Part shown: positions 1 through 32,000 of the stretch, one piece after another
How positions within the stretch are numbered: the first letter of the stretch is position 1
Layout: each line of letters starts with the position of its first letter
Assembly (NCBI RefSeq): GCF_001458695.1
Contig: NZ_LN885086.1
Span: 3,210,001-3,242,000, forward strand
Reading direction: 5' to 3'
Source: Candidatus Nitrospira inopinata
GTDB lineage: Bacteria > Nitrospirota > Nitrospiria > Nitrospirales > Nitrospiraceae
Length of the DNA stretch: 32,000 bases
Notes under the pieces: model-generated
Told to the model about the DNA's origin: nothing
What the model saw: the letters and a program-made list of their open reading frames with translations, nothing else
Database searches by the model: none
Made by a program: the position numbers and the translations under genes

Positions 1-1
1 G

Positions 2-136
2 AACTTTAGGACGCTTCAAGGTCACGCCGGAGGCGTCCGCTGTGTGACCTTCTCGCCGGACGGCCGTCGTCTTGCCAGCGCCTCCTGGGACCGGACCGTC
101 AAACTCTGGGAAGGGGGCGCCAAACAAGACGAGTAA
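2..136 (+). CDS. WD40-repeat protein, C-terminal end only (5' part lies outside the window)
   Basis: Frame 2 reads [44 protein letters not shown] with TAA at 134-136. The GH...SPDG..LAS.S.D.T.KLW pattern is the canonical WD40 blade signature. It is absent from the ORF track because no start codon lies in the window. Confidence 0.7.
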
Positions 137-257
137 CGATGCTCCTCACGGCAACAGGTTCCCAAAATTAGAATCGAATAGAATCGGAATATCCGCAACT
201 TTCTTGACGACGGCATACCGCCACTTTCCATAGGTTCCGTCCACATTCACCGCCGCC
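81..257. repeat. Direct repeat copy A (~177 bp): WD40 gene tail + spacer + duplicated 3' end of res
   Basis: Aligns base by base with 974-1164. The first ~150 bp show 3 substitutions plus one 14-bp indel. The last ~27 bp show about 6 mismatches. Confidence 0.9.
146..257 (-). pseudogene. Orphan 3' fragment of the Type III res gene (last 36 codons + stop)
   Basis: The reverse strand translates to AAVNVDGTYGKWRYAVVKKVADIPILFDSNFGNLLP*. This is identical to the C-terminus of the 1053-4172 Res protein except A->V. Nothing upstream in frame resembles Res. Confidence 0.8.
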
Positions 258-391
258 CCCCACCAACCCATCAAGGCATGGCAACTGCGAAGGCAGCACC
301 GGCGATGAATCGGGTCTGGGTAACGGACCGGATAACCCTGATCGACACTCTGAGCAACGGCATAGAGCGTGCGTTGTGGGCTGCCACACGC

Positions 392-670
392 TCACCTGAA
401 CAGGTCATAATCGTAAATTGAGTGATGATGACCGATATACCGGAATTCGACGTGATTGGGACCAAGGAACTTGAAGACGATGCGATAGGCTCGATCGACT
501 CGAAAGCTCCAGACTTCATGATGTTTGGGATGCAATTTCTCGCTGTGGAGGGAGGGATGAAACGGATTCTCTCGGAAAAGATCGGTCTTCGCGGCGGCTT
601 TTCGTTGAATCGGCTTGGAGAGTTTCCTAAATAGTCTATCGAACGTCGCCGTCGTCGAGAGTTCGAGCAT
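392..670 (-). CDS. RelE/ParE-superfamily type II toxin (92 aa)
   Basis: ATG at 670. Small basic protein with the pattern F.R.F.KL...IQ......LF.ENP.HPSL...KL......WSFRVD.AYRIVF........V.F..IGHH..IY, typical of RelE/ParE/YafQ-like toxins. It starts 7 nt after the stop of an upstream small ORF. Confidence 0.8.
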   Translation of the reverse strand: MLELSTTATFDRLFRKLSKPIQRKAAAKTDLFRENPFHPSLHSEKLHPKHHEVWSFRVDRAYRIVFKFLGPNHVEFRYIGHHHSIYDYDLFR

Positions 671-676
671 GACCGG

Positions 677-874
677 CTAGTCGATCAGCTCGCGTAACGA
701 CTTTCGTTTCGTGACCCGTCCTGCCCGGTGATCCTTCTCGGAGGCATCCAACGCGTCCAGAAATTCGCGACGATAGAGACCAATCGCATCGCAGAACGAT
801 TCGAAGTTTTCCTTTGAGATCTCGAACTGAAAACTGTCGCGTGTCCGTTTCACGACCTTTGCCGCTAGCGCCAT
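677..874 (-). CDS. Putative cognate antitoxin (65 aa), family not recognised
   Basis: ATG at 874 is preceded by AAGGAG. Small acidic ORF immediately upstream of the toxin on the same strand, which is the classic antitoxin-toxin order. Confidence 0.55.
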   Translation of the reverse strand: MALAAKVVKRTRDSFQFEISKENFESFCDAIGLYRREFLDALDASEKDHRAGRVTKRKSLRELID

Positions 875-895
875 AACGCTCCTTTTTTACGAAGG

Positions 896-924
896 ATTTT
901 ACAGCCTCTCGCTCTGCGAGACAA
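896..924 (-). promoter_or_regulatory. Candidate sigma-70 promoter with overlapping palindromic operator for the RelE-type TA pair
   Basis: On the minus strand: TTGTCT (924-919), 17 nt spacer, TAAAAT (901-896). The palindrome tctcgc-tct-gcgaga (907-921) sits in the spacer. TA promoters are commonly autoregulated through such palindromes. Confidence 0.35.
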
Positions 925-973
925 TCTCAAACTGCGGGGAACGACCGGAGCGAGACTCCAGCGGCTCCCACGC

Positions 974-1164
974 CCTCCTGGGACCGGACCGTCAAACTCT
1001 GGGAAGGGGGCTCTGGGAAGGGGGCGCCAAACAAGACAAGTAACGATGCTCCTCACGGCAACAGGTTGCCAAAATTAGAATCGAATAGAATCGGAATGTC
1101 CGCAACTTTCTTGACGACGGCATACCGCCACTTTCCATATGTGCCATCGGCATTGACCGCCGCC
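974..1164. repeat. Direct repeat copy B (~191 bp): orphan WD40 tail remnant + spacer + authentic 3' end of res
   Basis: Homologous to 81-257. It carries a perfect 14-bp tandem duplication, ctctgggaaggggg at 997-1010 and 1011-1024. The duplication frameshifts the WD40-tail remnant (974-1043), which has no upstream coding continuation. Confidence 0.9.
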
Positions 1165-4100
1165 ACCCATCGCTCGGCCGCCGCGCGTTTCACATCTTCC
1201 AGCGGATCATACCCTTTCGTCTCCAAAATCAGATAGGTCGGCGGTTCGGTCTTTAAGCGAACAACAAAGTCCGGCACATAGTCGTGCATTTGGCCATTGT
1301 GCAGATAAGGAATGGCGAAGCCAAGGCCTGCATTTTTGACGAAGGCCTCGACCGCGTCATGTCGATCCAGATAATAGGCAGCGGACTGCTCCCATTGTTT
1401 CGTGTCTGCGACGACATAGTTGAGGTGGGACTTGCTGACCTCCCGCACCTCGCGGCTGGTCCAAAAATCTACGTCCGCCGTTGAACCTGGTCCGCGGGTC
1501 GCTTCATAACGAGGCACTTCCGGCGCTTCTCCTTGTGACGTGTCAGGCCGAATCGCCTCCAGCAATCGCTCGACCACCCAGCCATAGTAGGGTGCAAGAA
1601 AGAGATCCTTCTTGTCAGCGGGCGGACGGGCCTCTACTTTCTTGTCGAGGTACGATTCAATAATGCCGGCGAGCTGCGGAAACAGTCTGTGAGTTGGAAT
1701 CGTGCATCGCTTCTGGGCAACATACTCCCGCGCAAGCGTTCTCCCAAGATCGAACACCAATTCCTGCATCCGCCGCTTCTCGCGAAACTCCTTGAGCGTG
1801 ACCTCGTCGATACGGCCGGGACCGGAAAGTGACAGCCGCCCCTTGTTGTTCACGTGCAGCCCCTTCACCTCGACCTCTGGCGGGATGCGGCCCGGTTCCA
1901 ACACCAGCGGAGGCACGGTCGCCCAATCGACCGTCACCTTGTTACGAATCGCCTGGGTGTAGCCCTCGACGCGAGGAAACTTAATCTCAAATTGTGCCTT
2001 GGCTGGGATCGCATGGACATGGTATCGCTTGACGCGAGGTTGCGGCTGTCCCTGGGGATTCGCTTTGAACGGGATCACTTCAAAAGGCACGCCGAACACC
2101 TTCGCCACTTCCTCGGTGAGCTTGCCATCAGGACCGACGTCGTAACTGGCCCGCCGCAAGCCTCGGCCCACCACCTGCTCGCAGAGCAACTGCGACATGA
2201 AGGGCCGAAGCCCGATGATGTGCGTCACGGTATTGCAATCCCATCCCTCCGTAAGCATCCCCACGCTGACGACGCAGCGCACATCCCGGCCTGGCGGATG
2301 ATCAGGGCGCCCCAGTTTATCGGCCAGTTCTTTGAACCCTTCTGGATAGATGGGCCGGCCCATCCGATCCGTCGGCCAAGCGGTCTTCCCCACGGTATCC
2401 AGCGTGAAGCGCATCCAGCGGACTTCGTCACTCTTGGCCTCCCCGGAATCCGACTCATGCACCACCTTGGAATCGACTCGGATCGTGTGCTGACGATCGG
2501 TGTTTCTGAACCCCTCAATCTTCGCCGGCGGAATGCCGGTCGGCGCCTTGGCTTCCGCCAGCCACTCGTACAGCACCTTGGCGATCTGCGTGTTCTTGCA
2601 CACCAGGATGAAGACCGGCGGCCGAGGATCGTCGCGATCCCTCATCCAGTCCTCACGTTCTCTTTCCCATAGTGCACCCAACATCGCGATGGGATGGTGG
2701 GCGTACTTCAAGATCGCCTCGGGTTTGGGATTGGCTTTCTTTCCTCCCCGTTCAGCCGGCGTGAGGTGGGGCAGAATCCAGTGCCAGATGTTGAAGTAGC
2801 CGGGAATCTCCTTACCGGTGGTGTCTCGGACTGCGAGCTGGGGAATCTTCACCAAGCCGGATTCGATCGCGTCGATCAAGCCGAAGTCGCTCACCACCCA
2901 GGGAAACGGCCGGTTCGTATCCTGGCCGACCCGCCCGAGAAAATAGGGTGTGGCGGAGAGATCAAGGCAGACGTTGATGCCGCGCAGTTTGTGAATCCGA
3001 TCCAGGCCGTCGATCCAGACCGTGGCTTCCTTGAAAAAGTCTTCGGCCTCCTCGTCCTCGCCGAAGAGATCGTCCTCTTCCTCGCTCGTTTCCGCCCGGA
3101 CAATGCGATAGGCATGGTGGGCTTCGTCGTTCATCACCAGAATGTTCTGCTTGCCGCCCACCTCGCGGCCCAGAATCCGGTTCACCAGCGCCGTGTCGCT
3201 CTCGACATAGCGGCGTGATTCCACCGTGACCTTCTTCAGCGTGCCATCTTTGTCTCGCTGCTCCTCAAGCACCGTCAGCAGTCCCGCCGCCACCTGACGC
3301 TCGAAATCATCCAGGGTCAGATAGCGTGTGCCGCGTGCCGTCGTCGTCTTCGAGCTGATCGTAATGGTTTCCTTCGTGCGCACTTCGACTCCGGCTTTAT
3401 TCACCCGTGCGCCCACTCCCCCGGTCTGAATCGATTGGGGCTCGAAGACATGCCAATTGGTGACGAGGACCCGCCCTTGCGTAAGCAACGGCATCAGATG
3501 AGACGGCACGAGATCGCGTGTCCGGTAGAGACTGGCTTCACCCGCTTCCGGGTCCAGTTCCCGGAGACGGTTCTTGATCGTCACGTTCGGGCAGACGATC
3601 AGCACCACATCGGAGAAACGGGCGTCGCTTCGGTCGTTGACCTTGTTGAGAATGCTCCAGGCGGCCAACATCCCCATCACCGTGGTTTTGCCGGTGCCCG
3701 TCGCCATCTTGCAGGCATAGCGTCGAAAGCCGGTGAAGCCGTGCTTGCGCTTCTCCTCGCTCACCTCTTCCTGCGGGATCTCGAACCCTTGCCGGTAGTC
3801 GGCCCTCGCCTCCGTGAGGAAAATAATCGTCTCCGCCGCGTCGAGCTGCGCGAAGAACAGCCGCTGGGCCCGCCCCTCGCGCCGCCACCAGTGCAGCAAC
3901 TCCAGCGTCGTTCTGGTCACGCCGGGATAGCCCTCCTGTCGCCACTTCTTGACCTGCGCACGGATGCGATTGACGAGCGTCAACTCAATGGCGGTGCCGA
4001 CCACGCGCCCGGCTTCCGTCTCCGGCTTGGCCTTGGGATCGCGATAGAAATACATCGCCGGCCGGCGGCCAGGTCGCCGTGTCGGCTCTTCGCCCTCCAC

Positions 4101-4172
4101 GATGTGCCAATATTCTGAAGGTTCGTCGAACGGGGAATTGAGAATGGGCTCTGGAACTTCGTAGCCGCTCAT
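1053..4172 (-). CDS. res: Type III restriction endonuclease, Res subunit (SF2 helicase + C-terminal PD-(D/E)xK nuclease)
   Basis: The likely start is ATG 4172 (MSGYEVPEPILNSPFDEP...), 10 nt after the upstream PIN gene stop. The ORF-track start at 4247 would overlap that gene. Motifs present: Walker A ATGTGKT, motif II MNDEAHH, and VPDFVV...LILETKG (PD...ExK) near the C-terminus. Confidence 0.93.
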   Translation of the reverse strand: MSGYEVPEPILNSPFDEPSEYWHIVEGEEPTRRPGRRPAMYFYRDPKAKPETEAGRVVGTAIELTLVNRIRAQVKKWRQEGYPGVTRTTLELLHWWRREGRAQRLFFAQLDAAETIIFLTEARADYRQGFEIPQEEVSEEKRKHGFTGFRRYACKMATGTGKTTVMGMLAAWSILNKVNDRSDARFSDVVLIVCPNVTIKNRLRELDPEAGEASLYRTRDLVPSHLMPLLTQGRVLVTNWHVFEPQSIQTGGVGARVNKAGVEVRTKETITISSKTTTARGTRYLTLDDFERQVAAGLLTVLEEQRDKDGTLKKVTVESRRYVESDTALVNRILGREVGGKQNILVMNDEAHHAYRIVRAETSEEEDDLFGEDEEAEDFFKEATVWIDGLDRIHKLRGINVCLDLSATPYFLGRVGQDTNRPFPWVVSDFGLIDAIESGLVKIPQLAVRDTTGKEIPGYFNIWHWILPHLTPAERGGKKANPKPEAILKYAHHPIAMLGALWEREREDWMRDRDDPRPPVFILVCKNTQIAKVLYEWLAEAKAPTGIPPAKIEGFRNTDRQHTIRVDSKVVHESDSGEAKSDEVRWMRFTLDTVGKTAWPTDRMGRPIYPEGFKELADKLGRPDHPPGRDVRCVVSVGMLTEGWDCNTVTHIIGLRPFMSQLLCEQVVGRGLRRASYDVGPDGKLTEEVAKVFGVPFEVIPFKANPQGQPQPRVKRYHVHAIPAKAQFEIKFPRVEGYTQAIRNKVTVDWATVPPLVLEPGRIPPEVEVKGLHVNNKGRLSLSGPGRIDEVTLKEFREKRRMQELVFDLGRTLAREYVAQKRCTIPTHRLFPQLAGIIESYLDKKVEARPPADKKDLFLAPYYGWVVERLLEAIRPDTSQGEAPEVPRYEATRGPGSTADVDFWTSREVREVSKSHLNYVVADTKQWEQSAAYYLDRHDAVEAFVKNAGLGFAIPYLHNGQMHDYVPDFVVRLKTEPPTYLILETKGYDPLEDVKRAAAERWVAAVNADGTYGKWRYAVVKKVADIPILFDSNFGNLLP

Positions 4173-4182
4173 TGAGTGTCGG

Positions 4183-4584
4183 TCAAGTTTGCAAGACAGC
4201 CTGAGGGGTTTTCCGTCCCCGTGCCGTCCGGTCGAAGTCGGCATCAAAGCGCACGATGACGAGGTTATATTTGTCGGCAGTCACATATTGATAGGCGTCG
4301 TCGAAATCGAGTCCGAACTGTTTCGAGCGCCGAGCAACATCCGCCAGATCGGCTGGGGCCAGTCGTAACAACGTCAGGCCACCGGTAAAAAGCAAGTCCT
4401 CGACGGCTCGTAGGAAGACATCGTGCAGGTTTCGTCGGATCGGCAGGATACCCAGCGAATAGAGCGAAAACTCCGTGAGAAAGAGCTGCTCAGAAGGAGC
4501 ACGTTCAAGAAATCGTTTCACTTCTTCCGATTTGGCTTGTCGGAGCAAGACTTCCAGGACGAGGTTAGTGTCCACGAGATACAT
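4183..4584 (-). CDS. vapC: PIN-domain toxin (VapC-like)
   Basis: Start ATG 4584 (MYLVDTNLVLEVL...). The conserved acidic PIN residues are present (D in LVDTN, E in TEFSL, D in DDAYQ, D in FDADFD). It overlaps the upstream antitoxin ORF by 20 nt. The N-terminal extension in the ORF track is judged non-coding. Confidence 0.85.
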   Translation of the reverse strand: MYLVDTNLVLEVLLRQAKSEEVKRFLERAPSEQLFLTEFSLYSLGILPIRRNLHDVFLRAVEDLLFTGGLTLLRLAPADLADVARRSKQFGLDFDDAYQYVTADKYNLVIVRFDADFDRTARGRKTPQAVLQT

Positions 4585-4789
4585 CGTCACCCCACCATTC
4601 GAGGATCTTATGCTGCAGTTCAACGGAAGAGTGCTGATCCCGCAAGTCAGCAAGCGCCCCCTCCCAAGCAAACTTCATTTTGCCTCTGGGATGGGGAACA
4701 CGCCGATCAATCAAGAACTTGACAAAATCCTCCACTTCACGCCGGAGATCAGGGGGCAAGTCTTTGATCCGGTCCTCGAGAGATGGCAT
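4565..4789 (-). CDS. DUF2281-type antitoxin partner of the PIN toxin
   Basis: MPSLEDRIKDLPPDLRREVEDFVKFLIDRR... followed by ...SVELQHKILEWW matches the DUF2281 pattern I know from PIN-associated antitoxins. A strong RBS (GAGGAGGA) lies 8 nt upstream of ATG 4789. Confidence 0.8.
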   Translation of the reverse strand: MPSLEDRIKDLPPDLRREVEDFVKFLIDRRVPHPRGKMKFAWEGALADLRDQHSSVELQHKILEWWGDDVSRGH

Positions 4790-4830
4790 AGCGTAGATCC
4801 TCCTCTTTGGTATCGATCAAATCCATCTTA

Positions 4831-7503
4831 TTACGTCAGCTTCTTCACCACCAGCAATTCGTTGCCCCGGTCGTCGATGACCTTGACGGCGATCTGCCGA
4901 TGCTCGCCCGCCGCGAACGGCGCGCTGGTCGTGCCGGACAAGTGATCCCAGACGCTTTCTTCATATTCGCCCTTGAGCGCCTTCTTCAGATTGTCCCAGG
5001 CGCTCGTGCGGGGGAAGAACGCCTGACAGACGTGGAAACAGAGGTCGTTGTAATCAGTATCGAGAAACCAGGCCGGCACATCGTGACCCCATCGGTGATC
5101 GACCTCCATCGTGACGGGATCGAACACGTCCAGCCCGAGCAGCTCGACCTGATACAACACCTCCCCATTTTTACCTTTTTCCTTTTGCCTTTTGACTTGG
5201 ACTTCCGGCTGCCCGCACACGCTGAAGATCTGGCTGGATCGCATGTTCTTGAGCAAATCACCCATCATCAAGTCCGGCGTGGCCTGGACATAGGTGGCTG
5301 GAATGCCAAACACCTCCTCGCAATGCTCGACCGTCTCCCGCGCTTTAGCCTCGATTGCGAACCCGATGACGTACAGATGCGTGTAGCTCTTGCCGTAGGC
5401 TTCCCGTGCGGCGGATTCCACCAGCTTCGTGCTGACCGCCCCGTTCTCCGGACCGAACACAAATGCGACTGGCCTCTCCTGTCCATTGGCAACAAGGGCT
5501 TCTGCCGAGAGTGAGAGGGTCTTGGCTGGAGGCCGGATGTTTTTGAACGTGACCGTCTTGTTGCCTTCCAATCGAAGGACCGGACTCTTGCGAAGGACTT
5601 CGAGCATCCGATCGACGAATGAGCCGTAGGATTCTGCCGAACCCGCACCGGAATACTCGGCACCATCCCCTTCCCAATCCACCGGCGTAGGAATCGTCGC
5701 CTCGACGCAGAAGGGACCGGTCACGCGGGTGATGCCGTTTTCAACCTCCGGCCGGTCCACCAGCACTTCTTCCTTGGGCGGCTCGTTGTTGGCGATGGAC
5801 TTGAGCGTGATATGCGGAACGATCCCGCCGACCTCCTCGCCCTTCTTGTTCTGCTTGCGTTGATAGACGAAGCCACCGGCCGGACCGCGAGATGGGTCTT
5901 TCAACTCATACCAGGGGAACGTCGCGGTGAGGAGCCGCTGCCGAGCCAAGGCCAGCGGCACCCGGCTCGTGTCGATCGTGATCCAGCGGCGTCCCCATTG
6001 CTCGGCGACATAGGCCGTCGTGCCGCTCCCGCACGTCGGATCGAGCACCAGATCGCCGGGATCGGTGGTCATGAGGAGACAGCGCTCGATAACCTTGGTC
6101 GGGGTTTGCACTGAATATATTTTTGAATCGCTTCTACTCTGTATCCCCGAGAGGTCATCCCACACGTTCGTAATTCGATATAAAGGGAAATCATCGAAGT
6201 AGCGAACATACGCTAGACGGTTGCCCTCTTTTCGAATTCGCTTCATCTCTATGAGTCGCTTAAACCCCTCCTCACTTGGCTTCCAGTAACCTGGCTCAGG
6301 ACGATAGTTCTTTCCCTCATAAACCACTGAATATCGCCCTCCCGGCCGCTGGGAAGTAACCGTATCCAACCGGAAAACTCTCGCGTTAGCCGGAATAGGT
6401 TCACCTTTGGTTTCATACTCCGTGATAGGAACTACGTGCCCACCTTCAAGTTCCACAGAACGGTATTTTGTGCCTCCAGCACCGCCAAGTTCTTTAGGAG
6501 TAAAGAGTGGCCTGAACTTCAATGATTCACTCTCTCTCGCATACCACAACAGATAATCACAAATACCGGCCACTCGATTAGTTTTCTCACTTGTTGTCGT
6601 AGTGAAAGCAACTTGGCTCAGGAAGTTTTCCGCTCCAAACACCTCATCCATCACTTCCCGCACATGGTGCAGGTTCTCATCGCTGATCTGGACGAAGATG
6701 CTCCCGCTGGGGGTGAGCAGCTCGCGGGCGAGCAAAAGCCGGTCGCGTAGATAGGTCAGATACGAATGCAGACCCAGTTCCCAGGTATCGCGATAAGCCT
6801 GGACCATCTCGGGCTCGCGGGTCATGTCCTCGTCGTCGTTGTGGGAGACATCGCGCTTCCTCACGAAGGGCTGGAAGTTGCTGCCGAACTTCACGCCGTA
6901 GGGCGGGTCCATGTAGATCATCTGCACCTGGCCGCCCAAGCCTTCGTAGTGCAAGAGCGAGTTCATCACGACCAGCGAATCGCCCAGAATCATCCGGTTC
7001 GTCCAGTTGTCCTGGTACTCGTAGGCTTTGAGCACCTGATCGGTGATGGAATGTTGCGGGTCGCCGAACAGGTCATACATCGTCTGTTGCTGGTCTCGCT
7101 TGTGCTCATCCAACGTTTCGATAATGGCTTTGGTGGAGAGCCGCTCATGGATAAAGAGCGGCAAGGTCGGCACATCGAACGACAGCCGCTCGGCCTTGCC
7201 CGCCCAATTCAAGAACGGCTTGCTGAGGCTTTTGAGTTTGGACGCGGCGGCCTTGGCTTCTTCGAGCGTCTGAGCCTCAAGGATCTGCCGGATGAGGGCT
7301 TCCCCCTGCTCCCGGGCAGGGTTTTTCCCGTCCCAATCGAGCGCCGGCGAGAGTGACGAATCGTACCGGTAGGTCTTGGGCGGTTTCTGTTTCTTAAACT
7401 GCGCTTGCGTGCCGACCTCCGGCCGCATGAGGCTCTTGGCCTCGGGATGTTGATACGGCTCGGGTCGATTGGACTTCGCCGCAAGTTTGGATTTCTTCGC
7501 CAT
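4831..7503 (-). CDS. mod: Type III R-M DNA methyltransferase, Mod subunit (beta-class N6A/N4C MTase)
   Basis: Motif IV is IYMDPPYG (coded about 6895-6909). It precedes motif I, VLDPTCGSGTTAYVA (coded about 6016-6042). The gene is 890 aa and lies upstream of and co-directional with res. Confidence 0.93.
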   Translation of the reverse strand: MAKKSKLAAKSNRPEPYQHPEAKSLMRPEVGTQAQFKKQKPPKTYRYDSSLSPALDWDGKNPAREQGEALIRQILEAQTLEEAKAAASKLKSLSKPFLNWAGKAERLSFDVPTLPLFIHERLSTKAIIETLDEHKRDQQQTMYDLFGDPQHSITDQVLKAYEYQDNWTNRMILGDSLVVMNSLLHYEGLGGQVQMIYMDPPYGVKFGSNFQPFVRKRDVSHNDDEDMTREPEMVQAYRDTWELGLHSYLTYLRDRLLLARELLTPSGSIFVQISDENLHHVREVMDEVFGAENFLSQVAFTTTTSEKTNRVAGICDYLLWYARESESLKFRPLFTPKELGGAGGTKYRSVELEGGHVVPITEYETKGEPIPANARVFRLDTVTSQRPGGRYSVVYEGKNYRPEPGYWKPSEEGFKRLIEMKRIRKEGNRLAYVRYFDDFPLYRITNVWDDLSGIQSRSDSKIYSVQTPTKVIERCLLMTTDPGDLVLDPTCGSGTTAYVAEQWGRRWITIDTSRVPLALARQRLLTATFPWYELKDPSRGPAGGFVYQRKQNKKGEEVGGIVPHITLKSIANNEPPKEEVLVDRPEVENGITRVTGPFCVEATIPTPVDWEGDGAEYSGAGSAESYGSFVDRMLEVLRKSPVLRLEGNKTVTFKNIRPPAKTLSLSAEALVANGQERPVAFVFGPENGAVSTKLVESAAREAYGKSYTHLYVIGFAIEAKARETVEHCEEVFGIPATYVQATPDLMMGDLLKNMRSSQIFSVCGQPEVQVKRQKEKGKNGEVLYQVELLGLDVFDPVTMEVDHRWGHDVPAWFLDTDYNDLCFHVCQAFFPRTSAWDNLKKALKGEYEESVWDHLSGTTSAPFAAGEHRQIAVKVIDDRGNELLVVKKLT

Positions 7504-7651
7504 ACGCTTACCAGGCGGAATATCAAAACCAAATTGCGCCGCAGGATACCCTTTTACTCAGTAGAAATCACTCACGTCGAATCCTTTTAGGGCGGGTGCG
7601 GCTGAAATCGTGTTGCCGCAAGACTTCCCTGTCTCGCTCCACCTGTCAACG

Positions 7652-8071
7652 TCACGGCACATCCTCAACCCACAGCAACCGGACGACTCTGGCGTGATCC
7701 TTCAGTGCATTGAAGAGTTTTCGATCGGCGGTCACCAAGGCGCAGGATTGGCTTGAGGCCAGCGCGACGTACAGCGCATCATAGATGCTCAGATCGTGTC
7801 GCGCGGCAATCTGCCATGCAGCCGCCAACAAACCGACGGCAGCGGCCGTTTTCAGCGGCGCGCGCCGGAATTGAGTCACTGCATCATCGACCGATTCCCG
7901 CGACATTTCTTTTCGGCGCCATCGCTTCAAAAAAGCGTTCGCGACTTCCGCATAGATCAATTCGGGAGCCAACAGATCATAGCGGTCGGTCAGCAATCGG
8001 CGGGCCGCATCGGCATGAATTTCGTCCGCAAACCATTTGACCGCGATACTGGCATCAAGAACGATCTTCAC
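7652..8071 (-). CDS. vapC: PIN-domain toxin (VapC), second copy, unrelated in sequence to 4183-4584
   Basis: The protein begins (V)KIVLDASIAVKWF and contains ...YAEV...DALYVALA...LVTADRKL. The GTG start at 8071 overlaps the upstream stop as GTGA. Confidence 0.85.
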   Translation of the reverse strand: MKIVLDASIAVKWFADEIHADAARRLLTDRYDLLAPELIYAEVANAFLKRWRRKEMSRESVDDAVTQFRRAPLKTAAAVGLLAAAWQIAARHDLSIYDALYVALASSQSCALVTADRKLFNALKDHARVVRLLWVEDVP

Positions 8072-8304
8072 CGGCTGTCTCGATCCTCACGGATCAAGTC
8101 GGAGCTGTCGCTGAAGCGACGACCTTTCAAACGCTTACGGATGCGCGCCGCCTCGTCCCTAAATTCAGCCATGGTCATCTGTTCGGCGGCTTGTTCCAAA
8201 ATGACTTTGACTTCGCCTTGTAACGACCTCCGGTTGTCCTTCGCCTTTTTCTTCAGGCGCCCGATGAGTTTCGGGTCGAGATCCCGCACCAATAATTGAG
8301 CCAT
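8068..8304 (-). CDS. vapB: Ribbon-helix-helix type antitoxin (VapB/FitA-like)
   Basis: Start ATG 8304 (MAQLLVRDLDPKLIGRLKKKAKDNRRSLQGEVKVILEQA) is preceded by GGAGGAAGG. The LxVRxLD...L...A..N.RS...E motif is typical of Arc/MetJ-type antitoxins. The longer ORF-track version (to 8472) lacks coding character. Confidence 0.75.
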   Translation of the reverse strand: MAQLLVRDLDPKLIGRLKKKAKDNRRSLQGEVKVILEQAAEQMTMAEFRDEAARIRKRLKGRRFSDSSDLIREDRDSR

Positions 8305-8323
8305 GCCTTCCTCCGTTTGATCA

Positions 8324-8341
8324 GCAACGATAGCACGTTGC
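8324..8341. promoter_or_regulatory. Palindrome gcaacg-atagca-cgttgc upstream of vapB: candidate operator
   Basis: Perfect 6-bp arms with a 6-bp spacer, 20-37 nt upstream of the vapB start codon. Confidence 0.3.
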
Positions 8342-8490
8342 AAGCAAAATGCTAGCAGGCCGACGGAAGGGAAGCAACCGTCAATTCGACAAGCCCACGT
8401 ACCATTGTCGCTTGATCGCCTTGATGTCCGCTTCGATCGCTTCCAGTTATCTCGGCGGATGATCCGCGTCATGCAAGGACGCGCAGCCCA

Positions 8491-9222
8491 TCAATTCGGC
8501 GCGATTTCATAGACCAGCGTCACGCTTGCCTCGACCTGGATCTCGCCCGGCGAGACGGGCGCCGTGCCACCGTCCACCTCCATCGCCGCCATGGTCCGAG
8601 CCAGACGGGGCATCGGCTGCACCAGACGGCCCTCTTCGTTGACAGAGATGATCCGCGCGAGCCTCACCCCCAACGTCTCGCTCAACGCCTGGGCTTTGTT
8701 GCGGGCCGAGGCCGCCGCCTGTTTCAACGCCTCCACCTGGGCGAGCCGTTCGTCCACCAGCCCCCACTGTAACCCATGAAACTGATTGACGCCGGCCGCC
8801 AGGACTCCTTCGATCACCGCTCCCATCTGCTCCGGCTTGCGGACGTCCACCGTGACCGTGTTGCCGACCACGTATCCGATGATCTCCGGAGGTAACGGCG
8901 TCGCGCCGCTGGAACGTGGGGGCGACGGCCTATATTGCGGCGTGATGGTGAAGGACGAGGTTTGAATGTGCTCCGGCGCGATATCGAGCGACCGGAGCCG
9001 TTCCATCACCTTGGCCATCACGGCGTGGTTGCGCCGTTGCGCGTCGGCGAGCGAGCGCCCGGCGGTTTCCATGCCGAACGTGGCGATGACATGGTCCGGC
9101 GGGCATACAACGCGGCCGGTCGCCGAGACCGTGATCGTTGACGTTTCCGGCCCCGCGCCGTCACGCGCATGGGCCACGGCCGGCCACACCACCACCAACA
9201 GCATCCACAAAGCCACCGTCAT
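8491..9222 (-). CDS. SIMPL/DUF541 family secreted protein
   Basis: Signal peptide MTVALWMLLVVVWPAVAHA, then ITVSATGRV..PPD....F......G....A.......V...L......I.T..F...P.Y pattern, and a C-terminal ...NKAQALSETLGVRLARIISVNE. The start at 9222 is preferred (GGAGGA 6 nt upstream). ATG 9240 is an alternative. Confidence 0.85.
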   Translation of the reverse strand: MTVALWMLLVVVWPAVAHARDGAGPETSTITVSATGRVVCPPDHVIATFGMETAGRSLADAQRRNHAVMAKVMERLRSLDIAPEHIQTSSFTITPQYRPSPPRSSGATPLPPEIIGYVVGNTVTVDVRKPEQMGAVIEGVLAAGVNQFHGLQWGLVDERLAQVEALKQAAASARNKAQALSETLGVRLARIISVNEEGRLVQPMPRLARTMAAMEVDGGTAPVSPGEIQVEASVTLVYEIAPN

Positions 9223-9374
9223 CGGGGTTCCTCCTTTCATCGGCGATCCTTTCTTCCCCGGCCTCTTTTTTTGACGGACCGACCGGCAAAATGGAAAGGG
9301 AGACTTCCCTCTTGCCCTCTTGACGAAATCGCGCGACTGAGGCATTGTCCGGCAGCACGCCGAGGAGCAGATCC

Positions 9375-9932
9375 ATGGCCATGACGTCCATTGTGCTTCC
9401 GCTGGGGACGCCGGCTCCGCCGTTCGAGCTGCGCGACGTGGTGAGCGGCAAGGTCTATACGCTCGAATCCTTCGCCGACAAAGTCGCCTTGCTCGTCATG
9501 TTCATCTGTCGCCACTGCCCCTACGTCGTTCATGTACGGCAGGAACTGGCTAAGCTCGGCGCCGAGTATCGGGACACTGCCCTGGGCATCATCGCCATCA
9601 GCAGCAACGACCCCGTCACCTACCCGGACGACGCGCCGCCCAAGTTGAAAGAAATGGCCGAGCAGCTCGGTTTTTCCTTTCCCTTCTGCTTCGACGAAAC
9701 CCAGGAGGTCGCCAAGGCCTACCGCGCCGTCTGCACGCCGGAACTTTTCCTTTTTGATCGCAACCGGCGGCTGGTGTATCACGGGCAATTGGACGACAGT
9801 CGCCCCGGCAACACCAAGCCGGTCACCGGCCGCGATTTACGCGCGGCGATCGATGCAGTCCTTGCCGGCAGACCCGTCAACCAGGTCCAGCACCCCAGCA
9901 TGGGATGCAGCATCAAGTGGAAACAAGGGTGA
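9375..9932 (+). CDS. Thioredoxin-fold thiol-disulfide oxidoreductase (redoxin/AhpC-TSA-like)
   Basis: CxxC centre in MFICRHCPYV, then AISSND.....DD....M pattern and a conserved C-terminal GCSIKW. ATG 9375 lies 8 nt after GAGGAG. Confidence 0.85.
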   Translation: MAMTSIVLPLGTPAPPFELRDVVSGKVYTLESFADKVALLVMFICRHCPYVVHVRQELAKLGAEYRDTALGIIAISSNDPVTYPDDAPPKLKEMAEQLGFSFPFCFDETQEVAKAYRAVCTPELFLFDRNRRLVYHGQLDDSRPGNTKPVTGRDLRAAIDAVLAGRPVNQVQHPSMGCSIKWKQG

Positions 9933-10050
9933 CCCCTCCTTCACGACGGGACCCGCGCCTTCCCTTTCACGCCTGAACAGTGGCGGCGACCGTTGAAATT
10001 CCTCTGAAATTTCCGGCACAGGCCGATCCGACCCTCTCATCCCCATCTTC

Positions 10051-10059
10051 TGTGGATAA
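10051..10059 (-). promoter_or_regulatory. Perfect DnaA box (TTATCCACA, reverse orientation)
   Basis: tgtggataa is read directly. With two flanking bases it forms an 11-nt exact inverted repeat (10049-10059) with 10279-10289. Confidence 0.6.
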
Positions 10060-10062
10060 CCT

Positions 10063-10071
10063 TGTGGGTAA
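10063..10071 (-). promoter_or_regulatory. DnaA-box-like 9-mer, 1 mismatch (TTACCCACA)
   Basis: tgtgggtaa lies 3 nt from the perfect box. Confidence 0.4.
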
Positions 10072-10225
10072 GCGCCGGATCAAAACCTGAATCGCTCGAA
10101 TTCTGCTGTCATCCCTGCAAGATGCCTATTTTTTAGGCATCCGCTTACCAAGCCAGAAACCACTATATCTTGTGGCTCTACGGGGAATCGTAAATTTTTT
10201 TGTACATTCCTAGAAAAATAGGCTT

Positions 10226-10304
10226 GACATTTTTCTGGCTCGGACCGAACGAACGCCGCCGCTTTGATTGAAACGTTTTTATCCACAGACTGGACATTTT
10301 TCTG
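10226..10304 (+). repeat. Two exact copies of the 12-mer gacatttttctg (10226-10237 and 10293-10304)
   Basis: Read directly. The copies are 67 bp apart, inside the AT-rich core of the spacer (10189-10237 is about 27% GC by hand count). Confidence 0.8.
10279..10287 (+). promoter_or_regulatory. Perfect DnaA box (TTATCCACA)
   Basis: ttatccaca is read directly. Confidence 0.6.
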
Positions 10305-10311
10305 TGGATGG
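10303..10311 (-). promoter_or_regulatory. DnaA-box-like 9-mer, 2 mismatches (CCATCCACA)
   Basis: tgtggatgg. It shares the extended core tctgtggat with the box at 10049-10059. Confidence 0.3.
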
Positions 10312-10447
10312 TCGTCCCTGTTCTTATGGCCCTAGTCGGGCGTTTCTCATTGTCGCTTAAAGGAGGGAAGTTCGGATTGACCGGGGTCGGGGGACGATTT
10401 CCGAAAGCTCCATCCATTGCTGGAACACCCCTCTCATCCCGGTGGGG

Positions 10448-10624
10448 TCATTTTTTCCGGTACACGTTCAGCCCGACCTTCTCTTGGCGATTTGGAACGG
10501 CCACGTTGCCTTCCGTGGAGGCGATGATGATCGTTTTACCCGAAGCCGAAGGGCCGAACTCCTTGGAGAGATCCACCTTGATCGTCAGGATGGTTCCCTC
10601 CACCGTCATTTCAACGTTCTTCAT
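10448..10624 (-). CDS. Small conserved-looking hypothetical protein, 58 aa (below the ORF-track cutoff)
   Basis: ATG 10624 is preceded by AAAGGAG with a 7-nt spacer, and TGA is at 10450-10448. Hand translation: MKNVEMTVEGTILTIKVDLSKEFGPSASGKTIIIASTEGNVAVPNRQEKVGLNVYRKK. The composition is protein-like with beta-strand periodicity. It is co-directional with the upstream gene. Confidence 0.6.
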   Translation of the reverse strand: MKNVEMTVEGTILTIKVDLSKEFGPSASGKTIIIASTEGNVAVPNRQEKVGLNVYRKK

Positions 10625-10685
10625 GGCCGGCTCCTTTCATAAGCGCGCCTCATAACCACACCGGGGCTCGTTCCCCATCAACACC

Positions 10686-11093
10686 TCAATACCCCCTTCC
10701 CGTGCTGCCGCCGCGCCCCATCCGATCCAGCGGGAGCGCCTCGTATCGTTGTTTCAAGTCAGGATGCGCATCGAGAAACTCCTTCACCGCCGCCTCATCG
10801 GCGAAAATCTCTCTGCTGCGCTCCCGATACTCTTGGACGGTCATGCCGTGCTTCGACAGCAACGCGCCGAGCTTGGCGCTGATGTCCTCGCCCATGGCCC
10901 TCATCTGCTCTGGCGACGGCCGTTGCCCCTCGCCGAACCGTTCGCCGCCCTGAAAATAATTCATCATCATCTCGCCGATCTCGATTCGCGCCTTGACGAA
11001 TTTTTCGACCTCCGCCGGCTCCGCCGCGACACAGAGTGAAGCAACCACTGCCAGGCTCAACGAAACCCCGATCATCCAACGCGCTTTCTTCAT
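10686..11093 (-). CDS. Secreted helical hypothetical protein (possibly DUF4168-like)
   Basis: Start ATG 11093 (MKKARWMIGVSLSLAVVASLCVAAEP is a signal peptide). The family call rests on memory of a pattern only. Confidence 0.7.
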   Translation of the reverse strand: MKKARWMIGVSLSLAVVASLCVAAEPAEVEKFVKARIEIGEMMMNYFQGGERFGEGQRPSPEQMRAMGEDISAKLGALLSKHGMTVQEYRERSREIFADEAAVKEFLDAHPDLKQRYEALPLDRMGRGGSTGRGY

Positions 11094-11198
11094 GGCTCTT
11101 ATCCTTTCATCAATATCGGTCATCAATACCGGTCCATGGTTCCCTGACTTCCGACCAATCCGCGCCTTCAATTCATACATTTCCCCAGCCGACCCGAT

Positions 11199-11819
11199 CT
11201 ATTCCACCGATCGCCCTTCCAAAAACACGGCCTGTTCCAGCGCGCGGAAAAACCGTTGATAGGGCGCCGGATCCTCGACGGCCCGCAGGTAGAACTGCGC
11301 GCCGGCGCGGACCACCAGTTGCGACGCATTCCGCTCGCGGACGGTGACGGTCAATCGCACGAGATTGTTCCGGTGATAAAACGGTCCCCAGGTTCTGGCG
11401 TTGCGGTTGAGCACGAGCAACGTGTCGGGGCGATACAACAGGTAACCGAGATCGACGCCGTAGATGCGCTCGTTCTCGACGTATTTTTTCCCCGAGACGA
11501 TGCCCAGCTCTTCATCCAGGACTTCCACCATGAAGTCCAAGTCCTGCATGGTGGCGATGATCGCCGCCAGCATCCGTTGCCGGTCCGTGGTGTCGAAGAC
11601 CCGCGATTGCGCGGCCCTGATCTTGACCTGACTGTCGTCCGAAAGCCAAATTTGGGCGCGGGCGTCCCACTGGTTGTCATGCCGCAGTTCGTACGGAGTC
11701 GGGCACCCCTGCAAGAGCAGGCAGAACACGACGCCGGAGACCGCGCCAAGCCATCCGAAAAGCCCCTTTTTGAAAACCCTTTTTCCGGCGAACGGCGAGT
11801 CGTTATGCCAGGAGTCCAT
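11199..11819 (-). CDS. Lipoprotein, paralog 1 of an uncharacterised three-member family
   Basis: Lipobox LLQGC. It shares with the next two genes the motifs Q(S/T)R.F(D/E)..D, LQDL(D/G)F.(I/V)E......G and a C-terminal DP..YQ.FF..L. ATG 11819 (GGAG 5 nt upstream) is preferred over GTG 11825. Confidence 0.75.
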   Translation of the reverse strand: MDSWHNDSPFAGKRVFKKGLFGWLGAVSGVVFCLLLQGCPTPYELRHDNQWDARAQIWLSDDSQVKIRAAQSRVFDTTDRQRMLAAIIATMQDLDFMVEVLDEELGIVSGKKYVENERIYGVDLGYLLYRPDTLLVLNRNARTWGPFYHRNNLVRLTVTVRERNASQLVVRAGAQFYLRAVEDPAPYQRFFRALEQAVFLEGRSVE

Positions 11820-11838
11820 CGTCACTCCATCGGCTGGA

Positions 11839-12285
11839 TCATTCCTTGATGATGAACAGTGACCGTTCGAGCGTCGCGAAGAAATTCTGATAGACCTTGG
11901 GATCTTCGATCGGCTTGTTGTTATAGATGGCGTTGGCCCTGATCATCATTTTGCCTTCGGCTTCCGGGCGCACGGTGACCGTGACCCCCACGACGTCGTA
12001 GAAATTCGGCTCGGCGAAACGGGCCGCCGTCACCAACCCCAACGACTCATTGGCCCGCTCGATGATGAACCCCAGGTCTTGCAGAGCGGCGATCACGCCC
12101 CGCATGGCGACTTGCCGATCCGCCACGTCGAAGGACCGGGATTGCACGCTCCGAATTTTCATCTGCGCCTCGGTCGGCGCGAGCAAATCCTGAGTGGGTT
12201 GCGGCGCGGCGCAGCCCTGCGCGATGACAAGCGCGGCGACGAGCAAGCTCCCCTCGATCACTCCCCGGACAATTCGCTGCTTCAT
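11839..12285 (-). CDS. Lipoprotein, paralog 2
   Basis: MKQRIV..., lipobox IAQGC, then SVQSRSFDVADRQVAMRGVIAALQDLGFIIE......GLV and EDPKVYQNFFATLERSLF. Confidence 0.75.
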   Translation of the reverse strand: MKQRIVRGVIEGSLLVAALVIAQGCAAPQPTQDLLAPTEAQMKIRSVQSRSFDVADRQVAMRGVIAALQDLGFIIERANESLGLVTAARFAEPNFYDVVGVTVTVRPEAEGKMMIRANAIYNNKPIEDPKVYQNFFATLERSLFIIKE

Positions 12286-12298
12286 CACGACCTCACCA

Positions 12299-12898
12299 TT
12301 AAAGGGCAAAGGGCTCCAGAAAGACGGCTTTCGACAATTTGGCGAAAAACGTCTGGTAAAGGACAGGGTCCCGCACCATTTCCATCCGTTGCTCTCCCGG
12401 CGGAATCGGCTGCTGGCCGGCCGAGCCGTCCCCTTTCCAGATGACCCGGTAAAACATGACCCGAACTTCGTGGCGGGTCCTCTCCGGATTCAACGGCCTC
12501 GTAATCAACGTCGCGGCGATTTTTTGATGGAGATCGACGGGAATGACGATCGGAGGTTGCTGCACCAACACCAGCGCGGAGCTGAACAGAAAAATAAAAA
12601 AGCGGCTGATGTCCTGGCCGTGCTCCCGCGCGCTCCGTTCCTTCGTCGCCCGCAGAAACCCCACCTCCCGCGCGCTTTCCTCGATTTGGAATCCCAGGTC
12701 TTGCAACACGGCCGCCGAGGCGGACAGGAGTTCCGTCTCGTCTTTGGTCTCGAAGAGACGGGTCTGCATGGCCCTGTGGGCAGGGCTCTCCGCAGTCAAT
12801 TGAAAGAATTCGGCGGGTTGCGTCTGAGGGACGCAACCCATCAGGTGGCCGGCCAGGACCGCCCCCCCGACCATTGTTTCCCATCGCCCCTTCGTCAT
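12299..12898 (-). CDS. Lipoprotein, paralog 3 (with an internal insertion)
   Basis: Lipobox LMGC, then MQTRLFETKDETELLSASAAVLQDLGFQIE......GFL and RDPVLYQTFFAKLSKAVF. Confidence 0.75.
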   Translation of the reverse strand: MTKGRWETMVGGAVLAGHLMGCVPQTQPAEFFQLTAESPAHRAMQTRLFETKDETELLSASAAVLQDLGFQIEESAREVGFLRATKERSAREHGQDISRFFIFLFSSALVLVQQPPIVIPVDLHQKIAATLITRPLNPERTRHEVRVMFYRVIWKGDGSAGQQPIPPGEQRMEMVRDPVLYQTFFAKLSKAVFLEPFAL

Positions 12899-12910
12899 GA
12901 GCCGGTCCGC

Positions 12911-13300
12911 CTAGAACTGCGTATAATTGTAGGCGAAGTCGCGCACCTTTTTGTCTTCGTCATATTTGATGATGATGGTGAGGGTCCGCTGCCGCTGGGA
13001 GCTGGAGCTGTCGCGCGCGCTGGTTCCGAGAATAATGAGGCCCGCGAAGGACGACCTGGCCGTGTCAACCCGGTCGGTGGAAACCTTGTCGTAGATCCAC
13101 ACCTCCCGGCGCTTCTCATCGGTCGTCACGATGTTGGGGCTTCCCAGCAATTCCGCGACTTGCGAAGCCGGCATGCCGACCTTGATCTCCCCCTGCACTT
13201 TGCCGACGGTCAACCGGTCTTCTTTGATCTCCGCCGTACCGCCCCCGCAGCCGGCCGCCATCGCCACACACACACCCAGCGCCACCCATAGCCTTTTCAT
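12911..13300 (-). CDS. BamE/SmpA-OmlA-like small lipoprotein
   Basis: Lipobox MAAGC. IKVGMPASQVAELLGSPN...EVWIYD...RTLTIIIKYDEDKKV resembles the BamE fold signature (..GMT..QV...LG.P......W.Y). RBS GGAGGG lies 7 nt upstream of ATG 13300. Confidence 0.65.
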   Translation of the reverse strand: MKRLWVALGVCVAMAAGCGGGTAEIKEDRLTVGKVQGEIKVGMPASQVAELLGSPNIVTTDEKRREVWIYDKVSTDRVDTARSSFAGLIILGTSARDSSSSQRQRTLTIIIKYDEDKKVRDFAYNYTQF

Positions 13301-13417
13301 CGAACGTCCCTCCTCGCGTTGTGCGTCACGGTCTCCGCCGGATGGCCGGCTCCGCTTTTTTACGGGGAAGCTTACACGTTCCGGACGGAGAAATCACCCG
13401 ATCGGTTCCGCGTTTCT

Positions 13418-14875
13418 TCAGGCAGGCTCTTCGTCGTCCTCGTGATGGTCGCCGTACGGAGAAGGGATCCCATAACGTTTGCATTTCTCCCAGAGCGCCT
13501 TGCGCGACAGACCTAGCACCTTGGACGCCGTCGTCCGGCTTCCCTCGACCCGCTCCAAAACGGAGACGATGTATTCCTTTTCAAATTGCTCGCGCGCCGC
13601 CGCGAGCGGCATCAACGGTCTGTGGGCGGCTTGCTTGCCACCGGTCAATCCTTCGTTGCAAAAGCCGCACGACTCTTGCGGGGGGCCGCCAAGATAGGGA
13701 CAGGACTGAAAGCCGCAGAGATCGGTCGGCTCAATCACCTGGCGCTCATGGCCTAAGGCCACCGCCCGCTCGACGATGTTTTCCAGCTCGCGCACGTTTC
13801 CCGGATAGGAATATCGCAGCAACAGCTCGCGGGCTGCCGGCGAGAACCCCTTGAGCTTTTTGTTCAGTTTGGCGGCGCAGGTTTCGATGACGTGCTCCGC
13901 AATGAGCATGATGTCTTCCCGCCGTTCCCGGAGCGGCGGAATCACGATTTGCACCACGTTCAGCCGATAAAACAGATCGTCGCGAAACCGACCCTGGGCG
14001 ACCTCTTTGCGAAGATCCTTTTGGGTGGCGCACACCAATCGGACGTCGGCGTCGATGGTGTCGTTACCTCCGACCCGCTCGAACTTCCTCTCCTGAAGCA
14101 CTCGCAGCAACTTCACCTGGACCACCGGCGACAGTTCCCCGATTTCATCCAGGAACAACGTCCCCCGATGGGCCAATTCAAATCGCCCTCGTCGCTGGCG
14201 GAGGGCGCCGGTGAAGGCGCCTTTCTCGTGGCCGAACAGCTCGGCCTCCAGCAACGTTTCCGGCAGGGCGGCGCAACTCACCTTGATCAACGGGCCGTCC
14301 CGCCGCGGACTGTTCTGATGCACCGCATTGGCGACCAGTTCCTTCCCCGTTCCGCTTTCGCCCAGAATCAATACCGTCGAATCGGTCGCCGCGACCAGCT
14401 TGATCTTTTCCAAGACCGCCCGCATCCGGCTGTTGGCTCCCAGAATGCCGCCGAAGCTGAACTTGTTCTCCAACGTCGCCTTGAGGTCCTCGTTTTCTCG
14501 CCGCAGCATCACGACGCGCGCGATCCGCTCGATGATCAACAACAGTTCGTCCATCTGGAACGGTTTGGTGACGTAGTCCGCCGCTCCCAGTTTCATCGCC
14601 CCCACCGCCGTTTCCACGGAACCGTGCGCGGTGATGACCACCACCTCCGTTTCAGAACTCCGATCCTTGGCCGCTTTCAGGACGGTCAGCCCGTCGCAGC
14701 CGGGCAGCCGGAGATCGGTGATCACCACGTCGAACCGTCTCTGCCCGACGGCCTCGACACCCTCCATCCCGGACGAAGCCGTCTGCACATCGTATCCGAC
14801 GGCCTCCAGCGCATCCACCATCGAGAGCCGAATCAACGGCTCATCGTCCACCAGCAGGATCGAGAGTCCTTTCAC
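13418..14875 (-). CDS. Sigma-54-dependent response regulator (NtrC family: REC + AAA+ + Fis-type HTH)
   Basis: REC domain (ILLVDDE...D...DLRLPG...K). AAA+ domain with GESGTGKE, GAFTGA and FLDEIGEL. C-terminal HTH (AS.VLGLSRKALWEKCKRYGI). The preferred start is GTG 14875, which overlaps the kinase stop as GTGA. The ORF-track start at 14920 would overlap the kinase by 49 nt. Confidence 0.92.
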   Translation of the reverse strand: MKGLSILLVDDEPLIRLSMVDALEAVGYDVQTASSGMEGVEAVGQRRFDVVITDLRLPGCDGLTVLKAAKDRSSETEVVVITAHGSVETAVGAMKLGAADYVTKPFQMDELLLIIERIARVVMLRRENEDLKATLENKFSFGGILGANSRMRAVLEKIKLVAATDSTVLILGESGTGKELVANAVHQNSPRRDGPLIKVSCAALPETLLEAELFGHEKGAFTGALRQRRGRFELAHRGTLFLDEIGELSPVVQVKLLRVLQERKFERVGGNDTIDADVRLVCATQKDLRKEVAQGRFRDDLFYRLNVVQIVIPPLRERREDIMLIAEHVIETCAAKLNKKLKGFSPAARELLLRYSYPGNVRELENIVERAVALGHERQVIEPTDLCGFQSCPYLGGPPQESCGFCNEGLTGGKQAAHRPLMPLAAAREQFEKEYIVSVLERVEGSRTTASKVLGLSRKALWEKCKRYGIPSPYGDHHEDDEEPA

Positions 14876-17800
14876 GGAGCCCGCTCCACCAACGAATGAT
14901 CGCGCGATACCGGCAAGCACAGCGTGAACGTGGTCCCCTTGCCGACCTCGCTGTCCACCAAAATTCTGCCGCCGTGCCGTTCGACGATGCCCAGATTGAC
15001 GGACAGGCCCAATCCCGTCCCTTCGCCCTCGCCTTTCGTCGTAAAGAAGGGATCGAACACACGGGGGAGGATGGACGGAGGGATGCCGGAGCCGGTATCG
15101 CGGACTTCGACTCGGCAGACTCCCTCGGCGATCGAGGTCCGAATGGTCAAGACGCCTCCGTTCTTCATCGCCTGAACGGCGTTCAAGATCAGATTCATCA
15201 ATACCTGTTCGATCATATGGCTGTCCACCATCACGTTGGGCAAGCCGAGCCCCAACTCGGTCTCCAGCGCGATGCGGTTGGGAGCGAACAGGTGGGTGGT
15301 CAGCGTCAACACCCGCTCGACAATCTGGTTGATGTCGGCCGGACTGAATTCAGGCTCGTGCTGTTGGGAGAAATCCAATAACTGCCGAACGATCTTCTGC
15401 ACCCGCCTGACGCCGTGCTCCATGGAGGCCCAGTACTCCTCTTGCCGGGCCGGGGAAATGCCGCCTTTTCTCAGGTTGTAAAGGCAGTTGAGGATGCCTC
15501 CGAGGGGATTGTTGATTTCGTGCGCCACGCCGGCCGCAAGTTTTCCGATGGACGCCAATTTTTCGGCGTTGCGGATCTGCTGCTCCAACTTTTTCGTCTC
15601 CGTCATGTCGCGGGCGATCCCGAGCACGCCGAGAATCCGGCCCTCGGCGCCTTGGAGGGGGGAGACGCTGATCATCGCCGTTCGGATCTCGCCCCGCTTG
15701 GTCACGATTTCCACCTCGTACACCTGTTTCGCACCGATATCTAAGGTGGCTTTGAGGCGCCGGCCGCGGTGACGCCGTGAGAGTAACGAGAGATAGGGAC
15801 GGCCCAGCAGATCGTCCTTGCGATACCCCCAGGCGCCGACCTTGCCGTTGACATAGGTGAATCGCTGCTCCGTATCGAGCGTGTAGATGACGTCGTTGGC
15901 GTTTTCCAGCAAATTTTCCAAGTACTGCTTCGTTTCCTCGATTTCCCTTGTCCGTTCCCTCACCTTGATCTCGAGGTCTTCCCGATAGGACTCCAACTGC
16001 CGCTCGAGCTTTTTCCGGTCCGTAATGTCCCGCATCTGCACCATGACCAGGTCCCGATCGGCGCCCCCGGCGCCGATCAGATTCATCTCGACCGGCACCA
16101 CGCGGCCGTCGCAGTGCATGACGGCAATTTCCCTCGTCAAAACCCGCTGGTGGCCGCCTCCGATCTCCGCCAACCATTCCTTGAACTCACGGTGACGGTC
16201 CTCTGCGATCAGATCGAGAATGTTCCGCCCGACGACGCCGGCCTCCGCGTAGCCCAGCACCTGTTCCTCGCGCTTGTTCACGGCGGCGATCATTCCCCGG
16301 GCGTCGATCATGAACACCGAGTCGGCGACCAGATCGAACAGGGCCTTGTAGCGGGCCTGCGAGGCGGCCAACTGCCGTGTGCGCTCCGAGACGGCCTGCT
16401 CCAGTCCCGCCGTATAGCGATGCAGCTCTTGCTCCAACCGGCGCCGCTCCGTGACGTCCCGGACGAAGGCGCGGGAATAAATCAACCCGCCGCGCTCACG
16501 GTCGAGAAGCGCCGTGGCGTGAATTTCGACGTCGATCGACCGTCCGTCCTTCGCCACGAGCAGGGTTTCCATGGACCCCTGTCCCCGCGAGACCAATTGC
16601 TCGAGAAAATGCAATGTCCGCGGTTCCTCTCCCTTCGGCACCACTTCCCAAAGCCGAAGGGCCAGCATTTCTTCGAGCGTATAGCCCAATTTGTCGAGCC
16701 CCGTCTTATTCACGTGGACGAACCGGCCGCCGCGATCCATCTGATAAATCATCTCCGGCGAATGTTCGATCAAATCGCGATACCGCTCCTCCAACTGTTT
16801 GACATCGGCCATCTGCCGTTCGATTTGCCCGAACGACCGTTGCAGATTGGCGGCCATGTGATTGAACGCTTCCGCCAGTTGTTCGATTTCATCGCCGGTT
16901 TTGAGATCAAGCCGCCGGTCCAACCGTCCGCTCCCGATCTCCCGCGCCCCCTCCTGCAACAGTTTGATCGGACCGGCGATGCGCCCCGCCATCACCACCC
17001 CGATTCCGCCGAGCACGGCCAATACCGTTCCGCCGAACAACAGGATCTTGGTCATCAACTCGCCGAGGGGAGCGAAGATTTCTCCGGGATCCTGCCGCAC
17101 GACGACCAGCCAATGCCGGCCTCCGAGGCTCCCCGCGGCAAGACCGTCGGCGAATCGCACGGGCGCGTACCCGATCATGCCTCCTTCGCTCCCGTGCGAA
17201 TCGTCATCGACCGACGCCCACCCGGGTTTGAGCGCCCCCAACAGGCCGACGACCTCTGGGCGGATCGTGTGCGCTTCCGGAGCCAGCACCGGACATAGAA
17301 CCACGACGCCGTCCGAACCGACCAACATGGCGTGCCCCGTGGCGCCGAGTGAAACTTCCGCAATGGAATGGAACACGGTGTCGCGTCGAAGCAGAATCGT
17401 GATCGCCCCGATCGCCGTCTTTTGCCCTTCGTCCATGATGGGCACCGCGACGGTCACGACGTGCGTCCCGAAGGCGGGATCGAACGCCACGTCGCCCACG
17501 TAGGGCCGCGCCCCGCCGTCTTGCACGACGGCCCGCCACCACGCCGTCTTCTTGTACCAATACTCCACCTGGGGAATGGAACTGATCACCAGGGCTCCCT
17601 GCTCGTCCGTCACCAGAATGCCGACGTAGTCGGACTTCCGAATCTCATGCCAGCGGATCAGCGAATTCGTCGAGATTCGGTTGACGAACAACGGAAACTC
17701 GCTGCGCGAATCCCGCTGCCCCCAGCGCCGCTGCCAATCCTTGATGATGGCCTCGATGGCGCGGGAATCCTTGCCTTCATAGGTTCGATTGGCTTCCAAG

Positions 17801-18057
17801 ACGGCGGCGCGAAGAAACGGCATGGTGGCGAGCTGTTGCGCCTCGTTGACGGTGCGGGTCACCTGCATTTCGACGCGGCGGGCGGCCTCGACGGCGGCTT
17901 CTTTGAAATTCGCTCCCGTTGTCTCGCGTAACGCCCGGCGCTCTTCGAGATAGAGCAGGATCAGAAACAACGTCAGGGGCAGGAGGCCGACCACCACGAT
18001 CGCCGCGATGATCTTGCGCTGGAGGCTGTGGAACCGGCTCCAGAATGTCATGCCCAT
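14872..18057 (-). CDS. Sensor histidine kinase: TM - double-Cache-like periplasmic domain - TM - HAMP - 3 PAS - HisKA - HATPase_c
   Basis: An N-terminal TM, ~300 aa extracytoplasmic region and second TM. HAMP (IAGPIKLLQEGAREIGSG...). Three PAS modules (ERYRDLIEHSPEMIY..., ARYKALFDLVADSVF..., LENLLENANDVIY...). H-box AAGVAHEINNPL. N/G boxes NLILNAVQAM, DTGSGI, GTGLGLS. Confidence 0.92.
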   Translation of the reverse strand: MGMTFWSRFHSLQRKIIAAIVVVGLLPLTLFLILLYLEERRALRETTGANFKEAAVEAARRVEMQVTRTVNEAQQLATMPFLRAAVLEANRTYEGKDSRAIEAIIKDWQRRWGQRDSRSEFPLFVNRISTNSLIRWHEIRKSDYVGILVTDEQGALVISSIPQVEYWYKKTAWWRAVVQDGGARPYVGDVAFDPAFGTHVVTVAVPIMDEGQKTAIGAITILLRRDTVFHSIAEVSLGATGHAMLVGSDGVVVLCPVLAPEAHTIRPEVVGLLGALKPGWASVDDDSHGSEGGMIGYAPVRFADGLAAGSLGGRHWLVVVRQDPGEIFAPLGELMTKILLFGGTVLAVLGGIGVVMAGRIAGPIKLLQEGAREIGSGRLDRRLDLKTGDEIEQLAEAFNHMAANLQRSFGQIERQMADVKQLEERYRDLIEHSPEMIYQMDRGGRFVHVNKTGLDKLGYTLEEMLALRLWEVVPKGEEPRTLHFLEQLVSRGQGSMETLLVAKDGRSIDVEIHATALLDRERGGLIYSRAFVRDVTERRRLEQELHRYTAGLEQAVSERTRQLAASQARYKALFDLVADSVFMIDARGMIAAVNKREEQVLGYAEAGVVGRNILDLIAEDRHREFKEWLAEIGGGHQRVLTREIAVMHCDGRVVPVEMNLIGAGGADRDLVMVQMRDITDRKKLERQLESYREDLEIKVRERTREIEETKQYLENLLENANDVIYTLDTEQRFTYVNGKVGAWGYRKDDLLGRPYLSLLSRRHRGRRLKATLDIGAKQVYEVEIVTKRGEIRTAMISVSPLQGAEGRILGVLGIARDMTETKKLEQQIRNAEKLASIGKLAAGVAHEINNPLGGILNCLYNLRKGGISPARQEEYWASMEHGVRRVQKIVRQLLDFSQQHEPEFSPADINQIVERVLTLTTHLFAPNRIALETELGLGLPNVMVDSHMIEQVLMNLILNAVQAMKNGGVLTIRTSIAEGVCRVEVRDTGSGIPPSILPRVFDPFFTTKGEGEGTGLGLSVNLGIVERHGGRILVDSEVGKGTTFTLCLPVSRDHSLVERAP

Positions 18058-18162
18058 CCCATCGGTTGAGGGAAGGTACCGCGGGAGAATCGCTCTGCGG
18101 GCGAACGACTCGCGGACCGGCTCGCGGTCTCCGAACGGAACCGTCTTATTCCATCATCCGGC

Positions 18163-19080
18163 TCAACCGCGTTTCAAGAGCCGGCCCGGCTTGCCCGGCC
18201 ACAGAAGGACCAGCGGGCTCGCGACAAAGACGGACGAATAGGTGCCGCAAATCACGCCCCACAGGAGCGCCAGCGAAAAGTCGTGCAGCACCTCGCCGCC
18301 AGCGATCGTCAAGGGAATCAGCACCAGGATCACCGTCAAGCTGGTGACGATGGTCCGGCTCAGAACCTGATTGACGGCGTTGTTGATCGTGGCTTCTTCG
18401 CTCTCCCGACGGCGCACCTTCAGATTTTCCCGGATCCGGTCGAAGACGACGACGGTATCGGTCAGGGAATAGCCGGCCAGCGTCAACAGGGCCGTGACGA
18501 TGAGCAGCGTGATCTCCTTGTCCAGCACGTAAAACGCGCCGAGCACCGCCAACACGTCGTGAAACGTCGCCAGCGCCGCCGCGACGCCGAACCGCAGCTC
18601 GAATCGCGCCGCGATGTACATGATGATCCCGGCGAAGGAAATGAGGATCGCGATGAGCGCGTCCTCCTGAAGCTTTTTGCCGATCGTCGGCCCGATTTCG
18701 GTCGTGGAGTCCACCACGAACGAATTGCCGGGGAACTCCTTGGCGAACACCCCGACGATCCGCTCCGCGATCTTTTCCTCGATCGTCGTCGAGGTTTTGA
18801 CGCGAACAAGCAGCTTGTTGTCCTCCCCGAATTCCTGCAGCTCGGCGTTGCCCACCCCGTTGGACTCCAGCGCCTTTCTCGCTTCGTCGATGCGGATCGG
18901 CTGCTCGAACTTCAACTGCACCGCCGTGCCTCCGGCGAAATCGATGCCGAGATTCGCCGCTCCCCGAGCGATCTGAATCACGGCCACGAGCCCCAACGCA
19001 ACCATGAGACCGGACAAGGCGAAGGTGATCTTGCGCTTGCCCATGAAATCGATGTCGGTTTTTCCTAAGATCTCGAACAT
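18163..19080 (-). CDS. secF: Protein translocase subunit SecF
   Basis: MFEILGKTDIDFMGKRK...GIDFAGG...FHDV...TVVVFDRIRE... are typical SecF motifs. It lies downstream of secD. Confidence 0.95.
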   Translation of the reverse strand: MFEILGKTDIDFMGKRKITFALSGLMVALGLVAVIQIARGAANLGIDFAGGTAVQLKFEQPIRIDEARKALESNGVGNAELQEFGEDNKLLVRVKTSTTIEEKIAERIVGVFAKEFPGNSFVVDSTTEIGPTIGKKLQEDALIAILISFAGIIMYIAARFELRFGVAAALATFHDVLAVLGAFYVLDKEITLLIVTALLTLAGYSLTDTVVVFDRIRENLKVRRRESEEATINNAVNQVLSRTIVTSLTVILVLIPLTIAGGEVLHDFSLALLWGVICGTYSSVFVASPLVLLWPGKPGRLLKRG

Positions 19081-19149
19081 GCCTGCTCCTTACCGAACGG
19101 GCGAGGGCGGGACTCCGATCCGCGCGCTCCGCCTCGAATTCGCTTCGTT

Positions 19150-20796
19150 TCAAATACTCAACGTCTGGGCTTTCGGTTGCCGCCTGTACCAGAGGTCGAA
19201 AATCACCTTGGTGCCGACCAACGCCGTGAACAGATTGATCGCGATGCCCAGGCACAACGTGACGGCAAACCCCTTGATCGGTCCCGTTCCAAATAAAAAG
19301 AGCGCGACCCCGGTGATCAGCGTCGTCACGTGCGAATCGATGATCGTGAGCAACGCTTTGTCGTACCCGGCGTCGATCGCCGTTCGCACGGCCTTGCCGC
19401 TCCGCAACTCCTCTCGGATGCGCTCGAAAATCAACACGTTCGAATCGACTCCCATTCCGATCGTAAGCACGATCCCGGCGATGCCCGGCAATGTCAGCGT
19501 CGCGTTTAAGGCGGACAGCGCGCCCATCAGACACACCAAGTTCAAAATCAGCGCAAAGTCGGCGATCGCGCCGGAAAGACGGTAATACACGATCATGAAC
19601 AGGATGACCACCGCTCCCGCGATCAACGTCGCCCTGATGCCCTTGTCGATCGAGTCTTGCCCGAGAGACGGACCGACCGTCAAATCCTGCACGATCTTAA
19701 GAGGCGCCGGCAGAGCCCCGGCCCGCAACACGATGGCGAGATCGTTGGCCTCCTGCGTCGTAAAGGTGCCGGTGATTTGGGCGCGTCCGCCTCCGATCCG
19801 CTCTTGAATGACGGGGGCCGAATAAATCGTGTTGTCGAGCACGATCGCCATCCGTTTCTTGACATTCTCCGCCGTGATCCGCTCGAACTCCTGGCCTCCC
19901 CTGGAATCAAAGGTGATGGACACGTAGGGATCGTTGAATTGCCCGATCGACACCCGCGCGTCGCTCAAGACGTCGCCGGTGAGCATGACCCGCTTCTTGA
20001 CCAGATACGGAATCCTGTATTCGCGTCCCGTCTCCTTGTCGACCGCGCGCTCGAACAAAATCTCGTCGCCCTCGGGGATCTTGTCCTGAAACTGCCGGAT
20101 GATTTCCTCTTCCATGTCCTTCGGAATCCGGGCCGGCAGCTCCAACCGCAGTTGGGCGTCCTCGTCCAGCATTTTGAACTCAAGCAGGGCGGTTTCCTTG
20201 ATCAAGTCCTTGGCCCGTTTTGGCTCTTTGATGCCCGGCAACTGCACGACGATCTGCTTCAAGCCCTGCCGCTGCACGATCGGCTCGGTCACGCCGAACT
20301 GATCGATTCGGTTGCGGATCGTCTCCAGGGCCTGATTGATCGCGAAGTCCTTGATGCGCTTGCTCTCCGCTTCGCGCAGTTCCCACACCAGCGAAGTGGA
20401 CGTTCCGGCCGATTCGTTTTCGGCGAAGGACGGATACTCGTCGATCAGTTTCTGGATCGAGGTTTTGAGTCCCTCATCCCCGAATCGAATCGTGATCTGT
20501 TGGGAGGCCGTGCGTTTCACCGACTCGACGGCAATGTTCTTTTCGGCCAGCAAGTCTTGAAGCGACGTCACGGTTCGGTCGACCGTGATCTCCACCGCCC
20601 GATCTTCGTCCACCTCCATCACCAGGTGAATGCCGCCCTGCAAGTCAAGACCCAGCGCGATGCCCTTGTCCGGAAGGACGGTCTTCATCCAACCGGGCAG
20701 CGTTTGATACAGCGGCTGGTACGACGGCAACGAACATATCACCGACGTCGCGATGACCAGCGCCAACAATCCCAATCGCCCGCTCACCTTCTTCAT
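19150..20796 (-). CDS. secD: Protein translocase subunit SecD
   Basis: LGLDLQGG...RNRIDQFGV.EP.VQRQG...LPG......A.......A.LEF; C-terminal RND-like TM bundle ending ...NVLIFERIREE... Confidence 0.95.
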   Translation of the reverse strand: MKKVSGRLGLLALVIATSVICSLPSYQPLYQTLPGWMKTVLPDKGIALGLDLQGGIHLVMEVDEDRAVEITVDRTVTSLQDLLAEKNIAVESVKRTASQQITIRFGDEGLKTSIQKLIDEYPSFAENESAGTSTSLVWELREAESKRIKDFAINQALETIRNRIDQFGVTEPIVQRQGLKQIVVQLPGIKEPKRAKDLIKETALLEFKMLDEDAQLRLELPARIPKDMEEEIIRQFQDKIPEGDEILFERAVDKETGREYRIPYLVKKRVMLTGDVLSDARVSIGQFNDPYVSITFDSRGGQEFERITAENVKKRMAIVLDNTIYSAPVIQERIGGGRAQITGTFTTQEANDLAIVLRAGALPAPLKIVQDLTVGPSLGQDSIDKGIRATLIAGAVVILFMIVYYRLSGAIADFALILNLVCLMGALSALNATLTLPGIAGIVLTIGMGVDSNVLIFERIREELRSGKAVRTAIDAGYDKALLTIIDSHVTTLITGVALFLFGTGPIKGFAVTLCLGIAINLFTALVGTKVIFDLWYRRQPKAQTLSI

Positions 20797-20826
20797 GATC
20801 GCTCCAACCTCTTCGTTTCGGACGGC

Positions 20827-21180
20827 CTACGCATCTTTTTCTTTGTCCTCGTCTTCCCCGCGCAGCCGCGCGATGTAATCCCGCTGGATCTTGATCCGCG
20901 TATTGTCGGCTATTTGGAGGGTGACGGTATGTTTCCCGAGATTGGTGACCGTTCCCCAAATGCCGGACGTGGTCACGACTTTGTCGCCTTTCTTGAGCGC
21001 GTCGATCAAGGCCTTCTGCTCTTTCTGCTTCTTCTGCTGCGGCCGAATCAGCAGAAAGTAAAAGATGATGAAAATCAGAATAAAGGGAACGAGGGAAAGC
21101 AGCCCTCCCGGGCCTTGCCCGCCGGCCCCCGCCCCGTTCGCCCCGGCCCCCTGGGCCCATGCTATGGATTCCATCAACAT
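20827..21180 (-). CDS. yajC: Preprotein translocase subunit YajC
   Basis: Start ATG 21180. A single TM (LVPFILIFIIFYFLLIRPQQKKQKE), then KGDKVVTTSGIWGTV. Conserved tgt-yajC-secD-secF synteny. Confidence 0.9.
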   Translation of the reverse strand: MLMESIAWAQGAGANGAGAGGQGPGGLLSLVPFILIFIIFYFLLIRPQQKKQKEQKALIDALKKGDKVVTTSGIWGTVTNLGKHTVTLQIADNTRIKIQRDYIARLRGEDEDKEKDA

Positions 21181-22373
21181 AACGAACGATCTCCTCTTTC
21201 CTTGTTGTGGACGCTGTCTCCCGCCGCAACGACCTCCGGGTCTTCCCGCGCCGCGGCGCTCGACGGTTCCTGCGCGTGGCTGCGATAAAAAGCCGCTCGA
21301 AATTCCGAAAACGTTCCTTGCTCGACGGCCGCTCGGACACGGCGCATCAGATCCGAAAAATACCAAAGGTTATGAATGGTGTTCAGCCGCGAGGCCAACA
21401 TTTCTTTCACCGAGAACAGATGATGAAGATACGCCCGCGAGTAGCGCCCGCAGACCGGGCACCCGCAGTCGGGATCGACCGGCCGCTCATCTCGGGCGTA
21501 TCGGGCTTGTTTGATGACCACCCGTCCCGCGGTCGTAAACAACGAGCCGGTCCGTCCATGTCGCGAGGGCGCGACGCAGTCGAAGAGGTCGATGCCGCGA
21601 AAGACCCCTTCGATCAGATCTTCCGGGTATCCCACTCCCATCAGATACCGCGGCTTGTTCTCCGGCAGTTCCGGCACCGTCGCGTCGAGCATCGCGTACA
21701 TCTCGGCCTTGCTTTCTCCCACGGACAGGCCGCCGACCGCATAGCCGTCGAATCCCATGGCCGTAAGGTCTCTCGCCGAGCGGACGCGCAGATCCGCGTC
21801 CAGACCGCCCTGCACGATCCCGAACAGGGCTTGGTCGTTTCTGCGCCGACCGGCCAAACAACGTTCGGCCCATAACTTGGTTCGCCGCACACTGTCCACC
21901 ACCGCCTCGCGGCTCGCGGGCAACGCGACGCAGTGATCGAAGGCCATGATGATATCGGCTCCCAACGCTTCTTGGATTTCAACGGCGATTTCCGGGGTGA
22001 TGAAATGACTCGATCCGTCGATGTGCGATTGGAAGACGACGCCTTCGTCCGTCACCTTGCATAACTTGGCCAAACTGAACACCTGAAAGCCCCCGCTGTC
22101 CGTCAAAATCGCTCCGGGCCAGCCGGTAAAGGCGTGCAGTCCGCCCATCTCGGCCACGATCTTGTGCCCCGGACGGAGGTAGAGATGATAGGCGTTGTTC
22201 AACAACAACCGGAATCCCATGAGCTGCAGATCGTCCGGCGCCAGTCCCTTGACCGGCCCCAACGAACCGACCGGCATGAACGTCGGCGTATCGATGACGG
22301 CTCGCGCGGTGCACAATCGGCCGACCCTGGCTTTGGATTGCCGATCCTGTTGTTGAAGCCGATACTGGATCAT
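21174..22373 (-). CDS. tgt: tRNA-guanine transglycosylase (queuine tRNA-ribosyltransferase)
   Basis: ARVGRL......IDTPTFMPVGS, TDSGGFQV, GIVQGG and the zinc motif CGCPVC......YLHHL. ATG 22373 aligns best with known N-termini. GTG 22394, overlapping the argS stop as GTGA, is an alternative. Confidence 0.95.
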   Translation of the reverse strand: MIQYRLQQQDRQSKARVGRLCTARAVIDTPTFMPVGSLGPVKGLAPDDLQLMGFRLLLNNAYHLYLRPGHKIVAEMGGLHAFTGWPGAILTDSGGFQVFSLAKLCKVTDEGVVFQSHIDGSSHFITPEIAVEIQEALGADIIMAFDHCVALPASREAVVDSVRRTKLWAERCLAGRRRNDQALFGIVQGGLDADLRVRSARDLTAMGFDGYAVGGLSVGESKAEMYAMLDATVPELPENKPRYLMGVGYPEDLIEGVFRGIDLFDCVAPSRHGRTGSLFTTAGRVVIKQARYARDERPVDPDCGCPVCGRYSRAYLHHLFSVKEMLASRLNTIHNLWYFSDLMRRVRAAVEQGTFSEFRAAFYRSHAQEPSSAAAREDPEVVAAGDSVHNKERGDRSLC

Positions 22374-22390
22374 GCCGCGCCCTTCTTTTT

Positions 22391-24115
22391 TCACATCTGC
22401 TCGGGCGCGGAAATTCCCAGCACCGTCAGACCGTTTCTGATGACTTGCTGAACGCCGCGCATGAGGGCCAGCCTGGCGGCGGTCCGCTTGGGCGTCAGTT
22501 CCTCGGCCGATCCCGCCTCATCGTGTTCCTGACCGCCCGCGGGAGGGAGGATCCGATGTTTGTTGTAAAAGGTATGCAGCAGCGCCGCGAGCTGTTGGAG
22601 ATAATACGTGACACGATGGGGCTCGAACGTGGACGCGCTGGTCTGAAGGATGTCCGGATAGACGGAGAGCTTTCGAATCAGCCCCAATTCGTCAGGATCG
22701 GTCAAGGGGGCGAGGTCCGTCTCGTTCGGTCGAGGGCACTCAATGCCCCGCGAGGCGGCCGTCCGCCACAAGCTCGCGATACGAGCGTGGGCGTATTGCA
22801 CGTAGTACACCGGATTGTCCGCCGATCGTTGCTTGGCCAGTTCCAGATCAAAGTCAAGATGAGTCCGTGAGTCCCTCATGAGGAAAAAGAACTTCGCGGC
22901 ATCGGCGCCCACTTCGTCGATGACTTCGCGCATGGTCACGAACGAACCGGTCCGCTTTGACATCTTGACTTCGACCCCGGCCCGCAGGAGTTTGACGAGT
23001 TGAACCAACACCACCCGCAACCGCTCCTTCGGATGGCCGTAGGCCTGCATCACGGCCTCCATGCGGGGGATGTAGCCGTGGTGGTCGGCTCCCCACACGT
23101 CGACCAGCAGATCATATCCGCGCCGCAGCTTGTCCCGATGATAGGCGATGTCCGACGCCAGGTAGGTGTATTCGCCGTCCTGCTTCTTGACGACACGGTC
23201 TTTTTCATCGCCGAAGGTCGTGGAACGAAACCACAGTGCGCCCTCTTGCTCAAACAAAAGGCCGCGGGCTTGCAAATCGTCCAAAGCCTGCTCCACCGCC
23301 CCGGACTTGAGCAACGACTCTTCGCTGAACCACGACTGAAATTCGACGCCGAACGACGCAAGGTCCCCACGGATCAATTCCAACAGTTCCTGATAAGCGA
23401 GCATACGGCATCGCGCCTCGATCTCCGCCGGATCGGACGGTCCCGTCTCGTCGTCGAGCTTCTGCTTGAGGCGTCGGGCCACATCGTTGATATAGGCGCC
23501 GTGGTAGCCTTCTTCCGGAAATTCGGCAGGCTGCCCGCAGAGTTCTCGGTAACGCGCATAGACCGACGCTCCCAACAGTTTCATCTGTCTGCCGGCGTCG
23601 TTGATATAGTACTCGCTGGTCACGTCATACCCGACTGCTTCCAACAGGCGGGCGACGGCCTGCCCGACCGCCGCTCCCCGTCCGTGCCCGACATGGAGTG
23701 GACCGGTGGGATTAGCGCTGACATATTCGACGAGGACGCGATGTCCCCGTCCCACGTCGGCTTTGCCGTAGGCGTCTCCTCTCGCATCGATCTCTCGTAA
23801 CACTTCGTGCCACAGGGTCGGCTTGATCGTCAGGTTCAAAAATCCAGGGCGGACAATTTCCACCCGCTCGAAGAGCTGCTCCGTTTCCGTGAGATGTTCG
23901 GCGATAATCTCGGCGATCTCGTGAGGTCCTTTTTTTTCCGACGGCGCCAAGGACATCGCGATCGTCGTCGCCAATTCTCCCCATTCCGGACGTTTTGGCG
24001 CGTCCAGAGTCAACGCCGGCCAGGTTTCCGTCTTCAATCGGCCCTTTTTCTTGGCCTCATTGAGCGCACCGAGCAAGGCGGTGGCAACCATTTCTTGGAC
24101 GATGCCGTGAGACAC
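22391..24115 (-). CDS. argS: Arginine--tRNA ligase
   Basis: Class I signatures SANPTGPLHVGHGR and MSKRTG (KMSKS-like), with the C-terminal anticodon-binding DALR region. GTG start at 24115 with AGGAGA 6 nt upstream. Confidence 0.95.
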   Translation of the reverse strand: MSHGIVQEMVATALLGALNEAKKKGRLKTETWPALTLDAPKRPEWGELATTIAMSLAPSEKKGPHEIAEIIAEHLTETEQLFERVEIVRPGFLNLTIKPTLWHEVLREIDARGDAYGKADVGRGHRVLVEYVSANPTGPLHVGHGRGAAVGQAVARLLEAVGYDVTSEYYINDAGRQMKLLGASVYARYRELCGQPAEFPEEGYHGAYINDVARRLKQKLDDETGPSDPAEIEARCRMLAYQELLELIRGDLASFGVEFQSWFSEESLLKSGAVEQALDDLQARGLLFEQEGALWFRSTTFGDEKDRVVKKQDGEYTYLASDIAYHRDKLRRGYDLLVDVWGADHHGYIPRMEAVMQAYGHPKERLRVVLVQLVKLLRAGVEVKMSKRTGSFVTMREVIDEVGADAAKFFFLMRDSRTHLDFDLELAKQRSADNPVYYVQYAHARIASLWRTAASRGIECPRPNETDLAPLTDPDELGLIRKLSVYPDILQTSASTFEPHRVTYYLQQLAALLHTFYNKHRILPPAGGQEHDEAGSAEELTPKRTAARLALMRGVQQVIRNGLTVLGISAPEQM

Positions 24116-24125
24116 GTCTAATCTC

Positions 24126-25214
24126 CTAAGTTCTTAGCAAAGAAGGAGAAAATGAACGGGCCACTTTAGCACACGGGTCTGGTGGAGACAAGGTAGAGTC
24201 CGGGTGGTGGTCTTGTGATTTGATTATCGATTGCTCATGTTTTCTCCACGCGTCCAGTATCTGTTCCGGGGAAATGGCCAAACAGACTCTTTCGGAACAA
24301 GCGGTGACGTGCTCCCACGAAGGGCACTTGCACGGTCCTGCGTGCAAGACAATCACGTGCGATCCTTTGGGCGCCCATCGGGCTGGGTCGGTCGGCCCGA
24401 AGAGTGCAACGGTGGGGACTCTCAACAGCCCTGCCAAGTGAGTGATGCCTGAGTCATGTCCGATGTACACCCGCGCTCGGAGAAGCGCACCGGCGACGGT
24501 CGTCAAATCGGTATCGCGTAAGACGGGGAGAGGACGGCCTATTTTCTCGACGATGGCCTTCACGGCTTCTCGGTCGGCCGGACCTTCCAGGAGAAGACAC
24601 TGTGTCTCCGCGTTTTTTAATTCGTCAATGACAGAGGCCAACGCTTCCGGCCTTGTACACTTTGCTCGGCTCCCGCTCCCCGGATGAATCATCACCATGG
24701 GACGATCAAGAGCAATGCCCCGTTTTGCCAGGCACATCTCTCCGCTCTGCTTGAGCACCGACGGAACGGGTATCCGCGGCACAACGGCCGGACCATGCCC
24801 TCGTTGTCCGATCGCTTCGCAAAAACGGTCACTCTGATGCGTCGCCGTCACAGTGGGGTCGAAGGGTGATCGTATGCGCACGTGGCCGATACCCCTCATT
24901 TTGAGACGTTTCTCAATAAGACCGTCATCATCCTTCAACCACCCGATGGCAAGCTCACAATCCTGAATCCAGGAGTACTTCTCGCTCGACGGAAACGATT
25001 CTTCACCGAACAAGAGATCCCGAATGGCGCCGGTTTCAAAAGAAACCCACTCTTCCACCACGTTACATTCCGACAGAAGTCGCCCGACGGGTTCATGGGA
25101 AGCGAGGACATATCGGTGGTTCGGATAACCGGCCCGAAGCCGTTGAAGAGCCGGAACCGCAAGGAGGACGTCACCGAGAGAGCCCGGATGAATGACGAGA
25201 ACGGTTTTGGGCAT
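24126..25214 (-). CDS. Glycosyltransferase family 9 (heptosyltransferase-like)
   Basis: N-terminal VLVIHPGSLGDVLLAVPALQRLR and the later IHPGSGS..K.......DSG..HLA......V.LFGPT pattern are typical of GT9 LPS heptosyltransferases. Confidence 0.85.
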   Translation of the reverse strand: MPKTVLVIHPGSLGDVLLAVPALQRLRAGYPNHRYVLASHEPVGRLLSECNVVEEWVSFETGAIRDLLFGEESFPSSEKYSWIQDCELAIGWLKDDDGLIEKRLKMRGIGHVRIRSPFDPTVTATHQSDRFCEAIGQRGHGPAVVPRIPVPSVLKQSGEMCLAKRGIALDRPMVMIHPGSGSRAKCTRPEALASVIDELKNAETQCLLLEGPADREAVKAIVEKIGRPLPVLRDTDLTTVAGALLRARVYIGHDSGITHLAGLLRVPTVALFGPTDPARWAPKGSHVIVLHAGPCKCPSWEHVTACSERVCLAISPEQILDAWRKHEQSIIKSQDHHPDSTLSPPDPCAKVARSFSPSLLRT

Positions 25215-25220
25215 TGACGT

Positions 25221-25835
25221 TTAACTTCCAATGCGAGGGCTTCCCGCCATTTTTCTGGCCGCTTCCAGCTCCTCCGGCGTGTTGACATTGAAAAACGACC
25301 GCCCCTCCGGGTCAAGGCCGCTCATTTCCGTCTGCTTGACCCATCGAACCCGAAGACTCGCCTCATCAACAACGTCTTTTATACTGAGCCGGCCGCTCTG
25401 CACCATCTTCTCGATGACCGGCAGGCACCGACTGCTATAAAGCGCATGTGTCGGTTGCGGGCCGAACTCGGAACGCGGAATCACGACATCCACATTGTCT
25501 TTCAATGAAACCAGGTATCGGATCACGATCGGACTTATGAATGGCATGTCGCAGGCGACCGCAAAAATATATGGTGTCCGCGATAGTTTCAATCCCGTGT
25601 AGATCCCTCCTAGACTTCCACGATTTGGGATAAGATCCCTCCACACCGGTGTGGCGGCCTCGATCATCGTGGAATCATCTCCGACCACGATACTCACGCT
25701 CTGAAAGACGCCCTGCAACACGGCGAGGCTCCGCTCAAGAAGAGTATGTTCGCCCACGGAGAGAAATCTTTTATCCTTTCCCATCCGCCGACTTCGGCCA
25801 CCGGCGAGGAGAATACCCGTGACGTCGGAGATCAT
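25221..25835 (-). CDS. mobA: Molybdenum cofactor guanylyltransferase MobA
   Basis: Start ATG 25835 (MISDVTGILLAGGRSRRMGKDK). Also GSLGGIYTGL and VACDMPF. The longer ORF-track N-terminus is judged non-coding. Confidence 0.88.
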   Translation of the reverse strand: MISDVTGILLAGGRSRRMGKDKRFLSVGEHTLLERSLAVLQGVFQSVSIVVGDDSTMIEAATPVWRDLIPNRGSLGGIYTGLKLSRTPYIFAVACDMPFISPIVIRYLVSLKDNVDVVIPRSEFGPQPTHALYSSRCLPVIEKMVQSGRLSIKDVVDEASLRVRWVKQTEMSGLDPEGRSFFNVNTPEELEAARKMAGSPRIGS

Positions 25836-25861
25836 TTCTTTCTTCTGAACAATCGATGGGT

Positions 25862-25898
25862 AAAAACAAAGAGGGGGTGGGAAAATCCCACCCCCTCT
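25862..25898 (-). terminator. Rho-independent terminator closing the cytochrome operon
   Basis: Perfect 12-bp GC-rich stem, agagggggtggg (25870-25881) pairing with cccaccccctct (25887-25898), and a 5-nt loop. On the minus strand it is followed by TTTGTTTTTA. It lies 35 nt downstream of the stop at 25933. Confidence 0.8.
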
Positions 25899-25932
25899 CT
25901 CGCTTGCCAATATTCTCGTGAGGCCAACCCGT

Positions 25933-27708
25933 TTACAGGGTTTTTCCTTTCTTCTTGTTGGCGCGGCGCGTCAAGACCCACCCTTCGAGAAACACAACGC
26001 CGACGGCAATGACAACAGGATAAATGTAGGTTTCTTGTGGGATCGGAGGATTCATAAACGTGTAATAAAAGGCCGATACGGCCATCTTTCGGCCCGCGTC
26101 CCCGTTGTGGCCGTCCCATGCGAAGAAGACCGTGGGAATGTATTGGCCCACTTCAAAAAACGTGTCTTCGTCATAGTCCTGGTCTTTCTTGTTTCCCAGG
26201 GGACGTTCGATCATCACGTACCAACGACCATTCTTCCATTCGCTTTTCAGGACTTTCAGATGCTCTTCGTAGTTATCGCGCTCCTCAAAGTCCTTATCCC
26301 ATCCGGTCCCTTTGAAAGCCCTGATGGAGCCATCGGCTTCCCACTTCACAATATCGACCGGAAACTGCTCGTTCGTTCCAAACAGGTAGCGTGGCTTAAT
26401 GGGAGCGGGCAGTTCTTTCCATTTGACAGGAGTTTCAATGGCGATGGCGTCGTTATAGACAGGATAGTTATTTTGCTTCGCCGCAATGGAACCTTCCTCT
26501 CCAGTGGTCGGTTCTTGTTCTTGAATATCAATGTTGACTGCCGTTGGAGCCCAGGGCAATTTTCCCTCGGCCACGCTCTTTGTTCGGTCATCCCATTCCA
26601 AGAGATAGGCAATGGACTTGTCGTTGTACAGAGACCGAACCCATATGTCATCAATTCGATTGACAAAATTTCTTGGCTTGTGGGTGATTTGCCCGCCCAT
26701 CGCGACGTAGCGTCGCGGAGCATTCTTCCACGCTTCGTTCTCAATATCAGCCGGAATTTCCCCTTCCACCATGTTTGAAGGGATCACAAAATTGATCTTG
26801 GGTTTATCGGTCAAAGGATCGATGGAAAGGGGTTTCCCCTCCTCATCACGCTCACATAAGGAATTCACAAAATTAGCAATGTCCCACCGCTCATCTATCG
26901 TCGTATTGTCCGCAAAGGACGGCATGGGGGTTCCATTGATCCCTGTCGAGAAGGTCCTGAAAATATTGACCACGCTGTAAGGGTCCTGCCGGCTTCCTCT
27001 AAAGTTCCAACATTTATGCCAATTGGCCGGCTGAATAGAAAATCCCCAATCGTCTTTCAAATTGAACGCATTTCCATCGCCACGACCTTCAAGGCCATGG
27101 CATTCGATACACTTCTTCTCAACGATCAGTTCGGATCCTCTTTTGATGCTTTCTTCCGTCGCTGATTTCGGTTTCAGCTCCGCCATATTGAGAATGGTTT
27201 GGGTCTCCGACTGCTTGTCCGTAAAGCTCCTATCTTTCACAAGCTGAGTTGTCACAAAGGCCAGCACTTGAAGTCGCTGTTCCTCAGTCAAAATACCTTC
27301 CCACGGCGGCATAGCGGATCCCGGCAATCCATGCGTCACTGTATCAAAGAGATCGTTCTGACCACGAACAGGCTTTTTGGCGTCGAAGAGGGGAAGTTCT
27401 CCGCTAGCCGTATGGCGAATTTTAAACGTCCCCTGATTAAAATTACGTGGGCGAGGCCAGAGCCGATCGGCGCCAGGCCCATCTCCGGCACCATCAACGC
27501 CATGACACCACACGCACTTTGTAAAATAGACACGCTTGCCGGCCTCGATCATTTCAGCGGAAGGCGGCGCCGCCAGTTCTCCCTTTTTAAATCCTTCAGG
27601 AATTCCCCCTTGAGCAAAAGCCGGAATTTCCATGCCAACGGTAATGAACACGGCCCCGAAGGCAATTGACAGCGCCAGCCCAGCCTTCTGAGTTCCACTG
27701 TTTTGCAT
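25933..27708 (-). CDS. Di-haem c-type cytochrome fused to an ethylbenzene-dehydrogenase/DOMON-like haem-binding domain, with a C-terminal TM anchor
   Basis: Signal peptide. CVWCHG and CIECHG with downstream GSAMPPW / GTPMPSF Met-ligand motifs. A ~300-aa C-terminal domain ends ...FFAWDGHNGDAGRKMAVSAFYY, reminiscent of EB_dh-type domains. Terminal TM helix IYPVVIAVGVVFLEGWVLT followed by RRANKKKGK. Confidence 0.8.
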   Translation of the reverse strand: MQNSGTQKAGLALSIAFGAVFITVGMEIPAFAQGGIPEGFKKGELAAPPSAEMIEAGKRVYFTKCVWCHGVDGAGDGPGADRLWPRPRNFNQGTFKIRHTASGELPLFDAKKPVRGQNDLFDTVTHGLPGSAMPPWEGILTEEQRLQVLAFVTTQLVKDRSFTDKQSETQTILNMAELKPKSATEESIKRGSELIVEKKCIECHGLEGRGDGNAFNLKDDWGFSIQPANWHKCWNFRGSRQDPYSVVNIFRTFSTGINGTPMPSFADNTTIDERWDIANFVNSLCERDEEGKPLSIDPLTDKPKINFVIPSNMVEGEIPADIENEAWKNAPRRYVAMGGQITHKPRNFVNRIDDIWVRSLYNDKSIAYLLEWDDRTKSVAEGKLPWAPTAVNIDIQEQEPTTGEEGSIAAKQNNYPVYNDAIAIETPVKWKELPAPIKPRYLFGTNEQFPVDIVKWEADGSIRAFKGTGWDKDFEERDNYEEHLKVLKSEWKNGRWYVMIERPLGNKKDQDYDEDTFFEVGQYIPTVFFAWDGHNGDAGRKMAVSAFYYTFMNPPIPQETYIYPVVIAVGVVFLEGWVLTRRANKKKGKTL

Positions 27709-27747
27709 AGCGTTCCTCTTCCTTAAATGAACAAGTCGGAAATACGA

Positions 27748-28785
27748 TCAATCCCAGGTTCGTGGATAGTACCCGGTATGCCAATATTCGAACAGAATGA
27801 CCTTCCACATTTCATCGACCGTCAAGTGCTGCTCCCAAGGCGGCATGACGGATGCCCATGGGAACCCCTCATTGGGAAGACCCATTCCACCTTTTGCGAC
27901 GCGCCAGAAAATAAATGTTTCTTGTAACTGAGCAATTGTTCCCGGATCAGTGAAATTCGCGGGGATGGGATTGAAGGCAAAAGCATGAAGGCCACGGCCG
28001 TTCAAATTGTCTCCATGACAGAAGTGACAATTTTGGAAAAAGATTTCTCCGCCTTCGCGGACATACTTTAAGTAACCTTCAGCCTTTTCGTCCCACGGAT
28101 TGGCATTCGGCTTCATGAGCCGACCCATGCCCTGCTCAACAATGAGCGAATTGCTATATTCTTGATCGTATTTGCCCTCAGGATTCACGCGATATGGGTT
28201 CAAAGAGGTTTGCAACACATACGTCTTACCGTGCACTTTGGTACTGGCAGGCGGAGCGGGATGCACGGTCCTCAATTCAATCGGTTCTTCCGATTTCGGC
28301 ATCATGACATTGTAAGAAAAGCCCCACGTCAGAATCGGGAGCGCGACCAGATAAACGTATCGGAGCACTTTATTGAACCCGGTCTGAGCATCCAAGACAT
28401 TCAAGATGGGTTGCTTGAACTTTTTCCAATCTTCTTCATTTGCGGAAACCCACATGAGAACGGCGACGAGCCCTACCGTTCCATACATGGCTCGAACGCT
28501 AAATGGAATGGGGGGATAGACCCTGTACTTGATGTAGAGAAGGAAGAAAATCCAAAATCCGATCCCTTGCCAGAATCTTGGAATTCCCATTCCCATCGCA
28601 TTGAGCATGTAGCTCAAACCAGTAAAGCCAAGAACATAGCACCCGACTTCGAAGAGCATCTGCATTGGCATGTACCCTTCGACAAGACGAATGGTATTCG
28701 AAGGAATAACATCGAATATCATTCCAGCCAGCAGTAGTAAACCGACAACCCCCACCAAGGCGCCGATCGACATCAGTGCTTTCAT
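27748..28785 (-). CDS. Polytopic membrane protein (about 5 TM) with a C-terminal mono-haem cytochrome c domain
   Basis: Hydrophobic N-terminal half, then GGEIFFQNCHFCHG...ASVMPPWEQHLTVDEMWKVILFEYW (class I cytochrome c pattern). RBS GGGAG upstream of ATG 28785. Confidence 0.8.
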   Translation of the reverse strand: MKALMSIGALVGVVGLLLLAGMIFDVIPSNTIRLVEGYMPMQMLFEVGCYVLGFTGLSYMLNAMGMGIPRFWQGIGFWIFFLLYIKYRVYPPIPFSVRAMYGTVGLVAVLMWVSANEEDWKKFKQPILNVLDAQTGFNKVLRYVYLVALPILTWGFSYNVMMPKSEEPIELRTVHPAPPASTKVHGKTYVLQTSLNPYRVNPEGKYDQEYSNSLIVEQGMGRLMKPNANPWDEKAEGYLKYVREGGEIFFQNCHFCHGDNLNGRGLHAFAFNPIPANFTDPGTIAQLQETFIFWRVAKGGMGLPNEGFPWASVMPPWEQHLTVDEMWKVILFEYWHTGYYPRTWD

Positions 28786-28835
28786 TGCTTACTCCCTTTA
28801 CGCTCTCGAACGGAAATATGAATCTTCCTTGCAGC

Positions 28836-30146
28836 CTATGAAATTTTCGGCGGCGGTGCCCCGACTTTCACCTGGGAGAGATAATCTACAATTTTCTTAA
28901 GAGCCCCCGCGCTCAATTTTTGACCAAATATTTTGGGCATCGTGTTGTCAGGGAACGGCTGAACCACGTACGCACTTGGATCCACAATCGACTCCATAAT
29001 GTACTCGGCCGGAGACTTGGCTGTTCCCTTGTAATCTGGCGCCTTGATGCGCTGAGCCGCCGTCGTTCCCTCCTCAAGCTTCGGGCCAATGGTCCCGACA
29101 GCCCCAGGAATGCCAGGTATGGTATGGCATGCGACACATTGAGCTTTGGCAAAAATTTGATCAACAGGCTCCGATCCATCCGCCATTAACGATGTCGCCC
29201 CACCTGCGGGTTTATCTTCCTGAAGCTGGGGGCGGTCCCCTTCAGGGATGAATTTTTCATAGGACTTGATCATCTCCTCAAAGGAAGGCGGTTCCAACCC
29301 TTCCCGCACATACATCCACGTATCAACGGCCGCCAACTCCGGAAGACTCAGAGAGATCGGTGGCTTATGAATGGCGGGCATAGGACTTTCTCTATCGTTT
29401 GTTCCCTTCACCCCATACCCTTCGACTACGTAACAACTCGGACAAGCATGAGACTCCGCAATGTATTCCTGAGCATTCTCGGCGGTTCCAGACCCTGGGA
29501 AGGCTTCTTTCACCGAATAGTCTCGTTTAGCCGGATTCCCCTTAGAATATTTGGGATCTTCCAGCCGCTCCTTGGAACGATTAACCAGCCCAAGCAAATT
29601 CGGAGCACGCTCCCCCAACATGCCGGCATGGAAGGCATGACACAAAGGACATTGTCCTTTTCCAATCGCCCCTTGTTCTTTATTTTTCCCGATTCCTCCG
29701 AAAATTATCTTCTCTCCTTCGTCGGCCAATTGCTGAGGCGTCATGGAGCTGAAATCAAGCTTCTCTTCTACCGGAGGAAATCCCCCTTCCACCTGAGGAA
29801 GCCAGTTTCCATATCCGGACAGAAACGCCGCGACAAAGAACATAAACCCACCGATCTTGAGCAGCGCGCTCAGATTGGTGAAGTACAAGGCCATGATAAA
29901 AGAGGTGGCGGTAATCATGACGAGAGAAACCGGCAGCAGCCTGCTCTCTCCGTAAAAATTCGTTTTGTAGTTGGCGATTGCCACAAATAAGAGAAAGGTC
30001 GAAATGATCCCGATAAACGTTTTAAAAACCGCCCGCTTTTTGGCGGAAGGATCACTGATCGATACCTGAAAATAAATAAGAAGCCCAGTCAGGACGGCGA
30101 GCGCCATCCAACCCATTGAAAGCGCCTCAGCAATCAAATTACCCAA
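28836..30146 (-). CDS. Membrane-anchored (about 4 TM) di-haem c-type cytochrome
   Basis: CPLCHAF and CVACHTI haem motifs with ESPMPAI / DNTMPKI Met motifs. TTG start at 30146 is supported by AGGAGGG 8 nt upstream. ATG 30116 is an alternative. Confidence 0.8.
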   Translation of the reverse strand: MGNLIAEALSMGWMALAVLTGLLIYFQVSISDPSAKKRAVFKTFIGIISTFLLFVAIANYKTNFYGESRLLPVSLVMITATSFIMALYFTNLSALLKIGGFMFFVAAFLSGYGNWLPQVEGGFPPVEEKLDFSSMTPQQLADEGEKIIFGGIGKNKEQGAIGKGQCPLCHAFHAGMLGERAPNLLGLVNRSKERLEDPKYSKGNPAKRDYSVKEAFPGSGTAENAQEYIAESHACPSCYVVEGYGVKGTNDRESPMPAIHKPPISLSLPELAAVDTWMYVREGLEPPSFEEMIKSYEKFIPEGDRPQLQEDKPAGGATSLMADGSEPVDQIFAKAQCVACHTIPGIPGAVGTIGPKLEEGTTAAQRIKAPDYKGTAKSPAEYIMESIVDPSAYVVQPFPDNTMPKIFGQKLSAGALKKIVDYLSQVKVGAPPPKIS

Positions 30147-30232
30147 GGTACTAACCCTCCTACCGCTTCACAAGAAAAAGAACGGCGACGCTGTCCTTCC
30201 TCTCACAAAGCCGATCCTTAGATAAAAGTCCA

Positions 30233-31954
30233 TCAATGGCTTCCAGCCGGCTGCGGAATAGCGCCAGGAACCCCGACCTTTGACTCAACCGGAGCCTTCT
30301 TCTCCGTCAAACTGCCGAGCCAGAAGACAAAGAGAATACTGATCCAGAAAAACAGAACGTTGGCCGAAATCACATTGGCCGCGAATCCTACCGTATGCGT
30401 ATAGGCCCACGGAGAGTTATCCCGCATAATTTCATTGACGTGCCAAAAGAGACGAACCGATGAACGAATATAGCCCATCAATCCCATCATCCAGGTAAAC
30501 GCGGTAGCCAGCATGATGAGCGCATATTGAGAGCGCGCCGAAATTTTTCCCCATTCGATCGGACCCAGCTGCTTGGCTCCCTTCATCATCATGCTATTGA
30601 GCGTGAACATGAAAAAGAGACACGAAAGAGTCGTTGCGACCTGAGGCACAGACAGGCCGACGCGTACGTTCGCAGGAATGTAATAGCCGTATATCGCGAG
30701 GAATATGATGTTTATATATGCACAGGCAAAAAACACCCCCATAAAGATATTGCCGAACCTTGCCCATGAGACAGTTGAAACTTTGTTGCCCCTCATGTAC
30801 CAGACAAAACTCAGCACGGTGGTTGTAATAATAACGTTAATGCCACCATTCTTCGCCGACATGACGCCATAGTTACCAAGAACCGGGTGCTGCTGCCCTC
30901 CCATCGCCTTCAATTCGGCAGGCGTCATCACCATGGTATGAGGAGTAATAAAGACCATGAATCCGCAGGCCAACAAAAAGACCAGGTACTTGATATATCG
31001 CTGGTACTTCTCAGCACCTCGCATGCGGCCCATGGCCTGCCATAAATAGTAATTGGTGCTCAAAAACAAGATCCCGATCATCGTTGCCTGAATAATAAAC
31101 AGCCAAGCCAGGAGACCGCCCATGAGCGTAATCCCCATTTGTTGCCTGTAGGCATAGACCTCTCTCATCAGCCAATAGCCGGCAAACGGAAGAGGAATGA
31201 GGAAGGCCACCCCGAGCGCCATCGCGATGTATCCCATCCAATCATAATGAGCGCGCTCTTCCTCTGTTTTTGCAGCCAGAAACTTATAGGCTGCGTACGC
31301 CGCCACCACGCCGCCACCGAACGCCATGTTGCCGAGAATACGGTGGAGGTTCAGCGGATTCCACAAAGCCGTGTGAATGACATGCCAAATATTCCCCAAA
31401 TAGCGGCCCTGCTCATCGACACCGGCTGGCGACATCATGAAACCGATCCACGAATTCGCCAAAAACATGAGCAGCGTGCCAATCACGTTCAGAATGACGG
31501 ACATGCTCAAGTGGATCCATTTCAGGAACCCCTCTTTCATTTTGTCCCAGCCATAGTAATAGATATAAAGGGTTCCACTCTCCGCAACGAACATCAAGGC
31601 ATAAATGTGCATCACGGGACGGAAAATGCTTGATAGGTACGAGAAAAAGGTTGGATACAGCGTCAGGAATGTAAAAATAAGAATCCCGCCCAGGATGGCC
31701 GTCAGCGAGTAGGCGGTCAGGCTGATCTTAATAAAATCATACGCCAACTGATCATATCGCTTAGCAAGCGCCTTATCCTTCGTGACCACCCCCATAAACT
31801 CAATGATCATGCAGAAAATCGGCACGGCAAGAACAAAACTTCCATAATAGAGATGCTGCTGATTGGCAAACCAGAGCAAGACACGGCTTTCAAAGTTGTA
31901 TCGCGGATAATCGGCGGGGCCGTCCGTCGTTTTAGGCGCAGGAGCGCCGACCAC
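30233..31954 (-). CDS. Cytochrome bd-like oxidase subunit I family protein (CydA-like, about 13-14 TM); 5' end uncertain
   Basis: CydA-type motifs are present: N-terminal His in WFANQQHLYYG, then FLANSWIGFMMSPAGV and WNPLNLHRILGNMAFGG. The ORF-track start is a GTG at 31954, but the frame stays open (…KVEKARDVYYKTEGI) to the window edge at 32000, so the true start may lie outside the window. Confidence 0.85.
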   Translation of the reverse strand: MVGAPAPKTTDGPADYPRYNFESRVLLWFANQQHLYYGSFVLAVPIFCMIIEFMGVVTKDKALAKRYDQLAYDFIKISLTAYSLTAILGGILIFTFLTLYPTFFSYLSSIFRPVMHIYALMFVAESGTLYIYYYGWDKMKEGFLKWIHLSMSVILNVIGTLLMFLANSWIGFMMSPAGVDEQGRYLGNIWHVIHTALWNPLNLHRILGNMAFGGGVVAAYAAYKFLAAKTEEERAHYDWMGYIAMALGVAFLIPLPFAGYWLMREVYAYRQQMGITLMGGLLAWLFIIQATMIGILFLSTNYYLWQAMGRMRGAEKYQRYIKYLVFLLACGFMVFITPHTMVMTPAELKAMGGQQHPVLGNYGVMSAKNGGINVIITTTVLSFVWYMRGNKVSTVSWARFGNIFMGVFFACAYINIIFLAIYGYYIPANVRVGLSVPQVATTLSCLFFMFTLNSMMMKGAKQLGPIEWGKISARSQYALIMLATAFTWMMGLMGYIRSSVRLFWHVNEIMRDNSPWAYTHTVGFAANVISANVLFFWISILFVFWLGSLTEKKAPVESKVGVPGAIPQPAGSH

Positions 31955-32000
31955 AATGCCTTCGGTCTTGTAGTAGACATCTCTCGCCTTTTCAACTTTT

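Follow-up and report, generated by a model that had tools for sequence, protein, structure and literature searches.

A candidate DARS-type DnaA-binding element, distinct from the replication origin, conserved throughout the genus Nitrospira

A non-coding element conserved throughout the genus Nitrospira carries at its left end three DnaA boxes arranged as in the core of the Escherichia coli DARS sites, and we favour, with modest confidence, its interpretation as a chromosomal non-origin DnaA-binding control element of DARS type. The element was analysed in a 32-kb stretch of a Nitrospira chromosome (the window, hereafter), where it lies in the spacer between a redoxin gene and the gene for a 58-aa protein, which are convergent as stated in the initial annotation of this DNA. 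The general idea put forward there, a DnaA-box cluster that takes part in replication control and is nobody's promoter region, is supported by the analysis, and of the options then considered a site of datA or DARS type fits best, specifically DARS, as the three boxes on the left match the layout of its core. The features of the locus are as follows, numbered along the window:

9375-9932, plus strand: left flanking gene, coding for a thioredoxin-fold redoxin of the AhpC/TSA family (context, outside the element)
10037-10311, plus strand: core of the conserved non-coding element, oriented with the DARS-like core at its left end
10037-10045, plus strand: box I-like site TCATCCCCA, with two mismatches to TTATCCACA, opposite to box II across the 5-bp gap TCTTC (10046-10050)
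10051-10059, minus strand: box II-like site (box A), a perfect TTATCCACA inside the extended 11-mer CTGTGGATAAC
10063-10071, minus strand: box III-like site TTACCCACA, with one mismatch, oriented as box II; on the plus strand, the 3-bp gap CCT is followed by TGTGGGTAA
10121-10141, no strand assigned: palindrome GATGCCTA-TTTTT-TAGGCATC, with the conserved core GCCTA-W5-TAGGC at 10124-10138
10160-10175, no strand assigned: dyad CCAC-N8-GTGG, conserved across loci
10189-10237, no strand assigned: AT-rich stretch (28.6% GC) with the conserved blocks CATTCCTAGAAAAA (10205-10218) and GCTTGACAT (10222-10230)
10220-10304, plus strand: 'iteron-like' direct repeat AGGCTTGACATTTTTCTG / AGACTGGACATTTTTCTG
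10279-10287, plus strand: box C, the other perfect DnaA box, in inverted orientation to box II at a distance of 228 bp
10303-10311, minus strand: box D, a weak DnaA-like box CCATCCACA with two mismatches, facing box C across 15 bp
10448-10624, minus strand: right flanking gene, coding for the 58-aa protein, the last gene of a minus-strand operon (context, outside the element)

The two perfect boxes at 10051-10059 (minus strand) and 10279-10287 (plus strand), the one-mismatch box at 10063-10071 (minus strand) and the two-mismatch box at 10303-10311 (TGTGGATGG) were all found where the initial annotation had placed them, as was the 11-nt inverted repeat TCTGTGGATAA/TTATCCACAGA (10049-10059 and 10279-10289). 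No further perfect box had been noticed in the window, and indeed the first three of these boxes are the sole matches with at most one mismatch in the 32 kb. The proposed excess of boxes over chance held only in part, in that the two perfect boxes are clustered but the number of matches with at most one mismatch (three) is not above that of shuffled sequences. As both perfect boxes form one inverted repeat they are not independent events within a single sequence; they are nevertheless conserved independently across species, and therefore not a product of chance. Outside the element, perfect boxes were found at the chance rate in 1.85 Mb of related loci (11 observed, 8.8 expected).

In a DARS core, boxes I and II are opposite and separated by 5 bp, box II has the full consensus sequence and box III is head to tail with box II (PMC6868365, PMC11724364). 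The left end of the Nitrospira element (10037-10071) reads TCATCCCCA-5 bp-TGTGGATAA-3 bp-TGTGGGTAA and thus contains three boxes (10037-10045, 10051-10059 and 10063-10071), of which the first two are head to head at 5 bp (TCATCCCCA-TCTTC-TGTGGATAA) and the third follows box II head to tail at 3 bp (CCT-TGTGGGTAA). Box II shows the full consensus in the window; among the 17 aligned species loci it does so in 15, and in the other two it is mismatched at position 1 (L030, TGTGGATAG, and L041, TGTGGATAT); the invariant run T49-A59 ends one base short of this position. Across variants, box III is TTnTnCACA-like, for example TTGTTCACA or TTGTGCACA. Box I has two mismatches in the window, but in most Nitrospira variants its first three bases are degenerate and only TCC(C/A)CA is kept, with three to four mismatches to the 9-mer consensus, and therefore the head-to-head partner site is weak. 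The retained part is invariant in A1 at the same distance from box II in all 17 aligned species loci and has a high information content in the 109 variants described below.

The cores of E. coli DARS1 (TTATCCACT-ATTCC-TGTGGATAA-CCA-TGTGTATTA) and DARS2 (TTATCCCAG-CTTTC-TGTGGATAA-CAT-GGTGTAAGA) have the same layout as 10037-10071, and the 11-mer CTGTGGATAAC around box II is identical in both of them and in the Nitrospira element. The retained half of box I differs, being TTATCC in the E. coli DARS and TCC(C/A)CA in Nitrospira. A scan for this layout was run on 110 kb of E. coli sequence that included oriC and datA and on 1.87 Mb of Nitrospira-type loci. In the former it matched DARS1, DARS2 and one more site adjacent to DARS2 and nothing else, and in the latter it gave 104 matches, all of them to this element and none elsewhere. 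The triple-box scan was thus very specific in the sequence tested, and it is applicable to all genomes for the mapping of DARS-like sites.

The same blocks were detected in 19 GTDB Nitrospira species loci by nhmmer and alignment, and after dereplication at 95% no fewer than 109 sequence variants, taken from genomes and metagenomes of Nitrospira, share the conserved core (approximately 10037-10311). In these two sets the box positions are invariant or nearly so, and the intervening DNA varies. Conservation of the spacer in relatives, a check proposed in the initial annotation, was found for its core throughout Nitrospira. In the main clade the conserved region extends from -50 to +400 of the anchor, with an identity equal to or higher than that of the neighbouring coding DNA. 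The 58-aa protein is 100% identical in the locus L011, although the adjoining spacer DNA has about 85% identity there. The 19 species loci, which were located through a neighbouring protein, constitute the unbiased set. Retrieval of the metagenome variants relied on a pattern in which box II, the TGTG of box III and the palindrome were prescribed, and therefore the conservation of these parts in the metagenome set is by construction. Box C was not part of the retrieval pattern.

Across the genus the element is intergenic, single-copy and confined to one chromosomal neighbourhood, although its immediate neighbour genes change. In the window, the redoxin gene has its recorded start at the ATG at 9375, and its translation from a TTG start gave no match in an exact-protein look-up. 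A tie between the element and the operon of p135 and the 58-aa protein was considered and rejected, as the operon is often but not always adjacent, and Nitrospira sp. NS4 carries the p135 homologue on another contig than the element. No conserved open reading frame was found in the element or in its right-hand extension, where indels break the frame between close relatives, and a small gene was rejected because neither start codons nor reading frames are conserved between such relatives.

To the right of the three boxes, the 8-bp-stem palindrome was found as annotated (10121-10128 and 10134-10141). It lies 74-76 nt from the box anchor in all 109 variants, with variable DNA in between; its loop is made only of A and T and flips between TTTTT and AAATA, and the changes in its stem are uncompensated. 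A dimeric protein probably binds there. Its core GCCTA-W5-TAGGC fits the Fis consensus GNNYAWWWWWTRNNC (PMC3302801, PMC11724364), although the protein that it fits may not be one of the host, Fis being reported as restricted to gamma-proteobacteria related to E. coli (PMC4245941); among the loci examined, only NtrC-type C-termini matched Fis. The dyad CCAC-N8-GTGG follows the palindrome at 36-37 nt in 71 of the 109 variants. The AT-rich stretch had been described as embedded in a background of more than 60% GC, and the low value of 28.6% at 10189-10237 was confirmed, but the window has 57.4% GC, below that figure. AT-richness is modestly conserved, with a mean AT of 0.65 compared to about 0.5 in the flanks. 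As to the iteron-like repeat, copies of gacatttttctg do start at 10226 and 10293, 67 bp apart, but in this form they exist only in close relatives of the window, and therefore the 12-nt direct repeat is probably no general functional part.

In 91 of the 109 variants, which were not selected for it, box C was detected with at most two mismatches at +212 to +253. Its substitutions are nearly confined to positions 1 and 5, at which TTATnCACA tolerates change. Box D is moderately conserved as CTG(G/T)GGATG, and a conserved TTGACA is also present in the element.

E. coli DARS2 resembles the Nitrospira element in several respects. Its 5-bp gap is pyrimidine-rich as in Nitrospira (CTTTC and TCTTC, respectively), and its box I is also weak, with three mismatches. 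Both sites are conserved non-coding DNA some hundreds of bp long, with extra DnaA boxes and protein-site-like motifs at fixed distances, and both are intergenic, single-copy and away from the origin. By itself, box I of DARS2 fails to bind ADP-DnaA, and IHF and Fis are required for activation (PMC11724364), so that the combination of a weak box I with motifs resembling accessory sites is a parallel to DARS2. The rigid spacing of core, palindrome and dyad in Nitrospira also recalls that of DARS2, in which the core, IBS and FBS are at an optimised spacing (PMC5742627). In contrast, DARS2 sits between divergent genes, in the rppH/ygdT-mutH intergenic region, whereas the Nitrospira element is between convergent ones, belongs to another phylum (Nitrospirota) and yielded no IHF consensus. 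Its accessory motifs, namely GCCTA-W5-TAGGC at 75 nt, CCAC-N8-GTGG and a second inverted box pair about 230 bp off, are unlike those of DARS2. IHF itself is reported to be present in Nitrospirae, but its consensus was not conserved in the element.

DARS1, located in the bioD-uvrB intergenic region, has the same core layout, and its 17-mer CTGTGGATAACCATGTG is identical in the Nitrospira loci L036 and L057; however, it is 101 bp long, does not need accessory factors and has a good box I with one mismatch, whereas the Nitrospira element is long and its box I is weak. Clusters of DnaA boxes that lie outside the origin and modulate the availability or nucleotide state of the initiator, as proposed here for the Nitrospira element, are also represented by datA and by those of Bacillus subtilis. 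The box arrangement of datA is different and includes a required IHF site, and the DARS-type triple was absent from the datA region scanned.

Based on this comparison, the element would work as follows. DnaA would bind the perfect central box (10051-10059) and recruit two further DnaA molecules, one oppositely oriented on the weak box that lies 5 bp to its left (10037-10045) and one of like orientation on the box that lies 3 bp to its right (10063-10071). ADP would then be released by the head-to-head pair, and inactive ADP-DnaA would be recycled to ATP-DnaA. A system of Hda/RIDA type is what would make such reactivation necessary, and Gln208 and Leu290 are the residues of E. coli DnaA needed for DARS action. 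The rest of the element, that is, the palindrome at 75 ± 1 nt, the CCAC-N8-GTGG dyad, the A/T-rich segment and the second inverted box pair about 230 bp away, may be a regulatory part comparable to the IHF and Fis sites of E. coli DARS2, which would bind accessory proteins, loop the DNA, or both, and in this way turn the core on or off.

DnaA could also bind the element without being reactivated on it, the site acting as a titration sink, in a datA-like hydrolysis of ATP, or as a DnaA-dependent architectural or transcriptional site that, for example, insulates or terminates convergent transcripts; we regard this as unlikely but deserving serious consideration. The presence of two perfect boxes and of two or three weak ones within 275 bp agrees with it, as does the position between convergent genes in the window and in many other loci, and the roles of non-origin clusters in titration and hydrolysis are established in E. 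coli (datA; PMC5742627). However, the arrangement of boxes I, II and III with gaps of 5 and 3 bp is the hallmark of DARS, and the scan of the E. coli regions of datA and oriC did not find it there. An IHF consensus, which datA needs, was not found conserved in the element, and four to five boxes would make a poor sink, titration clusters usually holding more. Moreover, since the neighbouring genes vary, a role tied to a particular transcript is unlikely. A further reading, which we consider decidedly improbable, assigns the blocks to other proteins, such as a Fis-family or NtrC-type regulator with its partners, and makes the element a transcriptional control region or a small-RNA promoter in which the likeness to DnaA boxes is secondary. 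Sites of the NtrC family typically have a 6-N5-6 form, as the palindrome TGCCTA-N5-TAGGCA does, and the window and several other loci encode, at a distance of 1-3 kb, a sigma-54-dependent response regulator whose HTH is of Fis type. TTGACA is conserved, and in other taxa the composite of triple box and palindrome precedes priA or uvrC by about 50 bp and could be a promoter element there. Against this, all 109 variants lack a sigma-54 -24/-12 promoter, and a search for sigma-70-type promoters in 9300-11300 of the window was negative, with no usable -10 after TTGACA. The regulator gene is missing from the flanks in many loci that bear the element, no open reading frame is conserved, and the substitutions in the boxes follow the DnaA consensus.

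The alternative of an unannotated non-coding RNA, mentioned in the initial annotation, was not borne out either. A structured RNA gene, with helices formed by boxes A and C, by boxes 0 and D and by the hairpin, would account for the long and strong non-coding conservation, and the single sequence folds better than its shuffles (z = -3.35 on the plus strand and -4.71 on the minus strand). Nevertheless, Rfam gave no match at the gathering threshold for the whole window or at E values up to 10 for the spacer, and RNAalifold on the 17-species alignment gave zero compensatory pairs and no consensus structure in the right part. The helices lack covariation, 447 of 500 shuffles scoring at least as high; in 12 of 17 sequences the only variable pair is not formed, and the alternatives CCCCA/CCACA and GGGG/GTGG speak against pairing, since CCACA was found with GGGG 12 times and with GTGG only twice. 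In addition, 14 of the 91 box C variants have an uncompensated mid-helix change, and no terminator is conserved, one weak terminator-like site overlapping the stop of the 58-aa gene in the window. No tRNA or tmRNA was found. We therefore consider an RNA gene very unlikely, and regard it as scarcely credible that the element is an origin of replication, whether oriC itself, an additional origin or what is left of the origin of an integrated replicon. As in a bacterial oriC, the DnaA boxes flank an A/T-rich segment and are accompanied by palindromes, but the element is not the replication origin, an option rejected because of the skew, the gene orientation and the missing dnaA. GC skew is negative over the entire 32 kb, and 28 of 31 loci show no change of its sign across the element, the means of the two flanks being equal (-0.034 and -0.034). 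Gene orientation does not change at the spacer either: nearly every gene to its left and right is encoded on the minus strand, secDF, tgt and argS among them. An oriC is usually linked to dnaA, dnaN or other origin-proximal genes, whereas neither dnaA nor dnaN is linked to the element, and no protein with a DnaA signature was found in about 2 Mb of flanks; the same gene direction on both sides and the lack of a nearby dnaA had already been raised as points against oriC, and both stand. Runs of the DnaA-trio are present in only 5 of the 109 variants, neither the trio nor an AT-rich unwinding element is conserved, and AT-richness is weak outside the lineage of the window. The remnant of a replicon is likewise contradicted by the single copy in the same chromosomal context across the genus and by the absence of adjoining rep, par and integrase genes. 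A remnant of a MITE or an IS, with the 11-nt inverted repeat as its ends, was also rejected, as there is one copy per locus, the neighbourhood and the orientation relative to the redoxin gene are the same in the GTDB species loci, and the conserved positions are the boxes and not the ends.

Our literature searches returned nothing relevant on an oriC or a DARS of Nitrospira. These slow-growing and hard-to-manipulate bacteria include nitrite oxidisers and comammox organisms and are important in the nitrogen cycle and in wastewater treatment. In PMC4245941 and PMC5742627, DARS sites are reported from no bacteria other than E. coli and its close relatives among the gamma- and beta-proteobacteria. 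A DARS-core layout kept genus-wide in another phylum provides a concrete short fragment with which to address the generality of DNA-catalysed nucleotide exchange on DnaA. Taken with the comparisons above, this suggests that DARS-like control exists far outside the E. coli group. As a more speculative possibility, to which we lend limited credence, reactivation of DARS type may be an old and widespread module, present in Nitrospirota and in Gammaproteobacteria far from E. coli, that in Nitrospira has grown to a hub of 300-450 bp with a second inverted box pair and is possibly read by a Fis-family (NtrC-type) protein. If so, in these slow-growing nitrifiers such a reader would link the initiation of replication to signals from the environment.

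In line with the favoured reading, the composite of triple box and palindrome was also detected outside Nitrospira, on contigs of which at least one is gammaproteobacterial. It lies there immediately upstream of priA or uvrC, and its box I is a good DnaA box. In E. coli, DARS1 is upstream of uvrB and DARS2 adjoins mutH, compared to the position upstream of priA or uvrC that the composite has elsewhere.

All the features that the initial annotation had described in the spacer at 9933-10447 (boxes, an exact 11-nt inverted repeat, a palindrome, a 12-nt direct repeat with copies 67 bp apart and a low-GC stretch) were found, confirming its observation as a whole. No other match with one mismatch or fewer was detected anywhere in the 32 kb, whose overall GC is 57%. 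The spacer is organised as follows.

9375-9932, plus strand: redoxin gene (thioredoxin fold), left border of the spacer
10051-10059, minus strand: perfect box TTATCCACA (box II or A)
10063-10071, minus strand: box with one mismatch (box III or B)
10121-10141: palindrome with an 8-bp stem
10189-10237: AT-rich stretch, 28.6% GC
10279-10287, plus strand: perfect box TTATCCACA (box C)
10303-10311: box with two mismatches (box D)
10448-10624, minus strand: 58-aa gene, right border of the spacer, closing a minus-strand operon whose small proteins have no known function

DNA 100% identical to the redoxin gene is found in NCBI assembly GCA_041694755.1 as well as in many metagenome assemblies, and among the GTDB species representatives the closest relatives of its product come from Nitrospira MAGs and isolates; the window is part of a Nitrospira chromosome. 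The spacer is surrounded by ordinary chromosomal genes. Those on the left encode a type III restriction-modification system plus two PIN toxin-antitoxin pairs; on the right are a sigma-54 two-component system, secDF, yajC, tgt, argS and cytochrome genes.

The element was searched by BLAST, by a mismatch-tolerant search and with an nhmmer profile, and Nitrospira species loci were fetched through the redoxin gene. The same ~280 bp were recovered in 19 Nitrospira species loci, so the core of the spacer is conserved in related genomes. A pattern scan of metagenome contigs added at least 120 further loci, and dereplication of the whole set at 95% identity left at least 109 variants. In the alignment of the species loci the following blocks were invariant or nearly so, and the intervening DNA varied freely.

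TCC(C/A)CA-yCTT-CTGTGGATAAC-nnn-TGTG
GCCTA-N5-TAGGCAT
CCAC-N8-GTGG
CATTCCTAG
GCTTGACA
TATCCACAG
TTCTG(G/T)GGATG

Non-coding conservation in the largest clade spans positions -50 to +400, counted from the box anchor, with an identity equal to or above that of the adjoining coding sequence. The immediate neighbours vary among loci (redoxin, aldo-keto reductase, the operon of the 58-aa protein and a 135-aa protein, a small secreted protein and others), and no orientation rule holds for them among the loci compared. Therefore, the element is autonomous and serves no particular gene as promoter or terminator. A block TGGCA(C/T)(G/A)AAA, located ~26 nt upstream of the anchor and before box I, was seen in 29 of the 109 variants listed, from many clades (e.g. 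L013 8245-8260); it resembles a sigma-54 -24 element without its -12 GC partner and is not present in the window.

The boxes of the element behave like DnaA boxes. Box C was absent from every search pattern, and a box with two mismatches or fewer was found at +212 to +253 in 91 of the 109 variants listed. Its positions 2, 4, 6, 7, 8 and 9 are essentially invariant, with nearly all changes at positions 1 and 5, the latter being the 'n' of the DnaA-box consensus TTATnCACA (PMC11724364), and box B reads TTnTnCACA in most variants listed. Outside the element, perfect boxes occur in the same loci at the chance rate (11 seen vs. 8.8 expected in 1.85 Mb).

The left box cluster matches exactly the published layout of a DARS core, in which boxes I and II are oppositely oriented and 5 bp apart, box II has the full consensus and box III lies head-to-tail with box II (PMC6868365; PMC11724364).

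Core of the element compared with the two E. coli DARS cores (box I, gap, box II, gap, box III)
Window, 10037-10071: TCATCCCCA, TCTTC, TGTGGATAA, CCT, TGTGGGTAA
E. coli DARS1, bioD-uvrB spacer: TTATCCACT, ATTCC, TGTGGATAA, CCA, TGTGTATTA
E. coli DARS2, rppH-mutH spacer: TTATCCCAG, CTTTC, TGTGGATAA, CAT, GGTGTAAGA

Most Nitrospira variants keep only the 3' half of box I (TCCCCA or TCCACA), with 3-4 mismatches to the 9-mer; box I of DARS2 is likewise weak, with three mismatches, and does not bind ADP-DnaA by itself (PMC11724364). When this layout was scanned with mismatch thresholds loose enough to take in DARS2, the 1.87 Mb of Nitrospira-type loci gave 104 matches, all of them in the element, and 110 kb of E. 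coli K-12 including oriC and datA gave DARS1, DARS2 and one further site only. The latter, TTATTCACC-TTTTC-TGTGGATAG-AGT-TGTGAAGAA, lies in the rppH-mutH spacer 316 bp from the DARS2 core (L212 5136-5170, K-12 NC_000913.3 2,969,135-2,969,169) and may be identical with the 'additional DnaA boxes' known from the 455-bp DARS2.

From this analysis, the best-supported reading, somewhat more probable than not, is that the element is a DnaA-regulatory site of the DARS type, which would be a new variant in a phylum with no DARS described so far. Following its sequence and the E. coli paradigm, DnaA would bind the boxes, a head-to-head DnaA dimer would form and ADP would be released from DnaA, with regulation presumably exerted through the palindrome and the distal boxes. 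The main rival, in which the element binds DnaA for some other purpose (titration, datA-like hydrolysis or an architectural function, for instance), seems rather unlikely. The oriC proposed initially was discarded on the grounds of skew, gene orientation, the missing DnaA gene and the scarcity of DnaA-trios. GC skew is negative in all 1-kb windows of the 32 kb, and of the 31 loci whose two flanks both reach 3 kb or more, 28 have the same sign on either side, with a mean of -0.034 on the left and on the right over the 31. Nearly all genes on both flanks in the window are on the minus strand, no DnaA-signature protein is encoded in ~2 Mb of loci carrying the element or its neighbourhood, and DnaA-trio runs were found in 5 of the 109 variants listed. 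The AT-richness of the element is modest outside the lineage of the window.

The alternative of an ncRNA was rejected too. The window sequence of the element folds better than shuffles, a trivial result due to its inverted repeats. Rfam gave no match, RNAalifold detected no compensatory pair and, in the right-hand part, no structure at all, and an explicit test of three possible helices revealed no covariation, with 447 of 500 shuffles scoring as high as the real alignment or higher. The sole variable pair in these helices was unpaired in 12 of 17 species, and the left CCACA was accompanied by a right GGGG 12 times and by the complementary GTGG twice, which argues against RNA pairing. Fourteen of the 91 box C variants (of those listed) carry a G or A midway along the supposed long-range helix, facing an unchanged box A. 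A coding region was also rejected, as indels break the reading frames between close relatives.

The remainder of the element looks, from its sequence, like a regulatory region. The palindrome GCCTA-W5-TAGGC, itself part of the metagenome search pattern, is 74-76 nt away from the anchor throughout the 109 variants listed, separated by ~55 unconserved nt, and is followed 36-37 nt further on by a CCAC-N8-GTGG dyad in 71 of them. The palindrome conforms to the Fis consensus GNNYAWWWWWTRNNC (PMC3302801), which occurs elsewhere in the 1.87 Mb only 16 times; Fis is said to be restricted to E. coli relatives (PMC4245941). E. coli DARS2 requires binding of both IHF and Fis, each at an optimised distance from the core (PMC5742627; PMC11724364), and IHF has been reported in Nitrospirae (PMC10325909). 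A Fis query matched in the comparison loci only the C-termini of NtrC-type regulators; the window encodes one such regulator 3 kb away from the element. Neither a conserved IHF consensus nor a sigma-54 promoter was found in the element among the variants listed.

The metagenome pattern also drew contigs of very different GC (46-69%) without box C, in which box I is a good DnaA box (1-2 mismatches). In six of them, non-Nitrospira contigs, the triple-box core lies ~50 bp upstream of a gene for DNA replication or repair, with the GCCTA-W5-TAGGC palindrome ~75 nt away:

upstream of priA: L161 ~7010-7112 (PriA gammaproteobacterial), L203 ~3980-4090 and L164
upstream of uvrC: L120 ~1720-1813, L209 ~8080-8171 and L207 ~2340-2434

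As E. coli DARS1 and DARS2 likewise adjoin DNA-repair genes (uvrB and mutH), this proximity suggests that triple box plus palindrome recur together as a module, with the Nitrospira element as one member of a broader class. The priA/uvrC sites could belong to a DARS-like or DnaA/Fis-controlled family, located beside replication/repair genes, that has gone unrecognised. A further pattern match (L098 8751-8850) lies near a RepB/ParB-type plasmid partition gene (Pfam RepB; genes at 9169-12625) and may be a plasmid or chromid origin region rather than a member of the chromosomal family.

Some other observations were made in the window. An exact 12-nt direct repeat, CCCTCTCATCCC (10032-10043 and 10429-10440, 397 bp apart), brackets the element, its left copy overlapping box I and its right copy immediately preceding the stop of the 58-aa gene; it is only partly retained in the closest relatives (L011 and L012) and may be due to chance or be a trace of a past rearrangement. 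The small-protein operon (10686-13300, minus strand; 129, 199, 148, 206, 135 and 58 aa) sits downstream of a gene pair for a sigma-54 response regulator and a histidine kinase and matches no Pfam family, except for a weak BamE-like match of the 129-aa protein. Its 206-aa and 148-aa proteins share ~29-30% identity, and the 135-aa protein has ~1600 homologues, the organism-named ones among the 120 listed being all from Nitrospira and all hypothetical.

At the left end, a 159-bp direct repeat (104-262 and 1011-1169, 93.7% identical, ~900 bp apart) adjoins the type III restriction (ResIII) gene at its 3' end. The region 1053-8472 resembles a defence island, with a type III restriction helicase, a PIN/DUF2281 pair, an N6/N4 DNA methylase and a PIN/FitA toxin-antitoxin pair; related restriction and methylase genes, with 76-89% identity, are found at this same site in other Nitrospira species (L039 and L057). 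Finally, GC falls from ~60% to 48-52% at 26000-32000, where a multi-haem/cytochrome c cluster, a protein with an ethylbenzene-dehydrogenase-like domain and a cytochrome bd-like oxidase subunit are encoded.

What the first reader, a model, noticed from the sequence alone, without database searches (positions are those of the whole stretch)
25933..32000. Operon pairing a Q-loop-less, CydB-less cytochrome bd-like protein with three membrane-anchored c-type cytochromes: candidate non-canonical terminal oxidase module
Seen in sequence: four co-directional genes with gaps of 86, 50 and 39 nt, closed by a perfect 12-bp-stem terminator. The first gene has CydA signature motifs (ANSW...P.G; NP...HR..H/G) and about 13-14 hydrophobic segments. 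No cydB- or cydX-like ORF follows it. The segment that holds the quinol-binding Q-loop in CydA (after the HRILGNM helix) is only about 15-20 residues (KFLAAKTEEERAHYDW). The next three genes each combine TM segments with CxxCH domains (2 + 1 + 2 haem c sites). Established knowledge: canonical bd oxidases are CydA+CydB(+CydX) quinol oxidases with a long Q-loop and no c-type cytochromes. bd-like proteins have been proposed from Nitrospira genomes as novel terminal oxidases, but I know of no purified or biochemically characterised example. Inference: this is a cytochrome-c-fed, bd-derived redox complex whose subunit composition and chemistry are unknown.
Basis: partly seen in the sequence, partly recalled or inferred. 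Interest (0 to 1): 0.8.

Follow-up and report, generated by a model that had tools for sequence, protein, structure and literature searches.

The report
Known Nitrospira bd-like cytochrome gene cluster
This is the Nitrospira copy of an already described four-gene cluster (a cytochrome bd-like membrane protein without a quinol loop, two membrane cytochromes c, and an NxrC-like haem b/dihaem c protein); the sequence observation is right, but its chemistry (oxygen reduction or another acceptor) has still not been tested by anyone.

Summary
Four co-directional minus-strand genes have gaps of 86, 50 and 39 nt and end in a strong terminator. Gene 1 is CydA-related by HMM and by predicted fold, has no Q-loop, and no CydB follows it. 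Genes 2-4 carry 2+1+2 CxxCH sites.

Three corrections:
- Gene 1 is cut by the window edge; about 51 N-terminal residues are missing.
- In relatives, a conserved 43-aa single-helix ORF and a 52%-identical bd-like paralog lie upstream, outside the window.

The cluster is not new. It matches N. moscoviensis "bd-like_3 + two cytochromes c + alt_NxrC_2" (same chromosomal neighbourhood, 82-94% protein identity). It also matches the OR-N2 subfamily of Murali et al. 2021 and "TO_1" of Ca. Manganitrophus. The gene order is kept in 64 of 65 testable loci across Nitrospirales and Nitrospinota.

The published Nitrospira terminal-oxidase candidate is a different paralog (NIDE0901-type, all-His). This protein has Gln and Phe at two of those His positions.

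Most likely it is a periplasm-fed haem wire into bd-type haems. The acceptor is unproven: O2 about 0.45, quinone about 0.25. I found no biochemical characterisation. Already known; moderate-to-low interest.

The parts
30233..32000 (-). g1: cytochrome bd-like protein of the OR-N2 / 'bd-like_3' type. Its 5' end is cut by the window edge; about 51 N-terminal codons and the start codon lie beyond base 32000.
   Evidence: Frame open to 32000. It is 95% identical to P0001 (639 aa) from that protein's residue 52. Pfam Cyt_bd_oxida_I 1.5e-20. AF2 model pLDDT 86.9; the top 10 Foldseek PDB hits are CydA chains.
31145..31888 (-). CydA-homologous N-terminal part of g1 (helices TM1-TM6). This is the only part that sequence profiles recognise.
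   Evidence: Pfam match to profile positions 2-241 of 418. PDB profile hit 9r2g_A (M. smegmatis bd-II CydA) at 1.8e-8.
31853..31855 (-). His equivalent to E. coli CydA His19, the axial ligand of the high-spin haem site (P0001 H100).
   Evidence: Aligned His-His with 9r2g_A. His in 56 of 60 family members. Matches H99 of the OR-N2 reference in Murali Table S6.
31343..31345 (-). His equivalent to CydA His186, the haem b558 ligand (P0001 H270).
   Evidence: Aligned with the His of 9r2g_A. His in 63 of 69 members. Matches H269 in Murali Table S6.
31580..31603 (-). Proton-channel stretch. Tyr (31601-31603) replaces CydA Glu99; Glu (31580-31582) matches Glu107.
   Evidence: Alignment to 9r2g_A. Y184 and E191 are invariant in A1 and A3. 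Correspond to Y183 and E190 in Murali Table S6.
31109..31198 (-). Position of the Q-loop (between TM6 and TM7). It holds only about 30 residues with two short helices, and no quinol-binding loop.
   Evidence: AF2 secondary structure: H297-318, H321-335, H337-344, H349-374. The Pfam match ends here. Lucker 2013 reports that the quinol-binding residues are lacking.
30440..30892 (-). Conserved periplasm-facing His/Met cluster of the C-terminal helices. Gln (30890-30892) and Phe (30446-30448) stand where the all-His (NIDE0901-like) variant has His. His422, Met431 and His571 are kept.
   Evidence: Column counts in A4. Mueller 2021 describes the Gln/Phe variant for this conserved cluster.
28836..30146 (-). 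g2: four N-terminal TM helices (29799-30146) plus two Kustd1711-like c-haem domains. CPLCH at 29637-29651; CVACH at 29124-29138.
   Evidence: PDB 7zs0_A (Kuenenia Kustd1711, a dihaem cytochrome c of the anammox nxr cluster) at 2.6e-9, both domains matched. Kustd1711 haems are at about +350 mV.
27748..28785 (-). g3: 4-5 TM helices (28300-28785), the invariant motif EPIELRTVHPAPPA (28246-28287), and a monohaem c domain with CHFCH at 28015-28029.
   Evidence: Alignment A5 of 17 orthologs.
25933..27708 (-). g4: 'alt_NxrC_2' type. Parts: signal peptide (27613-27708); dihaem c domain (26848-27555; CVWCH 27502-27516, CIECH 27097-27111); EB_dh / type II DMSO-reductase gamma-like haem b domain (26062-26736); C-terminal TM anchor (25957-26046).
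   Evidence: Pfam EB_dh 5.5e-11 and Cytochrom_C 3.1e-20. TIGR03477 3.8e-18. 6h5l_B 5.9e-42. Mass 66.6 kDa, about 63.4 kDa mature, against 66.8/63.8 kDa for N. moscoviensis alt_NxrC_2.
25868..25900 (-). Intrinsic terminator that closes the four-gene unit.
   Evidence: 15-pair stem, 9 G-C pairs, 3-nt loop, T-tail.

Best explanation
Identity (confidence about 0.95). This is the Nitrospira ortholog of the published cluster 'bd-like_3 (OR-N2 CydA homolog) - dihaem membrane cytochrome c - monohaem membrane cytochrome c - alt_NxrC_2'.

Mechanism (inferred).
1. The four products form one membrane complex that takes high-potential electrons on the periplasmic side.
2. The NxrC-like subunit g4 (one haem b, two haems c, membrane-tethered) accepts electrons from periplasmic nitrite oxidoreductase or from soluble cytochrome c.
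3. The three c haems of g2 and g3 relay those electrons to the b558-type haem of g1. This haem is held by the His186 equivalent at the periplasmic face, and the c haems stand in for the missing quinol/Q-loop donor.
4. The electrons end at the high-spin haem site held by the His19 equivalent in the conserved TM1-4 bundle.

The acceptor I consider most likely is O2, making this a copper-independent cytochrome c:O2 oxidoreductase built on a bd scaffold. My probability for O2 is about 0.45. The periplasm-fed haem-wire part alone is about 0.85.
For: Identity:
- Same gene order and flanks as the N. moscoviensis chromosome locus L033, with 94/82/89/86% protein identity for g1-g4.
- g4's mass and domain set equal alt_NxrC_2.
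- All OR-N2 signature residues of Murali Table S6 are present and invariant, offset by one residue.
- The 52% paralog lies a few genes upstream in relatives, as described for bd-like_4.

One functional unit:
- Gene order is kept in 64 of 65 loci from Nitrospirales to Nitrospinota while the flanks change.
- Short gaps and a single terminator.
- Natural fusions of a bd-like protein with a g2-like cytochrome c domain exist: P0121, P0139, P0122.
- The orthologs are among the 40 most transcribed genes in N. moscoviensis.

Haem wire:
- Five conserved CxxCH sites and the EB_dh haem b domain.
- The g2 homolog Kustd1711 has haems at about +350 mV, close to the nitrite/nitrate couple.
- The His19 and His186 equivalents and the Glu107 equivalent are conserved, and there is no Q-loop.

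O2 as acceptor:
- The conserved part is the O2-reducing four-helix bundle of CydA.
- Some Nitrospinae lack any haem-copper oxidase yet keep this cluster.
- In the Mn-oxidiser Ca. Manganitrophus the same architecture (TO_1) is the most highly expressed oxidase-like complex.
- No ion-pumping or quinone-site subunit is recognisable that would allow uphill quinone reduction.
Against: - No activity, haem content or subunit composition has been measured for any member.
- Glu99 is replaced by Tyr and the Glu445 equivalent by Ser.
- Gln and Phe stand at two positions where the all-His paralog, the usual oxidase candidate in Nitrospira, has His.
- According to the literature, the cluster is conserved in the nxr gene cluster of obligately anaerobic anammox bacteria. 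That fits an O2-independent role better. I could not re-verify the anammox gene order itself; I confirmed only the homology of g2 to Kustd1711.
- Physical association of the four proteins, and of g4 with NxrAB, is inferred from synteny and fusions only.
Confidence: 0.5

Rival explanations
1. Nitrite (cytochrome c):quinone oxidoreductase for reverse electron transport. The same haem wire delivers NXR-derived electrons to a still unrecognised quinone site in the bd-like subunit. The uphill step is paid by the proton-motive force, and the complex acts like an alternative complex III run backwards.
For: - Proposed by Lucker 2013, Kartal 2013 and Mundinger 2019.
- The literature reports conservation in anaerobic anammox nxr clusters.
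- g4 is NxrC-like.
- The molybdenum cofactor guanylyltransferase gene mobA lies directly downstream throughout Nitrospirales.
- Nitrospira has another, better oxidase candidate, NIDE0901-type.
Against: - The Q-loop and all known quinol-binding residues are missing.
- No ion-translocating subunit (Mrp/Nuo/NrfD-like) is present. NrfD_2 on g3 scores only E 0.036, below threshold.
- The gap from haems at about +350 mV to quinone is several hundred mV.
- Ca. Manganitrophus and the Nitrospina locus carry the unit without NXR genes nearby.
Confidence: 0.25
2. Passive membrane anchor and relay. The complex only docks periplasmic NXR to the membrane and hands electrons on to a separate terminal oxidase or bc complex. 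The bd-like subunit is a haem-bearing scaffold without a catalytic site of its own.
For: - Nitrospira NXR is membrane-associated although its main NxrC is soluble. alt_NxrC_2 has the mass of the 62 kDa band in the old nitrite-oxidising preparation.
- The acid residues of the bd active site are partly lost.
Against: - g1 is by far the most conserved of the four: 61% identity between phyla, against 33-48% for g2-g4.
- The His19-equivalent site and many polar periplasm-facing residues are conserved. That is unusual for a mere anchor.
- A 13-14-helix haem protein is an expensive anchor.
Confidence: 0.15
3. Reductase for another small oxidant (NO, nitrite, H2O2) that uses the bd-type haem site. This would explain its presence in both aerobes and anammox bacteria.
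For: - Canonical bd oxidases bind NO and have catalase or peroxidase side activities (established knowledge, cited).
- The cluster is shared between aerobes and anaerobes.
Against: No specific evidence. Expression at top-40 level under plain nitrite-oxidising growth fits a core respiratory role better than detoxification.
Confidence: 0.08
4. An ordinary cytochrome bd quinol oxidase subunit I, as many database records name it.
For: Source names such as 'cytochrome ubiquinol oxidase subunit I', and the Pfam family hit.
Against: - Only the first 241 of 418 profile positions match.
- There is no Q-loop and no CydB.
- Glu99 and Glu445 are not conserved.
- The extra C-terminal helices show no detectable similarity to the first two four-helix bundles of the same protein.
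Confidence: 0.02

Closest known systems
Nitrospira moscoviensis 'bd-like_3 - cytochrome c - cytochrome c - alt_NxrC_2' cluster (NITMOv2_3640 region; Mundinger et al. 2019, PMC6606698)
   Same: - Same four genes in the same order, with the same flanks (mobA-like, GT9, argS downstream; bd-like paralog upstream).
- 94/82/89/86% protein identity for g1-g4.
- g4 has the same signal peptide, TM helix, dihaem architecture and mass.
   Different: Only species-level sequence divergence. The closest genome found is Nitrospira sp. JZ-4_Bin198 (g1 99%, g2 97%).
OR-N2 subfamily of the cytochrome bd superfamily (Murali, Gennis & Hemp 2021)
   Same: - About 14 TM helices and no quinol site.
- Operon with several cytochromes c and an EbdC-like subunit.
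- Every listed signature residue is present: H99, Y183, E190, H213, H269, M430/N434, S563, W569, all at +1.
   Different: Nothing found. The subfamily also holds the NIDE0901-type paralog according to PMC12342949. That paralog differs from this protein at the Gln/Phe positions.
'TO_1' of Ca. Manganitrophus noduliformans (bd-like clade I + two cytochromes c + periplasmic CISM cytochrome b)
   Same: Same subunit architecture as described in the papers. Very high expression. Proposed O2 reduction with periplasmic high-potential electrons.
   Different: The host oxidises Mn(II), not nitrite. I did not retrieve the TO_1 locus itself. The one Manganitrophaceae-labelled relative I looked at (P0271, 42% identical) is an orphan copy next to a NuoF-like gene.
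Anammox nxr gene cluster (Kuenenia kustd1699-1713), including the dihaem cytochrome c Kustd1711 (PDB 7ZS0)
   Same: - The literature states that the bd-like gene, the mono- and dihaem cytochromes c and the alternative NxrC are conserved there.
- g2's two haem domains match Kustd1711 at 2.6e-9.
   Different: - Kustd1711 is soluble with a signal peptide, whereas g2 has four TM helices.
- In Nitrospira and Nitrospina the four-gene unit is not next to nxrAB.
- I did not re-verify the anammox gene order.
Canonical cytochrome bd quinol oxidase CydAB(X) (for example E. coli 6RKO, G. thermodenitrificans 5DOQ)
   Same: Fold of TM1-6 and beyond (Foldseek E 4.5e-9 to 3.7e-5, TM-score normalised to target 0.50-0.59). 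The His19, His186 and Glu107 equivalents are present.
   Different: - No Q-loop and no CydB.
- Glu99 is Tyr and Glu445 is Ser.
- Four to five extra C-terminal helices.
- An N-terminal signal or anchor helix plus a periplasmic stretch of about 60 aa.
- The partners are cytochromes c.
NIDE0901-type bd-like protein (bd-like_2), the published Nitrospira terminal-oxidase candidate
   Same: Same superfamily and overall helix count. It is also encoded with two cytochromes c and an NxrC-like protein.
   Different: - It carries the full His set; the window protein has Gln421 and Phe569.
- Its NxrC-like partner is 30 kDa without c haems.
- It sits beside Rieske/cytochrome b genes. None are seen within 10 kb in relatives of this locus.

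Membership tests
Cytochrome bd superfamily, OR-N2 subfamily (Murali et al. 2021) | CydA-like N-terminal helices with the His19-equivalent haem ligand | tested here: met
   Pfam 1.5e-20. His-His alignment with 9r2g_A. His in 56 of 60 members. All top 10 Foldseek hits are CydA.
Cytochrome bd superfamily, OR-N2 subfamily (Murali et al. 2021) | No quinol-binding site / Q-loop | tested here: met
   About 30 residues lie between TM6 and TM7 in the AF2 model. The Pfam match stops at profile position 241 of 418.
Cytochrome bd superfamily, OR-N2 subfamily (Murali et al. 2021) | About 14 transmembrane helices | tested here: met
   The AF2 model of P0001 shows an N-terminal helix 7-29 plus 13 long helices. 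The hydropathy scan agrees.
Cytochrome bd superfamily, OR-N2 subfamily (Murali et al. 2021) | Signature residues of Table S6 (H99, Y183, E190, H213, H269, M430/N434, S563, W569) | tested here: met
   All are present at +1 in P0001 numbering and invariant in A1. Verified in the window translation.
Cytochrome bd superfamily, OR-N2 subfamily (Murali et al. 2021) | Operon with several cytochromes c and an EbdC-like subunit | tested here: met
   g2, g3 and g4. Conserved in 64 of 65 loci.
Cytochrome bd superfamily, OR-N2 subfamily (Murali et al. 2021) | Oxygen reductase activity (implied by the 'OR' name) | not testable with these tools
   No biochemical data were found for any OR-N member.
N. moscoviensis bd-like_3 / alt_NxrC_2 cluster | Gene content and order: bd-like, two membrane cytochromes c, then an NxrC-like protein with signal peptide, one TM helix and two c haems, about 66.8/63.8 kDa | tested here: met
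   g4 is 66.6 kDa, about 63.4 kDa mature, against Table 2 of PMC6606698.
N. moscoviensis bd-like_3 / alt_NxrC_2 cluster | Orthology and synteny with the N. moscoviensis chromosome | tested here: met
   L033 (NZ_CP011801.1 3.434-3.452 Mb) has the same order and flanks.
N. moscoviensis bd-like_3 / alt_NxrC_2 cluster | Second bd-like paralog (bd-like_4) a few genes away | tested here: inconclusive
   Present in nearly all Nitrospirales relatives about 5.5 kb upstream at 48-57% identity. That region lies beyond the end of this window.
Canonical cytochrome bd quinol oxidase (CydABX) | Periplasmic Q-loop with quinol-binding residues | tested here: not met
   Lucker 2013 says the same.
Canonical cytochrome bd quinol oxidase (CydABX) | CydB subunit encoded next to CydA | tested here: not met
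   No such ORF in the window or in relatives.
Canonical cytochrome bd quinol oxidase (CydABX) | Glu99 and Glu445 at the di-haem site | tested here: not met
   Tyr aligns with Glu99. Ser stands at the Glu445 position according to Murali Table S6, and is conserved here.
NIDE0901-type (bd-like_2) putative haem-copper-like terminal oxidase | Complete set of His residues proposed for haem and CuB binding | tested here: not met
   The window has Gln (30890-30892) and Phe (30446-30448) where P0121, P0126, P0130 and P0139 have His. This matches the Gln/Phe variant described by Mueller 2021.
NIDE0901-type (bd-like_2) putative haem-copper-like terminal oxidase | Neighbourhood with Rieske/cytochrome b (CIII_1), bd-like_1 and the 30-kDa alt_NxrC_1 | tested here: not met
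   None within 10 kb on either side in L001 or L004. g4 is the 66-kDa dihaem type.
NxrC / gamma subunit of type II DMSO-reductase-family enzymes (EB_dh) | EB_dh haem b domain | tested here: met
   Pfam EB_dh 43.4 bits, above the 33.3 cutoff. TIGR03477 3.8e-18 but 65.6 bits, below its 169.85 cutoff, so it is a divergent member.
NxrC / gamma subunit of type II DMSO-reductase-family enzymes (EB_dh) | Met/Lys haem b ligands and binding to the NxrAB (alpha-beta) module | not tested
   The AF2 model of g4 was unusable (pLDDT 44.3). No PDB sequence hit for the domain. Binding to NxrAB needs experiment.
Haem-copper oxidase superfamily | COX1-type subunit I domain | tested here: not met
   No such Pfam or NCBIfam hit on any of the four proteins. 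No haem-copper oxidase subunit scored a significant Foldseek match; the best relative, nitric oxide reductase 3o0r_B, had E 0.88.

The most novel reading that the evidence does not exclude
This Gln/Phe-type bd-like complex, rather than (or as well as) the NIDE0901-type paralog, is a real energy-conserving cytochrome c:O2 oxidoreductase. It would be wired directly to periplasmic nitrite oxidoreductase through the NxrC-like subunit. That would make it a third architectural class of terminal oxidase: a bd scaffold, cytochrome c as donor, and no copper. The conserved 43-aa upstream ORF and/or the bd-like_4 paralog would be further subunits. The idea is already in print as a hypothesis, so only its proof would be new.
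Probability: 0.4. Interest if true: 0.8.

Novelty: already known. Interest (0 to 1): 0.3.

Why it matters
Nitrospira and Nitrospina produce most of the nitrate on Earth. It is still unknown how electrons leave their periplasmic nitrite oxidoreductase, which enzyme reduces O2, and how reducing power for CO2 fixation is made. This highly expressed, phylum-spanning cluster is one of two or three candidates for those steps.

The present window adds no new kind of system. It is a clean example of a known, biochemically untested one. Four details from this work could help the design of purification or modelling work:
- the conserved small upstream ORF;
- natural bd-like-cytochrome c fusions;
- the Gln/Phe against all-His distinction;
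- the homology of g2 to Kustd1711, whose haems are measured at about +350 mV.

Tried and rejected
1. Exact look-up of the truncated g1 product found nothing, because the gene is cut by the window edge.
It was repeated with A3.
3. The structure of g4 from a shallow alignment (all members at least 80% identical) gave pLDDT 44.3 and pTM 0.39. The model is unusable, so I ran no fold search and could not map the haem b ligands. phmmer of the g4 C-terminal domain against the PDB found nothing.
4. I tested the idea that the TM domains of g2 (4 helices) and g3 (5 helices) together replace the 9-helix CydB. It is weakened: the number of helices varies between lineages. The first helix of g3 is absent in many, and g2 is shortened in L074, L076 and L079. 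No TM residue is invariant apart from prolines.
5. I tested the idea that the extra C-terminal helices of g1 are an internal duplication or a fused CydB-like half. hhalign gave only a weak TM1-4 against TM5-8 signal (probability 58%, E 1e-4). Nothing linked either block to TM9-13 (probabilities 0.3% and 0.7%).
6. I looked for anammox orthologs among distant representatives. Those examined (P0147, P0125, P0271, P0279) were orphan paralogs in unrelated contexts. Conservation in anammox therefore rests on the literature plus the Kustd1711 match.
7. Cluster look-ups gave almost no organism names.
8. Which Met pairs with His270 as the Met393 equivalent could not be decided without model coordinates. 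M344 and M431 are both conserved.
9. Lucker 2010 (PNAS) and the ISME J version of Murali 2021 are not held. I used the preprint and later papers instead.

Full report
**1. What is in the window**

The last 6 kb carries four intact genes on the minus strand:
- g1, 30233 to beyond 32000
- g2, 28836-30146 (436 aa)
- g3, 27748-28785 (345 aa)
- g4, 25933-27708 (591 aa)

The gaps are 86, 50 and 39 nt, and g2, g3 and g4 each have a Shine-Dalgarno-like sequence. The unit ends in the strongest terminator-like site of the region, at 25900..25868, with a 15-pair stem and a T-tail. No terminator-like site falls in the three intergenic gaps.

The reading frame of g1 stays open to the last base of the window. 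Homologs are 637-656 aa long, and the 95%-identical P0001 aligns from its residue 52. So g1 is truncated by the window edge, and the listed GTG start at 31954 is not the real start.

**2. The four proteins**

*g1*
- It matches Pfam Cyt_bd_oxida_I at 1.5e-20, but only over profile positions 2-241 of 418.
- The only PDB sequence hit is a CydA, 9r2g_A, at 6.6e-6 for the single sequence and 1.8e-8 for a profile.
- I built an AlphaFold model of full-length P0001 from a 69-sequence alignment. It is confident (pLDDT 86.9, pTM 0.85).
- Its ten best Foldseek matches in the PDB are all CydA chains, at E 4.5e-9 to 3.7e-5 with target-normalised TM-scores of 0.50-0.59.
- The model has an N-terminal signal or anchor helix, a periplasmic stretch of about 60 residues, and 13 long helices.
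- The alignment to the solved CydA puts His100 (P0001 numbering; window 31853-31855) on His19 and His270 (31343-31345) on His186. Glu191 falls on Glu107, and Tyr184 falls on Glu99.

The Q-loop position comes one helix later. That position holds about 30 residues with two short helices (31109-31198).

*g2*
- It has four N-terminal hydrophobic helices and two c-haem domains.
- Both domains resemble Kustd1711 (PDB 7ZS0, 2.6e-9). Kustd1711 is the dihaem cytochrome c of the Kuenenia nxr gene cluster, and its haems sit at about +350 mV.

*g3*
- It has 4-5 helices, an invariant EPIELRTVHPAPPA motif, and one c-haem domain.

*g4*
- It has a signal peptide and a dihaem domain that matches chain B of Kuenenia entry 6H5L at 5.9e-42.
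- From memory, 6H5L chain B is the dihaem partner of an HAO-like octahaem protein. The tool output calls it only a 'conserved hypothetical cytochrome protein'.
- It also has an EB_dh / type II DMSO-reductase gamma-like haem b domain (Pfam 5.5e-11; TIGR03477 3.8e-18, below that model's cutoff) and a C-terminal anchor helix.

**3. Related loci**

All close relatives of g1 (84-96% identical) come from Nitrospira. A scan of one genome per species returned 80 loci from Nitrospirales/Nitrospiria (64-97%) and Nitrospinota (58-61%).

- Of the 65 loci with at least 6.3 kb downstream of the g1 homolog, 64 keep g2, g3 and g4 in the same order and direction. The exception is an extra g1 copy.
- The CxxCH counts (0, 2, 1, 2) are conserved almost without exception.
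- g1 is much more conserved between phyla (61%) than g2-g4 (33-48%).
- The flanks differ between groups. In Nitrospirales a MobA-like gene, a GT9 glycosyltransferase and argS follow the cluster, as in the window. In a Nitrospina locus the neighbours are hisD, DUF2064, GT9 genes and a curlin-repeat protein, with no NXR genes within 8 kb.

The conserved, mobile unit is therefore the four genes.

Among 50%-identity representatives the wider family has 934 members at E of 1e-3 or better. These include orphan copies and natural fusions of a bd-like protein to a g2-like cytochrome c domain (P0121, P0139, P0122). The fusions support physical contact between g1 and g2.

**4. It is a known cluster**

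- The N. moscoviensis chromosome locus L033 has the same genes and flanks, at 94/82/89/86% identity for g1-g4.
- Mundinger et al. [quoted passage not shown] It is among the 40 most transcribed genes, and a paralog (bd-like_4) lies a few genes away.
- g4 is 66.6 kDa, or about 63.4 kDa after the predicted cleavage. In relatives a 52%-identical paralog lies about 5.5 kb upstream.
- Lucker et al. 2013 had already noted the 14 helices, the conserved haem b ligands, the missing Q-loop and quinol residues, and the conservation of the cluster in Nitrospira, Nitrospina and Kuenenia.
- Murali, Gennis and Hemp 2021 named the type OR-N2. It has 14 helices, and its operons hold several cytochromes c and an EbdC-like subunit. 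Every signature residue in their Table S6 is present and invariant here, offset by one position.
- Yu et al. call the same architecture 'TO_1' in Ca. Manganitrophus, where it is the most highly expressed oxidase-like complex.
- Mueller et al. 2021 describe the conserved cluster as holding the bd-like variant with Gln and Phe in place of two His.

**5. Which bd-like protein is this?**

The Nitrospira 'novel terminal oxidase' of Lucker 2010 is the NIDE0901-type (bd-like_2). It is encoded near Rieske/cytochrome b genes, bd-like_1 and a 30-kDa alt_NxrC_1. No such neighbours occur within 10 kb of this locus in relatives.

In a family alignment two columns separate the variants. P0121, P0126, P0130 and P0139 have His at P0001 positions 421 and 569. 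The window protein and all its orthologs have Gln (30890-30892) and Phe (30446-30448). This agrees with Mueller's description.

So the window holds the NXR-linked bd-like_3 type, not the all-His candidate oxidase.

**6. How it most likely works**

Shown:
- One conserved four-gene unit.
- Five c-haem sites and an NxrC-like haem b domain, predicted to be periplasmic (signal peptide or N-terminal TM helices; inferred from topology).
- A bd-type membrane subunit that keeps the His19- and His186-type ligands but has no quinol loop.
- A homolog of g2 poised at about +350 mV.

Inferred: the four proteins form one complex. In it, g4 takes electrons from periplasmic NXR or cytochrome c. The c haems of g2 and g3 replace quinol as donor to the b558-type haem of g1. 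The electrons end at the high-spin haem site of the TM1-4 bundle.

The acceptor is open.
- For O2: the conserved part is the O2-reducing core of CydA. Some Nitrospinae lack any haem-copper oxidase yet keep this cluster. TO_1 is highly expressed in a Mn oxidiser. No recognisable quinone site or ion-pumping subunit is present.
- Against O2: the Glu99 and Glu445 equivalents are lost, the protein has the Gln/Phe substitutions, and the literature reports the cluster in anaerobic anammox bacteria.

| Reading | My probability |
|---|---|
| O2 reductase | about 0.45 |
| Proton-motive-force-driven quinone reduction (reverse electron transport) | about 0.25 |
| Relay or anchor only | about 0.15 |
| Other oxidant | about 0.08 |

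**7. Novelty and score**

But this is a rediscovery of a cluster discussed in at least six papers since 2010.

I found no purification, activity or structure for any member. A 2024 paper states that confirmation is lacking. The biology therefore remains an open and important question, and this window adds no new kind of system.

Small additions from this work:
- a conserved 43-aa single-helix ORF directly upstream of g1 in 73 of 79 loci;
- the fusion proteins;
- the match of g2 to Kustd1711;
- the correction of the Q-loop position.

Interest 0.3. Novelty class: already known.

Noticed in passing
L019:7792-7923 (99%-identical relative); also L033:7806-7928 and L001:9800-9931. In this window it would lie just beyond base 32000.: A conserved ORF of about 43 aa with a single TM helix (MSALNNPVIAVIVSLVIAVGYFTLVDHYLMEMQGLDFWYLFRQ*) ends about 75 nt before the g1 start. 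It is found upstream of g1 in 73 of 79 loci, with the motif (V/L)D(H/W)xLM(D/E)xQGLD(Y/F)(W/F)Y(L/M)FR(K/Q). It was not found in Nitrospinota or beside orphan g1 copies. It may be a small fifth subunit, like CydX/CydS by analogy only. I did not find it mentioned in the papers I read.
   Followed up: partly
L001:2165-9358 (upstream of the cluster in relatives; outside the window): A conserved upstream block holds DUF420, a PCP_red-domain protein, a 356-aa protein, the second bd-like paralog (52% identical; keeps all key His, Tyr, Glu and Met residues), DUF3047, a 120-aa protein and two FGE-sulfatase-domain proteins. These are possible maturation factors or a CydA' partner. None was examined further.
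   Followed up: partly
window 25221-25835 (-): A MobA-like molybdenum cofactor guanylyltransferase gene starts about 33 nt after the terminator. Its best NCBIfam hits are MobA models (5e-53), below the equivalog cutoffs. This adjacency is kept throughout Nitrospirales but not in Nitrospinota. NXR needs the bis-MGD cofactor, so it is a weak functional link.
   Followed up: partly
window 25933-32000 versus 1-25932: The cluster has 50.0% G+C against 59.1% for the rest of the window, with GC3 of 55-63% against 73% for argS and tgt. In relatives the cluster is only 2-5 points below its flanks, and in one Nitrospinaceae locus (L081) it is 2 points above them. The larger drop here is unexplained. Codon usage of highly expressed membrane proteins and an older transfer are both possible.
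   Followed up: partly
P0121 (889 aa), P0139 (807 aa), P0122 (784 aa): These are natural fusions of a bd-like protein with a C-terminal g2-like cytochrome c domain. The fusion includes one extra TM helix, which fits a cytoplasmic C-terminus of g1. P0121 and P0139 belong to the all-His variant.
   Followed up: partly
L044, L062, L064; L085, L086, L087, L089: Some genomes carry extra g1-like copies (74-84% identical) without g2-g4. More distant paralogs sit alone in unrelated contexts, one directly after a NuoF-like gene (L087).
   Followed up: no
window 27748-28785 (g3) and alignment A5: The first hydrophobic helix of g3 is missing in many lineages (for example L004, L046, L072). The number of N-terminal helices of g2 also varies (L074, L076, L079). 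The motif EPIELRTVHPAPPA, with an invariant His, follows the last helix in all 17 orthologs aligned.
   Followed up: partly
window 26848-27555 (g4 residues 52-287): The dihaem domain of g4 is strikingly similar (5.9e-42) to chain B of Kuenenia structure 6H5L, an entry that contains an HAO-like octahaem protein. The same dihaem module therefore appears to serve as a redox partner in two different nitrogen-cycle complexes.
   Followed up: partly
window 1053-7503 (-): Two large adjacent genes: a 1064-aa protein with a ResIII helicase motif and an 890-aa protein with an N6_N4 DNA methylase domain. They look like a restriction-modification or related defence pair, unrelated to the finding.
   Followed up: no
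window 13418-18057 (-): A multi-PAS/Cache/HAMP histidine kinase (1061 aa) is followed by a sigma-54-dependent response regulator (500 aa). Sigma-54 regulators are known near nxr genes in Nitrospira. No link to this cluster was tested.
   Followed up: no
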